Source: Candidatus Moraniibacteriota bacterium
GTDB taxonomy: Bacteria > Patescibacteriota > Minisyncoccia > Moranbacterales > UBA1568
Length of the DNA stretch: 64,000 nt
NCBI GenBank assembly: GCA_049287005.1
Contig: JBAQEZ010000003.1
Span: 465,084-529,083 of the forward strand
Direction: 5' to 3'
Below the pieces are notes generated by a model that was given only the letters and a program-made list of their open reading frames with translations, searched no databases and was not told the DNA's origin. Below, piece by piece: positions 1 through 64,000 of this stretch (position 1 is the stretch's first letter; each line of letters opens with the position of its first letter). Position numbers and translations under genes: made by a program.

Positions 1-659
1 ATGTTTCTATAATCCTGCAGGATAATCTCGATCGGCAGGCCAGCGCACAATGTCCGAGCGAGAGCAGCCTGTTCTCGAGAAATGGTCACCCCCGTCACTG
101 CTACTCCGTATTTCTCAGCCGCGTATTTGGCGAAACTTCCCCAGCCGCAGCCGATGTCGAGAATCTTCTGTCCTGGCTGGAGCTTCAGTTTTCGGCAAAT
201 GAGATCGAGCTTGCGCTCCTGCGCTGCTTCGAGTCCGCCAGCCGGCGGATGGCCGCTCCAGTAGCCGCACGTATAGGTGAGGCATTTACCGAGCATCGTC
301 CTATACAGGTCATTCCCGATATCATAATGCCGCTTGCCCACTTCGAAGGCTCTTTTCAGTGTTTGTCTGTTGGAGAGAACACTGGCGATGCTGTGCAAGG
401 CTTTTTTCGTCTGACTGACCTCCCGATCCAGCCGCATGCGCAATATTCTCGCGAAAAATTCATCCAACTGTTTCGCATCCCACCAGCCGTCCATATAGGC
501 TTCGCCCAATCCGAGCGACCCTTGCGTGAGCACTCTGCGATACAGCCGCTCGTCATGAACGGCGATATCCCATGGCCGGTCGCCGTTGATTTGGATATCA
601 GCCCGAGCCAGAATCTGTCGCGATTTTTCCTTGAGAGAGGAAAACATATTTTTGATCAT
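1..659 (-). CDS. cfa: Cyclopropane-fatty-acyl-phospholipid synthase-like SAM methyltransferase; C-terminus cut by the window edge
   Basis: Not in the ORF track because there is no in-window stop. The minus-strand translation reads MIKNMFSLLKEKSRQILARADIQINGD...GSLGLGEAYMDGWW...YDIGNDLY...TYTCGYW...KLQPGQKILDIGCGWG...VTGVTISREQ. It is collinear with E. coli Cfa, including the YSCAYW-like motif and the VLDIGCGWG SAM-binding motif. The ATG at 659..657 sits 25 nt downstream of the pyrB stop. Confidence 0.8.
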   Translation of the reverse strand, partial: MIKNMFSSLKEKSRQILARADIQINGDRPWDIAVHDERLYRRVLTQGSLGLGEAYMDGWWDAKQLDEFFARILRMRLDREVSQTKKALHSIASVLSNRQTLKRAFEVGKRHYDIGNDLYRTMLGKCLTYTCGYWSGHPPAGGLEAAQERKLDLICRKLKLQPGQKILDIGCGWGSFAKYAAEKYGVAVTGVTISREQAALARTLCAGLPIEIILQDYRN

Positions 660-684
660 TACGTGATTGGAGTGATGGGGATGG

Positions 685-1587
685 TTAAGAGCCTAAAAGA
701 TACTTCAGCAGAGCCATGCGGATGAGCAGTCCGTAGCGGGTCTGCTGGAAATACAAAGCCTTGGGCGAAGCGTCGACTTCCGGCAGGATTTCATCGATAC
801 GTGGCAGGGGATGCATGATGATGGATTTGGTTTTCATCTGTTTCACGAGATGGTTGTCGATCTGGTAGCAGCCTTTGTATTTTTTGTATTCTTTGTCGTT
901 TTTGAAACGTTCTTTCTGGATTCTGGTCTGATACAGAACATCTACCTGCGGAACGACCGCATGCAAGTCTTCGGTTTCCGTATACTCGACGGCATGTTTT
1001 TCGAGGTAACTCTTAATATCTTCTCCGACCCGGAGGGCTTTCGGGGAAACGAAATATATCTTCACGCCTTTGTATTTTCCCAAAAGATACGAGAGGGAGC
1101 GGATGGTGCGCCCGTGCAACAGATCGCCGACAAACGCGATGTTGAGATTGTTGATTTTCCCCAGCTCTTTTTTTATCGTATAGAGATCAAGCAGAGCTTG
1201 GGTGGGATGTTGTCCGGAACCGTCGCCGGCATTGATCACGGGTACTTCGGAGACGAGCGAGGCTCGTTGCGCGGCACCCTCTTCATCATGACGGAGGACG
1301 ATCACGTCGACGTAGCTGTTGACCACGCGGATCGAATCTTCGAGGGTTTCTCCTTTCGAAACGGAAGAAAACTCCTTGGCATTTTCCGTGGTGATGACAT
1401 TCCCGCCGAGTCGGAGCATTGCCGCTTCGAAAGAAAACCGAGTCCGGGTGCTCGGTTCGTAGAAGAGCGTCGCCATGATCTTGCCCTTCAAGGAGTGATC
1501 CTTCTTCTTTTCCAGGGTGTCCGCGAGAGAGAAGATGGTATTAATTATTTTCTGATCAAATTGCTGTGACGCGATGACGTGCTTCAT
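685..1587 (-). CDS. pyrB: Aspartate carbamoyltransferase catalytic subunit
   Basis: 300 aa with the STRTR carbamoyl-phosphate-binding motif, and HPTQ and HPLP motifs at the expected spacing. Confidence 0.9.
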   Translation of the reverse strand: MKHVIASQQFDQKIINTIFSLADTLEKKKDHSLKGKIMATLFYEPSTRTRFSFEAAMLRLGGNVITTENAKEFSSVSKGETLEDSIRVVNSYVDVIVLRHDEEGAAQRASLVSEVPVINAGDGSGQHPTQALLDLYTIKKELGKINNLNIAFVGDLLHGRTIRSLSYLLGKYKGVKIYFVSPKALRVGEDIKSYLEKHAVEYTETEDLHAVVPQVDVLYQTRIQKERFKNDKEYKKYKGCYQIDNHLVKQMKTKSIIMHPLPRIDEILPEVDASPKALYFQQTRYGLLIRMALLKYLLGS

Positions 1588-1648
1588 ATGTTTGTTGTTG
1601 GATTAATATGTTGTTTTTATGATTGGAAAGGATGCAGTGGGAATATAT

Positions 1649-1984
1649 TCAGTTTTGAGTATCGATTACTGCGATGGATCTTTTGATGGCCACAAAACCA
1701 TATCCCCAGAGGAAGGGGAGCCAGAGAGGCATCAGGCCAAAGAGACCGTTTCTATTGAAGGTTTCTACTCCGGTGCTGATGAAAAGGTATTCAGATACTA
1801 TCATGATGCAGAATCCAACAATGAGAACCAAAACATCATTTCGATATCTTTTGAAAACAAGCGAGGCAATAATAATTCCTAAATCAGCGAATGTTAATAG
1901 ATAATCATTTTGAATAATCGGAATAAGACCGATCATGATGAGAACGGGCGTTGCATTGAGGAGTATAGAAGATACTTTTTTCAT
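1649..1984 (-). CDS. Hypothetical small integral membrane protein
   Basis: 111 aa with three or four hydrophobic helices and no recognisable motif. The plus-strand ORFs at 1619..1904 are its antisense. Confidence 0.5.
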   Translation of the reverse strand: MKKVSSILLNATPVLIMIGLIPIIQNDYLLTFADLGIIIASLVFKRYRNDVLVLIVGFCIMIVSEYLFISTGVETFNRNGLFGLMPLWLPFLWGYGFVAIKRSIAVIDTQN

Positions 1985-1990
1985 AATATG

Positions 1991-2062
1991 CTGGGGAGGT
2001 AGGGATCGAACCTACGAATGGAGGCTTCAAAGGCCCCTGCCTTACCACTTGGCTACTCCCCA
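1991..2062 (-). tRNA. tRNA-Gln (anticodon UUG)
   Basis: The reverse complement folds as a cloverleaf: acceptor tggggag/ctcccca, D arm gcc...ggc, anticodon stem ggggc/gcctc with loop cuUUGaa, T arm gtagg-ttcgatc-cctac. The discriminator is G and no CCA is encoded. Confidence 0.8.
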
Positions 2063-2155
2063 TTAAAAAGCTTGTAGCTTCATGAGCTGCCCAGCTTGTT
2101 AACTTTTCTCAATTCAAAAATCTTCAATCCTCAATCATGTATCTTGCATCACTTA

Positions 2156-3874
2156 TCAGGCTTCACTTGCCAACTTGCCGCCGAGCATTTCCAGTGCTTG
2201 GCTGACGAGAGGACTTATGATAGCTTCTCTCGCTTCCTTAGTAGGCTCAGAAGCAGCGTTTTCCAGGACGATCCGGATCCTCATTTTTGACTTCAGAATC
2301 GTATCAAAGGCGGTGGCGAGTGTCAATTGATTGGCTTTTTCGTCGAGGCGTTCTTTGTGGAAGGGATATTTGACGGCGATGGTGATGATCCGGTCGTTGA
2401 CTTCGATTGGGCGGGCAGTGGTGAGGGCCAGGGTGAGAGAAGCGTTCAGGTGTTTAGCCGTATTCAAGATGCTCTGCCAGTGGAGACGGACAGTTTCGAG
2501 ATCGATAACAGCCACGCCCTCTTCATTGGCCGCGGGAGCTTTTGCTTCTTGTGAAATCTGTTGGCTATTATCTGTTAGTTGTTTATTGTTTATTGTTGTT
2601 GCTGTTTTTGTAGAGTCTTTTTTTGGTGTTTCTCTTTCCGTTGCAAGGGGTGTCGGAGATGGTGCGGAAGTGATGGATTCGCTCGGGAGAGTTGGGGGAG
2701 CGGCTGGCGCGGATGATATCCGCGGTGGTTGCGCTGGCGCTGTCGGCGGAATATTGGCGTTCTCTGGCGAGAGGATTTTCACGATGGCGATCTGTAGGGG
2801 GAGTTCCGGGATAACGGAAACCTTGCTGGCTGTCTGAGCTACCTGGAAGTACTCGAGCATTCTGACCGTATCGGTCGGAGAAAATATTTTTGCCAGTCCA
2901 ACGAGGGCGTTCTTCTGTTCGGGCGTGAGCGAATCCAGTTCTCCCGGACCGTTTATGGGATCGGCGGAGACGAGTAGGAGATCACGCAAGTAATGGAGCA
3001 GTGTGCCGGAAAAGATCGACAGATCCGCTCCGTCTCGGGAAAGCGAGCTTACGAAATGGAGGCTCGGGTACAGCTCATGATTTCCGATGAGCCGGAGGAG
3101 GGCGACGATATTTTCCTTTTTGGTCGTACCGAGTACCTCGATGACTTTGTCTTCGGTGATCGGGGACGCTTCGAGGGAAATGATCTGCATCAAAAGCGAT
3201 TCGGCATCGCGCATTCCGCCTTCGGCTGTCAGCGCGATCATTTCCAGGGCGCCGGCATCGATTTTCAATTTTTCCTGCTTGGCTATTTTTTCCAGTTTCC
3301 CCACGATGCTTTGCACCGGAAAACGGGAAAGGTCAAAACGCTGGCAACGCGAGATGATCGTATCGGGCACTTTGTGGAGCGCCGTGGTCGCCAGGATGAA
3401 GATGACGTGGGCCGGCGGTTCCTCAAGCGTTTTGAGGAGCGCGTTGAAAGCGCCGGTGGAGAGCATATGCACTTCATCGATGATATACACCTTGTGGGAG
3501 CCGAGCGTCGGGGGCAGATTGACCGTCTCGCGCAGTTCGCGGATGTTGTCGACGCCGGTATGCGAAGCGGCATCGATTTCTATCACGTCGAAACTGCGAC
3601 CTTCGGCCATGAGGAGACAATGCCGGCATTTGTTACAGGGTTCCGCGCCATTCCTGTCGGAGCAATTGACGGCTTTGGCAAAAAGACGGGCCAGAGTGGT
3701 CTTGCCGGTACCGCGCGGGCCGGTCAGGAGATAGGCTTGGCCGACGCGTCCCAGTCTCAGGGCGTTGGTGAGGGTGGTGACGACATGTTTTTGACCGACG
3801 ACATCTGCAAAGGTTTGTGGGCGGTATTTTCTGTAGAGCGTAGTTGACATAGTCCGGAAAATTTTCATTATCAA
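2156..3874 (-). CDS. dnaX: DNA polymerase III subunit gamma/tau
   Basis: N-terminal YRPQTFADVVGQ, Walker A GPRGTGKTT, a zinc module CxxC..C..C, and a long Pro/Ala/Ser-rich tau-like linker. The true start may be the internal Met of MSTTLYRKYRP at 3850. Confidence 0.9.
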   Translation of the reverse strand: MIMKIFRTMSTTLYRKYRPQTFADVVGQKHVVTTLTNALRLGRVGQAYLLTGPRGTGKTTLARLFAKAVNCSDRNGAEPCNKCRHCLLMAEGRSFDVIEIDAASHTGVDNIRELRETVNLPPTLGSHKVYIIDEVHMLSTGAFNALLKTLEEPPAHVIFILATTALHKVPDTIISRCQRFDLSRFPVQSIVGKLEKIAKQEKLKIDAGALEMIALTAEGGMRDAESLLMQIISLEASPITEDKVIEVLGTTKKENIVALLRLIGNHELYPSLHFVSSLSRDGADLSIFSGTLLHYLRDLLLVSADPINGPGELDSLTPEQKNALVGLAKIFSPTDTVRMLEYFQVAQTASKVSVIPELPLQIAIVKILSPENANIPPTAPAQPPRISSAPAAPPTLPSESITSAPSPTPLATERETPKKDSTKTATTINNKQLTDNSQQISQEAKAPAANEEGVAVIDLETVRLHWQSILNTAKHLNASLTLALTTARPIEVNDRIITIAVKYPFHKERLDEKANQLTLATAFDTILKSKMRIRIVLENAASEPTKEAREAIISPLVSQALEMLGGKLASEA

Positions 3875-3973
3875 TTTCTACTTTCTCAAGAAAAACCTGA
3901 TTTCTCAATTTCGGGATGAGATATGAGGTATCAGAGAGTGGCATTCGTTGTCAGTATACCTCTTCTGGGGCAA

Positions 3974-4004
3974 TAAAAAAAGCTCCCTGTATACGGGGCT
4001 TTTT
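3974..4004 (-). terminator. Rho-independent terminator hairpin for the GtrA-like gene
   Basis: Stem gctcc/ggggc with loop ctgtatac at 3982..3999. An A-run on the plus strand upstream gives a U-run on the minus transcript, and a T-run on the plus side follows. Confidence 0.5.
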
Positions 4005-4019
4005 GCGTCAGCAGACAGA

Positions 4020-4514
4020 CTATTGCTTGGCAGTATTGAAGACGAAAAATTTGTAACCGATGAAGTTCCAAATGAGGGAAAATCCGGTCGCCATCAGTTT
4101 GGCGATGTTGGCCCACAGGACAGCGCTCAAACCGAAGAGCGCCGGGATATAGGTAGTGATGCCGGTCAGGATAAGTCCGTTGATGACAAGGCCGATGATG
4201 CTGATGATGAAAAACTCTGAAAATTTTATCGGTTCTTGTTCTGTTTTTGTCTTGTCTTGGAATGTCCAGCGTTTGTTCATGAAATAGCTGTTGATGACAG
4301 CGACAGAAAAAGAAATGCTGTTGAGCACGAATAATTCCAAGCTGTTCGTGATGCCCGTGACATAGATCAGGGAATTTAAGATAGCGAAATCAATGCCCGT
4401 ATTGATACCGCCAACGATGATGAATTTGGAAAACTGTCTGACGAGTTTCATGAGAGGACTTCGATTCACAGCTGCTGGCGCAAAAGGAACGCCCTGCATC
4501 GCTTCAGTATTCAT
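4020..4514 (-). CDS. GtrA-family membrane protein (polysaccharide synthesis/flippase-associated)
   Basis: 164 aa with four TM helices. The N-terminal FSKFIIVGGINTGIDFAILNSL is typical of the GtrA family. Confidence 0.7.
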   Translation of the reverse strand: MNTEAMQGVPFAPAAVNRSPLMKLVRQFSKFIIVGGINTGIDFAILNSLIYVTGITNSLELFVLNSISFSVAVINSYFMNKRWTFQDKTKTEQEPIKFSEFFIISIIGLVINGLILTGITTYIPALFGLSAVLWANIAKLMATGFSLIWNFIGYKFFVFNTAKQ

Positions 4515-4544
4515 GATGATGTTGCGTGAAGTGTAAATTATGCT

Positions 4545-5339
4545 TTATTGTGCTTGTTTGATTTCTTTTTCGATTTCTTCCATATCGCGCACCCAGGAAT
4601 CGAGCATATGCGTATCGCCACGCACGGCCGAATCACCGGGCTTGATGGGTGAAGTGTCGGCAGGCTGTGCGTCTTTGAGATCCTTTTTCCAATGATTGAT
4701 ACTCTCGTTTTCTTCGGTGGCTTTGGAAAGGGCTGCTTGCCAATCCTCGCGGGCTCCCTTTTGAATGACATTTTCGATAGCGGCCCACGTAGCTCCGGGA
4801 TCATGGGGGGTGACAATAGCCACTTCGTCTCCGGGTGCCGTTTTGAAATAGGTGATCGAAGCCAAAAGGACCCGGTACGGTTTGCCGTCAGCCAGGACAT
4901 AGTAGTTGCCGCTTTCGTCTTGCGTGACGACCGCGATGGCATGGCGTCGATCGATCGGACCGATTTGTTTGTACAAAAAAGCCCCATTGTCAGTGATGGT
5001 GAGTTTCAGCATATCGCCTTCGACGAGCTTGGATTTCGAAGCGTAGTTGGCCGGTACCGGATATTGTTTGCCATCTGTGCCGAGCATAATCTGTCCATCG
5101 AATGTTCCTTCGATGACCGTACCTTCTACCGTATCCAAATCCACCTTGCGCGGACGGCCGGACTTCTTTTTTCCTTCGAGCTGAAGCAGCATCGCCTTTG
5201 CGCCCTGGATAGTCTTCTCGGCGCTCATTACCATATCGCGCAGAGCTTGGATTTTCATCGCCTGCTCTTCGGCATTATGCAGCTCCGGATCAGTGTGGGT
5301 ATTATTATTTGGTGTCATAATTTTGTTTTTTCTAGACAT
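4545..5339 (-). CDS. Hypothetical protein, soluble
   Basis: 264 aa with no catalytic motif recognised. It has a KKKSGRPRK AT-hook-like basic patch and acidic termini, and good coding periodicity. Confidence 0.5.
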   Translation of the reverse strand: MSRKNKIMTPNNNTHTDPELHNAEEQAMKIQALRDMVMSAEKTIQGAKAMLLQLEGKKKSGRPRKVDLDTVEGTVIEGTFDGQIMLGTDGKQYPVPANYASKSKLVEGDMLKLTITDNGAFLYKQIGPIDRRHAIAVVTQDESGNYYVLADGKPYRVLLASITYFKTAPGDEVAIVTPHDPGATWAAIENVIQKGAREDWQAALSKATEENESINHWKKDLKDAQPADTSPIKPGDSAVRGDTHMLDSWVRDMEEIEKEIKQAQ

Positions 5340-5639
5340 TCCAACAGAGCAAAAATCCCCATCGAAACCCCGATCTTTTTTTGTTTGTCTTACGTTGTTA
5401 TTATAAATGTTTTTTGCAATACGCGCAAATATATGTATATCCTGCTTTCTTTACAATGTTATTACGACTTCGGTTACATCTGAGACGCGCAGAGGCAACA
5501 TGATCGCGGTGATAGCAGCCAGGCTTTGGCCTCGTGACCGATTGAAGAATGCCTTGCTTCTTGCAAAAGATACCCGGGGTGGCCGCCTATCGATTTACGA
5601 GGGGAAAAGAGGCACCATGCTGCCGGGCGGGTCATGGGG

Positions 5640-5669
5640 TTGACAAAAAGTAAGAATGTGCGTTAATAT
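5640..5669 (+). promoter_or_regulatory. Candidate sigma70-type promoter
   Basis: TTGACA at 5640..5645, an 18-nt spacer, then TAATAT at 5664..5669, about 40 nt upstream of the 5709 start. Confidence 0.35.
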
Positions 5670-5708
5670 TAATCGATTCAACAGGAGATCAATTAAAGAA
5701 GAATATTT

Positions 5709-6782
5709 ATGGTACAGAGCGACAAAAATCTGTTCAAGACCGATACGGTAAAAAGCAAGCCAGGTTTGTTTTTCGCGCCCGCGTTGGAGCAGTTCCTGCT
5801 GCGTTTGCCGGTACGCTCTCGCGATATCGTGGCGGCTCGTTTCGGCATATCGGATGCACGTCCGAAGACATTGGAAGAAATCGGGCGGACTCACCAGGTC
5901 ACTCGTGAACGTGTCCGTCAGATCATTATCGGTGCTTTAGGATTTCTTTCACAGGAACACAAACACCCCTTGTTCGTGCAAGTGGCTACGCGTATTCTCG
6001 CGGCGCTCGAAGAAAAGAATGGTGTTGCGAGAACCGACGCATTGCTCGATATGCTGGCTTCCTCAGGAGGAAAGGAAAGAGGGGCTTTGCTCGCCTTTAT
6101 CGAATGCTTGGCTCCTATCGAGGAAAAAAAGGCCACGAAGGAATATGAGAAGATGTATGTATCGCAGAGCTTCTCGCTTTCGGAATGGAAAAAAGTGAAA
6201 GATGCGGCCAAGGTCATTTTAGAAGAAGCGAATCAGGCATTGGTCGCGGATGATTTGTATGCTCGTTTTAAGGAGAAAAACAGTACGGTGAGCAAGCAAG
6301 CGCTTTTTGATTATTTGGCTGTGGCCAAAGATGTGCGGCAGAATGTTTTTGGCAAATGGGGGTTGGTAGAATGGAGCGATATCAAACCGCGCGGTACGCG
6401 CGAGAAAGCGTACCTGGTTCTCAAAACGACTGGCAAGCCGCTGCATTTTCGAGAGATCGCCTCGTTGATCGATAGTTATGGACTCAAAAGCAGCAAGAAG
6501 AGCCATAGTCATCCGCAGACAGTGCATAATGAACTGATCAAGGACAAACGTTTCATACTGATCGGTCGCGGCACGTATGCGCTTTCCGAATGGGGATACA
6601 AAAAAGGCACCGTCAAGGAAGTCCTGGAAGAAATTCTCCGTAAGTCCGCTGTCCCGCTTTCTCGCGAGGAAGTGCTCGCGCAAATTCTCAAAGTACGCCA
6701 AGTCAAGAAATCAACAGTTGTTATCAATCTGAATACCTTTTTCCAGCGTGTCGGCAAGAACGCGTACAGTACCAAAAAGTAA
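5709..6782 (+). CDS. Putative DNA-binding regulator: N-terminal sigma-70 region-4-like HTH plus C-terminal HARE-HTH-like winged helix
   Basis: The N-terminus (LRLPVRSRDIVAARFGI..PKTLEEIGRTHQVTRERVRQI) matches the sigma70 r4 consensus. The C-terminus (REIASLI...KRFILIGRGTYALSEWGY) resembles the RpoE-delta/HARE-HTH motif (GRF.AL....WGL..W). There are no sigma regions 2 or 3. Confidence 0.55.
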   Translation: MVQSDKNLFKTDTVKSKPGLFFAPALEQFLLRLPVRSRDIVAARFGISDARPKTLEEIGRTHQVTRERVRQIIIGALGFLSQEHKHPLFVQVATRILAALEEKNGVARTDALLDMLASSGGKERGALLAFIECLAPIEEKKATKEYEKMYVSQSFSLSEWKKVKDAAKVILEEANQALVADDLYARFKEKNSTVSKQALFDYLAVAKDVRQNVFGKWGLVEWSDIKPRGTREKAYLVLKTTGKPLHFREIASLIDSYGLKSSKKSHSHPQTVHNELIKDKRFILIGRGTYALSEWGYKKGTVKEVLEEILRKSAVPLSREEVLAQILKVRQVKKSTVVINLNTFFQRVGKNAYSTKK

Positions 6783-6926
6783 ATGATCATCATGTTTTTT
6801 CCGTCATCAGAGAAAACATGCTAAACTGGTAGGGTGAATTATTCTTTCAGGGGCTTTCGGCTTACATTTGTAAATAATAAGATATCCGCAAGGGATGTCT
6901 GATGGGGTCAACGAACCTCAACGAAC

Positions 6927-8222
6927 ATGGGCATTCTCTTTTCCAGCTTTGCAAGCATATTCTCGCTGATGCGCGATTCTTTTTCTGTCGTGTTTGATGT
7001 TTGGTTTATCATTTTTCCGCCGCTCCTCTTCTTTCTTTTCAAGATCCTTTGGATCCTGTACGTGCAAGGGAGGTATGCTTCGAATCTCAAGTGGGTGCTG
7101 CTCGAGATTATTCCACCGCGAGATGTGGAGAAAAGCCCGATGTTGATGGAGTTCATCTTTAATGGATTCTCCGGTGTCACCAAATCGTCTAATACGGCTG
7201 AGCAGTACATTTTGGGCGAATTTCCGGACTCTTTTTCTTTTGAGATCGCGAGTATCGATGGTCAGGTGCATATGTATGTCCGTACTCGTGAGGGGTATCG
7301 CTCCCTCGTTGAGGGACATTTTTACGCTCAATATCCGGATATCGAAATCGTCGAGGTGCCAGACTATATTTATAATGTGCCGCACACGCTGCCTAATAAG
7401 GATTGGGAGCTGTGGGGAGCTGATTTTGAGCTGCTCAAAGACGATCTGTATCCTATCAGAACCTATAAATATTTTGAGGAAAGTGTCACTGGGAAAATGA
7501 TCGATCCTTTGGCGGGACTGATAGAAACGATGGGTCAATCAAGTCCTGGAACGCATCTGTGGCTCCAGTTTATCGTTACGCCGGAGAAGGAAAGCTGGTA
7601 TGAGACAGGGAGACACACCGTTGATGAATTTCTGGGGAGGGCTGAAGAACACAAGAGTCTTTGGGGCGGACTCTTTTTCGATATCCGGGATGTCTTCTCC
7701 AACCTGATAGGAGGACTGATGGGAAAGGAAGTCGCCTTCGCATCCAAGGAGGGGAAAGAAGAAAAGGATGAGGCACCGGTAGAGTTCCGCCTTACCCCTG
7801 GCGAAAAAGAAATTCTCAAAGCCCTCGAATCAAATTTGGGCAAGTATATGTACAAGGTGCGCATGCGCTATCTGTACATAGCTCGCAAGCCGGTTTTTAG
7901 CAAGCTCTACGGCGTGTCGGCTTTTGTCGGCGGGTTGAAACAATTCACCGATCACAACATGAACAGTTTCAGGCCCAGCGATAGTTCCAAGACCGATGCG
8001 AAATATCTTTTTGCGAAGGAGCGTATGCGGTTTCGTCAGAGACGCCTTTTCCGTCGTTATATGGCACGTGACTCTGACCCTCAGGCCACGCGCTTCTATT
8101 TAAGTTCGGAAGAGCTGGCAACCGTTTTCCATATCCCAGATATGTCTGTTACCGGTCCGGCGTTGACGCGTACCGCCTCAAAACGCGGTGGGGCGCCGGC
8201 CAATCTGCCGATTCAAGAATAA
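6927..8222 (+). CDS. Hypothetical membrane protein, partner of the downstream ATPase
   Basis: 431 aa with N-terminal TM helices (VWFIIFPPLLFFLFKILWILYV) and a large hydrophilic remainder with no known motif. It ends 10 nt before the next gene. Confidence 0.5.
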   Translation: MGILFSSFASIFSLMRDSFSVVFDVWFIIFPPLLFFLFKILWILYVQGRYASNLKWVLLEIIPPRDVEKSPMLMEFIFNGFSGVTKSSNTAEQYILGEFPDSFSFEIASIDGQVHMYVRTREGYRSLVEGHFYAQYPDIEIVEVPDYIYNVPHTLPNKDWELWGADFELLKDDLYPIRTYKYFEESVTGKMIDPLAGLIETMGQSSPGTHLWLQFIVTPEKESWYETGRHTVDEFLGRAEEHKSLWGGLFFDIRDVFSNLIGGLMGKEVAFASKEGKEEKDEAPVEFRLTPGEKEILKALESNLGKYMYKVRMRYLYIARKPVFSKLYGVSAFVGGLKQFTDHNMNSFRPSDSSKTDAKYLFAKERMRFRQRRLFRRYMARDSDPQATRFYLSSEELATVFHIPDMSVTGPALTRTASKRGGAPANLPIQE

Positions 8223-8231
8223 AACAACCTT

Positions 8232-10283
8232 ATGGCACATCACGATCAACATGATATCACTTTTTTCGCCAAGACGAACTTCCGTAATAAGGAAAGGGTG
8301 TTCGGCATCAAGACGGACGATCGGCGTCGGCATATGTACGTCATCGGGAAGACGGGTATGGGCAAGACGAATCTGCTGGAGAATCTGGCGATACAGGATA
8401 TTCAGAAGGGGCATGGCATCGCGTTTATCGATCCTCACGGCGATACGGCGGAAAAATTGATCAAAGCCATTCCTTCCAATCGCATCAATGACGTCATTTA
8501 TCTGAATCCGTCTGATCAGGAGTTTCCAATCGCGTTCAATGTGATGGAAAAAGTCGATCCGGAATACCGGCATCTGGTTGCCTCTGGCCTGGTCGGCGTC
8601 TTCAAGAAAATTTGGGCGGATTCCTGGGGGCCGCGTCTCGAATATATTTTGCGTAATGCTATTCTGGCCTTGCTGGAATATCCGGGGAGTACGCTTCTCG
8701 GCGTCACGCGCATTCTGGTCGACAAATCCTATCGTGCTCGCGTGGTAGAGAAGATCACCGACCCGGTGGTACGCAGCTTTTGGGTAGACGAATTTTCGCA
8801 GTGGAACGATCGCGTGTTGCAGGAAGTGATTTCACCGATTCAGAACAAAGTCGGGCAGTTTCTTTCCAGTTCCCTGATCAGAAACATCGTGGGTCAAACA
8901 GTCTCGTCATTCAATATCCGTGAAGCGATGGATAGCCAGAAGATTCTTATTATCAATCTTTCCAAGGGACGGATCGGTGAGGATAACGGAGCGCTCCTCG
9001 GAGCGATGATGATCACCAAGATCCAGTTGGCCGCGATGGGACGCGTGGATATTCCCGAAGAAGATCGCAAGGACTTCTATCTGTATGTCGATGAATTTCA
9101 GAATTTCGCGACAGAATCATTTGCGAATATTCTTTCCGAAGCGCGCAAATACCACCTCAATCTCATTCTTGCCAATCAGTACGTGACGCAGATCGATGAG
9201 ACGGTACGGGATGCTATCTTCGGCAACGCCGGCTCCCTCATTTCTTTTCGTGTCGGCGCGATGGATGCGGAATTCTTGGAGAAAGAATTCGAACCGGTCT
9301 TCATGATGAACGATATCATCAATCTGCCGAAATATCAGATTTATCTGAAATTGATGATCGATGGTATCGCCGGGGATGCGTTTTCTGCGACGACGCTGCC
9401 GCCGATCAAACTTGAAGACGCCGGCAATGAGGCGAAAATCATCCAAAGTTCACGAGAACGGTATTCTTCAGGGAGAGCGGAAGTGGAAGACAAGATTCGC
9501 CGTTGGAGCGGAATGCTGACAGCGGAAGAGCGGCAGGCGATTGTTGATGAGCAGAAAACCGTCCCTCGTTCAGTTTCGGCGGCAGTGTCGGCACCAGCGC
9601 CAGCAGCGAAACAGCCGCCAAAAGATACTCCGTACCATGAGAAAAGTAAAAGCGTGCCAACGAATATCCGTACCGTGCGCCCGCAGACGCCGCCAGCCTC
9701 GGACAAGCTGTCGGCAAAAAATACGGAAGAACCGCTGAAACAGGATGATTTCAAACCGGCGCTCGCTCCCAAACGGGCACCCTTTGCTTCTTTGGCTGAC
9801 TTGGAACCTCAAGCCGTATCACTCGTAGGAGCATCGGTGGAGATCCCTCGACCAGTGACGGTATCCTCAGAACAAGATGTCGTTTCAGCGGCGTCAGAAA
9901 TGCCGGTCATACCGGAAAAGAAATTGTATCCGGCGCACTGCGCGAGTTGCGGGGCGGACATCGAAGTGCCATTCGTGCCGGACGGCAAACGCCCGACTTT
10001 CTGCAAGGATTGTTTGCGGGATTACCAGCGCTCGGTTGCCAAAGCGCGCAACGAGATAGGAACGAAGGGGAGTCCTCTCGAAACGGTACCTGCCACTCCT
10101 CCACCTACGCCGCACGCGCGCGTGGCACATCTCAAAACCTATACCTCCAGTGAGGCGCCGATGTCGCTTGCTCAGATGGGGCATATCGGACCGAAGAAAT
10201 TCAAATCGCTCCATCATCGTCCAGCTGTCAATCTGAGCGAGGTACGCGCTCTCATAGATGCCAGGAGAAAAGCGGAAGAATAA
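8232..10283 (+). CDS. Coupling-protein-like P-loop ATPase (VirD4/TraD/TrwB-like, FtsK-HerA superfamily) with a C-terminal zinc ribbon
   Basis: No N-terminal TM. Walker A is YVIGKTGMGKTN and a FIDPHGD motif follows 25 aa later. Walker B is LYVDEFQNF, then LILANQYVTQID. A Pro/Ala/Ser-rich linker leads to CASCGADIEVPFVPDGKRPTFCKDC (CxxC-x17-CxxC). Confidence 0.7.
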   Translation: MAHHDQHDITFFAKTNFRNKERVFGIKTDDRRRHMYVIGKTGMGKTNLLENLAIQDIQKGHGIAFIDPHGDTAEKLIKAIPSNRINDVIYLNPSDQEFPIAFNVMEKVDPEYRHLVASGLVGVFKKIWADSWGPRLEYILRNAILALLEYPGSTLLGVTRILVDKSYRARVVEKITDPVVRSFWVDEFSQWNDRVLQEVISPIQNKVGQFLSSSLIRNIVGQTVSSFNIREAMDSQKILIINLSKGRIGEDNGALLGAMMITKIQLAAMGRVDIPEEDRKDFYLYVDEFQNFATESFANILSEARKYHLNLILANQYVTQIDETVRDAIFGNAGSLISFRVGAMDAEFLEKEFEPVFMMNDIINLPKYQIYLKLMIDGIAGDAFSATTLPPIKLEDAGNEAKIIQSSRERYSSGRAEVEDKIRRWSGMLTAEERQAIVDEQKTVPRSVSAAVSAPAPAAKQPPKDTPYHEKSKSVPTNIRTVRPQTPPASDKLSAKNTEEPLKQDDFKPALAPKRAPFASLADLEPQAVSLVGASVEIPRPVTVSSEQDVVSAASEMPVIPEKKLYPAHCASCGADIEVPFVPDGKRPTFCKDCLRDYQRSVAKARNEIGTKGSPLETVPATPPPTPHARVAHLKTYTSSEAPMSLAQMGHIGPKKFKSLHHRPAVNLSEVRALIDARRKAEE

Positions 10284-10339
10284 TCACCTTGTTTCAAGGG
10301 GATATTTTTGGTATCATAAAAAAATGAACTGAGATATAT

Positions 10340-10450
10340 ATGAGTTTTCATAAATGGCATAAGCGTGCCTACAAAATCTGGGTGGTGGTGTCGATTCTCG
10401 TAGTCATATCTATGGTAGGGTTTCTTGTGGCGCCTTTTTTTCTTTCTTAA
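10340..10450 (+). CDS. Possible 36-aa single-TM peptide
   Basis: ATG..TAA encodes MSFHKWHKRAYKIWVVVSILVVISMVGFLVAPFFLS. It sits between the ATPase and ftsB and is below the ORF-track size cutoff. Confidence 0.3.
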   Translation: MSFHKWHKRAYKIWVVVSILVVISMVGFLVAPFFLS

Positions 10451-10453
10451 CCT

Positions 10454-10849
10454 ATGGCGGCGAAACAGAGATGGTGGATAAAGATAGTGATCGGCGCAGT
10501 GGTTATTTTGAGTGGTTGGGGCCTTTTCGTCTCTTTGAAGCAAGTGGAGAGGAGTCGCCGTATTCAGGAAGATATCTCCTCTCTGGAGGCTGAAGGTGCC
10601 AAGATACAGCGTGAAAATGAGACCCTTGCCCAGAGAATCAGTTATTTTGCTACGGATGATTATCGTGAACGCATAGCCAAGAGTCAGCTCGATTTGAAAA
10701 AAGCAGACGAAACAGTCGTGGAAATCAAGCTCCAGCCGGACGACACCACGGGAGGGAAGATCGCTTCAGAAAAGATGCGGCAGGTATCGGAGAGTGATGG
10801 AAGCGAGAATATGCCAAATTATAAAAAGTGGTGGAGAATATTTTTTTGA
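10454..10849 (+). CDS. ftsB: Septum formation initiator family protein (FtsB/DivIC-like)
   Basis: 131 aa with one TM followed by a coiled-coil (IQEDISSLEAEGAKIQRENETLAQRI). Confidence 0.65.
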   Translation: MAAKQRWWIKIVIGAVVILSGWGLFVSLKQVERSRRIQEDISSLEAEGAKIQRENETLAQRISYFATDDYRERIAKSQLDLKKADETVVEIKLQPDDTTGGKIASEKMRQVSESDGSENMPNYKKWWRIFF

Positions 10850-10869
10850 AAGGCCCATAACGAAAACAT

Positions 10870-11931
10870 ATGCCGCAGACGACAAAAAGTTTATTGAAAA
10901 AGATTCATACGAGTACGCTGTTGTACGCGATGCTTATCGTCCTCATGCTGGTCTTTGCGGGGAGTTTGATTGCCGTGTACGCTGTTCCTTCGGAGTCGAA
11001 TACCGCCCTGCATCGGTTGAAGAATGCATTGCCGTATCCGATAGTGATTATGAATTATCGCGATGGCATCACGTTCCGTGCGCTTGCTCAAAACATGACT
11101 TCGGTCAAGCGTTTCTATGAAACGCAGGACTTTTCCAAAGTCGGTTTGCGTGTCGATTTTTCTACGCCGGATGGCCAAAAACGTTTTCAGGTGAGAGAGA
11201 AAGAAGTACTCAATAAAATGATTGAAGATCAGGCCATTAAAATGGTGGCGAGAGAACAAGGCATCATCGTCAGCCGTGATGAGGCGACACAGGGGGTAGC
11301 GCGCAAATTGGAAGAATATGGCAGCGGCGAAGAGGTCAAGGGCGAGCTGGAGCGTCTGTACGGCTGGACTTTGGCTGATTTTGAAGAAAAGGTCGTCATG
11401 CCGAGCCTGTACCAAGAGAAACTGCAAGCACGTTTCGCGCAGGATGGAGACGCTTCGGCCGCGGCGAAAGAGAAAATTCTGGCTGCACAGGCCTCGTTGC
11501 AGGCCGGTCAATCTTTCTCCGATGTGGCGAAGAAATATTCAGAGGGTGACACCGCGCAAGATGGGGGTGATTTGGGATGGTTTGGACTCGCGGATTTGGT
11601 ACCGGAACTCCGTACGCTCGTCACGACACAGAAGATCGGAGTGCCAGGAGACGTGGTGGAGAGCGGGTTGGGCTTCCATATTGTTCTGGTAGAAGAAATG
11701 AAAAAAGAAGATACGAAGCAGCTGTATCGTCTGAAGCAGATTTTCACCCGAAAAACGACCTTCGCTGATTTCCTCTCTGAAAAGATGCGCGGACTCTCCG
11801 TGCTTGTCTTGTCTCCGGAATATCAGTGGGATGCCGAGGCGGCGCGCGTAGAATTCCGCAAGCAAGCATTGCGGGATTTCGAGAAAAATCTTTATGAACA
11901 GGCGGATGGCGACGCAGCGTTCCTCTTCTGA
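10870..11931 (+). CDS. Parvulin-type peptidyl-prolyl isomerase, SurA/PrsA-like membrane-anchored foldase
   Basis: N-terminal signal anchor. The rotamase motifs AKKYSEGDTAQDGGDLGWF and GFHIV are present. Confidence 0.8.
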   Translation: MPQTTKSLLKKIHTSTLLYAMLIVLMLVFAGSLIAVYAVPSESNTALHRLKNALPYPIVIMNYRDGITFRALAQNMTSVKRFYETQDFSKVGLRVDFSTPDGQKRFQVREKEVLNKMIEDQAIKMVAREQGIIVSRDEATQGVARKLEEYGSGEEVKGELERLYGWTLADFEEKVVMPSLYQEKLQARFAQDGDASAAAKEKILAAQASLQAGQSFSDVAKKYSEGDTAQDGGDLGWFGLADLVPELRTLVTTQKIGVPGDVVESGLGFHIVLVEEMKKEDTKQLYRLKQIFTRKTTFADFLSEKMRGLSVLVLSPEYQWDAEAARVEFRKQALRDFEKNLYEQADGDAAFLF

Positions 11932-11955
11932 GCGGCAGAAGGAAAGCTCTTTGTA

Positions 11956-13269
11956 ATGTTATCAATATATGCGTATATGGAAATTTTACAATCACCATCA
12001 CCGCGCATGAGTACTGATGCTCAAGTGGAATACGGCGCCTCCTCATCGCGCATCTTGACGCGGAACTATGTTCTGGCATCGCTCGCCATAGCGGCGCTTT
12101 GCGGTTTTGCCGGCGGTCTGGCTGCTCCGTTCGCGATGACTTTTTATCGGACGCACTGGACGCCTGACAAGGTTTCCTCTGATGCTGATGCCGCTGCCGA
12201 TCAGTCGGCGCAGACGAATAGTGCGGGGGGCGAGCTCATTTCTCGTCTGGTAGAGAAAAATTCCACCGGGGTCGTGAGCATTGTCATCAGCAAAGACGTG
12301 TCGAAGATACGCGACCTCGGGAACGGTTTCTTTCCGGGTTTTCCGTTTTTTACTCCATTCGACGTTCCGAAAAATGACAGTCAAAACAGTGGCGCTACGG
12401 AAAAACAAAAAATAGGCAGCGGATCAGGATTTTTCGTTTCGGCCGACGGTTTGATCATCACCAACAAGCACGTGGTGGCGGATGAGCAGGCCGACTATAC
12501 CGTGATCGCAAACGGCGGCAATGAATATCGGGCCAAGGTGCTGGCGCGTGATCCGAACAATGATATCGCCATCCTGAAGATCGAGGGCAGCAATTTTCCG
12601 ACATTGACGTTGGGCGACTCCGATCAGCTAAAAGTCGGGCAGACGGTCGTCGCTATCGGCAATGCTCTGGGTGAATTTTCAGATTCCGTCACGAGCGGTA
12701 TCGTGTCCGGATTGAAGCGGAGCGTGTCCGCGGGATCGGGTCTGGGTATGGAAGAACGATTGACAGATATCATCCAAACCGATGCCGCGATCAATCCGGG
12801 CAATTCCGGCGGACCGCTCTTCAATCTCTCCGGGGCTGTCATCGGTATCAATGTCGCCATGGCGCAGGGTGCCGAGAATGTCGGTTTTGCTCTGCCCATC
12901 AATTCGGTGAAACGCGTCATAGAACAGGTCAGTACGACGGGAAAAATTTCTGTCCCGTACATCGGTGTGCGGTATATCATTCTGAATGATGCGTTGCAAA
13001 AGGAAAATGACTTGCCGTACAATTATGGCGCGCTCGTGCTCCGTGGACGGAATATGACCGATTTCGCCGTGATTCCCGGGTCGCCTGCCGATGTGGCGGG
13101 ACTGGGAGAAAACGATATCATTCTTGAAATCAATGGCGCAAAGATTGATGAGAATCGCCCGCTCAGCAATGTTGTCAGCCAGTATAGCGCGGGCGACCAG
13201 ATCACGCTCACAGTCTGGCATAAGGGGAAGGAAACCGCTGTCAAGGTGACATTGGCCGAACGGAAGTAG
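11956..13269 (+). CDS. htrA: HtrA/DegP-family serine endopeptidase with PDZ domain
   Basis: Catalytic triad motifs TNKHVV (His), DIAILKI (Asp) and GNSGGPL (Ser) are all present. The C-terminus is a PDZ domain. Confidence 0.85.
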   Translation: MLSIYAYMEILQSPSPRMSTDAQVEYGASSSRILTRNYVLASLAIAALCGFAGGLAAPFAMTFYRTHWTPDKVSSDADAAADQSAQTNSAGGELISRLVEKNSTGVVSIVISKDVSKIRDLGNGFFPGFPFFTPFDVPKNDSQNSGATEKQKIGSGSGFFVSADGLIITNKHVVADEQADYTVIANGGNEYRAKVLARDPNNDIAILKIEGSNFPTLTLGDSDQLKVGQTVVAIGNALGEFSDSVTSGIVSGLKRSVSAGSGLGMEERLTDIIQTDAAINPGNSGGPLFNLSGAVIGINVAMAQGAENVGFALPINSVKRVIEQVSTTGKISVPYIGVRYIILNDALQKENDLPYNYGALVLRGRNMTDFAVIPGSPADVAGLGENDIILEINGAKIDENRPLSNVVSQYSAGDQITLTVWHKGKETAVKVTLAERK

Positions 13270-13400
13270 GGAGTTGGCAGCGCGCATCATGGGAAGGGGG
13301 TCTGAAAAGGCCTCTTTTCGTATCCATACCCCGTTCTTCCTGGTGGGATATGATATAGTGGATGTATTGCTTTCCCCCTGATTCCTGACGCTTCACGGTT

Positions 13401-14156
13401 ATGATTTTTCATTTTACTATTTTTTTCTGGACGATAATCTTTTCTTTGGGTCTTGAGTTTGTCGCGCTCAATCCGTTTTTTCCGACGTGGAGTTGGTATA
13501 TTTTTTCTATCCTTCCTCTCATTGTCATCTCGCTCATCGCGTGCCGAAAAATTACCAAGCGGTACGCGGATGTGTTCCTGCCGGGGTTGCTTTCGTTGGT
13601 GGCACCGACACTCCTTTCGCTGATTGATTATCCGGCTCAACGTCAAGCCTTCGTCATGGTGAGCGCGCTGATGTATTACTTCGCACTCCTCGGGCTGTAT
13701 CGCTTGCGTCATGCACCGGCGGACAAGACTGCCAAGGCCTTTCTGTATTCCGCCACCATGGCCGCGATGTTCTTTTTTTATGCCGGAGTGTATGGATTCT
13801 ATCTCAATTTTTCATTTCCTCTCTGGGGTCTGATGACCCTCTCTTTTTTCGGTACGGCGTTGACGAGCTACGAAACATTCCTCGGCGTAGCAACACAAGA
13901 GTATCGGCGTATGCGTCTGTATAGCATACTCCTTGGCCTCGTCATGGGGGAGATGGCCTGGGTGACAAGTTTTTGGCCATTCGGTTATTTGACGACCGGA
14001 GCAGTGACCTTGGTCTTCTTTTTTATCATCTGGGATATCGCGCTGGACGGCTTCCGGCAAAAGCTTTCGCTCAAGAAGGCTCTGTTTAGGATCCTCTTTT
14101 TCGTTGTATTGGTCGGTATCGTGCTGTACAGTACGCCGTGGCATATTCTGGTATAG
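13401..14156 (+). CDS. Hypothetical polytopic membrane protein
   Basis: 251 aa with about seven TM helices and no motif. It lies between the two HtrA-like genes. Confidence 0.5.
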   Translation: MIFHFTIFFWTIIFSLGLEFVALNPFFPTWSWYIFSILPLIVISLIACRKITKRYADVFLPGLLSLVAPTLLSLIDYPAQRQAFVMVSALMYYFALLGLYRLRHAPADKTAKAFLYSATMAAMFFFYAGVYGFYLNFSFPLWGLMTLSFFGTALTSYETFLGVATQEYRRMRLYSILLGLVMGEMAWVTSFWPFGYLTTGAVTLVFFFIIWDIALDGFRQKLSLKKALFRILFFVVLVGIVLYSTPWHILV

Positions 14157-14214
14157 GAGGGTTGCCAGAAAGAACCGAATGTGATATGAATGAAGACATT
14201 CTAAAGAACACTCT

Positions 14215-15369
14215 ATGTTTATGAAAGGTATCAAAAAGCTTCTTATGATCGTGCTGATAGGCATCGGTATCGTTGTTTTGGGAGGGATCGGGGGGGTACT
14301 GATCGATGCATACACGCCCAATCTGGCTTCTTGGCCCGTTCTCAATCATTTTAGTATTTTCAAGAAATTGACTGAACGCGTCACGGTCATCAATAAGACC
14401 GAGCAGGTCGTCATCCAGGAAGATGATTCCGTAGAGAAAATCGCCTCTCAGCCCGCAACGGCAGTGGTCAATATCGTCGTGTTGCCTGATGAGAACAAGA
14501 CCGTAAAAACAACAGCGACGACTATGACTGGCGTGCTCCTAACTAATGATGGTCTGATAGCGACCTACGGTGAGAAACCGCTTGTTGCCGCGGGATTTCA
14601 TTATGAGGTTTTGCTTTTTGATGGCACCAGCCACAAGGCGGATTTTTTCGGGTATGACACGCTCACCAATCTTTCTTTTTTGCGTCTGAATGACGGCACC
14701 AATACGCCGGCTATCGCGCTGGCTAATTCCGACGATGCTCGTGTTGGCAAGAAATTGATTGCTATCGGGAACGCTTTTACGGAATATCAGAATCGTCTTG
14801 CGATCGGTATCCTCGGCAATATCAATCATGCCTTCAATCTTTCCGGGAAAACGGTTTCTTCCTCCGAGAAGTTGGAGGGCGTCTTGGAAACGGATTTTAA
14901 TGCCTCAGAAAATTTCATCGGTGGTCCGGCTATCGGGTACAGCGGAGAGATGATCGGGCTCATAGGGACACTGAAGATAGACAATGTCGCGCGTACGTTC
15001 CTCATCCCTGCCAATGTGGTTCGTGAATCGCTGGATCGCGCTATCGGAGGCACGCTGGTCAAGCGTCCGGTGCTCGGCGTCTATTATCTCCCCATCACCA
15101 AAACGCTCGCTCTGGAGCTCGGTCTGGCACGCGATCATGGAGCGCTCATTTATTCTCCGTCTGGGAAAACGGGCCTCGCTCTCTTGGCCGATTCCAAGGC
15201 GATGAAAGCCGGGCTACAAGCGGGCGATCTGTTGGTGTCTATCAATGGTCAGGAAATCACTTCTGATAATCCGCTTTCTCGTATGCTTGGACGACGCAAT
15301 ACGGGCGATACGATAGAGTTGCTGTTTATTCGCGACGGGGAAGAAAAAAAGGTGAGTATCGTGCTCTAG
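14215..15369 (+). CDS. HtrA-like pseudo-protease with PDZ domain; catalytic triad apparently lost
   Basis: Trypsin-fold and PDZ architecture collinear with HtrA. The His, Asp and Ser positions read TNDGLI (His to Gly), NLSFLRL (Asp to Asn) and ENFIGGP (Ser lost). The alignment was done by eye. Confidence 0.55.
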   Translation: MFMKGIKKLLMIVLIGIGIVVLGGIGGVLIDAYTPNLASWPVLNHFSIFKKLTERVTVINKTEQVVIQEDDSVEKIASQPATAVVNIVVLPDENKTVKTTATTMTGVLLTNDGLIATYGEKPLVAAGFHYEVLLFDGTSHKADFFGYDTLTNLSFLRLNDGTNTPAIALANSDDARVGKKLIAIGNAFTEYQNRLAIGILGNINHAFNLSGKTVSSSEKLEGVLETDFNASENFIGGPAIGYSGEMIGLIGTLKIDNVARTFLIPANVVRESLDRAIGGTLVKRPVLGVYYLPITKTLALELGLARDHGALIYSPSGKTGLALLADSKAMKAGLQAGDLLVSINGQEITSDNPLSRMLGRRNTGDTIELLFIRDGEEKKVSIVL

Positions 15370-15474
15370 GCTGAAGCAGCGGAACAAGAAGGGAATGAGC
15401 GGTTGGTTGCTCATCAGAGGGAAATGCTTTATTATAGACATAAAGCGAGACCCTCTTTTTTTTAATGTATACAT

Positions 15475-16716
15475 ATGCGCCAGACACAACTCTTTACTCG
15501 GACGCAAAAGGACGCGCCCAAGGATGAAGTGAGTAAGAACGCCCAACTGCTTATCCGAGCCGGATTCGTCTACAAGGAAATGGCGGGGGTGTATGCCTAT
15601 CTTCCTCTTGGGCTGCGCGTTTTGAATAATATTATCGGCATTATCCGAGAAGAAATAAATACCATCGGCGGGCAAGAGCTCGCGCTGACTGCTCTGCAGG
15701 AAAAGGAATTGTGGCAGAAAACTGATCGTTGGGATGATGAGAAAGTGGATGTCTGGTTCAAGACTGCTTTGAAAAATGGGGCTGAAATCGGTTTGGGTTG
15801 GACCCATGAAGAACCGCTGACACGGCTGATGCAGAGACAGATTTCTTCCTATCGCGATCTGCCGGTGCTCGCGTATCAATTTCAGACGAAATTCCGCAAC
15901 GAGACGCGTGCCAAGTCCGGTATTATGCGGACGAGGGAGTTTATCATGAAAGACCTCTATTCTTTTGCGCGTACGGCAGAAGAGCATGCGGAAATATATG
16001 CCGCAGCGCGCGCAGCCTATATCAGGATTTTTGAACGCGTCGGTTTGGGCGAACAGACATATGCCGCGTTCGCATCGGGAGGAGCCTTCAGCAAATATTC
16101 CGAGGAATTCCAGACGGTGAGCGATGCCGGTGAAGATCTCATCTATATCGATGAAGCGAGCGGTCAGGCGCTCAATAAAGAAGTGCTGAACGATGAGGTG
16201 CTCCGCGATCTCGGATTGCAGGCGGAGAATCTCGTGGAGAAAAAATCTATCGAGGTGGGGAACATTTTCACCTTGGGAACGAAATTTTCAGAGCCGCTCG
16301 GATTGACATTCAAAGATGAATCGGGGAAGTCGCAACCGGTGATTATGGGTTGTTATGGTATCGGTCCGGGTCGCGTGATGGGAACCATCGCGGAAATCCT
16401 TTCCGATGAAGCGGGATTGGCGTGGCCGGAGAGCGTGGCGCCATTCAGAGTGCATCTGCTCTCGCTGGGTGCGGATGAGAAGGCGGAGGAAATTTATGCC
16501 GCGCTGACGGCTGCCGGTGTCGAGACGCTGTATGATGATCGCGATGAGCGGGCTGGAGAGAAATTTGCCGACAGTGATCTCATGGGTATTCCGTACCGCG
16601 TCGTTATCGGCAAACGTTCGCTCGAATCAGGACAAGCAGAAATCAAGAAACGTACCGAAGAAAAAACAGCAGAGATCGCTCTGGAAAAAATAATCGATTA
16701 TTTCACTCAAAAATAA
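15475..16716 (+). CDS. proS: Proline--tRNA ligase (short form without the insertion editing domain)
   Basis: N-terminal MRQTQLFTRTQKD and class II motifs (FRNE, GCYGIGPGR) match ProRS. It has a C-terminal anticodon-binding domain. Confidence 0.85.
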   Translation: MRQTQLFTRTQKDAPKDEVSKNAQLLIRAGFVYKEMAGVYAYLPLGLRVLNNIIGIIREEINTIGGQELALTALQEKELWQKTDRWDDEKVDVWFKTALKNGAEIGLGWTHEEPLTRLMQRQISSYRDLPVLAYQFQTKFRNETRAKSGIMRTREFIMKDLYSFARTAEEHAEIYAAARAAYIRIFERVGLGEQTYAAFASGGAFSKYSEEFQTVSDAGEDLIYIDEASGQALNKEVLNDEVLRDLGLQAENLVEKKSIEVGNIFTLGTKFSEPLGLTFKDESGKSQPVIMGCYGIGPGRVMGTIAEILSDEAGLAWPESVAPFRVHLLSLGADEKAEEIYAALTAAGVETLYDDRDERAGEKFADSDLMGIPYRVVIGKRSLESGQAEIKKRTEEKTAEIALEKIIDYFTQK

Positions 16717-17418
16717 ATGACACACACAACGAAAGAGCGCATCATTATTTCTCTCGGCGGATCGCTTTTGGTGCCAGACAATATAGATAGCGGATTTATT
16801 CGTCGGTTCAAGGATTTTATCGTCACGCATATAGGAAAAGGATATTCCTTTATTTTAGTGGTGGGAGGCGGAAAAACGGCGCGAAAATATATCGATGCGG
16901 CAGCGGATGTGACCGATATCGCTGACGACGACAAGGACTGGCTCGGTATTCACGCGACACGTATGAACGCGCATTTGGTGCGTACCGTTTTCCGCGAATT
17001 CGCTCATCCGCGGATCAATACCAATCCGCATGATTTGGAAGATTTCTATGACGCCAAAGAGCCGATCATCGTGGCAGGCGGTTGGCGGCCGGGGCGTTCG
17101 ACGGATTATGCGGCCGTGGTGCTGGGGAAGTATCTCGATGTGAAGCGTGTGGTGAATCTTTCGAATATCGATTACGCCTATGATAAGGATCCGCGTGCAT
17201 TTCCTGATGCGCAAAAGATAGAAGAGACGTCATGGAAAGAATTCCGCAAGATAGTGGGCAACGTTTGGAAACCGGGGATGAGCGCGCCGTTTGATCCCGT
17301 GGCGTCTCGGATGGCGGAAGAAGAAAAAATGGAAGTGGCCATCATGAATGGCGATGACCTGCAAAACGTATCGGAGTATATTCTCGGCAAGAAGTTCGTC
17401 GGCACCCTTATTAAATGA
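16717..17418 (+). CDS. pyrH: UMP kinase, archaeal-type
   Basis: Amino-acid-kinase fold. IISLGGSLLVP, VVGGGKTARKYI and GGWRPGRSTDYAAV are collinear with archaeal PyrH. Confidence 0.75.
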   Translation: MTHTTKERIIISLGGSLLVPDNIDSGFIRRFKDFIVTHIGKGYSFILVVGGGKTARKYIDAAADVTDIADDDKDWLGIHATRMNAHLVRTVFREFAHPRINTNPHDLEDFYDAKEPIIVAGGWRPGRSTDYAAVVLGKYLDVKRVVNLSNIDYAYDKDPRAFPDAQKIEETSWKEFRKIVGNVWKPGMSAPFDPVASRMAEEEKMEVAIMNGDDLQNVSEYILGKKFVGTLIK

Positions 17419-18383
17419 TACGCAGTATGGGGAGCCTCTCTGTAAAAAAAGTATTGCTGACCACCCCACGGGGGTTTTGCGCGGGGGTGGCGCGGGCGGT
17501 GAAAGCTGTGGAAGACACTTTGGAGATTTTCGGTGCGCCCGTCTATGTGAAGCATGAAATCGTGCACAATAAGCATGTGGTGGCGGAGCTGGAGGCCAAG
17601 GGAGTAATAACCATCGAAAGCCTCGCAGAGGCTCCGGAAGGAGCCGTGGTGGTGTTTTCAGCCCATGGATCGCTCCCAGGCCACTATCAGGAGGCCAAAC
17701 AGCGGAAGATGCAGCTTATCGATGCTACTTGTCCGTTGGTGACCAAGGTGCATCTCGAAGTAGGACGCTTCTTGAAAGAGGGGTACGCTATCATCTATAT
17801 CGGGCATCAGGGACATATCGAAGGTTTGGGAGTTTTGGGTGAGGCAGAAGCCGGATCTATCCCGCTGGTGGAAACTGTCGTCGATGTCGCGGCGCTCGAT
17901 ATCGGGAGTCCGGAAAAACTCGTCTACCTCACGCAAACAACGCTTTCGATAGATGATACGGCGCTCGTTATCAGGGCGCTTCAAGAAAAATATCCGCAGA
18001 TTGTCGCACCACCACTTACTGATATTTGTTTTGCAACGACCAACAGGCAAGAAGCCATCAAAGCGCTGGCGAAAATTTCAGACTTGATTTTAATTCTTGG
18101 GTCGAAGACCTCCTCGAACTCTACGCGGCTTATGGAAACGGCTCGTGCGGAAGGTATGGAAGCCTATCTGATCGATGATGCGGCGCAGCTGGAGGCGCAG
18201 TGGTTCACGAACAAGGCGACGGTCGGCATCAGCGCCGGAGCCAGTGCCCCGGAAAGGCTGGTGCGGGGCGTCGTGGAGTACTTCGCCTCTCGCGGCGCGA
18301 TAGTCGAAGACTTCATCGTGAAAACAGAAACGATGCGGTTCGCCGAGCCGTTGGAATTGATGCGGATGAAAAAAGATCGGTAG
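17415..18383 (+). CDS. ispH: 4-hydroxy-3-methylbut-2-enyl diphosphate reductase
   Basis: PRGFCAGVARAV, VHNKHVV, ATCPLVTKVH and FSAHG are the conserved IspH Cys and His motifs. It overlaps pyrH by 4 nt. Confidence 0.9.
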   Translation: MIRSMGSLSVKKVLLTTPRGFCAGVARAVKAVEDTLEIFGAPVYVKHEIVHNKHVVAELEAKGVITIESLAEAPEGAVVVFSAHGSLPGHYQEAKQRKMQLIDATCPLVTKVHLEVGRFLKEGYAIIYIGHQGHIEGLGVLGEAEAGSIPLVETVVDVAALDIGSPEKLVYLTQTTLSIDDTALVIRALQEKYPQIVAPPLTDICFATTNRQEAIKALAKISDLILILGSKTSSNSTRLMETARAEGMEAYLIDDAAQLEAQWFTNKATVGISAGASAPERLVRGVVEYFASRGAIVEDFIVKTETMRFAEPLELMRMKKDR

Positions 18384-18434
18384 AGGAGTATACTCTACTG
18401 GTAAGGGGGAATAATCGGATAGATAGCGTGGGCT

Positions 18435-18794
18435 ATGAAACAGCCTCTTTTCATACAAAATGGGAGAGTGGAGCGGGGGACGACAGCTGCCCGGACGATC
18501 GGTTTTCCGACGGCCAATATTCCTTTTGAAGAGCCGGATCTTTCCGGTACGTATGCCGGTAAGGTGATCGTAGGAGATGCCGAATACCGCGCCGCAGTCT
18601 ATGCCAATCAAGAGCGGCAGGTACTCGAGGCGTATCTCTTTGATTTTTCCGGAAATTTGTATGGGAAGCAGATTACGATTATGTTGTTTGAGAAGTTGGC
18701 GGATGCGGAACGGTTCCGAGACAGCAAGGATCAAAAAACTTTTATCGAGTGGGCAGTCTCTGAGGTGAGGAAATATTTTAATCGGGAAGAATGA
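18435..18794 (+). CDS. Riboflavin kinase (bacterial flavokinase domain only)
   Basis: 119 aa with the GFPTANI motif of the RibF C-terminal flavokinase domain. There is no N-terminal adenylyltransferase domain. Confidence 0.7.
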   Translation: MKQPLFIQNGRVERGTTAARTIGFPTANIPFEEPDLSGTYAGKVIVGDAEYRAAVYANQERQVLEAYLFDFSGNLYGKQITIMLFEKLADAERFRDSKDQKTFIEWAVSEVRKYFNREE

Positions 18795-19396
18795 GTATGT
18801 TTACGGGAATTATTCAGACGGTCGTGCTGATCATTTCAGTCGCTCCGAAAGGAGACTGTCTATGCGTGCGCATACAAAAGCCAGCGGGTTGGAAACTGGT
18901 GCTTGGACAAAGTATGGCTATTGATGGCATTTGCTCGACAGTGACGCTGTTGCGATCATCTTTTTTAGAGGTGGAATATATGCCGGAGACGCTTGACAAG
19001 ACGACAGCAGGGTCGTTCCGGAAAAATACGCCAGTGAACCTCGAGCGATCGCTCACGTTGCGAGATTTTGTTGATGGTCACCTCGTGCAAGGCCATGTTG
19101 ATGCGCGAGGGACAGTACGGAAGAGAGAGGGCACAGAAAACACCAGGGAAATAACCATCGCTGTGCCGAAAGAGCTGGGGAAATATATCGCTACCAAGGG
19201 TTCGATTACGGTAAACGGTGTCAGCTTGACGGTAGCGAAAGCAGCAAAGGATACTTTCCGCGTGGCGTTGATCCCGTATACTTTGACGCATACGAATCTG
19301 GGGTTACTCAAAAAAGGAGACAGTGTCAATGTGGAAATAGACATTATCGCTCGTTATGCGGAAAAGATCCTGCGGGATACGAAAAAAGATAATTGA
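18791..19396 (+). CDS. ribE: Riboflavin synthase alpha subunit
   Basis: Starts MFTGII and has a duplicated lumazine-binding repeat (second copy GHLVQGHVD), 201 aa. Confidence 0.85.
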   Translation: MSMFTGIIQTVVLIISVAPKGDCLCVRIQKPAGWKLVLGQSMAIDGICSTVTLLRSSFLEVEYMPETLDKTTAGSFRKNTPVNLERSLTLRDFVDGHLVQGHVDARGTVRKREGTENTREITIAVPKELGKYIATKGSITVNGVSLTVAKAAKDTFRVALIPYTLTHTNLGLLKKGDSVNVEIDIIARYAEKILRDTKKDN

Positions 19397-19430
19397 TACG
19401 TGACGTGAAGATATTGGTAATGAAAATGGT

Positions 19431-19898
19431 ATGCAAAAAAAAGAGAGAGCCGCAACGAAGACGCAGGATGCTTCCGCGTTGAAAATCGGGGTAGTGGTGT
19501 CGGAGTATTATGCCGATATGATCACTGAAAAGCTTCTGACCGGAGCACTGGCTATTTTGCGAGAGTGGAACGTGTTGCAAAAAAATGTCACTATCGTGCG
19601 CGTACCGGGGTGTTTCGAGATTCCTTATGGCTGTATCACTCTTTTGAAACGCAAGAAATTCGACGCCCTCATCACTTTGGGCTGTATCGTCAAAGGAGAG
19701 ACGGATCATGATCGCTATATCGCTTCGGCAGTGGCGCAGGGTATCATGGATCTGACTGTGGCATATCGGGTGCCGATAGCTTTCGGCGTCCTGACCGTCA
19801 ACAATTTCGCTCAGGCCAAAGTTCGTTCGACAGGCAAGCACAATAAGGGCAGCGAAGCGGCTATCGCTGCCCTCGGAGCCGCTTTGTTGAGCAAGTAA
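19431..19898 (+). CDS. ribH: 6,7-dimethyl-8-ribityllumazine synthase
   Basis: 155 aa. IGVVVSEYYADMI, GCFEIP and GETDHDRYIA are the RibH signature. Confidence 0.85.
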   Translation: MQKKERAATKTQDASALKIGVVVSEYYADMITEKLLTGALAILREWNVLQKNVTIVRVPGCFEIPYGCITLLKRKKFDALITLGCIVKGETDHDRYIASAVAQGIMDLTVAYRVPIAFGVLTVNNFAQAKVRSTGKHNKGSEAAIAALGAALLSK

Positions 19899-19905
19899 GA
19901 TAGGG

Positions 19906-20337
19906 TTATTTTGTGACGGCTGATTCGTGCAGGATGCTGGATTTATATTTTTTGGGGAGGTGGGCATCAAGAAATAGAAAAGGAATATGCATCTCCTTGA
20001 GTTTTTGCGCCAAAAGCTGTTGGTCGTATCCCAGAAAAACTATGTCAGGTCGGTAGGTTTTGAGCGCGCTCCATGTCTCGATCATCGGATCGCCCAGGAT
20101 GATGTTCGCATCCGGATTGAAAGAGCGGAGTGCCTGAGCACGTTTCTCGAACGAAAATCGTGGCAGATGGCCCTTGATTGTTTTGACTACTTGCTCGTGC
20201 GCCGCCGCTACGATGAGTTTTTTGCAGCGCCCTTGCGCCTGGGTGAGGAAGTTTTTGTGACCCGCATGGAGTCCATCAAAAACACCGAAAACCATGCCGG
20301 TGCCATAGAGGGGTGTTTTTCGTGCCATAGAAGCCAA
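19906..20337 (-). CDS. Cytidylyltransferase-fold nucleotidyltransferase, probably an archaeal RibL-like FMN adenylyltransferase
   Basis: 143 aa with GVFDGLHAGH (HxGH). KLIVAAAHEQVVKTIKG and PDIVFLGYDQ are collinear with archaeal RibL and TagD. It is adjacent to the rib genes. Confidence 0.55.
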   Translation of the reverse strand: MASMARKTPLYGTGMVFGVFDGLHAGHKNFLTQAQGRCKKLIVAAAHEQVVKTIKGHLPRFSFEKRAQALRSFNPDANIILGDPMIETWSALKTYRPDIVFLGYDQQLLAQKLKEMHIPFLFLDAHLPKKYKSSILHESAVTK

Positions 20338-20457
20338 TATTGTTTAAGAGAGGAACGCATAGGCAGTGTAACATACCGAGAGCCCTCTTGTGCTCCAGCC
20401 TCCGACCACGTACCATATGAGATGAAGGGTCAGCGTTGAAAATAAAAAGAGTAAGTA

Positions 20458-21588
20458 GTGATAAAAGAGCATATGCAAATAGCCGTACAAGCAAGCGACC
20501 TGGATGCGAAGAGGATCGACGGGACACGCGTGTATCTGAAGGAGCTCCTCAGTCGTTTCGGTCAGGCTTCGCCAGAGGTTGAGTTTGTGCTGTATCATCA
20601 GACCGCGTTCAACCCGGAACTCGTACCGAAAGTATGTGTTCAATATCAGATCAAGACGCGTCCTTTTCCCTTCGCCTGGATGCAGACCAGATTTCTTTGG
20701 GAGATCCTGCGTCACAAGCCAGAAAAATTGTTCTTACCGATCCAAGCAGCTCCTGTTTTTGTTTCTCGAGCGACCGAGGTGACCGTGACGATACACGATC
20801 TCGCCTTCAAGCGGTATCCGGCCACGTTTCCCAGACAGCATTTGCTGAAGCTCAATTTCTTGCTTGGTGTCGCGGTGCATCGGGCGGACAAGCTGATTGC
20901 CGTTTCGCAGTCCACCAAGGATGACCTGTTGGAGTTTTTCCCCAAGCTTCCGACAGGGCGCATCCGCGTGATTCATCATGGTTTCGACAGCGAATTTTTC
21001 GGCACGCGACTTTCCGCTGAGGAACTTTCTGATACTTTAAAAACTTTCCACTTGCAACCGGCAACCTATGCCTTGTATGTCGGGGCGTTACAACCACGAA
21101 AAAATCTCGCCCGTTTGATCGAGGCATTCGATATCGCCAAGCAGAGCATGTTCGAAATGAAATTGGTGCTTGTGGGGGAGAGAGCCTGGCTGGCGGATGA
21201 GATTTTCGCAGCGCGTGACAAGAGCCCATACAAAGAAGACATCATCATGACCGGTCCGGTGGATTTCGCGGCGTTGCGCGCCTTGTATCAGGGGGCGCGG
21301 TTGTTCGTATTCCCGTCGCTCTATGAAGGTTTCGGGTTGCCGATTCTCGAGGCCTTCGCCTCCCGTGTGCCCGTACTGACAGCGGGCAATTCCAGCTTGA
21401 CGGAGGTTGGCGGCAGGGCAGCTCTCTATGCGAATGCTCTGAGCACGGACGATATAGCGGCAAAATTGGAACGGTTGTGGAGCGATGAAGAATTGCGAAA
21501 GGAGCTCGTGCGGAGAGGAGAAGAGCAGCTGAAAAAATTCTCTTGGGACAAGTGCGCGCAAGAAACTCTGGAATATATCAAAAGTTGA
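20458..21588 (+). CDS. Glycosyltransferase family 4 (GT-B fold)
   Basis: C-terminal FPSLYEGFGLPILEAFASRVPVLTAGNSSLTEVGG is the GT1/GT4 signature. Confidence 0.8.
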   Translation: MIKEHMQIAVQASDLDAKRIDGTRVYLKELLSRFGQASPEVEFVLYHQTAFNPELVPKVCVQYQIKTRPFPFAWMQTRFLWEILRHKPEKLFLPIQAAPVFVSRATEVTVTIHDLAFKRYPATFPRQHLLKLNFLLGVAVHRADKLIAVSQSTKDDLLEFFPKLPTGRIRVIHHGFDSEFFGTRLSAEELSDTLKTFHLQPATYALYVGALQPRKNLARLIEAFDIAKQSMFEMKLVLVGERAWLADEIFAARDKSPYKEDIIMTGPVDFAALRALYQGARLFVFPSLYEGFGLPILEAFASRVPVLTAGNSSLTEVGGRAALYANALSTDDIAAKLERLWSDEELRKELVRRGEEQLKKFSWDKCAQETLEYIKS

Positions 21589-21597
21589 TATTTTATT

Positions 21598-21745
21598 TCC
21601 CACCGCAAGAGTCTTTCCGAAGGAGATGAAGTTCTTTTGTCTGTCCCGTACCACCGAACGGCACGTTCGGGCGGGGGCACAGTGTCGTCGTCTACGCGGA
21701 CGAACGCCCTCCGGGGAAGCCGCTTGCGGTGGAAAATTCGTTATA
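21598..21745 (+). other. Candidate structured RNA or leader element upstream of the ABC-F gene
   Basis: A 10-bp long-range pairing ccaccgcaag (21601..21610) with cttgcggtgg (21722..21731) encloses a GC-rich segment. That segment contains a perfect 7-bp hairpin, ccgaacg-gca-cgttcgg. Confidence 0.3.
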
Positions 21746-21819
21746 AGACTGGATGCTTGTAGAGAATAGAATTCTGTGTCACAATACTTCTGCCGTTTAG
21801 CGGCTTTTTTGTTTACTTT

Positions 21820-23277
21820 ATGGCCAAGGATAACGTCGTCATGAGATTCGATAAAGTGTCCTTCGAATACGGGCACAAGAAACCCATTTTGGATGAGGTG
21901 AGTTTCAGTATGCGGGGCGGTTCCAAGGTAACGCTCATGGGGCAGAACGGTGCTGGGAAAAGTTCTCTGTTCAAGCTCATCACCGGCGAAGAAAAGCCGC
22001 AATCCGGGCGTGTCTCTCTGGATCCCGGAGCCACGGTCGCGATCGGGCGCCAGACCATTCCGCGGGATCAGCTGGATCTCACGGTAAAAGATTTTTTTGA
22101 TCAATTTTTCAATGGTAAGGAATGGGAACTGGCGATGCATATCAAAGAAGTATTGGGAGTGGTGAATCTGCCTCTGCCGCCGCTTGAGAAGAAAATACGG
22201 GAGTTTTCCGGCGGGCAGCAGGCGCGCCTCCTCTTGGCTTCGGCGCTGATTCAGGATCCGGATATCCTTCTTCTCGATGAGCCGACGAACAACCTGGATT
22301 ACGCCGGCATCACCCATCTGACGCAGTTCCTGATCGATTATGAGAAAACTTGCATCGTCATTTCCCATGATGCGGAATTCTTGAATTCGTTCACGCACGG
22401 CGTGCTGTATCTCGACGTGTTTACGCACAAGATCGAGCAGTACACGGGAGATTACTACGACGTGATGGAAGAGATCGCCAAAAGGATCACCAAGGCGCAG
22501 AGCGAGAACGTCCGGCTGGAACGGACTATTCAGGAAAAGAAAGATCAAGCGAACGTATTTGCCAACAAGGGAGGAAAACTGCGTGCAGTGGCCAAGCGGA
22601 TGCGCGATCTGGCGACCGATCTGGAAGAAAACAAAGTGGACGTGAGACAGGAAGACAAAACCCTGCCGGGCTTCGAGATACCGTGCCGGGAACCTGTCGG
22701 ACCGATCGTGAATATCAAGACGGTCAAAGTGCTGACGGAATTGGGACCGGCGATCAAGCGCGTCGAGCTGGTTTTGAAGAAAAATATGCATCTCTTGGTA
22801 TCGGGACCGAACGGTATCGGCAAGAGCACGTTTCTCGAAGCCCTCGCCTCAGGCGACGAAGAGCGGGCGCATATCACGGAAGGGATGAAGGTCGGCTATT
22901 ACCGTCAGGATTTTTCGACTCTGGATTTCGAGAGTACGGTGATGGAGACGCTTCTTTTGGTGATGGAAGAAAAGAGCAATGAACTGGCCTACAAGATTGC
23001 CACCAAATTCCTCATCCCAGCGGAACTGATACAGAACAAAGTCGAGAGTTTGTCGGAAGGGCAGAAAGGCCTCCTCATGTTCGCCCAGCTCTATGCCGAG
23101 AAGCCAGATCTCCTGATCCTCGATGAGCCGACCAATCATATCAACTTCCGTCATCTGCCGGTCATTGCCGAAGCTTTGGACAAATACAAGGGCGCGATGA
23201 TTCTCGTTTCCCACGTGCCGGATTTCGTCGCGCAGATCCGCATCGACGAAGTGCTGGATCTGGAATCTTTGGTTTGA
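21820..23277 (+). CDS. ABC-F family ATPase (tandem ABC domains, no TM domain)
   Basis: Two sets of Walker A, signature and Walker B motifs: GQNGAGKSS / FSGGQQARL / LLLDEPTNNLD and GPNGIGKST / LSEGQKGLL / LILDEPTNHIN. Confidence 0.85.
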   Translation: MAKDNVVMRFDKVSFEYGHKKPILDEVSFSMRGGSKVTLMGQNGAGKSSLFKLITGEEKPQSGRVSLDPGATVAIGRQTIPRDQLDLTVKDFFDQFFNGKEWELAMHIKEVLGVVNLPLPPLEKKIREFSGGQQARLLLASALIQDPDILLLDEPTNNLDYAGITHLTQFLIDYEKTCIVISHDAEFLNSFTHGVLYLDVFTHKIEQYTGDYYDVMEEIAKRITKAQSENVRLERTIQEKKDQANVFANKGGKLRAVAKRMRDLATDLEENKVDVRQEDKTLPGFEIPCREPVGPIVNIKTVKVLTELGPAIKRVELVLKKNMHLLVSGPNGIGKSTFLEALASGDEERAHITEGMKVGYYRQDFSTLDFESTVMETLLLVMEEKSNELAYKIATKFLIPAELIQNKVESLSEGQKGLLMFAQLYAEKPDLLILDEPTNHINFRHLPVIAEALDKYKGAMILVSHVPDFVAQIRIDEVLDLESLV

Positions 23278-23324
23278 TTCTCCTCTGTGTTCTCTCATGG
23301 GAGTCTCTGGAATCAATGCTGAAT

Positions 23325-23354
23325 ATAAAAAAACACTCTGTTAGGAGTGTTTTT
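23325..23354. terminator. Bidirectional rho-independent terminator
   Basis: An A-run at 23325..23330, stem aacactc/gagtgtt with loop tgttag at 23331..23350, then TTTT. It sits between the ABC-F gene (+) and the lmo0937-like gene (-). Confidence 0.5.
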
Positions 23355-23376
23355 TGCTGGCTGCGAAAGATGTACA

Positions 23377-23523
23377 TCATACAACGCTGCGACCTTGGAG
23401 TAGACGCACTACTATCAAGATGAGCGCGATGACGAGCAGGATATGAAGTAGCCCGCCCAGCGTGTAGGAAGTGATGAATCCTAAGAACCAGAGGATGATC
23501 AAGATTATAATGATGGTCCACAT
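23377..23523 (-). CDS. lmo0937-family small membrane protein
   Basis: Not in the ORF track. The 48-aa product is MWTIIIILIILWFLGFITSYTLGGLLHILLVIALILIVVRLLQGRSVV, which matches the lmo0937 family pattern (WLLGF...LIHLLLVIA..LI.RLIQGR). Confidence 0.6.
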   Translation of the reverse strand: MWTIIIILIILWFLGFITSYTLGGLLHILLVIALILIVVRLLQGRSVV

Positions 23524-23714
23524 ACTCTTTTTATTACATGAATGAGATCGATACTCTCTTGTGCACTGTTTGGTGTCGACCTCGCCTGCAAGTTTTGTAG
23601 GTGCACCTTTGCACGGTATACGCTATCAAGTATTAAGTAACGTCAGAATCAGAAGTATCCGCATTATACCATGAATGCAGATTTATTCAATCTCTTGCTC
23701 AAATATTGGAAATA

Positions 23715-24140
23715 TCAGACTTCCTCGTCGAAGAGAATTTTCCAAAAGAGAAAGCCTACGAGGAGAAAGGTAGCGATGATGAGAGGGATAAGAAGCGGAG
23801 GGAAGTTGAAGAGCGAGATCGCAAGGATGCCGATGGTCCAGAGTAATCCGAGCCAAACGAGCGGATTTTTTTTCTGTATTTTCCAATCGAAATTGAGATC
23901 CAGGACGTGTCCCAAGAAAACCAGGACGAAGGAGAAAGACAAAAGGACAAAGAAAAATTTGGTGAGACTCAGGTGCGCGGTTACGAATGTCGGGAGGAGT
24001 ATCTCTATTGTGAACAGCGAGGCGAAAGCAAGGTAGCCGATGAAGAGCATTTCAGTCAGGAGCGCATAGCAAACAGTCAGCCCCCCGCTTGCTTTCAGAC
24101 GGATTAGTTGTTCTGTCAGATACTCGGTTGGGTTTTTCAT
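23715..24140 (-). CDS. Hypothetical membrane protein
   Basis: 141 aa with four predicted TM helices and no motif. Confidence 0.45.
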   Translation of the reverse strand: MKNPTEYLTEQLIRLKASGGLTVCYALLTEMLFIGYLAFASLFTIEILLPTFVTAHLSLTKFFFVLLSFSFVLVFLGHVLDLNFDWKIQKKNPLVWLGLLWTIGILAISLFNFPPLLIPLIIATFLLVGFLFWKILFDEEV

Positions 24141-24148
24141 AGGAATGG

Positions 24149-25324
24149 TTATTGACTGATACCGAAGCGCGAGAGGAGGCGCTGTTTAATCTGCGAGAGT
24201 ATCAAAAGCATGTTGTGTTTGCTTTTTTCTGTTTCGAACGAAACTTGGAGTGCGTTGATATCGATATCCGTATCGTTATTTCCGAGTGTTATTTCGAAAT
24301 CATTACCGACACCGGAAGGGAGTGAAACGATCGGTGTTTGACAGGAAAATGTCTGTCCGAAAAATCCCGGCTTGAGAATGCAGCTGACCCGTTCTTCGCT
24401 GGCAACGGATGAGACGATGATAGGAGCTTGCCGCTTGCTGATGAATTCGCGGTAGTTGTCGTCGATGAGCGGACGTTTGGAATTATTTTCCACCAGGTAG
24501 TAGGTATTGGTGTCGCGATCGAAGAGCAGTGTTCCATCGGGATGCTGAGCCCCCAGGAGAAATATACGGCCTCTTTTATAGATACCGATTTCCTCTTCAC
24601 TGGCCGGCCGGACGTCTTCGAATCTGTAGCCGAGGGCGAGGAGGATGTCAGCGCTTCCGATGGGACGCATTTCGGTATTGCTCATGATGAGGAACACACC
24701 GTCGGCGAAAGACACCATCGATCCCACACGATAGCCGATCCAGTTTTCGGATATAGGGTAGTCAGCTAGGAAATCCTTGCTCTCTGGGATGGCGAAGGAA
24801 TCCGGATACCGCGACAAGTAGGCGTTGTCGCTGACAAAGGGGTAGAGGCTGCCGTCTCGGAGCGCATAATAGACAGTATCGACTTTGTAGAGCGATTCTG
24901 CGGGGAAGCCTGTGATAGGCCGACCGGTGGGCAGTAAGAAGCTCCGGTAGGAACGTCGCAGGGAAACATTGAGAGTGTTGGGGCGTGTGGATTTCTTTTC
25001 CAGCGTGAGAGAAATCAGCGCTTGAGAAAATTCTCCCGTGACACTGGCGGTAGCGATGAGCATTCCGTCTTTCCCGATTTTGCCGTTCGTACGAGGGGTG
25101 TTGTCCGTGGCATGCGGATCCAGCAGCGTGTTGCTGCTGGAATCAGGCGTGCGGAAGTTGAAAGAGAAGAAAAGCGTGGGAAACAGTATGCGTAAGGCAA
25201 AAACAATAGTGCTGGCAATCACGATTGCATACAAAAACGCGCGTGCTATCTGGTAGTAGCGCTGAAAATGATGAGGGATGAGAATAGGAGATTGAAACAT
25301 CTTAGTAGATTTGGAATAAATCAT
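24149..25324 (-). CDS. Hypothetical membrane-anchored extracytoplasmic protein
   Basis: 391 aa with an N-terminal signal anchor, rich in Ser, Thr and Asn. It overlaps the start of the upstream GT-C gene by 23 nt, so they are probably an operon. Confidence 0.5.
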   Translation of the reverse strand: MIYSKSTKMFQSPILIPHHFQRYYQIARAFLYAIVIASTIVFALRILFPTLFFSFNFRTPDSSSNTLLDPHATDNTPRTNGKIGKDGMLIATASVTGEFSQALISLTLEKKSTRPNTLNVSLRRSYRSFLLPTGRPITGFPAESLYKVDTVYYALRDGSLYPFVSDNAYLSRYPDSFAIPESKDFLADYPISENWIGYRVGSMVSFADGVFLIMSNTEMRPIGSADILLALGYRFEDVRPASEEEIGIYKRGRIFLLGAQHPDGTLLFDRDTNTYYLVENNSKRPLIDDNYREFISKRQAPIIVSSVASEERVSCILKPGFFGQTFSCQTPIVSLPSGVGNDFEITLGNNDTDIDINALQVSFETEKSKHNMLLILSQIKQRLLSRFGISQ

Positions 25325-27104
25325 TACGTGTCTCCTTGAGGACTTTTTCCGGCAGATGGGGAGTCTTACTCAGGTTATTTTCGAGAGAAGTACTTTCAAG
25401 TTGGATACTGGAAAACGTGACCGTTTTTTTGAACACGAGGCGATCGCCAAACACGGAGACATAGCGCGCCTGATCACCGTCTGGCACGAGGAGATAGGTA
25501 TGCGTGAAAGGAGTGAGATTTATCCGTGCCAGATCATCTGGGTTGAAGAAATACGCCATATTTTTTCCGGACAAATATTGGGCTGGGCCGGTGAGCATAG
25601 CGAAGCCATCGCCGGTAGCGTTCCGGTCGACCAAAACGAGATCGGTATCAGAAAATTCTTGACTGAAAGCGGCAATCTGCTTATCCAGTCCCTGATTTTC
25701 CGCAAACGGCAATCCGTAGCTGAAGGCGGGGTACTCGAGAGCGATCAGGCCGAGAAAGATCATACTGACAAAAAAGAGCCGCTTGCCTTGTGGCATCTCG
25801 ATCGGAAACATCTTCTCTTTGGCAAAGAGGAGTGCTATGCCTACCACAGCCGAAAACAACAGTGCAGGGAACAGAGAGAAGAGATAGCGCCGGAGCATCC
25901 ACGGATGATCGAGTGAGATATTGGGATCGAAGAGGTAGACAAACGTAGGCAGAGCCACCAAGGCTGGCAAAAACGCTTTCAGGCGCTTTTCTTTGATAAA
26001 AATAAGTATTCCAAACACACCGAAAGCGAACAGCGCGAGCAGGCCGTAGAGGAAAAAAACCGAGCCCAGCGTAAAGGGACCGCCGGTACTGGCGAGGTCG
26101 CCGGTGACGCTGCCGGAACCCGATTGACGGAGAAATTTCTCGAGTGCCTTGCCGATCATTTTGTAATAGGGGAGGTTGATAAAAAAATCACGCAAAAAAA
26201 TGAAAGTGAAGAGTATCCCCGGGAGGACGATGCTTTTCCATGGATAGGTTGTCCAGATATGTCGGGTCGGCTTGCTCACGAACAGCACCATGACAGCGAG
26301 AGCAAGAAAGGCAAATCCCTCTATGCGCGTGAAGGCGAACAATCCTCCCGAGAGGAGTATGCCGGCGTAAGAGATGAACTTTCCTTCTTGGAGGAAAAGA
26401 ATGAGATTCCACACCAGAAAGACGAAAAGAAAGAGGGCGAGATTTTCGCTCAAAGTGACTTTCGCGAACCAGGTGGGGAGAAAAGAGAAGATGGCGAGCG
26501 CTAGTCCGGCAGAGGCGTAAAAAGGATGGACGAAGACGCGGAGGAGGGCGTAGAGTGTCGTTAGAAAAAGAAAGAGGAGGATGCTGTTACCGATCACCAG
26601 GCCGTGCACGCCGAAAAGAGAAACGAAGGAAGCAAGCCATGCCGTGTAACCGAGAGGAAATTGAGTAATCAGATCGCCTGTCTTGGTATAGGCAAAACCG
26701 GGAAAATTCAGAGCCGTGCCTTCGCCGTAGATCTGGAAAAAAATTTCACTGGCTGCGGTAGAAAAAGCGAGGTGTCCATTGTGCGCCAAGCGCGTCGCGG
26801 CCTCCGCTATGGATCCTTGGTCGCGTCCGGAAAAAAGGGTGGGAACAGACAATGAGCCGATCAGCACAGACATAAAGAGCGAAATAAGAACCGCTATTTT
26901 GAAATCAGGCGTGGCACGGAGGATCACTTTTGTGCTGATAATGAGAACAATGGCCAAAACCAGGGCCGCGCCGGAAACAATCAGCGGGAACAGAAAGAGG
27001 TCGCTCAGAGCCAGCAGAAAAACAAACCAGCCGAAGAGAATGAAAGAGAGTCCGAACAGGACGAACAAAGTGTCAGTTTTTTCAATTGGAGAGAAGAATT
27101 TCAT
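25302..27104 (-). CDS. GT-C fold glycosyltransferase (GT39/ArnT/PMT-like), polytopic membrane protein
   Basis: About 600 aa from the internal Met (MKFFSPIEK at 27104). It has more than ten TM helices, an acidic first-loop motif SGRDQGSIAEAA and a large C-terminal extracytoplasmic domain. The ORF-track start at 27293 overlaps the divergent clp-like gene and is unlikely to be real. Confidence 0.55.
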   Translation of the reverse strand: MKFFSPIEKTDTLFVLFGLSFILFGWFVFLLALSDLFLFPLIVSGAALVLAIVLIISTKVILRATPDFKIAVLISLFMSVLIGSLSVPTLFSGRDQGSIAEAATRLAHNGHLAFSTAASEIFFQIYGEGTALNFPGFAYTKTGDLITQFPLGYTAWLASFVSLFGVHGLVIGNSILLFLFLTTLYALLRVFVHPFYASAGLALAIFSFLPTWFAKVTLSENLALFLFVFLVWNLILFLQEGKFISYAGILLSGGLFAFTRIEGFAFLALAVMVLFVSKPTRHIWTTYPWKSIVLPGILFTFIFLRDFFINLPYYKMIGKALEKFLRQSGSGSVTGDLASTGGPFTLGSVFFLYGLLALFAFGVFGILIFIKEKRLKAFLPALVALPTFVYLFDPNISLDHPWMLRRYLFSLFPALLFSAVVGIALLFAKEKMFPIEMPQGKRLFFVSMIFLGLIALEYPAFSYGLPFAENQGLDKQIAAFSQEFSDTDLVLVDRNATGDGFAMLTGPAQYLSGKNMAYFFNPDDLARINLTPFTHTYLLVPDGDQARYVSVFGDRLVFKKTVTFSSIQLESTSLENNLSKTPHLPEKVLKETRNDLFQIY

Positions 27105-27210
27105 ATCGGTTTCATTATACCTCAAAGGCGTATATTTCTTCAATGAGTCGTTGGATGAATAAAAATCATGACACCTCCCGGAGCAGGCGGGCTCCTCGCT
27201 GCCATGTGGT

Positions 27211-27239
27211 TTGCCAAGCGTCTTGAATGTGTTTACAAT
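27211..27239 (+). promoter_or_regulatory. Sigma70-type promoter for the membrane Clp-like gene
   Basis: TTGCCA at 27211..27216, a 17-nt spacer, then TACAAT at 27234..27239, 47 nt upstream of the ATG at 27286. Confidence 0.45.
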
Positions 27240-27285
27240 GAAGCGAGGAATGGGGAAACGAAGCTTAATTTCTGAAGTATAAAAA

Positions 27286-29736
27286 ATGAGCAAGCATTTT
27301 TTTTCTTGGTATTACGGACAAGGGCTTCGTGATGCGTTTCTTTTGTTCGGGAATCTTGTGCGATTTGTTCTCTATCGCTTTTATATCGGCGGATTACTGC
27401 GCACGCTTTTTTCCCCGTGGAGGCGCGATGTCTCTTTTCGTACATGGAAGGGTCTGCATCCACTTCTTTTCGCCAAAACGTTGCTGAATAATCTGATCTC
27501 TCGTTTTCTGGGAATGGTGCTGCGGCTGGCGATGCTTGTCATAGGGTGTGTGGTGGCATCGCTTATGGTCGTCGTCGTAACTCTCATGGCGCTGGCGTAT
27601 GTCGGATCTCCGCTGTTTATTGTGGTGGGTGCCGTCATGCTGCCTTTTTCTCAGCTCATCGGAGCCATGATCTTGCTTTTTGGGATACTGGGTTGCAGCG
27701 GGGTATGGCTCGGCTATGCCATCCGGAAAAGAGAACAGCTGGAAACATTCGACGTGCAAGTATTGGAACGGAAGAAATTTTTCCATCGTATCCTTTGGCG
27801 TTTGGGTCTCCGGCGTAAGGCTTTGCGCAAAGAGATATTTGCAGACACGGGAACGTTCCTGCAATTCCTGGCAACGCTTGCTCTCGATGAGGAAACGTAC
27901 CGGCGAGCAGTGACGATAGAGTGTCACGCGGACGAAGCGCGCGATCATAAAAGCCGTTTCTGGCTATGGGAAAATCTACATAAGGTTAAGCCTATCGGAA
28001 AAGACTGGCACTATGCCTATACGCCGCACCTGGATCATTATTGCGTCGATCTTGCGGCACATGATCCGACTGAATATGGTCGGGCGGTGCTGATCGGACG
28101 GCACGATGAAATGGCGGTGGTTACGGTGGTTCTGCAACGTCCGACACAGAATAGCGTTATTCTGGTGGGCGAACCGGGCATCGGCAGGAAGACATTCGTC
28201 CATCATTTCGCCAGCCTGATTCGTGAAAACGCATTCGGATCGCAATATTTGGATGAGGCGCGTGTCCTGCTTTTCGACCTGAGCCGAGCGATGAGCGATT
28301 GTATAGGCCGTGGCGAAGACGTGGAGCGGGCTTTGCGTTTGCTGTTCAATGAAGCCGCCTATGCCGGCAATGTCATCCTAGTCATAGAAAACATCGACCA
28401 ATACCTCAATGGCGATCAGGAGCGGCCCAATTTGGCTCCTCTGCTGAGCGAATTCCTGGAGTGGCCGAATTTCCGTGTCATCGCTACGGCACCGACGAAT
28501 CAATATCACGAACTGACCAAGCAAAATGAACAAGTATTGAAATTTTTCGAAGTGATCTATCTGCGAGAAACGAATATCGAGGAGACCTTCCAGGTGCTCC
28601 TGCAGAAATTCGAACGTCTCGAGCGCAAGGAGGTAGTATTTACCATCAAGGGTCTGGATGCGATCGTGGCTTCAGCAGAGAGGTATAATTGGGAGACACC
28701 TTTCCCCGAGCGAGCCATCGATCTGGCACAGGAAGTGCTTCTCTTCTGGCAGGGGACAAACGAAGATTTTATCACGCCGGCAACAGTGAATGGTTTCATG
28801 GCTCTCAGAACGGGCATGCCGATCGGCGTGCTCGGAGCGGCAGAGAAGGAGAAGCTGCTGAAGCTGGAAACGTTGCTGCATGAGCGCGTCGTGGGTCAGA
28901 ATGAGGCGGTGGAACAAGTGGCTGAGGCGATGCGTAAGGCGCGCGCCGGGTTCGGTGATGAGAAGCGTCCGCTGGGCAGCTTCATCTTTTTCGGATCAAC
29001 GGGCGTGGGGAAAACGGAGACGGCCAAGGCTCTTGCTGAAAGTTATTTTGGCAGCGAGGACGACATGATCCGTCTCGATATGAGCGAATATCAGACAGAG
29101 GAAGCCGTCGATCGTTTGATCGGTTCCCGCGAAATGCGCGTCCAAGGCAGGTTGACGAGTTTGGCCAAGGAACACCCGTTCTCTATTCTGCTGTTGGATG
29201 AAATCGAGAAGGCGAATCCGAAGGCTCTTGACCTCTTCTTGCAGATTTTGGACGAAGGGTATGTGACGGACAGCGATGGCGAGAAGATAAATTTTCGCAA
29301 TATGATCATTATTGCGACATCCAACGCCGGCGCCGCGCTCATCAAGCAGGCCGTGGAAGAGGGGGTCAGCACGGCAGACATAAGAAAGCAAATAATGGAT
29401 TTCATCGTGGCACATGACATTTTCCGTCTGGAGTTTTTGAATCGTTTCGATAGCATGGTTTTTTTCGAGCCGCTGCAGGCGGATGAGCTGCTTCAGGTGG
29501 CTTTGCTCAAGCTGAAAAAATTCGCGTTGCGTCTCAAACAAGAGAAGAATATCGTTATCAGCTTCGCTCCGGATGTCGCGCAGAAAATAGTCGAACGGGG
29601 ATATGAGCCGGTATTCGGCGCTCGCTCACTCAATCGTTATATCGAAGACGCCATTGAAGACATGATCGTCAAAAAAATTATCGCGGGAGAGATCGCTTCC
29701 GGCGGATCGCTTCTCATTTCCGGCGACGAATTATGA
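27286..29736 (+). CDS. Membrane-anchored Clp/Hsp100-family double-AAA+ ATPase; N-terminal TM domain replaces the Clp_N domain and the first AAA module looks degenerate
   Basis: Residues 1-200 carry two or three TM helices. D1 reads AVLIGRHDEM..VILVGEPGIGRKTF, where Walker A has an inserted Arg, and its Walker B reads VILVIENID. D2 is canonical: ERVVGQNEAVEQV, GSTGVGKTETAKALA, ILLLDEIEKA and a sensor-2 GARSL. There is no M-domain and no IGF loop. Confidence 0.8.
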   Translation: MSKHFFSWYYGQGLRDAFLLFGNLVRFVLYRFYIGGLLRTLFSPWRRDVSFRTWKGLHPLLFAKTLLNNLISRFLGMVLRLAMLVIGCVVASLMVVVVTLMALAYVGSPLFIVVGAVMLPFSQLIGAMILLFGILGCSGVWLGYAIRKREQLETFDVQVLERKKFFHRILWRLGLRRKALRKEIFADTGTFLQFLATLALDEETYRRAVTIECHADEARDHKSRFWLWENLHKVKPIGKDWHYAYTPHLDHYCVDLAAHDPTEYGRAVLIGRHDEMAVVTVVLQRPTQNSVILVGEPGIGRKTFVHHFASLIRENAFGSQYLDEARVLLFDLSRAMSDCIGRGEDVERALRLLFNEAAYAGNVILVIENIDQYLNGDQERPNLAPLLSEFLEWPNFRVIATAPTNQYHELTKQNEQVLKFFEVIYLRETNIEETFQVLLQKFERLERKEVVFTIKGLDAIVASAERYNWETPFPERAIDLAQEVLLFWQGTNEDFITPATVNGFMALRTGMPIGVLGAAEKEKLLKLETLLHERVVGQNEAVEQVAEAMRKARAGFGDEKRPLGSFIFFGSTGVGKTETAKALAESYFGSEDDMIRLDMSEYQTEEAVDRLIGSREMRVQGRLTSLAKEHPFSILLLDEIEKANPKALDLFLQILDEGYVTDSDGEKINFRNMIIIATSNAGAALIKQAVEEGVSTADIRKQIMDFIVAHDIFRLEFLNRFDSMVFFEPLQADELLQVALLKLKKFALRLKQEKNIVISFAPDVAQKIVERGYEPVFGARSLNRYIEDAIEDMIVKKIIAGEIASGGSLLISGDEL

Positions 29737-30926
29737 ATCTTTTTCTCATCAAAATAGGGAAAGCCGTTCATGTGCTCAAGCGCGAGGGTTTCGTGCGTGG
29801 CGGCAAACGCGTGGCGCTGGCATTTCTGGCGCTCTTTCGCCGTGTGAAGCCCGGGGATATCCTTTTCATCACTGGCGGCGTCGGGGATAGCGCGCGCTAT
29901 CGGACCGCGCATGTGGCGGAGGAGCTGACGTCGCACGGCCTGGCTTGTGCCGTCACCGTCCAGGACAATCCCTTCCTCGTGTCTTACGCCGACAGGTTCT
30001 CTGTCTTTGTTTTTCATCGCGTACTGCATACGGAAAAAGTCGCTCGGCTTATCGAGCGGATCAAATCATCGGGCAAAGAGATCATTTTTGAGACCGATGA
30101 TTTGGTATATGATCCGCAGTGGTTGTCCTCTATGGATGGCTATGATCGTATGAACGCTTTCGAGAAAAAATTGTACGCAACTGGTCTGGGCAAAGAGATC
30201 GTCAATGATCCCTACGTGAAAACCTGTACGACGACCACGACATTTCTTGCCGATAAATTGCGAGAAAAAGGCAAGCACGTGTTTGTCGTACGCAACAAGC
30301 TTTCTCAGCATGATATCGCGTCCGCAGAGGAGATTCTGCGGACGGCAGAAAAAGAATCCCCCCTCGTCAGGATTGCCTATCTGAGCGGCACGCCGAGTCA
30401 CAATAAGGATTTCGCGACCATTACGGACGCACTGTTTACGCTGTTCGGGAAGTATCCGCAGATGCGCTTGGTATTGGCCGGGCCGCTTGATACCGAAGAC
30501 AAGCTGAAACCATTCCAAAATCGCATCGAACGGGTGCCGTTTCTTCCGCGGAAGGAATATTTCGCGACCGTGGCGAGCATGGATATCAACGTGGCGCCGC
30601 TTGAGATCGGCAATCCGTTTTGCGAAGCCAAGTCGGAACTGAAGTGGTTCGAGGCGGGGCTGGTCGCCGTGCCGACTGTGGCTTCTGCGACTGGGACATT
30701 CCAAGAGGCTATCAGAGACGGTATCGATGGGTATGTGGCCGCGACCACGGAAGAGTGGATCGCGAAGCTTTCGGGGCTTATCGAAGACGGCACGCTTCGA
30801 GGAAAAATCGGAGCCAAAGCGAGGGAAAAGATTTTGCGACACTATGCTGCCGGCAAGGCGGATAATCAAGAGTATTATGATTATTTGCGCAGGAGGATCA
30901 GTGAGCGTGAGAATGTAACCATATAA
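29733..30926 (+). CDS. Putative GT-B fold glycosyltransferase
   Basis: The C-terminal half (LAGPLD...E.K.ELKWFEAGLVAVPTVASATGTFQEAIRDGIDGY) resembles GT1/GT4 donor-binding domains. It overlaps the clp-like stop by 4 nt. Confidence 0.55.
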   Translation: MNLFLIKIGKAVHVLKREGFVRGGKRVALAFLALFRRVKPGDILFITGGVGDSARYRTAHVAEELTSHGLACAVTVQDNPFLVSYADRFSVFVFHRVLHTEKVARLIERIKSSGKEIIFETDDLVYDPQWLSSMDGYDRMNAFEKKLYATGLGKEIVNDPYVKTCTTTTTFLADKLREKGKHVFVVRNKLSQHDIASAEEILRTAEKESPLVRIAYLSGTPSHNKDFATITDALFTLFGKYPQMRLVLAGPLDTEDKLKPFQNRIERVPFLPRKEYFATVASMDINVAPLEIGNPFCEAKSELKWFEAGLVAVPTVASATGTFQEAIRDGIDGYVAATTEEWIAKLSGLIEDGTLRGKIGAKAREKILRHYAAGKADNQEYYDYLRRRISERENVTI

Positions 30927-30936
30927 CCAGAGAGCC

Positions 30937-31893
30937 ATGAAAATATTGATTACCGGAGGAGCGGGGTTTATCGGGTCGGCCACAGCCAAGAAGCTGATGG
31001 AGCGCGGCGATCAGGTAGTACTGATCGACAACTTCAATGATTATTACGATCCCAAGCTGAAGGAAGCTCGGATCAAGATTTTTCTCAAAGAGTGCAGGGG
31101 CAAATTCAAGCTGTACCGAGGCGATATCCGTGATGTGGATTTCCTCGAAAAAGTTTTCAAAAAAGAAAGACCGGACAAGGTCATTCATCTGGCGGCGATG
31201 GCCGGGGTGCGTTATGCTATCGAGCACCCGCTGTTGTACGTGGACGTCAACGTTTTGGGGACGACCTACATGCTCGATATCGCGGTGAAATATAAAATCA
31301 AGAATTTCATCTATGCCTCTTCCTCTTCCGTGTATGGAAAGAACAAGAAGCTGCCGTTTTCCGAAAGTGATTCCGTCGACACGCCGATTTCTCCGTACGC
31401 GGCGAGCAAGAAGGCCACGGAGCTGCTGGCGCATTGTTTCAGTCATATTCATGGGCTCAAGACGACCGGTCTGCGCTTCTTCACGGTGTATGGGCCATGG
31501 GGGCGTCCGGATATGGCGCTCTTCAAATTCGTGAAGCATATCCTCGCCGATGAACCGATCGATGTCTATAATCGGGGGAAAATGAGTCGGAACTTCACCT
31601 ACATCGATGACATCGTTTCCGGCGTCATTACCGTGTTGGATTCCGATCTCCCGTACGGTATAATGAATATCGGCGGAGACAAGGAAGAACAGCTCCTGCG
31701 CTACATCGGCGTGATTGAGGAATGCCTCGGCAAGAAGGCGAAGAAAAATCTGCTTCCGATGCAGCCCGGCGACGTACCGAGTACGGTCGCGGATATCCGG
31801 AAACTCCGCAAGCTCGGTTGGAAACCGACCACGCGCATAGAGCAAGGCATCAAGAATTTCGTGGCATGGTACAAGGGATATTACAAGGTGTAA
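30937..31893 (+). CDS. NAD-dependent nucleotide-sugar epimerase/dehydratase (SDR, WcaG/CapI-like)
   Basis: ILITGGAGFIGS Rossmann motif, catalytic YAASK, and overall extended-SDR layout. Confidence 0.85.
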   Translation: MKILITGGAGFIGSATAKKLMERGDQVVLIDNFNDYYDPKLKEARIKIFLKECRGKFKLYRGDIRDVDFLEKVFKKERPDKVIHLAAMAGVRYAIEHPLLYVDVNVLGTTYMLDIAVKYKIKNFIYASSSSVYGKNKKLPFSESDSVDTPISPYAASKKATELLAHCFSHIHGLKTTGLRFFTVYGPWGRPDMALFKFVKHILADEPIDVYNRGKMSRNFTYIDDIVSGVITVLDSDLPYGIMNIGGDKEEQLLRYIGVIEECLGKKAKKNLLPMQPGDVPSTVADIRKLRKLGWKPTTRIEQGIKNFVAWYKGYYKV

Positions 31894-31932
31894 AAAAGCG
31901 CAACGCCATTAAAAAAATCAAAGGAATACAAA

Positions 31933-32997
31933 ATGTTTAGACAAGCGACAGGACGGGAAAAAGTAGGTATTTGTCTTCTGCTCATTATCGGAGTCTGTTC
32001 GTTCGGCGCGTGGCAATTTTTTGCTCTCGACATGGCCAGTCCCGGTGTTGCTGATGTCTGGTGGCCCGTATTGTGGTTCGCTGTTTTGGCGGTGTTTTTC
32101 TTTCTTGGAGCAGTCATCTGGACTACTGTGTTTATGAGAATAGCCGGAGCAGCGCTGGTTTTCTTGCCAGGATTGTTTTTTATCCGTTCGTGGGAATACG
32201 GTGCGGTGGGTATGCTATCGGTAGCCTGTATGTATTGGGGCAGTGCCGCGATTGCGCGGGAAGAGAGTGAAAGTATGCGCTTTCATTTTTACAAAAGCGT
32301 GCGAGCAGGATCATTCTTCTTTATTCTGGGTCTTTCTTTGCTTCTTGCGAGCGGATACTATGTTTCTTTGAGGGACACCTCTTGGGAAGAGCTGGTGCCG
32401 CGTTTTCGTGTTGGCGAGGAGATGACGAGGATCGTTTTCAAAATGGCCGGCGTAGTCAATCCCAGCTTCGCTCAATTATCGGAAGGAGATATGACCGTGG
32501 ACGAGTTTCTTTTGAGTCTGAGTCAGAAGAAGCAAAGTGATGCGCCTGAGCTACAAACGAATGTCAACGAACAAGACGTTCTGAATGCATACCCGGAGAT
32601 GATCCAGTTTCTGAATGGAAAAAATATCCCGCTCACTTTTGTTGCGCAGTCGCCAAAAGTCGCGGAGGAAATATTTTTGGATGGCGGACGGAAACAGATC
32701 GCATCGCTGGTTGGGCGGTCGATAGCGGGTGATGAAAAAATATCCGATGTCCTTTCTCTTGCCTTGCAGAACAAGCTGCTCACGTACTTGAGGGGAGAAA
32801 AAGCGACGCAGCATATGCCATCGCAGGCGATTCCATTTTTTCTTGCGTTGCTCTTATTCTTGACGTTGTTATCGTTCGCATCCATTGTCGGACCACTCTG
32901 TGTCCTTGTCGCCCAGTCGTTGTTTTCCTTGTTGCTCTGGGTCGGATGGCTTGGTTTCGGTAAGGTAATGGTAGAACAGGAAAGACTGGTAGAATAA
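31933..32997 (+). CDS. Hypothetical polytopic membrane protein
   Basis: 354 aa with TM helices at both ends. No motif recognised. Confidence 0.45.
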   Translation: MFRQATGREKVGICLLLIIGVCSFGAWQFFALDMASPGVADVWWPVLWFAVLAVFFFLGAVIWTTVFMRIAGAALVFLPGLFFIRSWEYGAVGMLSVACMYWGSAAIAREESESMRFHFYKSVRAGSFFFILGLSLLLASGYYVSLRDTSWEELVPRFRVGEEMTRIVFKMAGVVNPSFAQLSEGDMTVDEFLLSLSQKKQSDAPELQTNVNEQDVLNAYPEMIQFLNGKNIPLTFVAQSPKVAEEIFLDGGRKQIASLVGRSIAGDEKISDVLSLALQNKLLTYLRGEKATQHMPSQAIPFFLALLLFLTLLSFASIVGPLCVLVAQSLFSLLLWVGWLGFGKVMVEQERLVE

Positions 32998-33015
32998 TCG
33001 TAGCGGAATACCCGT

Positions 33016-33064
33016 TTGGCACTCAGTCGATAGGATTGCCAATTTTTATCTTTTGCGCTAAAAT
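33016..33064 (+). promoter_or_regulatory. dnaJ promoter with an overlapping CIRCE-like inverted repeat (candidate HrcA operator)
   Basis: TTGGCACTC-N9-GATTGCCAA at 33016..33042, against the CIRCE consensus TTAGCACTC-N9-GAGTGCTAA. The right half contains the -35 TTGCCA (33036..33041), followed by a 17-nt spacer and TAAAAT (33059..33064). Confidence 0.45.
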
Positions 33065-33153
33065 AGGGCGGACGTAGTGAGGATGGGTGCCAGAACCACC
33101 GCGGAAACAATCTTTGTGATGATTTATTGGAAAATATAACGTTTACGACAAAT

Positions 33154-34248
33154 ATGGCGAAAGATTACTATGAAATTCTGGGCGTCGCCAAGAACGCCTC
33201 TGAGGACGAAATCAAGAAGGCTTTTCGCAAGCTAGCGCACCAGCATCACCCAGACAAGGGCGGCGGCGACGAAAAGAAATTCAAAGAGATCAACGAAGCC
33301 TATCAGGTGCTGTCGAAAAAAGACAAGCGCAGCCAGTATGATCAGTTTGGTCAGAATTTTCATGGCAATGGAGGCGGCAGGTCAAGTCAGGGGCAGGGCG
33401 GATTCGGAGGGTCCTCCGGTCGAGGTGGATCGGCTGCGGGCTTTGATTTTTCGGGCACCGGTTTCGAGGACATTTTTTCTGACATGTTCGGCGGAGGCGG
33501 GCGCTCTCGCGGGCAGTCTCGCGTCGGCGCGGATATCGCCGTAGATATAGAAATCACTTTCGCAGAGATGGTGCACGGAGTCAAGAAGGATATCCGCTTG
33601 CGCAAGCTCTCGCGTTGCGATGTCTGCGGCGGCACGGGCGGGAAGCCTCATTCCAAAGAAGACACCTGTTCCGAATGCCAAGGCAGCGGGCAAATTCGGC
33701 GCACGGTACAGACTATTTTTGGTGCGTTCGCGCAGGAAGCGGTGTGTGAGCGTTGCCATGGACGTGGAAAAACGTACAAAGAAAAATGTACGACATGTCA
33801 TGGCGACGGACGGACGCAGAAAGAAGAACACATTTCCATAGAGATCCCAGGCGGTATCCGTGATGAGCAGACGCTTTCTGTCAGCGGACGCGGAGCGGCC
33901 GGGGAGGATGGCGCTCCGTCCGGTGACCTCTTCGTCAATGTGCATGTCCGTCCTCATGCGTCGCTCAAGCGGCGCGGGGATGATATCGTATCCGATCTGC
34001 AGATCACTTTTGCGCAGGCGGCGCTGGGAGGCAAAGTGAATGTCGGGACCATCGAGGGCGATGTCACGATGAAGATTCCTGCCGGCACTCAGCCGGGAGA
34101 GGTCTTTCGCGTCCGCGGTAAGGGCGTACCGCATCTCGGCCATTACGGCCGCGGCGATCATCTGGTGACCATTTCTTTGTTCGTGCCGAAAAAGCTTTCG
34201 CGTGAGGAAAAAGACTTGATTGAAAAGCTTGGGAAGCTGGAAAAATAG
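33154..34248 (+). CDS. dnaJ: Molecular chaperone DnaJ
   Basis: Starts [11 protein letters not shown], has an HPD motif, a Gly-rich region and four CxxCxGxG zinc-finger repeats. The upstream ORF-track start at 33127 is probably not used. Confidence 0.9.
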
Positions 34249-34258
34249 CCGGATCTTT

Positions 34259-34287
34259 TTGCTCAGAGAGCCGTTTTCTTGTACAAT
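34259..34287 (+). promoter_or_regulatory. Candidate sigma70-type promoter for the response-regulator/recJ unit
   Basis: TTGCTC at 34259..34264, a 17-nt spacer, then TACAAT at 34282..34287, 42 nt before the ATG at 34329. Confidence 0.4.
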
Positions 34288-34328
34288 GACAACGTTTGGA
34301 AGCTAAATAATATTTCAAATGTCAGGTT

Positions 34329-34883
34329 ATGGAAAAAGCGATCAAAGTGCTGATGGTGGATGATGACCAAGAGACGCGGAGCCTGTATGCTGACGCGCTT
34401 CGGGCGGTGAATTTTAAGGTCTCTGAGGGCACGGATGGGCTCGAAGGATTGGAACTGGCCAACAAGGATGTCCCTGATCTTATTATCACCGGCATCATCA
34501 TGCCGCGCATGGACGGTTTTCAATTCTTGGAAGCCTTGAAAAAAAATGTCGTGACCGCCGCTGTGCCAGTCATGATTCTGTCGCACCTCGGTCGCGAAGA
34601 AGATCAGAAACACGCTGCAGAACTCGGGGTGAAAGACTTCATGATTCGGGACATGACTACGCCGAATGATATGATCGAGCAGATCAACGCGCGCCTCGTA
34701 TCCAAGGATTATGTTCTCGGTATCGACGCGTTCAGTTTTGATGCGGCGAGATTCGCTAAGGATTTCGATTTGAATCCTGATTTCGTCTGTCCTGAGGCGA
34801 AAGCCGGAGGTCGCATCGTGCTGACGCTGCGCAAGAGCAAAGACGGAGCCAAGCGTTTTGATGCTGAGATTACGTGTCAGTAA
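34329..34883 (+). CDS. Stand-alone receiver-domain protein (atypical response regulator) with an unknown C-terminal extension
   Basis: CheY-like fold with KVLMVDDD and MPRMDG. The phospho-acceptor position reads DLIITGIIMP, where CheY has SDWNMP, so the Asp is replaced by Gly. No kinase or HTH output is present. Confidence 0.7.
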   Translation: MEKAIKVLMVDDDQETRSLYADALRAVNFKVSEGTDGLEGLELANKDVPDLIITGIIMPRMDGFQFLEALKKNVVTAAVPVMILSHLGREEDQKHAAELGVKDFMIRDMTTPNDMIEQINARLVSKDYVLGIDAFSFDAARFAKDFDLNPDFVCPEAKAGGRIVLTLRKSKDGAKRFDAEITCQ

Positions 34884-35089
34884 CCGCTGCTGTTGAGGGT
34901 CTGTTTTGCAAAAATCTTACTGGAGGGTTGAAATTTTTTCGAGTCTGCCGGCGGGCAGGGTTCTGCTTCACTTCGGTAAAACGGATCGAAAAAAGTTCAT
35001 CAAGGAGTTTGCCGGCAGGGGCAAACGAGCGACTTCCGGAAAGGTTGTTTGTAAAACCGGCTCTCTATTTTTTTGAGAATGCTCCCGTT

Positions 35090-36805
35090 ATGGTCGTATG
35101 GAAATACAGAATCGATGCGTTACCGGAGAACGCTACGGCCGGAAAATATCACCCGGTCGCAGAGGTGCTTTTGGCTGCGCGGGGGTACGCTGACGAACAG
35201 GCACGCGAGCGTTTTCTTTTTCCGAACTTTGATCGCGATATTCACGATCCTTTTTTGTTTTCGCAGATGGAGCGGGTCGTGATGCGTATCGGTGAAGCCA
35301 AAAAGAAGCATGAGAGGATCGGCATATTCGGAGATTTCGATGCCGATGGAGTGACGTCTTCCGTCATCATTCGCGAGGCGCTGACCGCATTGGAGATTCC
35401 TCTTTCTGTCTATCTTCCGGAAAAATCAAGCGAGGGACATGGTTTCAATATGCAAGCCTTGGATTTTTTTGAGCATGAGGGTGCGCGGCTGATCATGACT
35501 CTTGACTGCGGTATGGCGAATCATGCGGAGATCGCCGAGGCCAAGCGGCGTGGGATAGACGTCATAGTGATCGATCATCATCATGTGCCTCGGGTGCTGC
35601 CGGAAGCATTCGCCATCATCAATCCGAAATTGGAGAGCGAAACCTATCCTTTTCGCGAATTGTGCGGCGCGGGAACGAGCTTCAAGGTGGCGCAAGCTCT
35701 TTTCCATCGGTATGCGCCAGGACAAGGAGATCAACTGAAATGGATTTTGGATGTCGTGGCTATCGGCACGGTGGCGGACGTGATGCCGTTGACGGGTGAG
35801 AATCGGGTAATCGTGAAATACGGACTGATTGTCTTGTCGAAAACACGGCGTGTCGGACTGGAGGAGATGTTCTCCGTTGGCGGCATCAAGATCGATGAGA
35901 ATAACAAGCCAGACGCGCGGACAATCGGATTTCAGATCGCGCCGCGTATCAACGCTGCCTCACGGATGGCGCACGCGATGTTGGCGCACAATCTGCTGAT
36001 GGAGAAGGATCGTACTTATGCGCGGATACTGGCGTTGGAGCTGGATGCCTTCAATGTGGCGCGCCAGAAAGTGAGCGCTGCCACTACGGACGAAGTGCGA
36101 GTGATCGCTTTGGAAAAATATCAGGACAGGAAGTTTATTTTTGCGGCAGATGCGAATTTCCCGTTCGGTGTCATCGGTTTGGTGGCGGGTCGTATCGCCA
36201 ATGAATTTCATAAGCCGACGTGCGTTCTGACTCGCGGCGAGACAGAGAGTCGCGGATCGTTCCGAAGCATTCCGGAATTGAATATCATAGAAACCCTCGA
36301 ACAATGCGGCGATTTTTTGACGAAGTTCGGGGGGCACGCTCAGGCGGCCGGCATGACGATACCGAATGAAAACCTTGAGAAGTTTTATGAGAAATTCGAT
36401 AAGCTCGCATCCGCAAGTTTGGTGAATATTGTCACGGAGCCGGAATTCTGGATCGACGTGAAGCTTCGTCCGGAACATATCACGCCACAATTGTATCGGG
36501 ATATCATGCTGTTCGCGCCCTTCGGTGAGGGAAATCTCGAGCCGGTTTTTTCATTGGAAAATATGCGTATCGAGGAGGTTCGCCTGGTGGGCAACGGCAG
36601 CAAACACCTGAAACTGAAACTCGTGCCCGCGGATGGCGGCACGAAAATCTTCGATGCGATCGGTTTTTCCCTCGGGAGGACGTTTCCTGATTTGGAGCGT
36701 GGAGAACTGCTTGACATCGCGTTTCAATTGAGTGAGAATACTTGGAACGGTTCGACAACCATTCAACTGAAGCTTGTCGATATGAAGCGGAAAAACGTTC
36801 TTTGA
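35090..36805 (+). CDS. recJ: Single-stranded-DNA-specific exonuclease RecJ
   Basis: DHH motifs (GDFDADGVTS, DHHHV), a DHHA1 domain and a C-terminal OB-like region. The start was chosen at the internal ATG at 35090 because the ORF-track start at 34874 overlaps the receiver gene. Confidence 0.85.
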   Translation: MVVWKYRIDALPENATAGKYHPVAEVLLAARGYADEQARERFLFPNFDRDIHDPFLFSQMERVVMRIGEAKKKHERIGIFGDFDADGVTSSVIIREALTALEIPLSVYLPEKSSEGHGFNMQALDFFEHEGARLIMTLDCGMANHAEIAEAKRRGIDVIVIDHHHVPRVLPEAFAIINPKLESETYPFRELCGAGTSFKVAQALFHRYAPGQGDQLKWILDVVAIGTVADVMPLTGENRVIVKYGLIVLSKTRRVGLEEMFSVGGIKIDENNKPDARTIGFQIAPRINAASRMAHAMLAHNLLMEKDRTYARILALELDAFNVARQKVSAATTDEVRVIALEKYQDRKFIFAADANFPFGVIGLVAGRIANEFHKPTCVLTRGETESRGSFRSIPELNIIETLEQCGDFLTKFGGHAQAAGMTIPNENLEKFYEKFDKLASASLVNIVTEPEFWIDVKLRPEHITPQLYRDIMLFAPFGEGNLEPVFSLENMRIEEVRLVGNGSKHLKLKLVPADGGTKIFDAIGFSLGRTFPDLERGELLDIAFQLSENTWNGSTTIQLKLVDMKRKNVL

Positions 36806-36818
36806 AAGGAGCCGAACG

Positions 36819-37217
36819 ATGAAGCAAAATCCTCTCCCTGCCTATAAGGAAGGACAGTTTGTCTGCGTGCTTTTGCCTAGCGCAAAAGGTGACATTCCCG
36901 ATCGGTGGTATTTCGGAAGGATCGCCAAGATTCATCCCAAGAAGTCCGGGATAACCGAGGAAACGCTGGAAGTATATCAATATGGCGTCCCGGATACGTA
37001 TCCGGCGAGCGACAAGGCGCCGTTGTGGCAATCCTTGTATCCGTCAGTTCCGCTGACGCATGAAGTCATTATGCTGGCTCGGCTGGCGGCGAAGATAGTG
37101 CCTCAAGAATGCGACCGGTTCAGTCGTCCGGCAGTCGTCAGCCTCAAGGACGTGTGTCCGGCGCGCTTCGAGCCTTTTCGCGAGTGTTTGACGACGAGGT
37201 TTGCATCATGGCGGTAA
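36819..37217 (+). CDS. Hypothetical protein
   Basis: 132 aa with good coding periodicity and no motif recognised. Confidence 0.4.
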   Translation: MKQNPLPAYKEGQFVCVLLPSAKGDIPDRWYFGRIAKIHPKKSGITEETLEVYQYGVPDTYPASDKAPLWQSLYPSVPLTHEVIMLARLAAKIVPQECDRFSRPAVVSLKDVCPARFEPFRECLTTRFASWR

Positions 37218-37321
37218 CGGGCTGTCGGATATTCTTCCGATCGCCCGTTTTTTTCTAGATAAAAACCGGCCGATGTGGTATTCTGCAGGAGAAACTTGAT
37301 GATATTCTGACATTCTGAGAT

Positions 37322-37750
37322 ATGGAAAAGATAGTGATGTACAGCGATGGCGGATCGCGGGGTAATCCTGGTCCAGCGGCGCTGGGTATTTTTATAGAGA
37401 CGCTGGAGAAAAGATACGGGGAATTTCTCGGAACGAAAACGAATAACGAGGCCGAATATGCGGCTATTATTTTCGGTCTGAAGAAAATCAAGTCACTGAT
37501 CGGCAAGGCGAAAGCCAAGCAGACCGCAGTCGAATGTCGCATGGACAGCGAACTGGCCTGCAAGCAATTGAATCACGAATACAAGATTGAAAACGAGAAG
37601 CTACAGCCGTTGTTTCTAGAGATATGGAATATGACGCTGGACTTCGCTGGTGTGAAATTCGTCCATGTACGGCGGGAATATAATACCGTGGCTGATGCCT
37701 GTGCCAACGAGGCCATGGATGCGCATGCAAAGAAAAAAAGTTTGTTTTGA
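37322..37750 (+). CDS. rnhA: Ribonuclease HI
   Basis: YSDGGSRGNPGPAALG, NNEAEYAAIIFGL and a C-terminal DxxxN fit the RNase H1 catalytic DEDD layout. Confidence 0.85.
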   Translation: MEKIVMYSDGGSRGNPGPAALGIFIETLEKRYGEFLGTKTNNEAEYAAIIFGLKKIKSLIGKAKAKQTAVECRMDSELACKQLNHEYKIENEKLQPLFLEIWNMTLDFAGVKFVHVRREYNTVADACANEAMDAHAKKKSLF

Positions 37751-37793
37751 AGAGGCAGTCTCTCGATCGGAATAAATTATTGGGTACAAACAA

Positions 37794-38813
37794 ATGTTTA
37801 CGAAAAAAAGGGTGATTATCGGTATCGTGATAGCGGCGCTCGTCGCGGGCTTCTTCTATTACCGGAGCCAGAACGGCACCGTGGCGGTGCAGACGGAAAC
37901 GGTGCGGCAGGGCGATGTTTCGGAAACGGTGAGCGTCACGGGCGAACTCGTGCCACAGGCGTACGCGGATCTCGCTTTTCAGGGCGTGGGAGTAGTGGAT
38001 CAGGTACTGGTCAAGGAAGGGGAGAGAGTGACAGCGGGTGCAAAAATCGCCTCTCTCGATCGGGCGGTTCTCTGGTCGCAGCTGAAAGAGGCCCGTATCG
38101 CGCTGGCGATCGTCGAGCAGAGCGACAAGCAGGCCCATCTGCGCCGCAATAGCTCGGGAAAAAGCTGGGATGATCTCAAGCCTGAAGAACGCGCCGCGAT
38201 AAAATTGAAGACGGAACAAGCCAGAGAAAGCGTGCGGACCCTGGAAGCCGAGATGCGAGAAAGTGTCATTTATGCCCCGCTTGATGGGCAGGTGACGAAA
38301 TTGGATCTGCGTGTCGGTGAGACGGTAACGCTGGGGAAAATCATCGGACGTGTAGCGACATCCGGAGATTTTGTCATCGAGGCGCGGGTGCCGGAATCAG
38401 ACATCGTAAAAGTCACGCCGGAGATGCGATCCAAGATCACTTTCGATGCTTTTTCGGCTGATGAAATTTTTGATGCGGCAGTGGTGGAAATCGACAAGGC
38501 TTCGACCGTCATACAAGATGTCGTTTCGTATGTGGTCAAATTCCGTTTGGACAATACGGATCCTCGGCTGAAAGAAGGGATGACAGCCAATATCGATATC
38601 GAGACGGCCAAGCGGGAAAATGTTTTGACGATACCGTTCCGGGCGTTGACGAAAGAGAGTGGCAAAACGTTTGCCGCAGTGAAACAATCTGATGGTACCT
38701 TCGTGAAGACGGAAGTGACGACCGGCTTGGAAGGCGATGACGGAACGATAGAAATCAGGTCCGGCTTGCAAGCAGGCAACGAAGTGACTATCGGCGCGAC
38801 CCAAACGAAGTAA
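37794..38813 (+). CDS. Periplasmic-adaptor (HlyD/MFP family) subunit of an ABC efflux system
   Basis: N-terminal TM anchor, a coiled-coil hairpin region, and biotinyl-lipoyl-like and beta-barrel domains, laid out as in MacA. Confidence 0.75.
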   Translation: MFTKKRVIIGIVIAALVAGFFYYRSQNGTVAVQTETVRQGDVSETVSVTGELVPQAYADLAFQGVGVVDQVLVKEGERVTAGAKIASLDRAVLWSQLKEARIALAIVEQSDKQAHLRRNSSGKSWDDLKPEERAAIKLKTEQARESVRTLEAEMRESVIYAPLDGQVTKLDLRVGETVTLGKIIGRVATSGDFVIEARVPESDIVKVTPEMRSKITFDAFSADEIFDAAVVEIDKASTVIQDVVSYVVKFRLDNTDPRLKEGMTANIDIETAKRENVLTIPFRALTKESGKTFAAVKQSDGTFVKTEVTTGLEGDDGTIEIRSGLQAGNEVTIGATQTK

Positions 38814-38823
38814 ACATACGCTT

Positions 38824-39546
38824 ATGAGCCTGATCGCTGTCCAGGGTTTGGAAAAAATATATGAAAACGAGGGTGTCAAAACCAAGGCTCTCAGCGATGC
38901 TACCTTTGACATAGAAAAAGGGGAATTCATCTCCATTATGGGACCATCGGGATCGGGAAAATCGACTCTCATGCAGATTCTGGGGTTGCTCGATCGTCCC
39001 ACGGGGGGAACTCTGCTGCTTGACGGTCGGGACGTGGCGCAATTTTCCGATGATGAATTGGCTGGCCTGCGGAACAAGAAAATCGGTTTCGTATTCCAGG
39101 CATTCAACCTGCTGCCGAAGACCAGCGTTTTCGAAAACGTGGAGCTGCCGCTCTTGTACGACAGCTATCCGATCGAAAGCAATGAAAAAAAAGTATTGAG
39201 CGCGCTTGAGGCAGTCGATATGCTCCATCGCAAGAATTATCTGTCGAGCCAGCTTTCCGGCGGCGAGAAGCAGCGCGTGGCGATCGCCCGCGCCTTGGTC
39301 AATGGCCCGGAAATCATTTTTGCCGATGAGCCGACGGGAAACTTGGATTCCAAGTCTGGCTTGCAAGTGATGGCGATTCTGCAAAAACTCAATCACGCCG
39401 GACATACGATCGTGCTGGTGACGCATGAAACGTACACGGCGGAACATGCCAAGCGCATCCTGCTGATGAAGGACGGACAGATTGTCGGTGATCAGCCCGT
39501 CACTCAGCGGCGCTTCGCCGACGGTGAAAATACGTTCTTGAAATAA
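38824..39546 (+). CDS. ABC transporter ATP-binding protein (MacB/LolD/FtsE-like)
   Basis: Walker [10 protein letters not shown], signature [15 protein letters not shown], Walker [13 protein letters not shown]. Confidence 0.85.
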
Positions 39547-39604
39547 TCCATCGCCAACACTCATTGGATGTTTCGGTCTTGATCCGCCGGTTGGCGGAGG
39601 GTAA

Positions 39605-40867
39605 TTGGTCATTCTTTCGCCTGCCATGAAATTGTCAGATCCTCTCAAAATTTCTTATCGGACGCTGACGGCCTCGAAACTCCGCTTTTTTTTGACAGTC
39701 CTCGGCGTCGTGATCGGCGTAGCAGCGGTCATTATGGTCATGGCGATTGGTGCTAGCGCGCAGCAACTCGTGCTGGCACAGGTAGAAAGCGTCGGTTCGA
39801 ATCTGATCGGCGTTCTGCCGGGAGCATCCGAGGAGAAGGGACCACCGGCCGCTGCGTTGGGCATCGTCACCACGACCTTTACCAATGATGATCTGAAAGC
39901 GCTCCGCGAACGGCGTAATGTACCGCATCTGACGGCCATCTCCGGCTATGTGACTGGTTCGGGAACCGTGGAATTCCAGTCGACCTCCCTGGAGGCGGGT
40001 TTCCAAGGCGTCTCGTCGGAATTGGTCGTCATCGAAAACATCGGGGTGGCTACCGGGCGTTTCTTTTTTCCGGAAGAAGAAAATGATCTTTCGCGAGTGA
40101 TCGTGCTCGGAGCGGCGCGCGCCCAAGAGCTTTTCCCCGATCGTGACCCGGTCGGACAGATCGTGACGCTCAAGAAGATTCCTTTCAGAGTCATCGGGGT
40201 TTTGGAAGAACGCGGCTCGAGCGCTTTTTCCAATCCGGATACGATGATGTATGTCCCGTTGGCCACGGTGCAGAAACTGCTGCTGGGAATCAACTATCTC
40301 AATTTCGCCCGTGCCAAGGTAGATGATCCTGCCAACATCGAGCGGAGCATTGCCGATGTGAACATCCTCTTGCGCAAACGTCACGACATCAAGGAAGGCG
40401 AAGAAGCGGACTTTTCTGTGCGCAGTACTGCCGCTGCGCTTGAAATACTGACCACTATCACTGATGTGCTGAAATATTTTCTCATGGCGATCGCTTCCAT
40501 TTCGCTCTTGGTGGGCGGCATCGGTATCATGAACTCGATGCTCATCTCGGTGTCGCAGCGCATCCGGGAAATCGGTCTGCGTAAAGCGGTCGGCGCGCGG
40601 AAGATCCATATCCTTTCTCAGTTTCTTTTGGAAGCTTCGTTCATCACGATCGTCGGCGGTATTCTCGGTATCGTCTTCGGGGTGGCCGTTACCTTTCTCG
40701 CTTCACTCATCATCGTCAGGCTCGGTTACGAATGGCAATTCCTCATCCCTCTGTCATCCGTCGCGATCGGCTTTTCGGTTTCTTTCATTATCGGCATCAT
40801 CTTCGGTCTCTACCCGGCTATCAAGGCCGCTCGCATAAGCCCTATGGAAGCGCTCAGATATGAATAA
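39605..40867 (+). CDS. ABC transporter permease, FtsX/MacB type (four TM helices plus a large extracytoplasmic domain)
   Basis: N-terminal TM followed by a MacB_PCD-like domain. The C-terminal FtsX motif is GGIGIMNSMLISVSQRIREIGLRKAVGA. Confidence 0.8.
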   Translation: MVILSPAMKLSDPLKISYRTLTASKLRFFLTVLGVVIGVAAVIMVMAIGASAQQLVLAQVESVGSNLIGVLPGASEEKGPPAAALGIVTTTFTNDDLKALRERRNVPHLTAISGYVTGSGTVEFQSTSLEAGFQGVSSELVVIENIGVATGRFFFPEEENDLSRVIVLGAARAQELFPDRDPVGQIVTLKKIPFRVIGVLEERGSSAFSNPDTMMYVPLATVQKLLLGINYLNFARAKVDDPANIERSIADVNILLRKRHDIKEGEEADFSVRSTAAALEILTTITDVLKYFLMAIASISLLVGGIGIMNSMLISVSQRIREIGLRKAVGARKIHILSQFLLEASFITIVGGILGIVFGVAVTFLASLIIVRLGYEWQFLIPLSSVAIGFSVSFIIGIIFGLYPAIKAARISPMEALRYE

Positions 40868-42128
40868 GCTGGAATTCAAAAAAATAGCCACAGCCTTTTT
40901 CTTCGCTGTCAAAACGATCCGCACCCATAAGGCCCGGACATTTTTGGCGCTGTTGGGAGTTGTGATCGGCGTGTTCGCGGTGGTAGTGGTGACCACGCTC
41001 GGCGATGGAGTCAAGGGATTCGTCTTGGCACAGGTAGAGAGTTTCGGTACGGATCTGATCCAGATAGAGGTGAAGATCCCGAGTACCGGCACGATGTCGA
41101 CCGAAAACGCTGCCGGACGAACCCAAGGCACGCAGATCACCACCCTCACGGTCAAAGACGGAGAGGCCATGCGCAAAGTGCCCAATGTGAAAGCGGTCTA
41201 TGCCGGATCGATCGGCCAAGAGAAGGCGACCTATGGGTCTATCGCGAAAAGAATCTTTCTCTTCGGTACGGGAGCAGACGTGGTGCTGGTTGATCGCAAC
41301 GCGAAGCTTGCGAGCGGGCGTTTTTTTACCGCGGAAGAAGATACTAATCTGGCGCGGGTCGTCGTCCTCGGAGCGGAAACCAAGAAGACTTTTTTCGGCG
41401 AGAGCGACGCGGTGGGAGAATTTATCACGCTGAAGGGAGAAAAGTATCGGGTGATCGGAGTACTGGCGCCGCGCGGAGCCGCCGCCTTTCTCAATTTCGA
41501 TACCTTTACCTATGTACCGATTCAGACGCTGCAAAAAAAGGTTTTGGGCGTCGATTATGTCCAATTCGTATCGGCCCAGATGGTGAATCCTGCTTTGGAA
41601 GCGGAAACCGTGGCGGATATCGTCGCTTTGATGCGCAAGCGCCACGATATCACGAGTCCGGACAAAGATGATTTTTCCGTGATGTCGACCAAGGAAGCGC
41701 AGAAGACGCTCGATACCGTCTTGGGGTCGATGACGATTCTGCTTTTGGCGCTGACTTCCATCTCGCTCGTGGTCGGCGGAGTAGGCATCATGAACGTGAT
41801 GTATGTCTCGGTATCGGAACGGACGAGCGAGATCGGCCTGCGCAAAGCAGTAGGCGCGACATCGGCCAGCATCTTGCGGCAATTTCTCTTCGAAGCGCTG
41901 ATCATCACTCTCATCGGCGGTTTGATCGGTATCGGCTTGGGAGTGCTGCTCTCCGTGGGGCTGAGCTTCCTTTTCACGTATTTGGGCTTCAACCTCATCC
42001 TCCATTTTTCTTTCGCGTCCTTTCTGCTGGGAGCCGGATTCTCGATGGCAGTAGGATTGATCTTTGGGATTGCTCCTGCCTATCGCGCATCGAAACTTTC
42101 CCCGATGGAGGCTTTGCGGAAGGAATGA
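40860..42128 (+). CDS. Second FtsX/MacB-type ABC permease
   Basis: Paralogous to the upstream permease (GGVGIMNVMYVSVSERTSEIGLRKAVGA). It overlaps the preceding gene by 8 nt. Confidence 0.8.
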   Translation: MNKLEFKKIATAFFFAVKTIRTHKARTFLALLGVVIGVFAVVVVTTLGDGVKGFVLAQVESFGTDLIQIEVKIPSTGTMSTENAAGRTQGTQITTLTVKDGEAMRKVPNVKAVYAGSIGQEKATYGSIAKRIFLFGTGADVVLVDRNAKLASGRFFTAEEDTNLARVVVLGAETKKTFFGESDAVGEFITLKGEKYRVIGVLAPRGAAAFLNFDTFTYVPIQTLQKKVLGVDYVQFVSAQMVNPALEAETVADIVALMRKRHDITSPDKDDFSVMSTKEAQKTLDTVLGSMTILLLALTSISLVVGGVGIMNVMYVSVSERTSEIGLRKAVGATSASILRQFLFEALIITLIGGLIGIGLGVLLSVGLSFLFTYLGFNLILHFSFASFLLGAGFSMAVGLIFGIAPAYRASKLSPMEALRKE

Positions 42129-42170
42129 TGTTTCTCCCTATATTTGGACGTTTCGCGTCCAAATACGATA

Positions 42171-44300
42171 TTACTGTGGTTGGCTGTTGAGTGTATAGGT
42201 CGAGCGGAGTGCGTCAAAGGGAATCGCCTCGTCGTGAGGAGCGCTTTCGAGAGAAATACCTTCTGGAAAGGAAAGATTGACCACTCGTTTTTCCACGCGA
42301 CTCGCCTTCATTTTTTTTGCTTTTTCTGGGGAAATTTGGCGGCCGGTTTTTTTGTCGAAATAAATGATATTTGTATCGGAAAGCAAGGTGTCGGTTTGAG
42401 GTGGTGAGCTCACTTTCGTATAAGCGGCAAACCCCGTCTTCGGAAAACGCGTGAGAGCAGTATTCATGAACTCGCGCCAGATAGGAGCGGCAACGAAAAT
42501 ACCGTCCGCGCCATCTCGCATAGGCCGGTTGTCGTTATTGCCAGCCCATACCGCCGCAGCAATGGAAGGCGTGTAACCGACCGTCCAAGCATCGCGGAAA
42601 TTTTGCGTCGTGCCTGTCTTGGCGGCCACAGTGGTGCCGATGGGAAAGGCGAGCGGGCTTTGCGCCCCGAAGATCGGCGTGCGAGCGATATTGTCGGACA
42701 GAATGGAGTTTATTTTTTCCGCGATGTCGGCCTCCAAAACACGGACACCCTCCGGATTATCTTCCACGCGCGTATACGTTTCGCCATGGCGGTCGACGAT
42801 CTTCATCACTGATTTGATTTCGTGACGGATGCCGTCTTGGCCGAAGACGGAGAAAGCGCTCACCATATCGATCGGCTTGACTTCGGCGCCACCCAAGACC
42901 AGCGACAGCCCGTAGCGTTTGGGGTCTGTGAGGGTCGTGATGCCGAGACGGGTGGCGAGATTGATAGTATCGGCGATGCCAGCCAGAGCGAGTGTTTGTA
43001 CGGCTGGAACATTGAGTGACATGGCAAGCGCTTGGCGCATCGTCAGCAGCCCGTGGAAACGACCATCATAATTTCTTGGGATATAAGGCCGACCGGAACC
43101 ATCGGGACCGAAATTGATCGGACGATCGAAGATGGGTGACTCTGGTTGGAAACCTTTTTCGAACGCCGTGGCATACGCGAAGGGCTTGAAGGCGGAACCA
43201 GGCTGACGCTCGCTGGTGGTCGTGTTGACGTTGCCGTCGATACTCGTGTCAAAGTAATCTTTGGATCCTACCATAGCGAACACTTCGCCGGTCTTCGGAT
43301 CTATCGCTACGAGTCCGGCATTGCTGGCGCCGCGAGCGAGATTCTTTTTCGCTCCGTTTTGGATAGCGATCTCGGCAGCTTTTTCAAGATCGAGGTCGAG
43401 CGTGGTGTATATCTGGAACCCTTCTGTCTGCAGTTTTTCCACCGGGTATGTTTTTTTGAGTTGATCAATGACATAGAAAACGAAATGTGGCGCCACGATA
43501 GACCGTTTGAGCGGAACGATCTTGGCGATAATATCGATGGAGAGCGCGCTTTCCAATTGCTGCTTGGTAATGAGATTGAGATCCTGCATCCGAAAGAGGA
43601 CGTTCCTCTGGCGTGCGAGCAATTCTTTGGAGCGATCTCCGTATGGGGAGAAATACGTCGGTGCATTCGGGAGTGCCGCCAGGAAAGCGCTTTCTTCAAG
43701 CGTGAGGTTGCGTGCATGCTTATCGAAAAAGGTCTGCGCGGCTGTTTCGATGCCATAGGCATTCGAGCCATAGGGGACGGTGTTGAGATACAAATCAAGA
43801 ATATCGTTCTTGCTGAAATGGCGGTCAATTTTGACGGCCAGAAACATTTCGCGGATTTTTCGCCGCACAGTACGTTCTCGGGTGAGGTATAGGCTTCGTG
43901 CCAATTGTTGAGTGATAGTTGATCCGCCTTGTTTTATTTCCCCGGTCCTGATGTCGACAATCAGTGCACGGAGAATGGCAAAAAAATCGATGCCTTGATG
44001 AGTATAGAAATTCGCGTCCTCTGATGCGATGGTAGCGAGACGAATGCTGTCGGGTATCTTGTCATGCGGTATGACGATCCGATTTTCTTCATCATAGAGG
44101 CGGTAGAGTTCATGCTCTCCTGTCCGGTCATAAAAAAGGGTGGTCTGCTTCAAGGGGAAATGGGCAATGTCCGCAATACTCGGTGTGCCGAAAAAGTAAA
44201 TAGCCAAAATGCCAAAACCGATACCCAGTATGACCAGGCTAAAAACCCACATAATTTCCCATCTGAGAGAGAGTTTCATCCGTTCTTCGGTGTTGCGCAA
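42171..44300 (-). CDS. Bifunctional class A penicillin-binding protein (transglycosylase/transpeptidase)
   Basis: GT51 motifs (EDANFYTHQGID, GGSTITQQLAR), transpeptidase motifs SAFK, SLN and KTGTT, and an N-terminal TM anchor. Confidence 0.9.
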   Translation of the reverse strand: MRNTEERMKLSLRWEIMWVFSLVILGIGFGILAIYFFGTPSIADIAHFPLKQTTLFYDRTGEHELYRLYDEENRIVIPHDKIPDSIRLATIASEDANFYTHQGIDFFAILRALIVDIRTGEIKQGGSTITQQLARSLYLTRERTVRRKIREMFLAVKIDRHFSKNDILDLYLNTVPYGSNAYGIETAAQTFFDKHARNLTLEESAFLAALPNAPTYFSPYGDRSKELLARQRNVLFRMQDLNLITKQQLESALSIDIIAKIVPLKRSIVAPHFVFYVIDQLKKTYPVEKLQTEGFQIYTTLDLDLEKAAEIAIQNGAKKNLARGASNAGLVAIDPKTGEVFAMVGSKDYFDTSIDGNVNTTTSERQPGSAFKPFAYATAFEKGFQPESPIFDRPINFGPDGSGRPYIPRNYDGRFHGLLTMRQALAMSLNVPAVQTLALAGIADTINLATRLGITTLTDPKRYGLSLVLGGAEVKPIDMVSAFSVFGQDGIRHEIKSVMKIVDRHGETYTRVEDNPEGVRVLEADIAEKINSILSDNIARTPIFGAQSPLAFPIGTTVAAKTGTTQNFRDAWTVGYTPSIAAAVWAGNNDNRPMRDGADGIFVAAPIWREFMNTALTRFPKTGFAAYTKVSSPPQTDTLLSDTNIIYFDKKTGRQISPEKAKKMKASRVEKRVVNLSFPEGISLESAPHDEAIPFDALRSTYTLNSQPQ

Positions 44301-44386
44301 TGGCGAGTTATGACGGCATCGTATTCAAGAGGAATGAGACTCTTTTGTCAACTGTCATTTATTATTGTACTCTAGAAGAGTAGTCT

Positions 44387-44920
44387 TTGTCTTCTATTCA
44401 AAAATGTATGCGCGTACCTGTTTTCAAGCCGTTGTATTTTTTGCTTAAATGGTGCGGATTTTCTGTCATTTGGGAAACTTCTATCGGTGCGATTATTTTT
44501 TGTGAGAAAGAGGGCAAACGAGAGTATCTCCTGCTGCATTATCCGAGCGGGCATTTTGATTTCGTGAAAGGCCACGTTGAAGCGGACGAAACGGAAGAAA
44601 TGACGCTCCGACGCGAAACAGAGGAAGAAACAGGCATAGCGAACGTGGTGACGTTTCCTTATCGTCTGAGCACGCGGTTTTTTTATGTCGCCAAGGGGAA
44701 CGAGCGGGCAAAACGTCTGAGAAGCAAGCGGGGGATCTGGATTTTCAAACGCGTGCATTTTTATCCGGCTCAGACAGACGCTCAAGCCATCAAAATTTCT
44801 CATGAACACACCGGCTTTCTTTGGCTGCCGTATAAAGAGGCTGTCGCCAAAGTGACGTTTGAAAACGCCAAGCGGATACTCTCCAAAACGGAAGCATACC
44901 TGGCGCGGCTCCAGGCATAA
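44387..44920 (+). CDS. NUDIX hydrolase
   Basis: Nudix box GHVEADETEEMTLRRETEEETGI (G-x5-E-x7-REUxEExGU). Confidence 0.75.
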   Translation: MSSIQKCMRVPVFKPLYFLLKWCGFSVIWETSIGAIIFCEKEGKREYLLLHYPSGHFDFVKGHVEADETEEMTLRRETEEETGIANVVTFPYRLSTRFFYVAKGNERAKRLRSKRGIWIFKRVHFYPAQTDAQAIKISHEHTGFLWLPYKEAVAKVTFENAKRILSKTEAYLARLQA

Positions 44921-44921
44921 C

Positions 44922-44948
44922 CGGGCTTTACAAAGCCCGTCTTTTGTT
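44922..44948 (+). terminator. Rho-independent terminator after the NUDIX gene
   Basis: Stem cgggcttt/aaagcccg with a 2-nt loop at 44922..44939, followed by TCTTTTGTT. Confidence 0.55.
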
Positions 44949-45062
44949 GTATTATTATTCTTCGTTTGAGAAACTCTGATAAAATTATTATTAGAAAAGA
45001 TCTCAAAAGTTTTTAGATGAACCGTACCAAAGCAGTTTTGCTAATGGTTCCCTAAAAAACTT

Positions 45063-45090
45063 TTGAAATCTTTTCAATCCTGAATATTAT
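45063..45090 (+). promoter_or_regulatory. Candidate sigma70-type promoter for the second ABC-F gene
   Basis: TTGAAA at 45063..45068, a 16-nt spacer, then TATTAT at 45085..45090. Confidence 0.4.
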
Positions 45091-45107
45091 ACGCTAGACG
45101 CTAAAAG

Positions 45108-46778
45108 TTGTTTTGTATGTTGACACTCAAAAATATTCGAAAAATTTATGGCACCGTCCGCGTGCTTGAGAAAGTAGCTTTCTCTATCGGCGAGGGTCAG
45201 AAAGTGGCCCTGGTCGGACAAAACGGTGTGGGCAAGTCGACGCTGCTCAAAATCATCGCCGGCATCGAAATGCCTGACAGAGGCGAGGTGAAAAAACCGA
45301 ACCGTGTCTTGATGGGTTATCTGCCGCAGGAAGCGATCGCAGAGTCCTCCGAGACGCTGCTCGGTTATTTGCGCCGCATGGCGGGCCTCGAAGACCTCGA
45401 AAAAGAGATGGGGGCTCTGGAGCCGAGATTGGATGAGCAAGAAGCTTTGGAAAAATACGAAGTCTTGCGAACGGAATATGAACGTTTGGGAGGCTATGAT
45501 TTTACGCGCAAAGCCAAAAGCGTGCTCGAGGGGCTGATGCTCGCCTCTATCCAGTCCGACCGTCTCGTGTTCGAACTTTCCGGTGGAGAGAAACGCAAAG
45601 CGGCGTTGGCCGGAGTATTGCTCCGCGGCGTGGATATGCTCCTTCTTGATGAGCCGACCAATAACCTCGATCTGCCGGCACTGCTGTGGCTGGAGCGGTA
45701 CCTGAATCGTTCGTCCGCGACTTGCATCATCGCTTCTCATGATCGGCGTTTTCTCGACAATGTCGTGAAGAAAGTGATCGAGATTGATTGGTACAAGCGG
45801 GACGCGACAATGTATACCGGAGGCTGGAGCTCCTTTGCGGAAATGAAAGCGCATGCCATCCGCAAGCACAAAGAGCAATACCGCGTGCAGGAAGATGAGC
45901 GACAGCGGCTGATCATTTCCGTCGGGCAGAAAATGGATTGGGTCGAGCGTGTCAAGAATCGCAAGGCACCGGATAAAGACAAGCTCTCAGCGAATTTCAA
46001 GAAAGAACGCGCGACGAGAAAATTTACCGCGTCAGCCAAGGCGTTGGAAGAGCGCCAGAAACGGTTGCATGATGTGGAACGTCCGCTTATCCGTGATCCG
46101 CTCTATATTCCTCTGGCCCCCCAGTCAGGTGACAAGGATAGCAGCATCCATCTGAAGAAAATCTGTTTCGGTTACCCGGGCGGTTTTCAAGGCGGGCCGA
46201 TCGATATGAAAATACCTTTTGGTACCCGTGTGGCTATCCTTGGTAATAATGGCGTGGGGAAATCCACCCTACTCAAAACGATCGAGGGGTCGCTTGCGCC
46301 GCTTGCCGGCAAAAGAGTGTGCGGGAAAAAACTGGTGTTTGGATACCTGATGCAGGAACATGAGAATGTTTCCCGTGCCGCCACTCCGTACGAGCTATTC
46401 AAAAATCGTTTAGGAGTCTTCGATCGCGATATCATCGCGGCGCATCTTTCGCAGTTCCAGTTCGCGCCGGATGTGCTCAATGACAAGATAGCATCACTGA
46501 GCCCCGGGGAGCGCGTGCGTTTGATTTTGGCGCTCCTCTCTGCCCTGGGCGCGAACGTGCTGATCTTGGATGAGCCGACGAATCATCTTGATTTGGAAGC
46601 AATCGAGGCCTTGGAAGAAGCGCTGGATGCCTATAGCGGTACCATTCTTTTGGTCACTCACGATCGTCGTTTCTTGGAACGCATCCGTTTGACACAATGT
46701 TGTGTCCTGGCAGACGGCAAGCTGACGGTTGTCAAAGATTATGATGCGTACGCTGCTACTATCCGCTCTCAGTTTTGA
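45108..46778 (+). CDS. ABC-F family ATPase (second paralogue)
   Basis: Tandem ABC domains: GQNGVGKST / LSGGEKRKAALA / LLLDEPTNNLD and GNNGVGKST / LSPGERVRLILA / LILDEPTNHLD. Confidence 0.85.
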   Translation: MFCMLTLKNIRKIYGTVRVLEKVAFSIGEGQKVALVGQNGVGKSTLLKIIAGIEMPDRGEVKKPNRVLMGYLPQEAIAESSETLLGYLRRMAGLEDLEKEMGALEPRLDEQEALEKYEVLRTEYERLGGYDFTRKAKSVLEGLMLASIQSDRLVFELSGGEKRKAALAGVLLRGVDMLLLDEPTNNLDLPALLWLERYLNRSSATCIIASHDRRFLDNVVKKVIEIDWYKRDATMYTGGWSSFAEMKAHAIRKHKEQYRVQEDERQRLIISVGQKMDWVERVKNRKAPDKDKLSANFKKERATRKFTASAKALEERQKRLHDVERPLIRDPLYIPLAPQSGDKDSSIHLKKICFGYPGGFQGGPIDMKIPFGTRVAILGNNGVGKSTLLKTIEGSLAPLAGKRVCGKKLVFGYLMQEHENVSRAATPYELFKNRLGVFDRDIIAAHLSQFQFAPDVLNDKIASLSPGERVRLILALLSALGANVLILDEPTNHLDLEAIEALEEALDAYSGTILLVTHDRRFLERIRLTQCCVLADGKLTVVKDYDAYAATIRSQF

Positions 46779-46826
46779 AGCAGAAGGCAGGAGGAGAGCG
46801 CGCCTATATTCAAAAAAGGCTTCTGG

Positions 46827-46855
46827 TTGCCTATTCTCTGACTTTCCGATATACT
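46827..46855 (+). promoter_or_regulatory. Candidate sigma70-type promoter for secDF
   Basis: TTGCCT at 46827..46832, a 17-nt spacer, then TATACT at 46850..46855. Confidence 0.45.
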
Positions 46856-46889
46856 TTCACTATCTTTATTCGAAGTTGTTCTACCGGGT

Positions 46890-48617
46890 ATGAATCAAAT
46901 CGCAAAAAGGCGCTTTCGTTTTTCGGGAGTGCTCTTCCTTGGCCTAGTAGTTGGCATTATTTCCTATCCCCAGGCGGTAAAATTTATTCCGCCGCTTTTT
47001 CAGGCTGTCCAAAAACTCAAAGTCAATGAAGGTCTGGATCTTCAAGGTGGTATCGCTTTGGAATACAATGCTGATGTGTCACAGCTTCCCAGCGCCAAAG
47101 TAGGTGAGGCACTCTCTGCGGCGGAAGCCGTGATCGAACGGCGCGTGAATGCGTTCGGTGTCGGCGAACCATTGGTACAATCGTTACAATCAGGGACGGA
47201 GCATCATATTATCGTGGAATTGCCTGGCGTCAAAGACATTGAGCAGGCCAAAAAGATGATCAAGGAAACGCCTTTTCTCGAATTTCGTGAACAGGTCGCG
47301 CCGGACGCGGATATATTCAAACAATTCGATGCTTTGAATAACAGTACGAAAGAAAAGGCACAGACCGTTTTAGTGCGAGCGAAACAGGGTGAGGATTTCA
47401 GCGTTTTAGCCAAAGAATTTTCTCAGGATCCTGGCTCCAAAGATCAGGGTGGCGATTTGGATTTTGTGAAAAAGGGCACCTTCGTACCGGAATTTGATGC
47501 CGTACTCTTTGATCCGAACTTCAAATCAGGCGAGATCTATCCGACCTTGATCGAGAGCCAATTCGGGTGGCACATCATCAAGAAGATAGAAGAGCGAGGT
47601 GAAGGAGACACTCTCGAAGTGCATGCCGCGCACATTCTTTTCAGTAAACGTTCTATCGAGCAGTATCCGGATTTGCAATGGGTGGCGACAGGTCTGTCGG
47701 GAAAAAACCTCAAGAGCGCCTCCGTTGATTATCAGAGTCAAGGCGTCGGATCGCCGCAGGTAGCGCTCCAATTCGATAGCGAAGGGACTCAGCTTTTCGC
47801 GGACATTACCAAACGTAACATTGGGAAGGGATTGGCAATCGTGCTTGATGGTCTTCCGATCACCGATACGAATGGTGACGGAATCATCGATAAATCGGAT
47901 CCGCCGTATGCCCCGACGATTCAGGGAGAGATACCGGGAGGTCAGGCTGTTATTACGGGGAATTATACGATGCAGCAAGCGAATGATTTGGTAAAACGCC
48001 TCAATGAGGGCGCGTTGCCGGTGCCGATTACGCTGGTTGGTCAGCAGAGCGTGGATGCGTCACTGGGACAAAGCGCGTTGGAGCAGAGCCTTTTTGCCGG
48101 ACTGGTGGGCTTGGGTGCGGTCGCTCTTTTCATGATTCTGTACTATCGCTTCCTGGGTCTGATCGCTGTTTTCGCCTTGCTTCTCTACACGGCGATGTTG
48201 CTGGCCATTTTCAAGCTCTCGAACTTTACGCCCTTCGCGATCACAGTGACGCTTTCCGGTATCGCTGGTTTCATCCTGTCCATCGGTATCGCTGTGGATG
48301 CCAACGTGCTGATTTTCGAACGGACGCGTGAAGAGCTATCGTATGGTAAGGGTGTCGTGAAATCCATCAAAGAAGGATTCCGGCGTGCGTGGCCGAGTAT
48401 CCGCGATGGCCATGTATCGACCTTGATTACGACATTCATTCTGATCGCTTCTGGTACCGGATTCGTGAAGGGTTTCGCCATTATTCTCGCTCTGGGTGTT
48501 TTGCTTTCCTTGTTCACGGCTGTCGTGCTCGTCCGAGTGACGATGGATTTCTTGATCGGAGATTGGATGGAACGTCACCCGAAGCTCTTGGTCTCACCCA
48601 AAAAACCTCTTGAATAA
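46890..48617 (+). CDS. secD: Protein translocase subunit SecD with a parvulin-type PPIase domain inserted in the periplasmic P1 region
   Basis: SecD core motifs LGLDLQGG, IVLDG and the C-terminal six-TM bundle are present. Residues about 140-250 read EDFSVLAKEFSQDPGSKDQGGDLDFVKKGTFVPEFDAVLFD...GEIYPTLIESQFGWHIIKK, collinear with PpiC (ADFGKLAKKHS.CPSGK.GGDLG.F..G.MVP.FD.VVF....TQFGYHIIKV). Confidence 0.85.
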   Translation: MNQIAKRRFRFSGVLFLGLVVGIISYPQAVKFIPPLFQAVQKLKVNEGLDLQGGIALEYNADVSQLPSAKVGEALSAAEAVIERRVNAFGVGEPLVQSLQSGTEHHIIVELPGVKDIEQAKKMIKETPFLEFREQVAPDADIFKQFDALNNSTKEKAQTVLVRAKQGEDFSVLAKEFSQDPGSKDQGGDLDFVKKGTFVPEFDAVLFDPNFKSGEIYPTLIESQFGWHIIKKIEERGEGDTLEVHAAHILFSKRSIEQYPDLQWVATGLSGKNLKSASVDYQSQGVGSPQVALQFDSEGTQLFADITKRNIGKGLAIVLDGLPITDTNGDGIIDKSDPPYAPTIQGEIPGGQAVITGNYTMQQANDLVKRLNEGALPVPITLVGQQSVDASLGQSALEQSLFAGLVGLGAVALFMILYYRFLGLIAVFALLLYTAMLLAIFKLSNFTPFAITVTLSGIAGFILSIGIAVDANVLIFERTREELSYGKGVVKSIKEGFRRAWPSIRDGHVSTLITTFILIASGTGFVKGFAIILALGVLLSLFTAVVLVRVTMDFLIGDWMERHPKLLVSPKKPLE

Positions 48618-49524
48618 AAATATGCTCCACATCATCCAAAAAAGAAAATACGCCTATTGGTTTTCCGGGATACTGACGACAGTCAGTCTCATTCTGCTTT
48701 TTACTGTGGGATTGAAATTTGGCATCGATTTCAAAGGGGGGACACGGATGGAAGTGCAATTTTCCCAGGATCCCGTGCCGCAAGTTTCTGAGGTGAAACA
48801 AAGCCTTGCTGATCTGGCGCTGAAAAGTCTGACTATACAGGCGAGTGACAATAGAAGAGTCTTGCTCCGCTATCTGGCCTCTGATGCCGATTCTAATGAC
48901 CAGGTGCTGGCCAAGTTGCAGTCTCTCGATCCGAACATCCTTCAACTCCGGACAGATTTCATCGGCGGTTCAGTGTCGGATCAGATCAAAAAGAGGGCGA
49001 TAGTCGGTATCATCCTTTCTGTGCTCGGTATAGCTGCCTATATCGCCTGGGCTTTCCGAAGAGTGTCCGGCATGGTCGGCTCATGGGAATATGGCATGGG
49101 TGCGGTCATTGCGCTGCTGCATGATATTATCGTCGTGATCGGTGTTTTCGTGATGCTGGGCTGGAGGTATAATACTATCGAGATAGGCATACCGTTCATC
49201 GCCGCTCTCCTGACGATTCTGGGCTACTCCGTGAACGATACCATCGTCGTGTTCGATCGAGTGCGTGAGAATCTCTTGCGAGCCGGGAAAAAAGAAGATT
49301 TCGAGATCATCGTCAACCGCTCGATCAATGAAACGTTGGGCCGCTCGATCAATACGTCGCTTACGGTGATCATTACGCTGTTTGCGATTACCTTTTTCGG
49401 CGGGGAGAGTATCCGCTATTTCGGTTTGGCGCTTTTGATCGGAGTGATTTTCGGTACGTACTCATCCATCTACATCGCGTCCGCTTTGTTGGTTACGCGC
49501 TACAAGATGAAAATGGGAAAATGA
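48610..49524 (+). CDS. secF: Protein translocase subunit SecF
   Basis: 304 aa with six TM helices and the SecF motifs GIDFKGG and VFDRVREN. It overlaps the secD stop by 8 nt. Confidence 0.85.
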   Translation: MNKNMLHIIQKRKYAYWFSGILTTVSLILLFTVGLKFGIDFKGGTRMEVQFSQDPVPQVSEVKQSLADLALKSLTIQASDNRRVLLRYLASDADSNDQVLAKLQSLDPNILQLRTDFIGGSVSDQIKKRAIVGIILSVLGIAAYIAWAFRRVSGMVGSWEYGMGAVIALLHDIIVVIGVFVMLGWRYNTIEIGIPFIAALLTILGYSVNDTIVVFDRVRENLLRAGKKEDFEIIVNRSINETLGRSINTSLTVIITLFAITFFGGESIRYFGLALLIGVIFGTYSSIYIASALLVTRYKMKMGK

Positions 49525-49612
49525 TGCATGATGTGAGCGATGTGCCACTTGCCTACTCTTCCGTCCCTTTCCCTTTTATCAATCATCACTTATTCCTTAT
49601 CACACATAACAT

Positions 49613-49903
49613 ATGAAATGGAATCCATTCAACAAAAAAGAAGCTGGAAGCAAAGAGGTGCTCCCTACCATGCCTGGCATGCCAGCTATGGAAGATCTGA
49701 ATATGTTCCAGCGTTTCGCCATGAAACGTCTGATGAAGATGAATCCGGCCGAACGGGAGAAGATGATGAAGAAAGCCATGACGCCGAAAAATATCGAGAA
49801 GAACAAAGGTGAAATTCTCGCTTCCCTGGAAACCATGCGCAAGTCAGGCCAGATTTCCGATGACCAATACCGCTTGACGAAAGCTAAACTTGGTTTGAAA
49901 TAG
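49613..49903 (+). CDS. Hypothetical small Met/Lys-rich protein
   Basis: 96 aa. PGMPAMEDLNMFQRFAMKRLMKMNPAEREKMMKKAM is highly Met- and Lys-rich, and nothing else is recognisable. Confidence 0.35.
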   Translation: MKWNPFNKKEAGSKEVLPTMPGMPAMEDLNMFQRFAMKRLMKMNPAEREKMMKKAMTPKNIEKNKGEILASLETMRKSGQISDDQYRLTKAKLGLK

Positions 49904-49916
49904 ACAAAATAATTCT

Positions 49917-51107
49917 ATGCCAACGAAAGAACAAAAAATCGAAGAGCTGCTCACGCGCGGCGTGACGGAAGCGATCGACCGGGAACATCTGAAGGCGCGG
50001 CTGCTTTCCGGTGACATCCTGCGCATCAAGCTCGGCATCGATCCGACCAGTCCCCATGTCCATCTCGGGCGATCAGTAGTACTTCTCAAACTTCGTGATT
50101 TTCAGGAACTGGGACACCAGATCGTTTTTATCGTCGGTGATTTTACCGGTGTGATTGGCGATACGTCCGACAAGGAAAGTGAGCGGCCGATGCTGTCCGC
50201 CGAGACCATCGAGGAGAACATGAAAACGTACACACAGCAGATCGGGAAGATCATCGATCTCGAGAAAGCGGAAGTACACTACAATTCCACGTGGCTGGAA
50301 AAATTGAGCTATGAGGAAATCGGCGAACAGGCGAACGCGTTTTCGCTGGCCGAATTCATCGCTCGCGACAATATCAAGAAACGCCTCGATGCTGGCAAGC
50401 GCGTGTCGCTCCGCGAGGTGCTCTATCCCTTGATGCAGGGCTTCGATAGCATCGCCATCAATGCCGACGTGGAGCTCGGCGGCACGGACCAGCGCTTCAA
50501 TCTGCTCGCGGGACGGCGCCTCCAGGAAGCCCATGGCCAGCCGGCCCAGGACATCCTGATGACGGATCTCATTTTGGGCATCGATGGACGCAAGATGAGT
50601 TCGAGCTGGGGGAATACGATCAATCTCTTCGATACGCCGAACGATATGTTCGGCAAAGTGATGCGTATTCCAGATGAGATCATCATGAGCTACTTCGTTC
50701 ATTGCACGCGCGTTCCGATGCAGGAAATCGGAAACATCGCCGAAGAAATCGTGACCGGTGCCAATCCGCGCGATGCCAAGATGCGGCTGGCCAAGGAGAT
50801 CGTGCTGCTCTATCACGGTGCAGCGGAGGCAGCCAAGGCAGAAACCTATTTCGTCGAAACATTTTCCAAGAAACAGATCCCAGAAGACGTCCGCGAAGCG
50901 AAGACCGAAAAGGGAACCAAGCTGACCGAGATGCTGGTGGCAGCCGGGCTGGCAGAAAGCAAATCAGACGCCCGGAGGAAAATCGAGCAGGGCGGAGTGG
51001 CGATCGCCGATGAAAAAATCACGGACGCGAACACGGTCGTGGAGGAACGTTTCCGGAATCAGGTGATGCGGGTGGGCAAAAAGGATTTCGTACGGATGGT
51101 CTTTTAA
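49917..51107 (+). CDS. tyrS: Tyrosine--tRNA ligase
   Basis: Class I motifs PHVHLG (HIGH-like) and KMSSS (KMSKS-like), plus a C-terminal S4-like domain (KSDARRKIEQGGV). Confidence 0.85.
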   Translation: MPTKEQKIEELLTRGVTEAIDREHLKARLLSGDILRIKLGIDPTSPHVHLGRSVVLLKLRDFQELGHQIVFIVGDFTGVIGDTSDKESERPMLSAETIEENMKTYTQQIGKIIDLEKAEVHYNSTWLEKLSYEEIGEQANAFSLAEFIARDNIKKRLDAGKRVSLREVLYPLMQGFDSIAINADVELGGTDQRFNLLAGRRLQEAHGQPAQDILMTDLILGIDGRKMSSSWGNTINLFDTPNDMFGKVMRIPDEIIMSYFVHCTRVPMQEIGNIAEEIVTGANPRDAKMRLAKEIVLLYHGAAEAAKAETYFVETFSKKQIPEDVREAKTEKGTKLTEMLVAAGLAESKSDARRKIEQGGVAIADEKITDANTVVEERFRNQVMRVGKKDFVRMVF

Positions 51108-51120
51108 ATCTGTTCAAAAT

Positions 51121-51684
51121 ATGCTTTTTTCCGATGATGTCATCTCATCTTTGCAGTCAGGCAATCTGGCTGTCATTCCGACGGACACGTTGTACGGCAT
51201 CGTGTGTCAGGCGCGCAGAGCGGAGGCGGTGGAGCGGCTCTATCATGTCCGCGGGCGCGATGAGGGTAAGCCCTGTATTCTGCTTTTGGCGGATATGAGC
51301 GGACTCCAGGAGTTCGGCATCACTTTGTGTGAGGCGGATAAACGAGCGCTGGAGAAAGTCTGGCCGGGGAAAGTGAGCGTGATTTTCGATTGTCCGGAAG
51401 AAAAGTGGGCATACCTGCATCGGGGCACGAAGACGATCGCATTCCGCGTTCCTCTCGATGCCGAGTTGCGCAGTCTGTTACGGAGTACTGGCCCGCTTCT
51501 GGCTCCCAGCGTCAATCTGCAGGGCAAGGCACCGGCCCATATCATCCAAGAAGCAAAAAATTCTTTCGGGGATCGCGTCACCGTGTATGTGGATGGCGGA
51601 TATCGTGGCGGTCTCCCGTCGACCGTGGCGCGTCTGCATGATGGTGTCTGGGAGACGCTCCGAGAAGGCGCGGTGGAGCTTTGA
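51121..51684 (+). CDS. tsaC: L-threonylcarbamoyladenylate synthase (YrdC/Sua5 family)
   Basis: VIPTDTLYGIVC, KGRDEGKP and LAPSVN are the conserved YrdC-fold motifs. Confidence 0.8.
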   Translation: MLFSDDVISSLQSGNLAVIPTDTLYGIVCQARRAEAVERLYHVRGRDEGKPCILLLADMSGLQEFGITLCEADKRALEKVWPGKVSVIFDCPEEKWAYLHRGTKTIAFRVPLDAELRSLLRSTGPLLAPSVNLQGKAPAHIIQEAKNSFGDRVTVYVDGGYRGGLPSTVARLHDGVWETLREGAVEL

Positions 51685-51703
51685 TACACACGGCATGAGA
51701 AAG

Positions 51704-51741
51704 AGGGCTCGTCTTATAGGGCGAGCCCTTGTTGTTTTTTT
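51704..51741 (+). terminator. Rho-independent terminator after tsaC
   Basis: 8-bp stem agggctcg/cgagccct at 51704..51729, followed by TTGTTGTTTTTTT. Confidence 0.55.
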
Positions 51742-51785
51742 CGTAGTATGGTACTTTTCAGGCAGTTTTTTCCAGGAGAGATGTC

Positions 51786-52139
51786 ATGGACTTCGACTTT
51801 GATGTATGGAAGCGGCGGTTTGAAACCGATTCGGAGGAGGCCGAGAACTTCCGCAAAGGAGAAATCGCTGTGGTGATCGCGAGCGCGAATCCGCAGGGTC
51901 AAGAAGTATTGTGGCGCTTGCAGTGGCGTATCGATAGAGAACGTAAACGCCACAAAGCTTCGCCTCTGGGCAGCTACATGGCTTTGAAAGAGATGCTTAT
52001 GGAGAAGCTCTGGGGAGGAGGCGGACTAGCAGAACATCTGCATGCGGCAGTCGGTCTGTCTCCGCAGAGCGTCCACATGCTCGAAGCGTACAGTCATTCT
52101 CCTCGAGACGCTGTGGTCCTCTCTTTTCCGAAGAAGTGA
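51786..52139 (+). CDS. Hypothetical protein
   Basis: 117 aa with an acidic N-terminus. No motif recognised. Confidence 0.4.
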   Translation: MDFDFDVWKRRFETDSEEAENFRKGEIAVVIASANPQGQEVLWRLQWRIDRERKRHKASPLGSYMALKEMLMEKLWGGGGLAEHLHAAVGLSPQSVHMLEAYSHSPRDAVVLSFPKK

Positions 52140-52230
52140 ACGACGCTTGCAGCCCGAAGGCTGGTCGAACCTTGACCAGCCATTTTTTTTTTGACCAAAG
52201 AGGGCATTTTCGGTACAATAGGGATATTCT

Positions 52231-53307
52231 TTGTTAAGAGTTTTTATGCTATCAGAACGCATCACGCAAATCGAAACAGTAGGCACAGCATCGCTCGCAG
52301 CGGTGCGCATCATTGCCGAATTGGAAGCCTGGGAAGTGAAGTATCTCGGCCGCAAGAGCGAGCTGAATGATATTTTGAAGAGCCTGAAAGATCTGACACC
52401 GGAAGAAAAACGGGTCGTCGGTCCGCTCGCCAACGCCGTGAAACAATCCTTATTGCAAGCTTTTGAGAAGACCAAGGAAACGCTTCTGGAAAAGAGTATC
52501 GATTGGGAAGCGGAACGCGTGGATGTGACGGCGCCAGGCAAGTCGTCGCCACGCGGGCACCTTCATCCGATCACCCGCATAGAACACGAGATCGAGGATA
52601 TTTTTTCCGAAATGGGATTTGCTGTAGCGGACGGCCCCGAGGTAGAGACCGAACATTACAATTTCGACGCTCTCAACGTGCCGGCCGATCATCCGGCGCG
52701 CGATATGCAGGATACATTTTGGCTTGCTTCGACTCCGTCTCAGGAAGGCGGGAGCGAGTCATCCGACGTTCGGGAGAAATATCTCCCGCGTACGCAGACT
52801 TCTCCGGTGCAGATGCGTTATATGGAACAGCATACGCCACCGCTCCGTATCGTGGCGCCGGGACGGGTGTTTCGCAATGAAGCGACCGATGCCTCGCACG
52901 AGCATACGTTTCATCAGTTCGAATGTCTGATGGTCGGCGACGATGTGACGGTAGCCAATTTCAACTTCGTGGCAGAAACTTTTTTCAGCCGCTTTTTCGG
53001 TAAGAAAATAGATATCCGGCTGCGGCCGAGCTTTTTCCCGTTTACGGAACCGTCATTTGAATTCGATATTTCCTGCACGCTCTGTGATGGCCAGGGGTGT
53101 CCCGTCTGCAAACAGTCAGGTTGGCTCGAACTGGGCGGTGCTGGGATGGTGAATCAGAAAGTATTTGAAGCGGCCGGCTATCCGCGAGGCAAGTACCAGG
53201 GGTTCGCGTGGGGCTTCGGGACGACGCGACTGGCTATGATGAAGTACAAAATTACCGATATCCGTCTCATCATGAGCGGCGACCTCCGTTTTATACGACA
53301 GTTCTGA
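52231..53307 (+). CDS. pheS: Phenylalanine--tRNA ligase alpha subunit
   Basis: Class II motifs (FRNE, GLGTTRLAM-like GFGTTRLAMM) and the Phe-tRNA synthetase alpha-core layout. Confidence 0.9.
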   Translation: MLRVFMLSERITQIETVGTASLAAVRIIAELEAWEVKYLGRKSELNDILKSLKDLTPEEKRVVGPLANAVKQSLLQAFEKTKETLLEKSIDWEAERVDVTAPGKSSPRGHLHPITRIEHEIEDIFSEMGFAVADGPEVETEHYNFDALNVPADHPARDMQDTFWLASTPSQEGGSESSDVREKYLPRTQTSPVQMRYMEQHTPPLRIVAPGRVFRNEATDASHEHTFHQFECLMVGDDVTVANFNFVAETFFSRFFGKKIDIRLRPSFFPFTEPSFEFDISCTLCDGQGCPVCKQSGWLELGGAGMVNQKVFEAAGYPRGKYQGFAWGFGTTRLAMMKYKITDIRLIMSGDLRFIRQF

Positions 53308-53312
53308 TCCCT

Positions 53313-55661
53313 ATGAAATACAGTTACAACAAACTGGTCGAATTATCAGGCACGAAAAAAACCCCGGAGGAACTGGCGCAACTGTTTTTGATGCGTGCTT
53401 TCGAGGTGGAATCCGTTGAGCCGTTTGCGCAGCATTTGGAAAACGTCGTGATCGGATCGGTGCTGGAAGCAGAAAAACATCCGAATGCCGATAAGCTCAA
53501 AGTCACCAGGGTAGATACGGGCGATAGGGTTCGCCAGATCGTGTGTGGCGCCCCCAATGTCGCCGCAGGACAGAAGGTGGCCGTCGCTCTGCTGGGCGCG
53601 AAACTGCCGGGAAATATCACTATCAAAGAAGCGGAAATTCGCGGGGAGGCATCAGAGGGGATGATCTGTTCAGAAAAGGAGCTCGGGTTCGGCGAAGGGC
53701 AGGACGGTATTCTGGTCCTGCCGGATGATGCGCCCATTGGAATGCCATTCGCAGAGTATGCCGGCCTCGCGGACTTTCTCCTGGATCTGAAGATTCTTCC
53801 GGATCGTGGTGCGGATGCATTGTCATATCGGGGACTGGCCCGCGAAATCGCGGCTCTCGAAAGACGCCAGCTCTCTTTCGTACAGGAAAAACTCAGGAAA
53901 TATCCAGCCAATCCCATTGGTATAACGATCGTATCCGAAAAATGTTCTCGCTATGCTGGGTTTTGGTTCGAGCATGTGCGGCCGGGAACAGCGCCGCTTC
54001 CGCTGAGAGCGTTTCTTCTTTTGAACGGACTCCGTTCCATCAGTGTTCCGGTAGACATTACCAATTATTTTCTCTTGGAATACGGCCAGCCGATGCACGC
54101 TTTCGATGCGGATACGCTCGAGGGACACATCATCATTCGCCAGGCAGCGGCAGGCGAAACGCTGCAACTCTTGGGTGGCGAAACGATCACGCTGGATACG
54201 GAAGATCTCGTCATCGCCGATGAGCAGAAGGTACTCGCTCTCGCCGGCGTGATGGGGGGTATGCGCTCGGCGGTGACTAACAAAACGACGCGGGTCTTTC
54301 TTGAGATCGCTATTTTCGATGCGATCTCCATCAGACGGACACGCGTGCGGCACAATCTCGCTACGGATGCGGCCTATCGGTATGAACGCGGGCTGGATGC
54401 TCATGCGGCGGGAGACACTTTTGCCCGCGCGGCGGAATTGTTCGCCAGCTACTCTGGGGCAGACGTAGCGGGTTTTATGGACGTCTATCCGGCACCGATC
54501 GAACCGAAAACGATTACGTTGCCGATAAGTCTGCCGGAGAAGATGCTCGGCGTTCCGGTGGCCAAGGAATTTATCGGGAAGTGTCTCGAAGCGTTCGGTT
54601 GCGACGTGAGAGAAAAAAATGAAACGTTTATCGTGACCGTTCCGACGAGACGCAAAGATCTCGAAGATGAGTGGAACCTGGTAGAGGAGATCGGACGGAC
54701 ATTCGGATACGAAAATATTCCTGTGACGGCACCAACATTCGCGCTGGCTCTCTCAGAAGGTAATCCGGCGAAACGCTTCGAACGGGACGTGAAAGAATAT
54801 CTTTCGGCCGCCGGTTTCGATGAAATGATGACGTATTCATTCTACGGCGTACACGATGCGGAGAAATACTCTCTGGATCCGCAAGAGCATCTGACACTCT
54901 CCAACCCGCTCAGTCCGGAACTGGCGCTTATGCGACCATCGGTATTGCTGACAGCCCTGCTCAAGGCCAAGGACAACCTCCGTTATTTCGATTCTTTCCG
55001 CTATTTCGAATTCGGCAGCGCGTATGTGCGTGACGAGGAAACGTTCGTGAACGAAGGAAAACAGCTGGCACTAGTACTAGTTGATGCCGTGAGTGACGAT
55101 CTCTTCGCGCTCCTGAAAGGAAAAGTAGAAGCGTTGCTGGATTTTTCCCATCAGAAAAATATCACTTTTGCGGCGATAGCCGAGCAGGAGAGTATCTGGC
55201 ATCCCAGCCGTTCGGCACATATTCTTGCGGACGGAAACATCATCGGTACGATCGGGGAGATTTCCCCGCGGATTCTTTCGAAATTCGGAATGAAACGACG
55301 CATCGTAGCCGCTCTCTTTTCCGCGGAAACCTTGGCCGCGTCATATGCATCGACGACGACGATGCAACCGCTGCCGAAATTTCCTTTTGCCGTCCGTGAT
55401 ATTTCATTGACTTTCCCATCGGTCAATGGACGCAGTATCAATGTGGCGGAAGCAGAAGCGCTGCTCGATGAAGCAGGCGCGCCGCTCCTCAAACGGCACG
55501 AACTGTTCGATGTCTATGCACAGGGCGAAGAGAAAAGCCTGGCATTCCATCTCTCGTTCGGAGCGGATGACCGGACCCTTTCCGGCGAGGAGATGGATAG
55601 GGTATTCGATCGGATTGTGGCTCTGGCGAAAGAGCGATTTGAGGCTCGATTGAAGGATTAA
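53313..55661 (+). CDS. pheT: Phenylalanine--tRNA ligase beta subunit
   Basis: Starts MKYSYNKLVEL at the ATG at 53313. It has tRNA-binding, B3/B4, B5 and FDX-ACB domains in pheT order. The ORF-track start at 53208 overlaps pheS. Confidence 0.9.
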   Translation: MKYSYNKLVELSGTKKTPEELAQLFLMRAFEVESVEPFAQHLENVVIGSVLEAEKHPNADKLKVTRVDTGDRVRQIVCGAPNVAAGQKVAVALLGAKLPGNITIKEAEIRGEASEGMICSEKELGFGEGQDGILVLPDDAPIGMPFAEYAGLADFLLDLKILPDRGADALSYRGLAREIAALERRQLSFVQEKLRKYPANPIGITIVSEKCSRYAGFWFEHVRPGTAPLPLRAFLLLNGLRSISVPVDITNYFLLEYGQPMHAFDADTLEGHIIIRQAAAGETLQLLGGETITLDTEDLVIADEQKVLALAGVMGGMRSAVTNKTTRVFLEIAIFDAISIRRTRVRHNLATDAAYRYERGLDAHAAGDTFARAAELFASYSGADVAGFMDVYPAPIEPKTITLPISLPEKMLGVPVAKEFIGKCLEAFGCDVREKNETFIVTVPTRRKDLEDEWNLVEEIGRTFGYENIPVTAPTFALALSEGNPAKRFERDVKEYLSAAGFDEMMTYSFYGVHDAEKYSLDPQEHLTLSNPLSPELALMRPSVLLTALLKAKDNLRYFDSFRYFEFGSAYVRDEETFVNEGKQLALVLVDAVSDDLFALLKGKVEALLDFSHQKNITFAAIAEQESIWHPSRSAHILADGNIIGTIGEISPRILSKFGMKRRIVAALFSAETLAASYASTTTMQPLPKFPFAVRDISLTFPSVNGRSINVAEAEALLDEAGAPLLKRHELFDVYAQGEEKSLAFHLSFGADDRTLSGEEMDRVFDRIVALAKERFEARLKD

Positions 55662-55726
55662 TGGCGTTAGATGGTGGACAGGATGCCGGTTTTGTGCTAG
55701 AATAAGTCGTTTCCCGTTCTTTTCCA

Positions 55727-56123
55727 GAACAGATCGGATTATCGCGCGGCTGCTTCTTCGGAAGCGGAGCGAGGAAAGTCCGGACACCCGCCAACTTTGT
55801 CTGCTCTGGGCATCGTATGCCGCTTGAGGAGGCATAGTGAGCAGAATAGACAAAGTTGGCAGCAGGTAGCGGGTAACCCCCGTCTAGAGCGATCTACGAG
55901 GTGCGAACAGAGATGTCTTGTTCCGAAAGGAATGAGAGGACCCGCAAGGGTTCAGTCCTTACGGCAACGTAGGGGGTGCAACAGCTAAATCCTTACTTGG
56001 GTGCAAGGCCGTGCCTCGAGCAATCGGGGAGTGCCGCAAAGATCTTGCCGGCAACGGCAAGGCAAGAGAAATGATAATCCTCTCTCGCGAGAGAGAGACA
56101 GGATCCGGCTTATAGATCTGTTC
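55727..56123 (+). ncRNA. rnpB: RNase P RNA, bacterial type A
   Basis: P4 5' strand GAGGAAAGTCCGGACACC, 3' region ACAGGATCCGGCTTATAGATCTGTTC, and P1 pairing gaacagatc (55727..55735) with gatctgttc (56115..56123). About 400 nt, with no ORF. Confidence 0.8.
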
Positions 56124-56175
56124 AGGAAAAGAATGAGAAGCATTTGAAAAGCTAAAAGCTAACGCAGCTGTTCCC

Positions 56176-57603
56176 ATGAAACGTTCCGAAATATTTTTCA
56201 GCGCCATTCAAGTCCCGGTTGATTTCATGATGATTCTTTTGGCCGCCGCAACGGCCTATTTTCTGCGTGGGTTGCCGCTGTTCGAAGGTTATGTGTCCCG
56301 CGTCTTCAATCTGACTTTCCGGGGCTATCTGGAATTCGCTTTGACAGTCGCCCCGTTTTTTCTCATCATCCTGGCCATCGAGGGACTATACAGCATGCGT
56401 TCTACGCGGCGTTTTTGGCAAGAAGCCTACGGCGTAATGAAGGCTATCACTTTCGGATTGATTGTTTTGATCATTGCTGTTTTTCTGAATCGGGAATGGT
56501 TTTCTTCGCGCTTTGTTATCATTATCGGCTGGCTCTTGGCGGTCTTCTATGTGGTGGTGGCCCGCTATGTCATCCAGCGTATCCAGAAGTGGCTCTTGGT
56601 GAACCGAGGGACGGGCATCCACCGCGTGCTCCTCATCGGATTCAATGACAAGATGAGAAAAATGCGCTCTCTTCTGATCAAGAACAAGGAGCTCGGTTAC
56701 CGTGTCGTGGATCAGATCGCTGATGCCAGCGTCTCGCACATCAAGGACATCCGAGAGAGTAAAGGCATCGATGAGATCATTATCGGCGATCCGTCGCTGA
56801 CCGATGACGAGCAGGCCAAGCTGTTCGACTATTGCCAGATCAACAATATCCTCTATCGTTTTTTCCCTACTTCGCTGCAGACGACGCATTTTTCGATGCA
56901 GATTTGGAACGGCGAACCGATCATCGAATTCCAGCACACACCGCTTGATGGCTGGGGGAGAGTGCTCAAGAGAGCGTATGATATCGTCGCCGGCGTTGTT
57001 CTGACCGTGCTCTTTTCGCCGCTGATGATCGTGATCGCCCTGCTCATCAAGCTCGAGGATCCGGATGGGCCGATCATCTACAAGAACGAACGCATCGGTG
57101 AGAACGGCAAGAAGTTCTTCGTCTACAAGTTCCGCTATATGCTGTGGAAATATTGCATTACCAAGGAAAACCCGGAATTGAAAGAGGCCGTGGCATTCGA
57201 GGAAACGCTCATCGAAGAGCGCAATGCCCGTAAAGGAGGAGTCCTGTACAAGATCAAAAATGACCCGCGCAAGATGAAAATAGGGTCGTTCATCGAACGG
57301 TATTCGCTCGACGAGCTACCGCAATTCTTCAACGTCCTCGAGGGCAGCATGAGCCTTGTCGGTCCGCGTCCGCATCAGGAACGTGAAGTGGATCGCTATG
57401 CGGAATACCACCGCCGCCTGCTGACGATCAGACCGGGCGTGACCGGTATGGCGCAGATTTCCGGACGTTCCGATCTCGCTTTCGAAGACGAATATCATCT
57501 GGATGTTTTCTACATCGAGAATTGGTCGCTGTGGCTGGATATGGTCATCTGCCTCAAGACTGCCGGCGTCCTCCTCCATCGCCGCAAACACAACAGAAAA
57601 TAA
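56176..57603 (+). CDS. Undecaprenyl-phosphate sugar phosphotransferase (WbaP/WcaJ-type bacterial sugar transferase)
   Basis: N-terminal TM helices and the C-terminal catalytic domain motifs DELPQFFNVLEGSMSLVGPRP and RPGVTGMAQI. Confidence 0.85.
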   Translation: MKRSEIFFSAIQVPVDFMMILLAAATAYFLRGLPLFEGYVSRVFNLTFRGYLEFALTVAPFFLIILAIEGLYSMRSTRRFWQEAYGVMKAITFGLIVLIIAVFLNREWFSSRFVIIIGWLLAVFYVVVARYVIQRIQKWLLVNRGTGIHRVLLIGFNDKMRKMRSLLIKNKELGYRVVDQIADASVSHIKDIRESKGIDEIIIGDPSLTDDEQAKLFDYCQINNILYRFFPTSLQTTHFSMQIWNGEPIIEFQHTPLDGWGRVLKRAYDIVAGVVLTVLFSPLMIVIALLIKLEDPDGPIIYKNERIGENGKKFFVYKFRYMLWKYCITKENPELKEAVAFEETLIEERNARKGGVLYKIKNDPRKMKIGSFIERYSLDELPQFFNVLEGSMSLVGPRPHQEREVDRYAEYHRRLLTIRPGVTGMAQISGRSDLAFEDEYHLDVFYIENWSLWLDMVICLKTAGVLLHRRKHNRK

Positions 57604-57645
57604 ATACAATCATAATTTCACGGTCGTGAAATTATGATTGTATTT
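57602..57645 (+). terminator. Perfect 20-bp inverted repeat with a 4-nt loop (terminator-like hairpin) after the sugar transferase
   Basis: aaatacaatcataatttcac-ggtc-gtgaaattatgattgtattt. It overlaps the stop codon at 57601..57603 and has only a short T-run. Confidence 0.45.
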
Positions 57646-57808
57646 TACGGAAGGCTCTCTGTGATTTTCGCAGGGAGTTTTTTATCTTGACATGAAATCT
57701 GTTTTTTCTCTTCCATTTTGATATACTGGATGTAATAGAAAGATATTCAAAATAACGCAACAAAACGTTGTGAGTGGTTTTGTAAAATAATTTTTTAAGC
57801 AAAAAAGT

Positions 57809-58093
57809 ATGTGTTCATTTCTTAAGTGTCCAAGTGATATCAGCATAATTGTTTGGTTTTTAATTATATCGGCAATTTTTTCGTTTATAATTTTAGCAAA
57901 GTATAAAAACAGACATCTTTCTTCTCTGGTTTTTTCTATTCTTGTCAACGGAATATTTTTTTTGACAGCTATTTCTGGCAGTTTGATTTTTCGAATTTAT
58001 GGGGTTGAATGGCTCCAATATTTCTCCATCTTCATTTGGCCAGTTATAAATATTATCCTCATCATTCTTTATGTCAGGAAAAAAAATCGGTAG
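57809..58093 (+). CDS. Possible small membrane protein in an AT-rich island
   Basis: 94 aa with three hydrophobic helices. Local AT content is high, and it overlaps the next gene start by 23 nt. Confidence 0.35.
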   Translation: MCSFLKCPSDISIIVWFLIISAIFSFIILAKYKNRHLSSLVFSILVNGIFFLTAISGSLIFRIYGVEWLQYFSIFIWPVINIILIILYVRKKNR

Positions 58094-61000
58094 GTACGTT
58101 CTTGTATCCATACTTTCTTTTTTCATAATATTTTCCCCGGTCAATCTTTCAGTCCTCCGCAACACTTCTTCGGCACAGACCGTTCCCGACGAAACGATAT
58201 CCGATTCTGTGGTTTGGTCTGAAAATAGGGTAGTGACAGGAACCATAACCGTTCAAGTCGGAGCGACACTGACGATTGCCAAAGGTGTCACGATAGAGTT
58301 CGATGGACAGGCATGGATGGATGTCAACGGCAGACTTTCGATAGAAGGGGCTCCTGAGCAGCCGGTCGTATTGAAGAAAAAAGATGCTGATGATGGGGAT
58401 TTCTTTACGATCGCAGCTGTCTCATCCGGAGTCATATCAGCGAGAAATGTCGATGTATCCGGTGGAGGCAGCGCTTCCGAGATTTTTATGGTGGAAGGAA
58501 ATCAGCGCGATTCCCTCTTTCAATACGCGAATGCTTTTTGGATGTATCAGGGTGCGTTTGGCGCGCAAGGCGGAGGAACGCTCGATATTGAAGGGGCAAA
58601 CTTCCACGGTAATCCGCTTGCGGTATATACCGATTCGTCTTCCTATTTTCAGGTGAAAGTGTGGCGATCGAAATTTTCAGGCAATACTTTCGATTTTGTC
58701 AATACAGATAATTCTGTGTCAAACAGCTCTGATATCCGGTATAATTGGTGGGGCAGCGCGGATGGCCCGGAGCACTGTACCAATCCGGACGAATGCGAAC
58801 CTTGGCATACGTATAAGAAAGTTCTCGGTAATGTGAATGTTGCCGATTGGGCGAAAGAAGAAAATTTCAAAGACCCGGTCGTGGTCATACCGGGAATTAT
58901 GGGTTCATGGAAGATGACGCAGAAAAGCGAGTTGAAACTGGACCCTGTTTTTGGTACCTATGATGGACTTTTGGAAACACTCGATGAGAATGGCTATACG
59001 GCAGGAAAAGACCTTTTTCCGTTTCCATACGAGTGGCATTACAGCAACGTTGAATCGGCCAAGCTTCTGAAAACGAAGATCAATGAGATAAAAGCGGCTA
59101 CGAAATGGCCGAGAGTGGATATCGTCGCTCATTCGATGGGCGGACTGGTAGCGCGCGAGTATATTGGAACTTTGGATGGCGGGGGCAATGTTGATCAGCT
59201 CATTACGCTGGGAACGCCGCATGAGGGTTCACCGAATAGTTATTTGATGTGGGAGGGTGGTAAATTTTCGTCCCCATCAAGATTTTCTATATTTGATTTT
59301 TTTGCTAATGGAATTTTCCAGCAAGAAGCCGAGGAGAATGGATATGAAACAGTATTCGATTATATCAGGAAAGCCCCGATAGTTTCTGTACGCGAGCTCT
59401 TGCCGACATATTCCTATCTTCGCGACAAAGAATCAAATGCGTTGCGGACATACCCGAATCTGTATCCTATCAATACGTTTCTTCAGAATCTCAAAACTAC
59501 GACAAATATGAACCGACTTGCGCCGGTCATCTTTACCAATATCGTCGGAAAAACAAGCAATGATGAGACAGTAGGAAAAATTCGTGTCGATGGTGCATCG
59601 ATAGAATTACTGAGCGATCCGGAAAAGATAGTGTTGTGGGGGCATGGAAAACCTGATGGGTACGATAGTGTGATTGGTGATAGAGGGTTGGAGCTCGATT
59701 CTGGCGATGGCACGGTACCGATTGATTCTGCAAAGGGAATTGTTTCTGATGAAACGATAGAATTGGCGAGTAGCCATTCCAATCTTCCTTCTGATGCGGC
59801 AAAAACGGTGTTCAAAACACTGACCGGGTCAGATGCACTATCTGGCGTTTCGTTGAAATCTCCCACTTCTCTTTTGCTTTTTAATGTCTTCTCTCCCATC
59901 GATATACAGATCGTTGCTCCTTCCGGGAAGAAGGTGGGGAAGAATTTCGAGACTGGTGGAGTCTATGACGAGATTCCTCTGGCTTACTATACCGGTTATG
60001 ATACAAAGAATGAATTCGTGACGATACCGAATCCGGAAGAGGGAGAATATAGGATTCTTACGCAAGGAACCGGTGATGGCCCATATCGCATAGAAGCGGC
60101 AAAAATAACTGAGACAGGAGCTTCTGGCGGGGAGGCGAAAGAATCAGTCGTTTCTTTTGTCGGCACGGCTGTTTTGGATATGAGAGAGGAGAAGAAAATC
60201 GAGCTTCTGAGCGATGATACGGTCGTGTCTGAGGGCCAGGACGCTATTCCTCCGACTACTACCACTGTCTCAACCGCTGGCACCGCTGGGACTAATGGCT
60301 GGTACATAGGTGACGTGACGTTGACGCTTGCCGCTCAGGATAATGAGAATGGCAGCGGTGTTGAAAAGACGGAGTATTCTCTCGATAATGGTACGACGTG
60401 GAATGTGTATACTGATCCGGTGGTCATTTCTCAAGAGGGAACAACTACTTTGCAATACTTCTCCACAGATAAGCAGGGGAATAAGGAGGAAATAAAGACG
60501 GAAACCATCAAGATAGACAAAACTGCTCCCGAGGCCAAGATAGCTTTCAGTCCGACGACTAAAAAGCTCGATATCGTGGGTACGGACAATCTCTCGCAGA
60601 ATGTCTCTGTCGTGATAGTGGAGAAGGCTGAAATGAACGTATCGAACAAAAAAGTGAAAAAAATCAGGCCTTGGTTTGTAGAGTGGTTCTGGAAAAACAG
60701 GAGAACTCTTCCGGATATGCTGGTAACGCTGACCGATGAAGCCGGCCATACGACCAGCATCGCTTTTGAGAAAACAAAAGATCGGAATGGGTACCTCTTT
60801 ATCCGAGTGAAGTCTATCGCGTATGATGGCAGCGAAATACTCCTCTCCAACGCGGTTGCACAGTACAAATGGCAGATGGATTGGAAGAAACAGTATCGAT
60901 TGTTCGCATCGTATCTGAGAACTGCCTCAACGGATATCGAGTCCCACTATATCCCGAAAAGGAACGAAACCTGGATCATGGAAAGACCGAGAGACCTCGC

Positions 61001-61112
61001 CGATGATACTCATGACGACGATAGCGAGCGGCGGCCTATTCGAAAGAGACTACCAGGCATGGTTATCTCGTATCTCCAAACAGAAAAAGGCAGCGTAGGA
61101 ATGAGTTATTAG
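58071..61112 (+). CDS. Large secreted multidomain protein: signal peptide, beta-helix-like repeats, alpha/beta-hydrolase lipase domain, Ig-like domains
   Basis: Signal peptide MSGKKIGRYVLVSILSFFIIFSPV. The lipase-like nucleophile elbow IVAHSMGGLVAREY is followed by LGTPHEGS. The C-terminal half is Thr-rich, Ig-like domains (TAPEAKIAFSPT). Confidence 0.7.
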   Translation: MSGKKIGRYVLVSILSFFIIFSPVNLSVLRNTSSAQTVPDETISDSVVWSENRVVTGTITVQVGATLTIAKGVTIEFDGQAWMDVNGRLSIEGAPEQPVVLKKKDADDGDFFTIAAVSSGVISARNVDVSGGGSASEIFMVEGNQRDSLFQYANAFWMYQGAFGAQGGGTLDIEGANFHGNPLAVYTDSSSYFQVKVWRSKFSGNTFDFVNTDNSVSNSSDIRYNWWGSADGPEHCTNPDECEPWHTYKKVLGNVNVADWAKEENFKDPVVVIPGIMGSWKMTQKSELKLDPVFGTYDGLLETLDENGYTAGKDLFPFPYEWHYSNVESAKLLKTKINEIKAATKWPRVDIVAHSMGGLVAREYIGTLDGGGNVDQLITLGTPHEGSPNSYLMWEGGKFSSPSRFSIFDFFANGIFQQEAEENGYETVFDYIRKAPIVSVRELLPTYSYLRDKESNALRTYPNLYPINTFLQNLKTTTNMNRLAPVIFTNIVGKTSNDETVGKIRVDGASIELLSDPEKIVLWGHGKPDGYDSVIGDRGLELDSGDGTVPIDSAKGIVSDETIELASSHSNLPSDAAKTVFKTLTGSDALSGVSLKSPTSLLLFNVFSPIDIQIVAPSGKKVGKNFETGGVYDEIPLAYYTGYDTKNEFVTIPNPEEGEYRILTQGTGDGPYRIEAAKITETGASGGEAKESVVSFVGTAVLDMREEKKIELLSDDTVVSEGQDAIPPTTTTVSTAGTAGTNGWYIGDVTLTLAAQDNENGSGVEKTEYSLDNGTTWNVYTDPVVISQEGTTTLQYFSTDKQGNKEEIKTETIKIDKTAPEAKIAFSPTTKKLDIVGTDNLSQNVSVVIVEKAEMNVSNKKVKKIRPWFVEWFWKNRRTLPDMLVTLTDEAGHTTSIAFEKTKDRNGYLFIRVKSIAYDGSEILLSNAVAQYKWQMDWKKQYRLFASYLRTASTDIESHYIPKRNETWIMERPRDLADDTHDDDSERRPIRKRLPGMVISYLQTEKGSVGMSY

Positions 61113-61162
61113 AACAGTGGTATAATAGAAGCATAGCCTTCTAACTTTTAACTTATAATTCT

Positions 61163-61507
61163 ATGCTTCTTATCAAATGGCTGGTCAGCGCCCTGGCGTT
61201 TCTGGCACTGCCGTACATCATAGCGGGGATTAGTGTGCAAAGCTTTGGAACGGCGTTGGTGTTGGCGCTTCTGTGGGGCGTGGTAAACGTCACTATCAAG
61301 CCGATTTTGCTGGTTCTGACTCTGCCTATCAATCTTCTGACGTTCGGTATCTTCACGTTCATCATCAACGGCTTTCTGCTCTGGATTCTCGGGGGGATGA
61401 TCAAGGGCTTCGAGGTGCATGGCTTCTGGGTGGCGGTGCTCGGCGCGCTCGTCCTCTCGGCTATCGGTACCCTCACGCATTTCGTGTTCCACAGAGCTGA
61501 GATGTAA
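61163..61507 (+). CDS. YvlD/phage-holin-family-4-like membrane protein
   Basis: 114 aa with four TM helices. The pattern LPYIIAG...WGVVNVTIKPILLVLTLPINLLTFGIF..INGFLLWIL matches Phage_holin_4_2/YvlD. Confidence 0.55.
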   Translation: MLLIKWLVSALAFLALPYIIAGISVQSFGTALVLALLWGVVNVTIKPILLVLTLPINLLTFGIFTFIINGFLLWILGGMIKGFEVHGFWVAVLGALVLSAIGTLTHFVFHRAEM

Positions 61508-61582
61508 TAGGTATATTGTTTCGATTGAACTAAAAAATCCCGACCATCATCAGGCCGGGATTTTACTTTCTCGAAGAATCTT

Positions 61583-62296
61583 TCAATCACGCTTTTCTTC
61601 GCTTGGGAGGGTGATGAGAGCGATTATGAGGGTAAGAGACAGGCCCACGAAGAGGACGGCGATAGAGGCGATATAGAAGTGCTTCAGGAACCAGGGTTTG
61701 TACTGTGAGATCCTCTGATCGAGCTCCCGGAGGTCTTGCCACCAGTGCTTGTTATTGTAGACCAATCTCATAGCCAGGGATTGGTTTTTCGTCACTTCTC
61801 CAGTGGTGGCGAGAGCGAGAGACATATCTTCATTTTTGTTTTCCGTGGTGAAAAAACGCAAGTACCTCGTACTGGTATTGGCCTTCTCGTATGAAACGAT
61901 GGCACAATATTTCTTGCCGTCGGAATCCTGTACGGGCGGGAAGGTGACGACGTAGAGATTGTCTGCGTTGAGGAAGGGGACTGCCAAAGTGCCTTGTCTT
62001 TCGGCAGTGGTACACGTTTCATCGGAGAGGGTTACTCGTACGGTATCGTCTTTATTCGGTCCAGGGGTACGGAGCAAGAATTCAATTCTGCTGAGTCCGT
62101 CTCGATTGGCGACGAATGTCTGGTGAAAGGCTTGATCGTGGTATATTTTCAAAGGATCTCCTTTCTCCAAAACAGTCTGGGAGTCGGGAAAAGATATGAT
62201 GCTGAAAAACTTGAAGAAGATCAGGAAAACGAGTATTCCCAAGGCCGTCAGCAGTATTTTTTTGGAATTGAATTTCATGCTTTTAACTTTCTTCAT
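61583..62296 (-). CDS. Hypothetical bitopic protein (N- and C-terminal TM helices, extracytoplasmic middle)
   Basis: 237 aa with no motif. Confidence 0.45.
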   Translation of the reverse strand: MKKVKSMKFNSKKILLTALGILVFLIFFKFFSIISFPDSQTVLEKGDPLKIYHDQAFHQTFVANRDGLSRIEFLLRTPGPNKDDTVRVTLSDETCTTAERQGTLAVPFLNADNLYVVTFPPVQDSDGKKYCAIVSYEKANTSTRYLRFFTTENKNEDMSLALATTGEVTKNQSLAMRLVYNNKHWWQDLRELDQRISQYKPWFLKHFYIASIAVLFVGLSLTLIIALITLPSEEKRD

Positions 62297-62361
62297 TTGA
62301 TAGACTTGTGACTTTACAAACTTTCTAACTTTCTGTCTTTCTAACTTTACAAACTCTTTTC

Positions 62362-63843
62362 TTACATATAGAACCGGAGGATAATAGCATCAAAAATAAG
62401 ATACGTCGTCAGCGAAAATATGAGTATGAGAGCCGCGAGGAGTACGGTGTTGAAATACTTCTCCTTTTTGCAATAGGCAAGAACCGCTCCGAGACCGGTA
62501 CCGACGAGCAGGATATGCGCGGAGAGGTTGGGGAGGAAATACCGCCCCGGAGTGCCGAGGCTCATGGTCATGCTCCCGAGTCGGCTAAAGGCAGACCAGT
62601 CAGCGGCGCGGACTCCCAATTGCAGGGCAACGATCATACCGATGAGGAAGAGGATGTATTTCTTGGCGGGAAGGAAAGCGGGAGCTGATTTTTTGGAAAA
62701 AATGAGCATGCCGAGACCGATGAGCGCTATGGTTTCAATGACGAAGATGAAATTCATGCTATTGCTCAGGGTCCAGCTATTGATCCAGCTGAGCGTACCC
62801 CAGTAGGTGGAGGAGGGCAAGACAAATTTTTTAAAAGTAATCGTTCTGGAGATATAGTCACCGAGAGTATGCATTGTTTTGCTGAGAGAGAGGCTGCTTC
62901 CGAGGAAGTGACTGAACAGATAATAAGCGACGAAGAGAAATACAAAAAGGCATATGCTATAGACGCTATAGCGGAAGTGCTTATCCTGCAATCGCACTTT
63001 TCCGTAGAGCAAATAGGTGATGAGCGCGATGAATGCCACTATCAGGATATATCCTGTCCCTTTGGTCTGGGCTGCCACCAGTATCGATCCGAGCAGGAGC
63101 GTCAGGTTTTTCCAGTCCAGCCCTTTTTTGAGCGCGAGTACTCCGGCATACGTGAAGAGAAAAAAAATGGGGATGAGGAGGACATCGTAATTGATATTGG
63201 TGAAATAGAGCGAGAATTTCGGCTGAAAAGAAAGGAGAGAAGTGAGAATGAGGCTTGTTTTAGCGGAAAATCCGATGGTTCTCGCGGTGAGATAACAGAA
63301 AAAGACGGCCATTGTGCCGAGCAGGACTGAGAAACTCCTGATGAGATAGAACCGTACGAGAATGCTCTGATCTACGAAAAACTTTTCCAGCTGCGAGGCA
63401 ACTATATGATAGAGAGAAATTCCTGCGGTATCCGGTTCGGTATAGTAATTATAAGGTTTCCAGATTTTCGAATTTATCGCCGATTCGTTTTCTCCCTCGA
63501 AAGAGTGTGAAAATATGATGGTGTTAAAAATATCGCTTCGTAAAATATCGGTATTGACGACTGCAGCCGTTTTTTGGATTTCTTCGGAATAATTATACGT
63601 GTCGAAATCATCTTTGTCTCGCAAGGCGTCATCATTACGTCTTTGGTTTTTCTCAACATCTGGTACGACATTGTTTGGTTCGGCGAAGAATTGAATCGTG
63701 TTATAGTGCCGGGTCTCGTCTTGCCCGACAAAAAGTGGTTGGATGGCCGCCAAAAAAACGCCTTTGAGGAAAAAGACGATAAGAATCAAGGCTAAAATGA
63801 ATTTCGGATCTTTTAAAATGGTCAAAAAACGATTGTTTTCCAT
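62362..63843 (-). CDS. Polytopic membrane protein, probably a second GT-C fold glycosyltransferase
   Basis: 493 aa with more than ten TM helices. The first extracytoplasmic loop reads QPLFVGQDETRHYNTIQFF, a DE motif like ArnT and PMT. Confidence 0.5.
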   Translation of the reverse strand: MENNRFLTILKDPKFILALILIVFFLKGVFLAAIQPLFVGQDETRHYNTIQFFAEPNNVVPDVEKNQRRNDDALRDKDDFDTYNYSEEIQKTAAVVNTDILRSDIFNTIIFSHSFEGENESAINSKIWKPYNYYTEPDTAGISLYHIVASQLEKFFVDQSILVRFYLIRSFSVLLGTMAVFFCYLTARTIGFSAKTSLILTSLLSFQPKFSLYFTNINYDVLLIPIFFLFTYAGVLALKKGLDWKNLTLLLGSILVAAQTKGTGYILIVAFIALITYLLYGKVRLQDKHFRYSVYSICLFVFLFVAYYLFSHFLGSSLSLSKTMHTLGDYISRTITFKKFVLPSSTYWGTLSWINSWTLSNSMNFIFVIETIALIGLGMLIFSKKSAPAFLPAKKYILFLIGMIVALQLGVRAADWSAFSRLGSMTMSLGTPGRYFLPNLSAHILLVGTGLGAVLAYCKKEKYFNTVLLAALILIFSLTTYLIFDAIILRFYM

Positions 63844-63887
63844 GCTTTGAGTATACCATATTGAGAAATGGCACGTCCAAGGCTTGC

Positions 63888-63916
63888 TTGGAAAAATGGT
63901 AGAATTGAAGTATAAT
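63888..63916 (+). promoter_or_regulatory. Near-consensus sigma70 promoter facing the right window edge
   Basis: TTGGAA at 63888..63893, a 17-nt spacer, then TATAAT at 63911..63916. A hairpin ggct/agcc followed by T7 lies at 63922..63942. Confidence 0.3.
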
Positions 63917-64000
63917 GAAATGGCTATAAAAAGCCTTTTTTTAAGAATCGAAGAAGCAGCGCATCTTAAATCATAATGAGTAGCAAAAACACAATATGAA

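Follow-up and report, generated by a model that had tools for sequence, protein, structure and literature searches.

The T4CPs, including TrwB of R388, TraD, VirD4 and DotL, have in common the motifs GxxGxGKT, DPxGD and hhhhDE and a Q-containing sensor segment, which are also those of the ATPase described here. T4CP homologues have been reported in 2,918 of 3,035 Patescibacteria genomes, where most are not close to virB4, and T4CP-like genes occur in 96% of genomes, compared with 80% for VirB4 (PMC12102498). Thus, some members of the family may work without a T4SS. In the Sulfolobales, CedB and CedD combine a TM segment, a VirB4-NTD-like domain and an ATPase, and are required for DNA import (PMC11868833).

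This study analyzed a window of 64,000 nucleotides (64 kb) from a Candidatus Moraniibacteriota genome, in which a DUF8128 protein and a T4CP-family ATPase are encoded by adjacent genes. We propose with moderate confidence that the pair is a split T4CP/VirB4-hybrid motor specific to Patescibacteria, acting as an accessory T4SS substrate receptor, possibly for DNA. We read it as neither an orphaned device nor what is left of a conjugation system. The features of the locus are as follows.

5640..5669, + strand: promoter-like site TTGACA-18-TAATAT, ~40 nt before the sigma-r4/HARE-HTH gene
5709..6782, + strand: sigma-r4/HARE-HTH gene, 357 aa, conserved upstream neighbor of the pair
6927..8222, + strand: DUF8128 partner gene, 431 aa
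6987..7067, + strand: N-terminal W/F-rich hydrophobic helix of the partner, residues ~21-47 (Kyte-Doolittle 2.27)
7089..8141, + strand: soluble domain of the partner, residues ~55-405, with a VirB4-N-terminal-domain-like fold
8142..8219, + strand: conserved, disordered C-terminal tail of the partner (…AKRGGAPxNLPxQE)
8232..10283, + strand: ATPase gene, 683 aa, T4CP family, with a C-terminal zinc ribbon
8313..9521, + strand: motor domain, residues 28-430, a P-loop NBD; a helical insert is predicted between Walker A and B
8346-8369, + strand: Walker A, G39KTGMGKT46
ATPase residues 67-71, + strand: D67PHGD71 motif
9081-9107, + strand: Walker B, L284YVDEFQNF292
ATPase residues 314-317, + strand: A314NQY317 segment
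9552..9911, + strand: Pro/Ala/Ser/Val-rich flexible linker, residues 441-560, by composition and pLDDT <50
9918..10019, + strand: CxxC-x17-CxxC treble-clef zinc ribbon, residues 563-596 (PF23477, TIGR04272)
10149..10280, + strand: basic C-terminal tail motifs …SLAQ…PKKFK…VNLxEVRxLI…, conserved in the alignment
10287..10299, + strand: terminator-like hairpin plus T-run, 4 nt past the ATPase stop codon

The exact 683-aa ATPase is annotated in a Candidatus Moraniibacteriota MAG. An earlier note on this DNA described two co-oriented genes 10 nt apart; both ORFs and their orientation hold, with a spacer of 9 nt (8223-8231). By coincidence, the two genes are in one reading frame, and the GC content of the locus is unremarkable. 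Downstream of the pair are a DivIC/FtsB-like gene at a distance of 170 nt, a PpiC rotamase, two HtrA-like proteases and DUF5656, which agrees with the ftsB and envelope chaperones named earlier. Pfam and NCBIfam scans of ~47 ORFs revealed no VirB4, relaxase, pilin, PrgI or second paralogue in the 64 kb, and tblastn with Patescibacterial T4SS proteins found no T4SS genes in the window; several of these ORFs have no family match, so this absence, which the earlier note had stated for VirB4, relaxase, pilin and other T4SS or conjugation genes, is not absolute. The site TTGACA-18-TAATAT is the best promoter match of the region (10/12) in a scan that was not enriched overall relative to shuffles, and is only suggestive as a candidate operon promoter. 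The hairpin 3' of the ATPase gene is weak (5 pairs) and likewise only suggestive of a terminator.

The Walker A, DPHGD, Walker B and ANQY motifs read earlier in the ATPase were all confirmed, and the catalytic motifs are invariant across 43 diverse homologues. Pfam TrwB_AAD_bind (PF10412) matched residues 28-323 with 38.3 bits (cutoff 20.5) and TraG-D_C (PF12696) matched with 24 bits (cutoff 22); DUF87 was matched as well. In a sequence search, the closest PDB relatives were TrwB (1e9r, 9e-9) and DotL (9e-5), and an ATPase profile matched TrwB (1.3e-7), DotL (5e-7) and HerA (2e-3) in the PDB, with VirB4 not among the matches. Pfam gave no AAA_10 or CagE_TrbE_VirB match, the NCBIfam VirB4 models reached E-values of 0.006-0.016 (TIGR00929, 0.016), and hhalign aligned the ATPase with a Patescibacterial VirB4 over the P-loop only (66 columns). 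Nor was an FtsK_SpoIIIE motor or a gamma winged-helix domain found in the Pfam and NCBIfam output. The TraD, CD1115 and TrbC equivalog or subfamily scores were not reached (the best was TIGR03743, with 46.1 bits where the cutoff is 366), and the matches to CedD (5.4e-8, 31.9 bits against 600) and CedB (22.1 bits against 700) were far weaker than their cutoffs. No TM-like segment is present in the ATPase (maximum 19-residue Kyte-Doolittle value 1.27), and 64 of 68 homologues have no hydrophobic segment, which bears out the description of a soluble T4CP-like ATPase lacking the N-terminal TM region. About 240 residues separate Walker A from Walker B, and helices are predicted at 110-235 in a low-confidence AF2 model (pLDDT 54.6). 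By sequence, the motor is of the T4CP type and not of the VirB4 type.

Behind the motor, the linker (15% Pro, 14% Ala and 12% Ser in residues 441-560) is highly variable in length among homologues, and the ATPases span 480 to 743 aa. It leads to a zinc ribbon whose four cysteines (C570-x2-C573-x17-C591-x2-C594) are invariant in the alignment. The ribbon was matched by Pfam zf_Tbcl_2 (PF23477; 43.4 bits against a cutoff of 27, 2.6e-11) and by NCBIfam TIGR04272 (CxxC-x17-CxxC; 46 bits against 36, 3.2e-12), and its pLDDT in the predicted model is ~90. Zinc binding in this family has been observed experimentally for small proteins of M. mazei (PMC12704099). The ribbon proposed in the earlier note is genuine and typical of the family: of 68 complete split-form ATPases, 49 have it. 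It was found in none of the fused homologues described below; the motif occurs in 1 of 120 sequences, and that one is not fused. Motifs related to those of the tail, VDLxxLRxxI and a terminal PGExIKF, recur in distant homologues with or without the ribbon.

The partner protein belongs to DUF8128 (PF26449) in the precomputed Pfam annotation, as do all 120 of the homologues listed; the family comprises 1756 clusters at 50% identity. It contains a single hydrophobic stretch, the other ~380 residues being soluble, and the AF2 model has a continuous helix over residues 2-51. An equivalent segment was found in 76 of 77 homologues at a Kyte-Doolittle value of at least 1.2, and in 55 of 77 at 1.6 or above. 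This N-terminal helix is predicted to be a membrane anchor. Two independent methods arrived at the VirB4-NTD-like fold of the soluble domain; sequence-level similarity was detected neither to VirB4 nor to the TraC-like/TrsD-type protein of Patescibacterial T4SS loci. The partner had been thought to supply TM helices to the ATPase: a separate, conserved membrane-anchor protein does exist, with one hydrophobic stretch, and is mostly a VirB4-NTD-like cytoplasmic module. Its last residues (406-431) have a pLDDT <50, and A423, P424, N426, L427 and P428 do not vary among 46 sequences (P424 and P428 in a diverse set of 45). The tail is a candidate docking peptide.

DUF8128 is carried by at least 590 GTDB species. 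In 76 of 82 loci its gene is followed immediately by that of the ATPase, at a median distance of 22 nt, and the two match lists co-occur on the same contigs; the expectation that the pair is conserved in related genomes was borne out. With a housekeeping context, hundreds of species and a motor domain 54-83% identical among homologues, the earlier view that this is not a decaying conjugation remnant also holds. Another gene accompanies the pair, which the earlier note had missed. Its 357-aa product contains sigma-70 region 4 (residues 30-77; Sigma70_r4, 3e-10) and HARE-HTH (residues 232-295; 4e-15), and scores 40.3 bits with the RNAP delta model TIGR04567, below the cutoff of 42. In 68 of 77 loci this gene immediately precedes the pair in the same orientation, with a median gap of 58 nt, and the pair is probably co-transcribed with this sigma-region-4/HARE-HTH DNA- or RNAP-binding protein. 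Membership of the ATPase in MADS, for which the PADLOC mad8 model gave a match (4.4e-17), was rejected, as all of the neighbors have housekeeping functions and synteny at the locus is conserved between species.

In many Patescibacteria and in Bacillus phage G, both proteins are fused into a single polypeptide of 725-1140 aa. PHROG 5156 matches partner and ATPase colinearly, and hhalign related DUF8128 to the N-terminus of phage G gp156 with a probability of 98.1% (E 1e-13). In 95 of 120 gp156-like or Patescibacterial proteins, an N-terminal partner region is followed by a C-terminal ATPase of 41-60% identity, and one fused protein (P0429) aligned to the window as one HSP spanning the stop codon. 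A 728-aa fused subfamily, with a motor 55% identical, falls in the same clade as the window ATPase in a rough, distance-based NJ tree that carries no support values. At three independent loci of this subfamily, near dnaN, the divergent neighbors are PrgI, TraC-like, VirB4 and M23 genes; PrgI/VirB3 is among the adjoining T4SS genes, and T4SS_pilin genes flank two of the three. Phage G gp156 is likewise preceded by TrbL/VirB6-like gp153 and VirB4-like gp155. Tandem fused paralogues (L088) are located next to secD-secF. No relaxase association was found for the window ATPase or for the loci of fused homologues. The notion of an orphan minimal device is not supported, given these T4SS-adjoining relatives. 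They also come close to what the earlier note had named as grounds for giving up its proposal, namely an ATPase that groups with the canonical coupling proteins of an intact T4SS elsewhere in the genome.

Southlakia epibionticum provides genetic data. Similar to the case of the window, SEML1_0294 combines Sigma70_r4 and HARE-HTH and is encoded directly upstream of a T4CP-like gene. The latter, the synteny-defined orthologue SEML1_0293, is unlike the window pair in being a single 921-aa protein with its ATPase domain from ~residue 400, presumably a DUF8128-ATPase fusion; its Table S2 annotation records PF10412, PF12696 and PF01935 only, and no zinc-ribbon domain. Both genes are flagged as core, Patescibacteria-enriched families (Wang et al. 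2023). In the published Tn-seq, SEML1_0293 was dispensable (normalized reads 5817, then 2940, then 1372), whereas SEML1_0294, the paralogue SEML1_0142 and the T4SS genes were essential (Wang et al. 2023). Thus, the sigma/HARE-linked clade cannot be the indispensable energizer of the T4SS, and it is for this reason that an accessory role is proposed.

The split motor that we favor would be one machine in two polypeptides and would belong, within the FtsK/HerA-superfamily ATPases, to the T4CP lineage. The DUF8128 protein would be held in the cytoplasmic membrane by its single N-terminal helix, with the VirB4-NTD-like domain in the cytoplasm. The second protein would contribute a nucleotide-binding domain of the TrwB/TraD kind, with a predicted helical insert, and by analogy with TrwB the motor would be expected to assemble into a hexameric ring. 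In its long flexible tail, the zinc ribbon and the short conserved peptides are putative elements for capturing substrates or adaptors. Paired physically, the two proteins would rebuild the succession of anchor, VirB4-like NTD and motor that is fused elsewhere, phage G included. The machine would most likely serve as a membrane-associated substrate receptor and motor for the phylum's monoderm-type T4SS, which would be encoded elsewhere in the genome; its accessory substrate class is most plausibly DNA or nucleoprotein. The conserved neighbor is a transcription-type protein and not a T4SS part, which counts against T4SS coupling, as do the lack of T4SS genes in the window and of an associated relaxase against the T4SS/DNA reading.

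An alternative is an exapted, T4SS-independent membrane DNA translocase, which would pull or organize DNA by itself or with the sigma-r4/HARE-HTH DNA-binding protein. It might, for example, take up DNA to be recombined or salvaged for nucleotides, handle chromosomes or plasmids, or tether DNA under transcription. We consider this unlikely, though a serious possibility. Exaptation was raised by the authors of PMC12102498, T4CP-like genes are more widespread than VirB4, and CedB/CedD set a precedent for DNA import by the same architecture (PMC11868833). Both Southlakia and 68 of 77 loci show the arrangement of three genes with a DNA- or RNAP-binding protein, and the context is one of housekeeping genes with no T4SS genes nearby; the zinc ribbon, limited to split, sigma/HARE-linked forms, could orient DNA in a manner analogous to FtsK-gamma. 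However, the closest fused relatives lie inside T4SS loci, each DUF8128 subunit has one helix and the operon no channel protein, and comEC-dependent transformation already exists in Southlakia (PMC12857230). Moreover, since the sigma/HARE gene is essential and the ATPase is not, no single indispensable function is common to both. If the substrate were protein, the pair might be a translocation or envelope-biogenesis motor that recruits substrates in the way of DotL and is tied to Sec and envelope chaperones. secD-secF closely precedes the sigma/HARE gene in 38 of 80 GTDB loci and adjoins the tandem fused paralogues, PpiC and HtrA chaperones/proteases follow in the window, DotL is among the best sequence relatives, and the tail motifs are of a kind typical for adaptor docking. 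Nevertheless, we regard such a role as improbable: SecDF and the chaperones are housekeeping genes with lineage-restricted linkage (the chaperones in Moranbacteria only), no effector or adaptor genes were identified, and the zinc ribbon and HTH neighbor point to nucleic acid.

The earlier note had suggested a segregation device. Such a device would be an FtsK-like machine for chromosome segregation or division, working with FtsB at the septum. The proximity of ftsB/DivIC in the window, the FtsK/HerA-superfamily motor and the core-genome status of the gene agree with this. However, ftsB is a neighbor in only 12 of 82 loci, of which two are the own contigs of the window's genome and the remainder close Moranbacteria; the idea thus loses its sole positional support. 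The Pfam search gave no FtsK_SpoIIIE or gamma-domain match, the Southlakia orthologue is dispensable, and papers on the Saccharibacterium TM7x mention FtsK, all of which makes the device very unlikely. We give still less credence to an anti-phage defense module or mobile-element remnant. The mad8 match, the best NCBIfam match of the upstream gene's region 4 (MzaA of the MZA defense system) and homologues in Bacillus phages might suggest one, but the pair is near-universal, syntenic and single-locus, in a housekeeping context and with strong purifying selection on the motor, and defense islands and mobile elements are patchy, the opposite of this distribution. The window scans (for PADLOC, of the two query proteins only) turned up no integrase, no relaxase and no further genes of MADS or MZA, nor does the GC content stand out.

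Returning to the T4CPs, the window ATPase resembles them in carrying PF10412 and PF12696, in having them as best PDB sequence relatives, and in a helical insert that a low-confidence model predicts between Walker A and B. As in F TraD, a flexible C-terminal tail bears docking motifs, putative here, and as with T4CPs close homologues are encoded in T4SS loci. Unlike T4CPs, it lacks the N-terminal TM domain and has a C-terminal zinc ribbon; its anchor is a separate protein with a VirB4-NTD-like domain absent from canonical T4CPs. The family has no relaxase and is usually far from virB4, the ATPase falls well short of the NCBIfam equivalog cutoffs (46 bits where 366 are required), and, unlike T4CP genes of mobile elements, the pair is a chromosomal core gene of the whole phylum. 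With VirB4 (TrwK of R388; PDB 7o42, 8rtd), the combined or fused protein of 725-1140 aa has in common an NTD followed by a motor and a similar size; the window pair differs in that NTD and motor are split and the motor is not VirB4-like in its sequence. CedB/CedD also unite a TM anchor, a partial VirB4-NTD-like domain and an FtsK/HerA-superfamily motor, but they are archaeal single polypeptides with a HerA/VirB4-clade motor, and the window's CedD match is far below cutoff; only the architecture is analogous. Fused relatives differ in being one polypeptide without a zinc ribbon, in the absence of an N-terminal hydrophobic helix from the 728-aa subfamily and gp156, and in genomic context (T4SS locus, gyrBA region, dnaX or secDF). 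Fused DUF8128-T4CP-like proteins and phage G gp156 contain the same two modules in the same order as the window pair; the motor identity is 41-60% for the Patescibacterial proteins and 28% for phage G, and the DUF8128 regions are 22-30% identical.

The ORF listing contained the two co-oriented genes proposed in the earlier note, encoding proteins of 431 and 683 aa. They nearly abut, but the gap between them is 9 nt rather than the 10 nt first reported. Each ATPase motif that the note names was located, and an alignment of 43 diverse homologues shows no variation at the catalytic residues. A MAG of Candidatus Moraniibacteriota (Patescibacteria/CPR) carries an annotated protein with exactly the ATPase sequence.

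Features of the gene pair and its upstream neighbour, with profile matches of the ATPase
5709-6782 (+): gene for a protein with sigma-70 region 4 and a HARE-HTH domain (sigma/HARE gene)
6927-8222 (+): partner gene
8232-10283 (+): gene for the ATPase of type IV coupling protein (T4CP) type
ATPase, Walker A: G39KTGMGKT46
ATPase, DPHGD motif: D67PHGD71
ATPase, Walker B: L284YVDEFQNF292
ATPase, ANQY segment: A314NQY317
ATPase, zinc-ribbon cysteines: C570xxC573-x17-C591xxC594
ATPase residues 28-323: Pfam TrwB_AAD_bind, 38.3 bits (cutoff 20.5)
ATPase: Pfam DUF87/HerA, 26.7 bits
ATPase: Pfam TraG-D_C, 24 bits
ATPase residues 563-596: Pfam zf_Tbcl_2, 2.6e-11
ATPase: NCBIfam TIGR04272 CxxC-x17-CxxC, 46 bits (cutoff 36)
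ATPase: NCBIfam TraD, CedD and VirD4-like, weak, P-loop only

The remaining window encodes housekeeping functions (dnaX, aminoacyl-tRNA synthetases, secDF, PBP, DnaJ, RecJ, ABC/MacB transporters, glycosyltransferases), and its GC content is even. A tblastn search with Patescibacterial PrgI, TraC-like, VirB4 and M23 proteins and the VirB4- and VirB6-like proteins of phage G revealed no further type IV secretion system (T4SS) genes in the 64 kb, and an Rfam scan found no RNA families in 4500-11000. A scan that showed no enrichment over shuffles placed a promoter-like site upstream of the sigma/HARE gene and, 3' of the ATPase gene, a weak hairpin resembling a terminator; these are compatible with a three-gene operon but do not prove one. 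Stop-codon read-through joining both genes was ruled out, since they have a common frame in only 18 of 51 loci; the common frame in the window is due to chance. Elsewhere, a 264-aa protein without a family match (4545-5339, -) keeps its position in related Moranbacteria loci (cluster 8), and SecD (46890-48617, +) shows an unusual architecture, with a PpiC-type peptidyl-prolyl isomerase domain (residues 151-235) inserted between its first domain and the P1 head. A block at 21088-27293 (-) contains five ORFs (567, 155, 141, 391 and 663 aa) without Pfam matches; the 663-aa ORF weakly resembles the putative glycosyltransferases LA_3751/LA_3752, and tblastn gave no match between the block and Patescibacterial T4SS proteins.

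The ATPase has no hydrophobic segment, in agreement with the earlier claim that it lacks TM helices. In sequence and profile searches of the PDB, TrwB (1.3e-7 to 9e-9) and DotL were its best matches, followed by HerA, and VirB4 was not among the matches; when the ATPase was aligned with Patescibacterial VirB4 by hhalign, only the P-loop was matched. This places the motor in the T4CP lineage, outside VirB4. The AF2 model of the full-length protein was of low quality (pLDDT 54.6, pTM 0.29), probably because of a shallow alignment and a disordered tail, and was left out of the fold search; the basis of the T4CP assignment is therefore sequence profiles. Within this model, the zinc ribbon was confident, and a helical region predicted between Walker A and B would be consistent with the all-alpha domain of T4CPs. 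The ATPase tail forms a linker of low complexity whose length varies. The zinc-ribbon motif occurs in 49 of 68 complete ATPases of related loci, and zinc binding by the family of CxxC-x17-CxxC domains has been shown experimentally in small proteins of Methanosarcina (PMC12704099).

Homologues of the partner are annotated as PF26449 (DUF8128), a recent Pfam family for which no paper was found in the literature searched; an exhaustive HMMER search yielded 1756 clusters at 50% identity. The partner had been credited with several TM helices; it is instead a mostly soluble protein with exactly one hydrophobic stretch (residues ~21-47), a single N-terminal anchor. Its AF2 model (pLDDT 72.9, pTM 0.71) has a long helix at the N-terminus, then an alpha/beta body, and ends in a C-terminal tail (GGAPxNLP) that is conserved although disordered. 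In an independent Foldseek search, 14 chains of TrwK, the VirB4 of R388, topped the ranking (E 2.7e-5 to 6.6e-3). Because neither fold-match list contained any other P-loop ATPase, we infer that the matched region is the N-terminal domain (NTD) particular to VirB4. The DUF8128 profile found no match among PDB sequences, nor, by hhalign, to the VirB4-like gp155 of phage G or the Patescibacterial TraC-like protein. Since sequence-level signal to VirB4 is absent, the link is structural only, i.e. remote, fold-level homology. Across loci L003-L082, the disordered DUF8128 C-terminus (8142-8219) carries the conserved short linear motif 'AKRGGAPxNLP', and the ATPase tails (10149-10280 in the window) carry the recurring motifs 'VDLxxLRxxI' and terminal 'PGExIKF'; these are candidate docking peptides.

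When one genome of each GTDB species was scanned, DUF8128 was found encoded in at least 590 species. The best 80 of these are all Patescibacteria-type, with a few records labelled otherwise; seven loci titled Bdellovibrionales, Gammaproteobacteria or Bathyarchaeia (L006, L009, L010, L014, L019, L062 and L071) are of Patescibacteria type, and their bins or contigs are probably mislabelled. The ATPase gene lies directly 3' of DUF8128 in 76 of 82 loci (median gap 22 nt), and a sigma/HARE gene lies directly upstream on the same strand in 68 of 77 (median gap 58 nt). The HARE-HTH domain of the window's sigma/HARE protein is RNAP-delta-like. Identity across lineages is 54-83% for the motor domain and 29-52% for the partner. 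Farther upstream, secD-secF occurs in 38 of 80 GTDB loci; the remaining neighbours are housekeeping genes and variable. The two genes thus form a conserved, strongly constrained pair. Linkage to ftsB is not a general feature, as ftsB and ppiC are found 3' of the pair in close Moranbacteria only, and the division or segregation device suggested in the earlier note is therefore poorly supported. A defence module, considered for matches to mad8 and MzaA, and a mobile-element remnant were both set aside as poorly supported, given the conservation and context.

The pair is equivalent to a single fused protein elsewhere. In the 824-position profile of PHROG 5156, the partner matches 27-254 and the ATPase 407-813, colinearly. 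A member of this family, gp156 of Bacillus phage G (825 aa), is 28% identical to the ATPase over 94% of the motor, and the DUF8128 profile aligns to its residues 29-320 by hhalign (probability 98.1%, E 1e-13). A database search with gp156 retrieved numerous proteins of 725-1142 aa from Patescibacteria (Berkel-, Falkow-, Gottesman- and Saccharibacteria) that bear both the PF26449 and the PF10412 annotation. In 95 of 120 proteins, the N-terminal part corresponds to the window's partner (22-30% identity) and the C-terminal part to its ATPase (41-60%); in one fused protein, a single HSP spans the window's stop codon. Among these 120 proteins, no fused form carries the zinc ribbon. Another locus (L088 4899-10784) has a tandem of two fused paralogues with DUF8128 (831 and 927 aa) adjoining secD-secF.

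Some fused forms lie within T4SS loci. In phage G, gp153 (TrbL/VirB6-like) and gp155 (VirB4-like) precede gp156, the three making up a mini T4SS-like set (86975-98282); SPO1-like and other Bacillus phages have more distant T4CP-like ATPases. A 728-aa fused subfamily, which lacks the N-terminal helix and whose motor shares 55% identity with that of the window, is encoded divergently beside PrgI (VirB3-like), TraC-like, VirB4 and M23 peptidase genes near dnaN at three independent Patescibacterial loci (L086 1-7872; L087 1-7927; JGI 3300075153), with T4SS_pilin genes on its opposite side in two of the three. These loci encode a 218-aa TraC-like protein (PF26593) and a 628-646-aa VirB4, the latter represented in L086 by two ORFs (387 + 231 aa), with an unannotated 108-aa ORF at the TraC-like position; VirB4 may here be accompanied by a separate NTD-like protein. 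A rough NJ tree groups the 728-aa subfamily with the window's split, sigma/HARE-linked forms in one major clade (I). Clade II includes a Saccharibacterial 945-aa protein, whose context (Mg-chelatase … DUF11/CLIPPER-gyrB-gyrA) is that of SEML1_0142 of Southlakia epibionticum.

Tn-seq data are available for Southlakia (Wang et al. 2023, Tables S1 and S2; PMC10633639). The orthologue of the window's sigma/HARE gene, SEML1_0294 (349 aa; Sigma70_r4 at 27-72, HARE-HTH at 225-283), belongs to a Patescibacteria-enriched family and is essential. SEML1_0293, which adjoins it downstream (921 aa, PF10412 at 402-719), is non-essential, its reads dropping about 4-fold over outgrowth; by synteny, the window's pair is the counterpart of this dispensable gene. 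Its paralogue SEML1_0142 (1019 aa) is essential, and so are almost all of the T4SS genes SEML1_0006-0019, SEML1_0012 being called non-essential.

The Patescibacteria form a vast radiation of bacteria, most of them uncultured. Their T4SS proved indispensable to epibiotic life in the single species tested, although it has been reported without a recognisable coupling protein. That orphan T4CP homologues exist in Patescibacteria is already published: in 2025, Quiñonero-Coronel et al. found T4CP homologues in 2,918 of 3,035 genomes and VirB4 in 2,417, with only 148 of 5,713 T4CP homologues near virB4; the role of these thousands of "orphans" was left open, with exaptation as a possibility (PMC12102498). 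This study adds a VirB4-NTD-like module, present either within the same protein or in a neighbouring gene; at least two paralogous clades of opposite essentiality in Southlakia; members inside T4SS loci; co-encoding of the window's clade with an essential sigma-r4/HARE-HTH protein; and acquisition of the zinc ribbon by that clade. In the literature searched, we found no description of the DUF8128 partner or its VirB4-NTD-like fold, of split versus fused forms, of the two clades of opposite essentiality, of the sigma/HARE operon or of the zinc-ribbon distribution. DUF8128 is thereby given a fold and a partner, and the family offers concrete, testable candidates for the missing substrate-recruiting ATPase(s) of the Patescibacterial T4SS; it may also connect VirB4 with the coupling proteins in evolutionary terms.

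Because close relatives lie within T4SS loci and the T4SS otherwise lacks a coupling protein, we favour the pair as an accessory substrate receptor and motor for the Patescibacterial T4SS; the zinc ribbon and HTH neighbour make DNA or nucleoprotein a plausible substrate. The main rival is that the window's clade may have been exapted, together with its sigma/HARE neighbour, to T4SS-independent DNA handling. A further reading, which we consider rather unlikely, would make DUF8128 plus the T4CP-like motor a third, previously undefined lineage of secretion/translocation ATPases, a VirB4-NTD/T4CP-motor hybrid keeping an ancestral architecture that links VirB4 with coupling proteins. In this lineage, the split clade with sigma/HARE linkage and zinc ribbon would have left the T4SS and would translocate nucleic acids autonomously throughout the phylum, coupled to a DNA-binding protein of transcription type, e.g. 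for DNA acquisition or membrane handling of transcribed DNA in ultrasmall cells.

One protein of the pair is a membrane-anchored module resembling the VirB4 NTD, the other a motor of T4CP type. As the favoured accessory receptor, the motor would form a hexameric ring docked at the membrane through DUF8128, which would stand in for the TM domain that canonical T4CPs have at their N-terminus, and the flexible tail may use its zinc ribbon and peptide motifs to capture a substrate or adaptor. Such a ring would be akin to the arrangements of VirB4, EccE/EccC and CedB/CedD; the last two, archaeal DNA-import ATPases, combine a TM anchor, a VirB4-NTD-like domain and a motor (PMC11868833), a layout common to the window's pair.

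Follow-up and report, generated by a model that had tools for sequence, protein, structure and literature searches.

What does a Clp/Hsp100 ATPase do when it is built into a membrane? In textbooks, Hsp100/Clp machines are soluble unfoldases driven by their pore loops; the question is raised by one gene in the 64,000-nucleotide stretch of Candidatus Moraniibacteriota DNA analyzed here (the window). Its 816-aa product, TM-Clp, carries two Clp-type AAA+ modules, D1 and D2, behind an N-terminal membrane anchor; the literature that we searched does not describe a Clp anchored in the membrane of CPR bacteria. The ORF runs on the + strand from ATG 27286 to TGA 29734-29736, exactly where the original prediction had placed it, and divides as follows.

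27286..29736, + strand: TM-Clp gene, membrane-anchored Clp/Hsp100-like double AAA+ ATPase (ORF, Pfam, PDB matches, AF2)
27286..27510, + strand: N-module, cytoplasmic/interfacial part, aa 1-75 (invariant or near-invariant columns; net charge +4.8)
27511..27723, + strand: transmembrane hairpin, aa 76-146 (hydropathy, AF2 helices, charge distribution)
27724..28020, + strand: helical linker, aa 147-245 (conservation, pre-D1 motif, Clp_N-negative)
28021..28755, + strand: D1, degenerate AAA+ module, aa 246-490 (58-65 bits against ClpB NBD1; motif tables)
28168..28194, + strand: D1 Walker A, GEPGIGRKT, aa 295-303 (motif tables, family consensus)
28375..28392, + strand: D1 Walker B, ILVIEN, aa 364-369 (motif tables)
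28876..29460, + strand: D2 large subdomain, canonical AAA_2 ATPase, aa 531-725 (Pfam, invariant columns, motif table)
29122..29148, + strand: D2 pore loop, GSREMRVQG, aa 613-621 (alignments, motif tables, loop variability)
29473..29712, + strand: D2 small subdomain, ClpB_D2-small, aa 730-809 (Pfam, E = 1.6e-18)

The protein is 100% identical to one NCBI Candidatus Moraniibacteriota protein, whose gene model, at 792 aa, begins 24 codons downstream of ATG 27286. Conservation of residues 4 to 24 across the family favors ATG 27286 as the start. We identified at least 118 full-length homologs (∼816 aa, 43 to 75% identity, 100% coverage), and the family occupies 80 species-level genomic loci.

That two Clp-type AAA+ modules lie behind the anchor, as had been proposed, was borne out by Pfam, phmmer, collinearity with ClpA, and superposition of the AF2 model. 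In phmmer searches against PDB sequences, aa 249-484 matched ClpB NBD1 (58-65 bits, i-E ∼1e-15 to 1e-17) and aa 493-809 matched ClpB NBD2 (255-265 bits). ClpA aligns to TM-Clp as one collinear stretch (268-814 versus 187-736), and the AF2 model (pLDDT 85) superposes on ClpC and ClpB protomers with a TM score of 0.74 over ∼576 columns. TM-Clp shares with class-I Clp/Hsp100 proteins the two tandem AAA+ modules, with a D2 made up of AAA_2 and ClpB_D2-small, and lacks a competent D1, conserved aromatic pore loops, and a detectable Clp_N. Its NCBIfam equivalog scores fall far below the cutoffs: 377 versus 1232 for ClpB (TIGR03346), 342 versus 993 for ClpA (TIGR02639), and 293 versus 885 for ClpV. 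The predicted absence of an M-domain also held: the protein is collinear with ClpA, D1 ends at ∼484 and D2 starts at ∼493, and the AF2 model contains no long coiled coil; Hsp70 coupling of the ClpB type is thus not expected. An IG[FL]-type ClpP-docking loop, sought between D2 sensor-1 and the Arg finger, had likewise been declared missing, and the tripeptide occurs in only 1/118 and 1/72 members of our two homolog sets, which argues against ClpP coupling; as a positive control, LGF is present in the canonical ClpC-type gene of a related Moranbacteria genome. With E. coli ClpP as the query, we found no clpP-like ORF in the 64-kb window.

The N-terminal region had been thought to hold two or three transmembrane helices in place of Clp_N. 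Hydropathy, long AF2 helices, and charge bias agree that its hydrophobic segments are transmembrane: the stretch at aa 69-147 is real (Kyte-Doolittle, up to 2.8), and AF2 places helices at 59-106, 108-118, and 123-146. Two passes, not three, are predicted, with N-in/C-in topology (TM1 ∼76-103 and TM2 ∼123-146, joined at 104-122 by an uncharged turn or short helix), because the charge distribution fits this arrangement: K+R averages 0.2 in the turn versus 8 per flank, and every homolog keeps the hairpin together with its positive-inside bias. On the cytoplasmic side, the N-module comprises a helix at 5-31 carrying F5, W8, Y9, Y10, and G13, a conserved loop at aa 40-59, TLFSPW(K/R)RD...W(R)G.HP, and a juxtamembrane helix bearing N69, R73, G76, and R80. 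Beyond the hairpin, the linker ends at its C terminus in a superfamily-wide pre-D1 motif, RFW.WENL.K..PIGK.W.YAYTP.LD.Y, found also in split and long forms of the superfamily described below.

The loss of Clp_N stood, in that none is detectable by sequence. By eye, the linkers of both TM-Clp and the split forms resembled Clp_N, and the idea of a cryptic Clp_N gained no support: Pfam (PF02861) gave no match in TM-Clp, its linker, or 10 superfamily relatives (E ≤ 1-10), a profile search of PDB sequences gave none, and hhalign against the E. coli ClpB N-domain returned a probability of 2%.

D1 keeps its fold but, judging from its motifs, not its catalysis. The original prediction had read GEPGIGRKT and the IEN of VIENID correctly and had interpreted the first as a P-loop with a one-residue insertion. 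Substitutions, Lys to Arg and Thr to Lys, fit better, because the HMMER alignment of this P-loop with ClpB needs no gap and the AF2 helix begins at residue 301. Across the family the consensus reads G-x-P-G-I-G-K-[KR]-[TS], so that Lys or Arg occupies the position of the Mg-ligand Thr/Ser. In Walker B, TM-Clp has Asn at the catalytic Glu position, and none of 118 + 71 homologs has Glu there; the family reads E/D followed by N/H/D/Q. The Arg finger is also lost, K[YF] replacing RR throughout the family. Realignment thus recovered no intact D1 Walker A and B, and the family motif tables uphold the contrast, drawn earlier, between an ATPase-dead D1 and a canonical D2. With the catalytic Glu, Arg finger, and Mg-ligand Thr gone, D1 is a predicted pseudo-ATPase, a non-hydrolysing ring, family-wide. 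The P-loop Lys is kept in >90% of the family; the Arg of the present protein is rare, and we count it against the explanation that we favor.

D2 is canonical throughout. Pfam AAA_2 matches aa 561-723 (E = 1e-43), the module is 34% identical to the D2 of ClpB/ClpC, and its motifs read GSTGVGKTE, LLLDEIEKA, TSN, FLNRFD, and GARS, with Walker A GSTGVGKT at 570-577, Walker B LLLDE at 635-639, sensor-1 TSN at 678-680, and sensor-2 GARS at 778-781. Arg finger R720 is invariant in the family. Because all catalytic motifs, including this trans-acting Arg finger, are kept, D2 is, as far as its sequence tells, an active motor, one that needs an oligomer to work.

The pore loops are another matter. Between invariant G613/S614 and G621, the D2 loop is hypervariable, non-aromatic, and 4 residues shorter than ClpB's GAPPGYVGYEEGG (the GYVGY loop). 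An aromatic residue is present in only 12/118 and 6/72 members, and no hydrophobic residue at all in 12/118 and 15/72; tips are purely polar or acidic (for example, QEDGSS and SVSGEE) in 10 to 21%. Within an otherwise highly conserved D2, the loop is the 8th most variable of 160 six-residue windows, with an entropy of 2.4 to 2.6 bits versus 1.0 to 1.2 for the large subdomain. In D1, the pore-loop Tyr (KYR) is absent, its position being Gly or variable. With the aromatics missing in both rings and the D2 loop short and variable, canonical threading by TM-Clp appears doubtful. Position 617 is Met or Leu in about two-thirds of close homologs (76/118), position 620 is Tyr or Phe in a few members, and some ∼890-aa relatives keep a Phe; the loop may have a weak, aliphatic-based grip and hence allow some threading.

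The TM-Clp family is confined to CPR/Patescibacteria. A word-seeded search with the N-terminal 252 aa returned a single match, and an exhaustive HMMER profile search was needed; the N-module proved to be CPR-wide (1338 cluster representatives). Elsewhere in CPR it occurs as a stand-alone gene of ∼130 aa directly upstream of a Clp-like ATPase gene, as seen in cluster members on long contigs; no such stand-alone gene is present in the window or in 1.45 Mb of Moranbacteria loci. The split forms and the long, ∼890-aa forms lie in neighborhoods with ribosomal proteins, pilins, and transporters. Our search for canonical Clp genes covered the 64-kb window and the flank of one relative. Because that related genome also has a canonical ClpC-type gene, with both GYVGY and LGF, TM-Clp is an extra, specialized paralog, not the general Clp of its lineage. 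A second ORF of similar size in the window (53208..55661, 817 aa) was considered as a TM-Clp paralog and rejected, as it is PheT.

The genes on either side of TM-Clp, described in the original prediction as GT-C and GT-B glycosyltransferase genes, are listed here.

25302..27104, − strand: GT-C-fold integral membrane glycosyltransferase-like protein, 600 aa, divergent from TM-Clp (AF2, fold matches)
24149..25324, − strand: conserved 391-aa protein with an N-terminal TM segment and a probable extracytoplasmic domain, following the GT-C gene (synteny)
23715..24140, − strand: conserved ∼140-aa (141-aa) polytopic membrane protein, third of the divergent trio (synteny)
29733..30926, + strand: GT-B (GT4-type) glycosyltransferase gene (Pfam)
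30937..31893, + strand: NAD-dependent epimerase gene, downstream of the GT-B gene

Both assignments are supported, the GT-B (GT4) gene by Pfam and the GT-C protein by structure prediction alone, as Pfam, NCBIfam, and PDB profiles were negative or very weak. For the AF2 model of the 600-aa protein (pLDDT 88, pTM 0.90), the 35 best matches of Foldseek in PDB were GT-C structures without exception (TM 0.41 to 0.52, E down to 1e-5), and G93-R94-D95-Q96-G97 (GRDQG) is invariant in its first outer, extracytoplasmic loop. The protein thus has both the multi-TM fold of GT-C enzymes and their conserved acidic motif; with no Pfam match and only 23 bits against a cutoff of 200 for NCBIfam NF047440, its sequence does not assign it to a named GT family. 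Searches of Pfam, NCBIfam, and PDB gave no match for the 391-aa protein, and the ∼140-aa protein had no family match. On the other side, the GT-B start codon overlaps the TM-Clp stop by 4 bp (ATGA, read from the sequence of this window). TM-Clp is divergently adjacent to the GT-C-fold gene or operon in ∼51/62 Moranbacteria species loci, across 38 to 67% identity, and most loci also retain GT4/epimerase genes downstream, often together with Wzm/Wzt. Neither the split nor the ∼890-aa class shows the GT-C linkage, nor do ∼11/62 family loci, and it may reflect lineage-specific gene order rather than function. A dnaJ gene lies 3.4 kb downstream of TM-Clp.

Several known systems share part of this architecture. 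NSF, PEX1/PEX6, and p97-type proteins have one nucleotide-binding, non-hydrolysing structural ring, with the other ring as motor; they belong to a different AAA clade, and their active ring keeps its substrate-gripping pore loops. TM-Clp is like them in pairing one inactive ring with one motor ring, and unlike them in its clade and in a motor ring without conserved gripping loops. ClpA/ClpC are the closest in layout (D1-D2 collinear without an M-domain, large and small D2 subdomains, protomer TM ∼0.74 to ClpC), whereas TM-Clp has a TM hairpin and a novel N-module in Clp_N's place, no IG[FL] loop, a dead D1, two non-canonical pore loops, and sub-cutoff equivalog scores. ClpB/Hsp104 give the best D2 sequence matches (E ∼1e-94, Thermus thermophilus ClpB) and also have no ClpP loop; TM-Clp differs from them in being membrane-integral and in lacking the coiled-coil M-domain, Clp_N, and the GYVG/KYR tyrosines.

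FtsH carries a protease domain. Like TM-Clp, FtsH, Msp1 (ATAD1), and Bcs1 have an N-terminal TM anchor that sets the AAA ring directly under the membrane; these three belong to the classic AAA clade and have one ring and conserved aromatic pore loops (in part from PMC7018516). TM-Clp is neither single-ring, classic-clade, aromatic-looped, nor protease-bearing: it has two Clp-type modules and no Peptidase_M41 match. Torsin is related to Clp/Hsp100 D2, has an N-terminal hydrophobic membrane segment and no aromatic pore loops, and is thought not to thread (PMC5425593); TM-Clp is likewise Clp-related, membrane-associated, and without conserved aromatic pore loops. Torsin is, in contrast, single-module, luminal, and eukaryotic, with no Arg finger of its own and a need for LAP1/LULL1, whereas TM-Clp is bacterial, cytoplasmic, and two-module, with an intact and invariant Arg finger (R720).

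The explanation that we favor, and regard as evenly poised between right and wrong, is that TM-Clp is a CPR-specific membrane derivative of Clp/Hsp100 whose D2 powers remodelling or switching of a membrane partner or client, linked to glycans in Moranbacteria. The predicted N-in/C-in hairpin, with the conserved cytoplasmic-face module before it, tethers a ClpA-like D1-D2 body under the membrane; in a hexamer, as expected from homology, the D1 face and six N-modules would be set against the membrane along with 12 TM helices. D2 hydrolysis would then remodel or switch a membrane-embedded partner or client. Because the gripping pore loops of both rings are unconserved, a non-threading device of this kind is the most likely, and a processive polypeptide-threading unfoldase would be improbable. 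Torsin offers a precedent, as a Clp/Hsp100 relative at the membrane whose pore loops lack aromatics (PMC5425593). The N-module may be the dedicated membrane partner of the ATPase, encoded by a separate gene elsewhere in CPR. In Moranbacteria the client may be surface-glycan or glycoconjugate assembly machinery, as suggested by the conserved divergent GT-C operon and downstream GT-B/epimerase genes.

A competing explanation, which we consider somewhat unlikely, is that TM-Clp is a membrane-protein extractase or tethered disaggregase, as originally proposed, with D2 as a single motor that threads clients through the central channel in the manner of Msp1 or FtsH without the protease. Two of its elements stood: the N-terminal TM anchor puts the entry face of the ring at the membrane, and the D2 ATPase site is fully intact. 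The prevalence of Met/Leu at position 617, the Phe/Tyr kept by some relatives, and the nearby dnaJ gene would also fit. The assumed threading motor is what found no support: a conserved aromatic-hydrophobic pore loop is missing from both rings, the D2 tip falls in the most variable 5% of D2, the tip is purely polar or acidic in 10 to 21% of members, and the canonical ClpC-type gene of the related genome, by contrast, keeps GYVGY. Nor is there an M-domain for cooperation with Hsp70.

Alternatively, TM-Clp could be a ring-shaped, membrane-anchored regulatory or scaffolding NTPase of a polysaccharide-assembly complex, in which D2 would gate or time a GT-C + GT-B pathway and do no work on polypeptides; Wzc-type co-polymerases would be its functional analogue. 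The conserved GT-C pairing, the downstream GT4/epimerase genes, often with Wzm/Wzt, and the unconstrained pore loops all accord with such a role. We nevertheless think it unlikely: the split and long forms sit in unrelated neighborhoods, and the core function of the superfamily is therefore not glycan-specific.

Very improbable is the view that TM-Clp is an ordinary housekeeping ClpB, ClpC, or ClpA orthologue with an incidental or mispredicted hydrophobic N terminus. Relatives are annotated as "ClpC," "ClpA," or "AAA family ATPase," and D2 is 34% identical to that of ClpB/ClpC, but this view is already contradicted by scores 3- to 4-fold under every NCBIfam Clp equivalog cutoff, by the lack of Clp_N, M-domain, and IGF loop, by a dead D1 and lost pore loops, by a TM hairpin with positive-inside bias in all homologs, and by the canonical ClpC-type gene in the related Moranbacteria genome. 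A sequencing or assembly artefact that merged a Clp gene with a small gene for a membrane protein can be set aside for the TM-Clp family: the N-module is truly a separate gene 5′ of a Clp-like gene in other CPR lineages, but the fused 816-aa frame recurs in >118 independent assemblies and in 80 species-level genomes with its length and linker conserved.

New here are the missing pore-loop aromatics in both rings, the CPR-wide separable N-module, and the pairing with GT-C genes in Moranbacteria. A large CPR family that is membrane-integral, with one live ring and pore loops freed from selection, widens the range of what the Clp scaffold appears able to do. In its boldest form, which we judge unlikely, our preferred explanation would make TM-Clp a Clp ring turned into a non-threading membrane motor: D2 hydrolysis, scaffolded by the dead D1 ring, would act via the N-module and hairpins to drive or gate, from the cytoplasmic face, a membrane process, in Moranbacteria GT-C-dependent assembly of surface glycans or glycoproteins. 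If true, Clp ATPases would gain a new functional class, CPR-restricted, with a separable membrane subunit and ATPase subunit. CPR genomes are tiny (the host contig is ∼0.77 Mb), and the retention of an 816-aa extra paralog beside a ClpC-type gene, seen in the relative, argues for an important, lineage-specific role in the envelope, the interface by which epibiotic or symbiotic CPR cells live on their hosts. The fusion/fission pair (∼130-aa module and ATPase) and the GT-C pairing supply concrete, testable partners, and the current "ClpC," "ClpA," and "AAA family ATPase" labels mislead anyone who reconstructs metabolism or proteostasis from CPR genomes.

Lastly, the 181-bp divergent intergenic region between the GT-C and TM-Clp genes contains two promoter-like sites.

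27211..27239, + strand: σ70-like promoter candidate, TTGCCA-17-TACAAT
27143..27114, − strand: second σ70-like promoter match, facing the GT-C gene

The first had been put forward as a good promoter for TM-Clp; the site exists at that position but is statistically unremarkable, such sites being no commoner than in shuffled sequence (3 observed versus 2.3 expected).

TM-Clp, the 816-aa product of the gene at 27286..29736 (+), is, judged by its motifs, an integral-membrane derivative of the Clp/Hsp100 ATPases with a dead first AAA+ module (D1) and a live second one (D2); it lacks the couplings to ClpP, Hsp70 (the M-domain), and Clp_N adaptors. Its descent from Hsp100 is clear, but several features by which Hsp100 function is defined are missing from it. 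The ORF runs from ATG 27286 to TGA 29736, as first proposed, and is not a fusion artefact: at least 118 full-length homologs of ~816 aa match it at 43-75% identity and 100% coverage, and an NCBI protein from a Candidatus Moraniibacteriota MAG is 100% identical. The NCBI model is 792 aa, starting 24 codons downstream and skipping 27286..27357; we consider ATG 27286 the better start because residues 4-24 (F5, W8, Y9, Y10, G13) are kept family-wide. Scanning one genome per GTDB species yielded 80 TM-Clp loci, almost all in Moranbacteria, with a few in Paceibacteria, Parcubacteria, and Portnoybacteria. Many of the species-representative MAGs (those of loci L014, L015, L017, and L020, among others) are titled "uncultured Bdellovibrionales" despite a Moranbacteria-type locus, probably a taxonomic mislabel by the submitter.

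Pfam and phmmer/PDB alignments agree with the original prediction that two Clp-type modules are collinear with ClpA/ClpB. Pfam places AAA_2 at residues 561-723 (E = 1e-43) and ClpB_D2-small at 730-809, but over D1 gives no more than a weak AAA_16 match; phmmer searches of PDB sequences match residues 249-484 to ClpB NBD1 (58-65 bits) and 493-809 to NBD2 (255-265 bits). ClpA 187-736 aligns unbroken to TM-Clp 268-814 in the same searches; therefore, there is no M-domain-sized insertion, as predicted. Nor, in line with that prediction, was Clp_N detectable in TM-Clp or anywhere in the superfamily by Pfam, PDB profile search, or hhalign. Every Clp equivalog cutoff in NCBIfam exceeds the TM-Clp score 3- to 4-fold (ClpB, 377 versus 1232; ClpA, 342 versus 993; ClpV, 293 versus 885). 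An AlphaFold2 (AF2) model built on 72 homologs (pLDDT 85, pTM 0.72) superimposes its D1-D2 body on ClpC/ClpB protomers with a target-normalised TM-score of ~0.74 over ~576 columns. Database names for relatives ("AAA family ATPase," "ClpC," "ClpA") are generic or wrong, and our full-text literature searches turned up no account of a membrane-anchored Clp architecture in CPR bacteria.

Motif states were scored in 118 + 71 homologs:

Motifs in ClpB/ClpA, TM-Clp, and the TM-Clp family
D1 Walker A: GEPGVGKT in ClpB/ClpA; GEPGIGRKT in TM-Clp; G.PGIGK[KR][TS] in the family, Lys in >90%
D1 Walker B: DE; E-N in TM-Clp; second residue N/H/D/Q/G/R in the family, never Glu
D1 Arg finger: RR; KF in TM-Clp; mostly K[YF] in the family
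D1 pore-loop Tyr: KYR; Gly in the Tyr position in TM-Clp; variable in the family
D2 Walker A: GPTGVGKTE; GSTGVGKTE in TM-Clp; conserved in the family
D2 Walker B: DE; LLLDEIEKA in TM-Clp; conserved in the family
D2 sensor-1, Arg finger, sensor-2: present in ClpB/ClpA; TSN, FLNRFD, GARS in TM-Clp; invariant or nearly so in the family

The D1 P-loop does read GEPGIGRKT, but substitutions explain it better than the one-residue insertion suggested earlier: HMMER's alignment with ClpB is gap-free and the modelled helix begins at residue 301, which therefore puts R301 in the Lys position and Lys/Arg in that of the Mg-ligand Thr. Together with the IEN Walker B, which lacks the catalytic Glu in every homolog, and the KF finger, this marks D1, on its motifs, as a pseudo-ATPase with respect to hydrolysis, while D2 is canonical throughout, both as anticipated.

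The predicted hydrophobic anchor is real. Residues 69-147 are strongly hydrophobic, and AF2 places helices at 59-106, 108-118, and 123-146. Family-wide, net charge over the N-terminal 72 residues is +4.8, Lys+Arg averages 0.2 in the 19-residue turn that separates the hydrophobic helices, and the segment following the second helix is basic again. This pattern fits two TM passes, rather than the third that had also been entertained, with both ends cytoplasmic, as an ATPase requires; TM-Clp would thus expose almost nothing outside the cell.

A profile of residues 1-245, which cover the conserved N-terminal membrane module (N-module), retrieved 1338 cluster representatives in an exhaustive HMMER search. 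They fall into three classes, which share the pre-D1 motif W.WENL...IGK.W.YAYTP.LD.Y:

Class 1: the ~816 aa TM-Clp family
Class 2: ~870-897 aa proteins in which a longer linker joins the same module to D1-D2
Class 3: many stand-alone 121-136 aa proteins, module and TM hairpin only

On sufficiently long contigs, the stand-alone gene directly precedes or overlaps a gene for a Clp-like double-AAA+ protein, as at L090:6001-8842 (823 aa ATPase) and, on a Candidatus Sungbacteria contig, L091:6001-9010 (872 aa). In both ATPases D1 is degenerate, D2 is canonical but has a pore loop free of aromatics, and the protein carries a TM hairpin of its own. The occurrence of fused and split forms speaks for the N-module as a dedicated membrane partner of the ATPase. 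Such two-gene loci of other CPR lineages further include L092:397-1996, L006, and L009.

How might such an enzyme work? Since the trans-acting D2 Arg finger is invariant, hydrolysis should require oligomers; TM-Clp would form a hexameric ring, its D1 face and six N-modules against the membrane. The original prediction of an extractase or tethered disaggregase suits the anchor and live D2 but not the pore loops, which lack conserved aromatics. The D2 loop (LIGSREMRVQG, versus LIGAPPGYVGYEEGG in ClpB) is 4 residues shorter, and the six residues of its tip vary greatly, although G613/S614 and G621 on either side are invariant. In 118 close homologs and in 72 aligned sequences (query plus 71 species representatives), respectively, tip entropy is 2.4 and 2.6 bits (D2 large subdomain mean, 0.97 and 1.17), an aromatic occurs in 12/118 and 6/72 tips, and none of F/W/Y/M/L/I/V in 12/118 and 15/72 (e.g., QEDGSS, SVSGEE); the tip ranks 8th most variable of 160 six-residue windows in both sets.

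A Moranbacteria locus, L019, supplies a control. There, ~9 kb upstream of the TM-Clp gene, lies the 3' end of a gene of canonical ClpC type (L019:3-755, +), so both types coexist in one genome; the ClpC-type one has D2 pore loop LIGSPPGYVGYEEGG (GYVGY) and an LGF ClpP-docking tripeptide. Pore-loop loss is thus specific to the TM-Clp paralog, and this paralog does not serve as the general Clp of its lineage. The tripeptide occurs in 1/118 TM-Clp family members and hence is absent as a family feature, as predicted.

Because both pore loops seem to have been released from selection, we favour D2-powered remodelling or switching of a partner embedded in the membrane over processive threading. Threading of polypeptides by an extractase nevertheless has appreciable probability: the loop tip still has Met or Leu in two-thirds of close homologs, and a Phe survives in some distant relatives. 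For a Clp/Hsp100-related, membrane-associated AAA+ protein that has no aromatic pore loops, Torsins set a documented precedent (PMC5425593), although they consist of one module and have no Arg finger of their own, whereas TM-Clp is double-module and keeps it.

In Moranbacteria TM-Clp probably partners with the GT-C/GT-B glycan machinery. A conserved, divergent trio without Pfam matches lies upstream:

25302..27104 (-), 600 aa polytopic protein, GT-C fold (AF2 and PDB fold matches)
24149..25324 (-), 391 aa protein, N-terminal TM and probable extracytoplasmic domain with conserved Cys
23715..24140 (-), 141 aa polytopic membrane protein (synteny)

By tblastn, the 600 aa gene is adjacent and divergent in ~51 of the 62 species-level loci with enough upstream sequence, and the trio persists where TM-Clp is only 43-56% identical. 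The top 35 PDB matches of the 600 aa protein's AF2 model (pLDDT 88, pTM 0.90) are all GT-C glycosyltransferases (ALG9, STT3/PglB, ArnT, PMT, AftA/AftD, Emb, DPY19; E down to 1e-5, TM 0.41-0.52), and GRDQG is invariant in its first outer loop. The 391 and 141 aa proteins have no Pfam, NCBIfam, or PDB sequence match; their genes always follow the GT-C gene. Downstream, the TM-Clp stop codon and the start codon of a GT-B/GT4 gene overlap in the sequence ATGA, and an epimerase gene comes next; relatives have further GT4 and Wzm/Wzt-type ABC exporter genes there. The position between GT-C and GT-B genes was thus correctly described, and this linkage is conserved within Moranbacteria. The split and ~890 aa classes examined do not share it, so the superfamily's core activity must be broader than glycan assembly. 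The promoter called good earlier (TTGCCA-17-TACAAT) does occur at 27211-27239, though statistically it does not stand out.

A dnaJ gene (33127..34248, +) lies 3.4 kb downstream of TM-Clp on the same strand; the arrangement is kept only in the closest relatives, so it probably reflects local synteny rather than a functional link. The window also encodes a 1013 aa LCAT/PGAP1-like alpha/beta-hydrolase (58071..61112, +), whose ~977 aa homolog (L003:14015-15893) adjoins the glycan/TM-Clp cluster of a distant relative. A 575 aa SecD-like protein (46890..48617, +) carries a PPIC-type (parvulin) rotamase at ~aa 150-235, between its SecD_1st and SecDF P1-head domains, an unusual fusion of periplasmic foldase and Sec motor subunit. 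Finally, a 683 aa TrwB/VirD4-like coupling-protein ATPase (8232..10283, +) ends in a C-terminal treble-clef zinc finger.

Follow-up and report, generated by a model that had tools for sequence, protein, structure and literature searches.

A predicted exported lipase-type hydrolase and its small membrane-protein partner in a Candidatus Moraniibacteriota genome

Introduction

Lipases encoded beside a second gene are known. Tle4 of Pseudomonas aeruginosa is a T6SS phospholipase effector that stands next to its immunity protein Tli4 (PDB 4r1d), and the exported lipases of the LipA-Lif/LipB systems of Pseudomonas, Burkholderia and Acinetobacter (PDB 2es4, 9g8u) are encoded beside a membrane-anchored helper, Lif, which combines one TM anchor with a large periplasmic helical domain of ~300 aa. 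Further enzymes of interest here are LCAT and lysosomal phospholipase A2 (LPLA2; PF02450; PDB 4x90, 4xx1, 5txf), Bacillus family I.4 LipA (1i6w) and the BlEst2/EstA3-type Firmicute lipases (PDB 6wpx), in which a C-terminal beta-sandwich, treated in PMC10816834, follows the hydrolase. According to the PDB depositors, the C-terminal domains of BlEst2 are inhibitory pro-domains.

Lipid synthesis is missing from CPR bacteria, to which lysolipids have been attributed (PMC7242380); a secreted phospholipase was proposed for Vampirococcus (PMC8080830). A first-pass annotation of the DNA studied here suggested host-membrane attack or nutrient scavenging by a secreted lipase, which is reasonable but already proposed in the literature (PMC8080830, PMC7242380, PMC11665869).

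The window, that is, the whole 64-kb stretch that we analysed, comes from a MAG of Candidatus Moraniibacteriota, a CPR bacterium with a tiny genome. It contains a two-gene cassette of a 94-aa small membrane-protein gene and a 1013-aa lipase gene, whose reading frames overlap by 23 nt at the lipase start, flanked by a Bac_transf sugar transferase and a YvlD-like PF04020 gene:

56176..57603, plus strand: Bac_transf-type initiating sugar-phosphate transferase, 475 aa (Pfam PF02397, 8.5e-59)
57809..58093, plus strand: unannotated small membrane-protein gene, 94 aa (homologs at the equivalent position in related loci)
58071..61112, plus strand: lipase gene, 1013 aa (ORF)
61163..61507, plus strand: YvlD-like PF04020 ('Phage_holin_4_2') four-TM gene, 114 aa (Pfam 2.6e-30)

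Results

The lipase

Both reading frames named in the first-pass annotation (1013 and 114 aa) were recovered as described, as were the lipase motifs AHSMGG (aa 353-358) and LGTPHEGS (aa 380-387). The lipase comprises the following parts:

58071..58175, plus strand: predicted signal peptide or signal anchor, aa 1-35 (MSGKKIGRY, hydrophobic core, SSA/Q)
58188..58820, plus strand: N-terminal right-handed parallel beta-helix, aa ~40-250
58872..59840, plus strand: alpha/beta-hydrolase lipase domain, aa 268-590
59127-59144, plus strand: putative nucleophile Ser355 in AHSMGG (invariant in 47 sequences)
59703-59717, plus strand: putative Asp546 in GDGTV (invariant in 47 sequences)
59769-59786, plus strand: putative His569 in SSHSNL (invariant in 47 sequences)
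59868..60230, plus strand: beta-sandwich directly after the hydrolase, aa 600-720, with FSPIDIQ motif (pLDDT ~90)
60303..60515, plus strand: OmpL47-type/CHB_HEX_C-like Ig-like beta domain, aa 745-815 (NCBIfam NF047446, 1.6e-20)
60531..61109, plus strand: C-terminal beta-rich module(s), aa 821-1013 (AF2 pLDDT 88.7)

The N-terminus is signal-like: a 13-residue hydrophobic core comes after three basic residues. A comparable segment is kept in 45 of the 47 homologs, and a signal peptide had already been noted in the first pass. Its n-region is dual-coded with the YVRKKNR tail of the small ORF. The AF2 model (pLDDT 85.1 for the whole lipase) places a helix at aa 6-21 and has low confidence at aa 22-37; no further TM segment was found in the lipase. 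Signal peptide, localisation and the topology of the small protein were judged by simple hydropathy and charge rules only. For the following region, which had been described as beta-helix-like, a right-handed beta-helix fold is supported and PF13229/NosD-like sequence membership is weak: the window lipase gave no Pfam match here at E <= 1, and PF13229 matched 8 of the 47 homologs (best 4.6e-10).

A hydrolase fold around AHSMGG, as proposed, was recovered by three Pfam profiles above their curated cut-offs: LCAT (4e-13, 49.8 bits, cut-off 21), PGAP1 (7e-9, 36.2 bits, cut-off 24.3) and Lipase_2 (2.5e-6, 27.6 bits, cut-off 20.3). LCAT and PGAP1 matched all 47 homologs, in which the Ser-Asp-His triad, assigned from conservation, is likewise invariant. 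With a GxSxG-type elbow triad and an alpha/beta-hydrolase fold with cap (inserted at aa ~388-485), the lipase is an LCAT/PGAP1/Lipase_2-clan alpha/beta-hydrolase. This type of fold is also used by PHA depolymerases, thioesterases and other esterases.

The best fold matches were Tle4, LPLA2 and BlEst2, with PhaZ7 and PPT also among the matches; the LipA-Lif/LipB lipases are fold relatives as well. Profile matches reached 1e-11 to 1e-9 for Bacillus LipA-type lipases and 1e-6 for LPLA2. Matches to Pfam and PDB sequences were confined to the nucleophile half of the fold, and identity to solved structures was 13-28%. The window lipase shares with Tle4 a GxSxG serine hydrolase with cap, with LipA the AHSMGG elbow, and with LCAT and LPLA2 the PG-x-x-G-S/N strand motif (PGIMGS, aa 274-279), the triad and a helical cap within the hydrolase. 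However, only positions 67-174 of the 392 in the LCAT profile align by sequence (15-22% identity), and the window protein comes from a bacterium, has several domains and is about three times larger. Foldseek gave its best match to the BlEst2/EstA3 type (3.5e-12); as this spans 557 alignment columns, it exceeds the hydrolase domain alone. The order of hydrolase and beta-sandwich in these enzymes is that of the core common across Patescibacteria (aa 268-700, the extent of the tblastn matches in remote loci), whereas BlEst2, EstA3 and LipA have neither the beta-helix nor the large helical cap, no further Ig-like modules and no known small membrane partner. Beta-helix and Ig-like modules are also additions relative to Tle4.

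Towards the C-terminus, a Thr-rich linker (PPTTTTVSTAGTAGT) precedes the OmpL47-type domain, which passed the NF047446 family threshold (73.3 bits versus a cut-off of 40) and matched CHB_HEX_C weakly. The residues 821-1013 had no Pfam match and matched only generic tandem Ig/Fn3-like adhesin, S-layer and tail-fibre proteins, at E >= 1e-5; in the related locus L094 the same module is joined to a different hydrolase variant. Thus, of the Thr-rich Ig-like C-terminal half claimed earlier, the beta-sandwich and Ig-like modules stand, but Thr-richness is only moderate: Thr makes up 10.8% of this half and 6.7% of the N-terminal one, and there is a single PPTTTT linker. Taken as a whole, the evidence supports a serine hydrolase of the lipase type that is exported and combines several domains, among them a beta-helix and Ig-like modules.

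The small membrane protein

An AT-rich island had been placed at the start of the region. Its GC content is indeed low (0.30 at 57604-58093 versus 0.50 over the whole window), but the stretch is not empty: most of it is the conserved 94-aa ORF, which is missing from the source annotation. The encoded protein has ~3 hydrophobic segments, a basic C-terminal tail, invariant C2 and C7, a conserved SGSLIFRIYxVEWLQYF loop and an FxWP..N motif. Homologs occupy the equivalent position in L001, L002, L003, L012, L084/85, L087, L088 and L090-93. In eight further independent loci its overlap with the lipase start is 11-25 nt; the ORF lies instead immediately 3' of the lipase gene in L004 and L014, and is tandemly duplicated, as two subtypes, in L090-92. 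Substitutions by codon position (24/13/56 versus L001; 841/605/1058 summed over pairs) point to purifying selection.

No Pfam, NCBIfam or PHROG match was obtained for the small protein, its exact sequence is absent from a collection of 15 billion proteins, and the family forms only 69 clusters at 50% identity. We compared the surroundings of lipase genes with those of control genes, scoring ORFs of 50-170 aa with at least three hydrophobic segments within 60 nt on the same strand. Such an ORF was present in 19 of the 25 Patescibacteria lipase loci versus 4 of the 75 control genes (Fisher p = 9e-12), a tight linkage of the kind that marks Tle-Tli pairs. By this conservation and linkage, the small membrane protein, overlooked in the first pass, is a conserved partner of the lipase. 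The lipase-adjacent ORFs fall into several sequence families, all without Pfam match, and between the partners of different Patescibacteria clades no homology was detected (hhalign probability 0.2%), so that one shared function is an assumption.

The partner differs from the known second genes. Tli4 belongs to a T6SS context, whereas the lipase here has a Sec-type signal and no T6SS context, and its ~94-aa polytopic partner has no similarity to Tli4. We also considered a lipase-specific foldase and rejected it: in contrast to Lif, the 94-aa protein with its ~3 hydrophobic segments is almost wholly membrane-embedded, without a soluble domain, and matches no foldase family in Pfam or NCBIfam.

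The insertion site and its signals

The Bac_transf and PF04020 genes adjoin directly in the cassette-free relatives L095, L096 and L097. Judged from this synteny, the PF04020 gene ancestrally followed Bac_transf and the cassette is a variable insertion at their junction, where unrelated accessory genes (Fic, RhuM, PemK, IVP) also gather. Besides the small ORF, no neighbour of the lipase gene is kept across loci, and the +/-6 kb flanks showed no genes of secretion systems. The GC3 of the cassette is low relative to its neighbours, and this recurs in relatives with lipase identities of only 35-70%; it is thus an old, intrinsic property, and the recent horizontal acquisition that GC and codon usage were meant to probe is unsupported. 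Sequence elements around the cassette are as follows:

57602..57645, no strand: perfect palindrome, 44 nt, 21 + 2 + 21 (100% complementary)
57649..57684, plus strand: intrinsic-terminator-like hairpin and U-tract, GGCUCUCUG...CAGGGAGUUUUUU (folding)
57687..57727, plus strand: promoter-like block, TTGACA at 57687-57692 and extended -10 TGATATACT at 57719-57727 (consensus match only)
61117..61125, plus strand: extended -10 element TGGTATAAT (consensus match only)
61536..61566, no strand: bidirectional terminator-like hairpin, AAAAAATCCCGACC...GGCCGGGATTTT, between the convergent PF04020 and 237-aa genes

The palindrome, correctly reported ahead of the lipase region, overlaps the Bac_transf stop codon and would form a long AU-rich hairpin (dG -28.9, z -8.0). 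It occurs once in the window, with none expected in shuffles, and is missing at the equivalent junction in five related loci; by this comparison it is specific to this genome. The terminator-like region behind it contains two adjoining hairpins (dG -43.1, z -9.6), and its GGGAGTTTTTT block also lies 3' of Bac_transf in L090 and L094. The hairpin at 57649..57684 is thus the likely end of the Bac_transf transcript. In the promoter-like block upstream of the small ORF, the 29 nt between TTGACA and the extended -10 exceed the spacing of a canonical -35/-10 pair, so that only the latter is credible. Related loci have equivalent elements behind the Bac_transf terminator, regardless of the next gene: a TTGAC...TGnTATAAT block in L094 and L090, and TGGTATAA in L093.

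Between the lipase and PF04020 genes (50-nt gap) we found no canonical terminator. The extended -10 element at 61117..61125 sits 37 nt 5' of the PF04020 start codon, and TGnTATAMT is found at the equivalent place in L090, L093, L094, L095 and L097 (six of nine loci in total), independent of the identity of the upstream gene; it is likely the PF04020 gene's own promoter. From its position and pairing, the hairpin at 61536..61566 is the predicted end of the plus-strand transcription unit(s).

Discussion

The reading that we favour, at slightly better than even, is a lipolytic enzyme that is exported and has a cognate membrane partner for self-protection or docking, where we infer the substrate and the role of the partner. 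The enzyme would be exported by Sec and then held at the cell surface or released. Its beta-helix and Ig-like modules may bind glycans or proteins on the surface of another cell, and the capped triad would remove or transfer ester-linked acyl chains of membrane glycerolipids. Such an attack would harm the target membrane, and a lipid-auxotrophic CPR cell could use the resulting fatty acids or lysolipids. The small protein, made from the lipase mRNA, would be embedded in the membrane of the producer, conserved loop outward, and either shield that membrane in an immunity-like manner or dock the enzyme, two roles of equal standing. Lipase and partner would then be a candidate means for lipid-dependent CPR bacteria to attack or harvest the membranes of other cells. 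Genes for cell-surface polysaccharides often enclose or adjoin the cassette, and a role in the producer's own envelope fits this placement equally well.

Such a role, for instance acyl transfer or removal on the producer's lipid-linked or secreted glycopolymer with the small protein as membrane partner or anchor, is rather unlikely in our estimate. Among the related enzymes, transacylase activity is known for LCAT and LPLA2 and deacylase activity for PGAP1, and beta-helices typically bind or process glycans. A cell-surface polysaccharide locus surrounds the cassette in the window and in its closest relatives (Bac_transf, Wzx-type Polysacc_synt, GT2, epimerases, PMT-like GT-C), and GT4, Wzy_C and MurJ are among some neighbours in remoter loci. 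However, glycan genes make up only ~10% of neighbours in the wider lipase loci, the cassette stands away from polysaccharide genes in L003 and L088, and its junction also collects the accessory genes named above. The cassette-free relatives (L095-97) retain the polysaccharide locus, which can therefore do without the lipase. An antibacterial phospholipase with a small membrane immunity factor, serving competition and not nutrition, overlaps heavily with the favoured lipolytic enzyme and partner and differs mainly in purpose; we think it unlikely. In its favour are the tight linkage of a second gene, found on one side or the other of the lipase gene, the tandem duplication of that gene, divergence of the partners fast enough for several families, and partner subtypes reassorted relative to the lipase (window versus L084: lipase 71% and partner 42% identical; L002 versus L084: 51% and 68%). 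But delivery context is limited to the Sec-type signal, with no secretion system in the flanks, known Tli are soluble periplasmic proteins or lipoproteins and not small polytopic proteins, and no orphan immunity arrays were seen. It is quite improbable that the enzyme is a general esterase that scavenges substrates other than membranes, for example polyhydroxyalkanoate, polyesters of plants or microbes, or polysaccharides carrying acyl groups. The fold matches do include PhaZ7, PETase-like structures and feruloyl esterase, and extracellular PHA depolymerase PhaZ7 gave a weak NCBIfam match (0.0017, far below cut-off), but the top fold matches and all families above cut-off are lipid-acting enzymes, the helical cap resembles that of LPLA2/LCAT, and the conserved membrane-embedded partner would be left unexplained.

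The gene downstream had been described as holin-like, either coincidental or part of a release mechanism. It is a four-TM YvlD/phage-holin-4-like gene, as described: its product matches PF04020 over the full length (105.6 bits, cut-off 28.8) and has four hydrophobic segments. A phage holin was rejected by context, there being no PHROG match at E <= 0.01, no lysis cassette and no muralytic or endolysin gene adjoining. That the PF04020 protein permeabilises the membrane and frees the lipase as one release unit is scarcely credible. The two genes share a strand, lie close together and are not separated by a canonical terminator, and PF04020 stays within ~1.2 kb of the cassette in five distinct arrangements. 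Yet a functional unit by conserved adjacency was rejected, as each gene is found without the other: PF04020 directly after Bac_transf in the lipase-free L095-97, and the lipase without PF04020 nearby in L002, L003, L012, L088 and all remoter loci. In L090-92, PF04020 lies upstream of the cassette. It also has its own extended -10 element, evolves far slower than the lipase (>120 clusters at 66-86% identity, nearly all >70%), and the lipase has its own Sec-type signal. Firmicute YvlD, moreover, belongs to a sigma-W/Psp-like envelope-stress operon (PMC3498285, PMC12791056). By the first pass's own criterion the holin link is thus refuted, and of the two earlier options coincidence is the better one; from synteny, PF04020 looks like a positional neighbour of the cassette. 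In each locus examined its neighbours are Bac_transf and polysaccharide genes, in contrast to the PspC-type yvlABCD operon of Bacillus and Listeria (PMC12791056).

A multidomain lipase with a putative export signal

The genes considered here, in window coordinates, are:

56176..57603 (+), Bac_transf, sugar-phosphate transferase gene
57809..58093 (+), small ORF, 94 aa, roughly three hydrophobic segments, basic tail
58071..61112 (+), lipase ORF of 1013 aa
61163..61507 (+), PF04020 gene, YvlD-like and holin-labelled, 114 aa

The lipase and PF04020 genes lie where the first-pass annotation had placed them, separated by 50 nt, and both lipase motifs it had listed were recovered (AHSMGG, aa 353-358; LGTPHEGS, aa 380-387). 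The hydrolase domain that it had proposed is matched by LCAT (4e-13), PGAP1 (7e-9) and Lipase_2 (2.5e-6), each above the curated cut-off. An identical protein is on record as a hypothetical protein of a Candidatus Moraniibacteriota MAG (WAV46_03680, MFZ2187694.1), which places the organism in the CPR/Patescibacteria. Using 47 homologs as input, we obtained an AlphaFold2 model with a mean pLDDT of 85, in which the following parts are predicted:

aa 6-21, N-terminal helix, then a low-confidence linker
aa ~40-250, all-beta solenoid
aa 268-590, alpha/beta-hydrolase with helices 388-481 inserted as a cap
aa 600-720, beta-sandwich
aa 727-741, Thr-rich linker
aa 745-815, second beta domain, OmpL47-type (1.6e-20)
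aa 821-1013, further beta-rich modules

Ser355, Asp546 and His569 were invariant in 47/47 sequences, as were the PG..GS strand motif and the elbow glycines. A profile search against PDB sequences retrieved Bacillus LipA-type lipases (1e-11 to 1e-9), LPLA2 (1e-6) and Tle4 (1e-5). The last 418 residues, modelled separately (pLDDT 88.7), matched nothing beyond generic structures with tandem Ig/Fn3-like domains, from adhesins, S-layers and tail fibres. Since 45/47 homologs carry a basic n-region and a hydrophobic core at the N-terminus, and no TM segment other than this N-terminal one was found in the lipase, the protein is likely exported. Most of the earlier domain description thus holds, but the supposedly Thr-rich C-terminal half comes down mainly to one linker (10.8% Thr versus 6.7% in the N-terminal half). 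Taken together, the lipase belongs to a known superfamily and has an unusual architecture.

A small membrane-protein gene overlaps the lipase gene

An AT-rich island had been reported directly upstream of the lipase. The low GC content was confirmed (~0.30-0.33 at 57600-58100, window 0.50), but the island is mostly a gene, namely the small ORF. Its end reaches 23 nt into the lipase gene, whose ATG falls in the Tyr-Val codons of the YVRKK tail of the small protein. Homologs of the small ORF are 35-67% identical. Among the related loci that we compared with the window (handles L001 and onwards), it overlaps the lipase start by 11-25 nt in L001, L002, L003, L012, L084/85, L087, L088 and L093. In L090-92 a tandem pair of copies precedes the lipase, the proximal one overlapping its start by 4 nt, and L004 and L014 have the homolog directly downstream. 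A frameshifted lipase N-terminus was therefore rejected, because the overlap recurs in 8 further independent loci and the gene is placed downstream in two.

Between the window and L001, substitutions in the small ORF number 24/13/56 at codon positions 1/2/3; summed over pairs, the differences are 841/605/1058. Judged from these alignments, the pattern is typical of a gene that is translated and kept by purifying selection. The small protein occurs in two subtypes. Type A starts with MCSFLxCP, with Cys2 and Cys7 invariant, and has a conserved SGSLIFRIYxVEWLQYF loop; type B starts with MIDSIGLGGFLA. Both stand in tandem in L090. The subtypes are reassorted relative to the lipase: the window and L084 share 71% identity in the lipase and 42% in the partner, L002 and L084 51% and 68%, respectively. 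The window protein matched no family in Pfam, NCBIfam or PHROG, and its family is small, with 69 clusters out of 1.84 billion representatives. The window copy was not found in a collection of 15 billion proteins and was therefore not called in the source genome. A conserved small gene missed by gene callers in the source genome is an annotation trap that is corrected here.

The A-rich nucleotides at 58071-58093 are read in two frames, one giving the small protein its basic, predicted cytoplasmic tail (YVRKKNR*) and another giving the predicted lipase signal peptide its basic n-region (MSGKKIGRY). This dual-coded junction is also present in L001, L002, L084, L087 and L093, and in 8/9 loci the overlap has a length of 2 mod 3. 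An A/T-rich leader (aaaataattttttaa[g/c]..aaaaaagtATG) precedes the small ORF in the window (57778-57808) and in L090 (4972-5000), near-identical although the small proteins are only ~65% identical. None of the three genes (small ORF, lipase, PF04020) is preceded by a Shine-Dalgarno motif.

The pairing recurs across Patescibacteria

We show that the genes for the lipase and for a small polytopic membrane protein are coupled. The hydrolase and first beta-sandwich (aa 268-700) recur across Patescibacteria, including Moran-, Giovannoni-, Jorgensen-, Gottesman-, Falkow- and Collierbacteria and Paceibacterota, and also in some Chloroflexota. A metagenome-contig search with the single lipase protein as query gave only six loci. 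As partner we counted an ORF of 50-170 aa with at least three hydrophobic segments, at most 60 nt from the lipase gene and on the same strand. Such an ORF was present in 19/25 Patescibacteria lipase loci, versus 4/75 for other genes of at least 300 aa in the same loci (odds ratio 56, Fisher p = 9e-12). The usual position is directly downstream of the lipase, overlapping or 1-10 nt off. Across loci the partners split by sequence into three or four clusters at least; none has a Pfam match, and clusters I and II show no detectable relation (hhalign probability 0.2%). No other conserved lipase neighbour was found among 76 flanking proteins. The pair differs from Lif foldases as well as from Tle-Tli pairs, and no description of a consistent pairing of this kind was found in the literature searched.

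In L094, a 1138-aa protein (1727-5143) shares the beta-helix N-terminus of the window protein and nearly its C-terminal modules. Its LCAT-type hydrolase core differs, with an IAHSNGG elbow, pointing to domain shuffling, and a 138-aa multi-TM ORF (5172-5588) follows 28 nt downstream. Two lipase homologs of Chloroflexales are followed by ORFs of 75-87 aa with two hydrophobic segments that are 58% identical to each other (L024 6095-6322; L025 7766-8029); the pairing may therefore extend beyond Patescibacteria.

Transcription signals around the cassette

From consensus matches, the following transcription signals were inferred around the cassette of small ORF and lipase:

57649-57684, terminator-like hairpin and U-tract, following the palindrome
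57719-57727, extended -10 TGATATACT, preceded by TTGACA, downstream of the terminator-like hairpin
61117-61125 (+), extended -10 TGGTATAAT, preceding the PF04020 gene
61536-61566, bidirectional terminator-like hairpin ending the plus-strand unit

L090 and L094 have an equivalent terminator and promoter block after Bac_transf, ahead of whichever gene is next, and in L093 a TGGTATAA element is found in the same position. The 44-nt palindrome noted in the first-pass annotation is indeed perfect (21 + 2 + 21, 57602-57645), unexpected by chance and present once in the window. Its hairpin overlaps the Bac_transf stop codon just ahead of the terminator-like hairpin, and both jointly reach a dG of -43 (z -9.6). 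A conserved role in regulation or recombination was rejected for the palindrome, because 5 related loci lack it at the matching junction and the window has a single copy. Candidate roles are an RNA-stability hairpin, a protein-binding site or an insertion scar. An imperfect 21 + 2 + 21 hairpin at 61127-61170 was considered as a second cassette boundary and rejected; its sequence does not resemble the first palindrome, and it reaches a z of only -2.1. With a ttctaac motif common to other loci, it is better read as a putative PF04020 leader.

The holin-labelled gene is a syntenic neighbour

The 114-aa protein matches PF04020 Phage_holin_4_2 (2.6e-30). Identity to its homologs in the 120 clusters listed ranges from 66% to 86% and exceeds 70% in nearly all; it thus evolves more slowly than the lipase, whose closest homolog is only 70% identical. 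Three other Patescibacteria (L095, L096, L097) have, on long contigs, pheS-pheT-Bac_transf-PF04020 in this order and without a lipase; PF04020 starts 50-105 nt past Bac_transf, and polysaccharide export and synthesis genes come next. Bac_transf and PF04020 are separated by the cassette in the window, L093, L094, L084/85 and L001, and this interval at times holds extra insertions (Fic, RhuM, 23S-rRNA-IVP gene). The cassette is positioned after PF04020 in L090-92 and has no PF04020 gene nearby in L002, L003, L012 and L088. A TGnTATAMT element stands at the equivalent place before PF04020 in 6/9 loci, regardless of the upstream gene. A PHROG search with the PF04020 protein matched no family, and the PF04020 member YvlD of Bacillus and Listeria is part of a sigma-W / Psp-like envelope-stress operon (PMC3498285, PMC12791056).

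The first-pass annotation had left it undecided whether the holin-like gene was a coincidental neighbour or part of a release mechanism. Its conservation in unrelated contexts is what the annotation had named as refuting a link to the lipase, and this was observed. Because the gene is kept in unrelated, lipase-free contexts, has its own promoter-like element, evolves more slowly and lacks a PHROG match, a holin as lipase partner was rejected. The PF04020 gene is a neighbour by ordinary synteny, and the label 'phage holin family protein' is an annotation trap without support from genomic context.

The compositional contrast is old

The GC3 of the lipase (0.48) is the lowest among window ORFs of at least 300 aa (mean 0.58, sd 0.05), and that of the small ORF is 0.32. 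The small gene keeps a low GC (0.22-0.36) across all genomes examined, regardless of local GC, and the lipase GC3 is always below that of the adjoining Bac_transf and PF04020 genes. Since this contrast is found in all related loci, it is old and gives no evidence of recent transfer; recent horizontal transfer of the cassette was rejected. Among IMG/VR viral contigs, only 4 weak relatives were detected.

Possible function of the module

By sequence and model, the lipase is a Ser-Asp-His hydrolase with a cap and belongs to the LCAT/PGAP1/Lipase_2 clan; putative modules of glycan-binding and adhesin type flank it. Such an enzyme would probably attack the membrane lipids of other cells at their ester-linked acyl chains, which would cause membrane damage and/or supply fatty acids or lysolipids, while the small protein would protect, or dock at, the membrane of the producer. 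This mechanism fits reports that CPR bacteria are without lipid synthesis and enriched in lysolipids (PMC7242380), that a secreted phospholipase is proposed for Vampirococcus (PMC8080830), and that lipid uptake and breakdown mechanisms in the group are yet to be identified (PMC11665869). The likely exported lipase family of many Patescibacteria lineages, mostly with a small membrane partner, is a concrete two-gene candidate for lipid acquisition.

Tentatively, and with more doubt than confidence, we propose that lipase and partner form a two-component module that is widespread in Patescibacteria, has not been described before and is the lipid-acquisition device so far missing in this group. 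In that case the enzyme would strip acyl chains or lysolipids from a host membrane, the partner would shield the scavenged membrane of the lipid-auxotrophic producer or receive the product, and partner diversification into unrelated-looking families would track enzyme or host. The pair would gain interest if this were so. That the enzyme instead acts in the organism's own envelope is rather unlikely; the locus context favours such a role somewhat, but the polysaccharide locus is retained in cassette-free relatives. We consider a purely competitive toxin-immunity pair unlikely, and a non-lipid esterase highly improbable.

Surrounding locus

A full-length bacterial RNase P RNA (RF00010; 92.8 bits, E 1.2e-27, slightly below the Rfam gathering score of 100) lies at 55726-56128 (+) in the 515-nt gap between pheT and Bac_transf, which is similar (~470-510 nt) in L090, L095 and L096. 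An Rfam scan of 52-64 kb revealed no further RNA, and no tRNA genes were found. Downstream of the PF04020 gene, 61583-62296 (-) encodes a 237-aa protein with hydrophobic N- and C-terminal ends, an invariant SQYKP.FLK motif and no family match. It adjoins a PMT/DUF2142-like GT-C glycosyltransferase of ~490 aa (62362-63843, -), and the pair, kept in L001, L002, L012 and L084/85, looks like an uncharacterised two-gene glycosylation unit. The Bac_transf-PF04020 junction and the cassette flanks behave as an insertion hot spot, where the following accessory genes were found:

L001 584-1564, Fic/RhuM
L084 8092-9123, Fic
L002 8955-9356, PemK toxin
L003 4627-5577, RhuM
L001 5132-5347, 23S-rRNA-IVP four-helix gene
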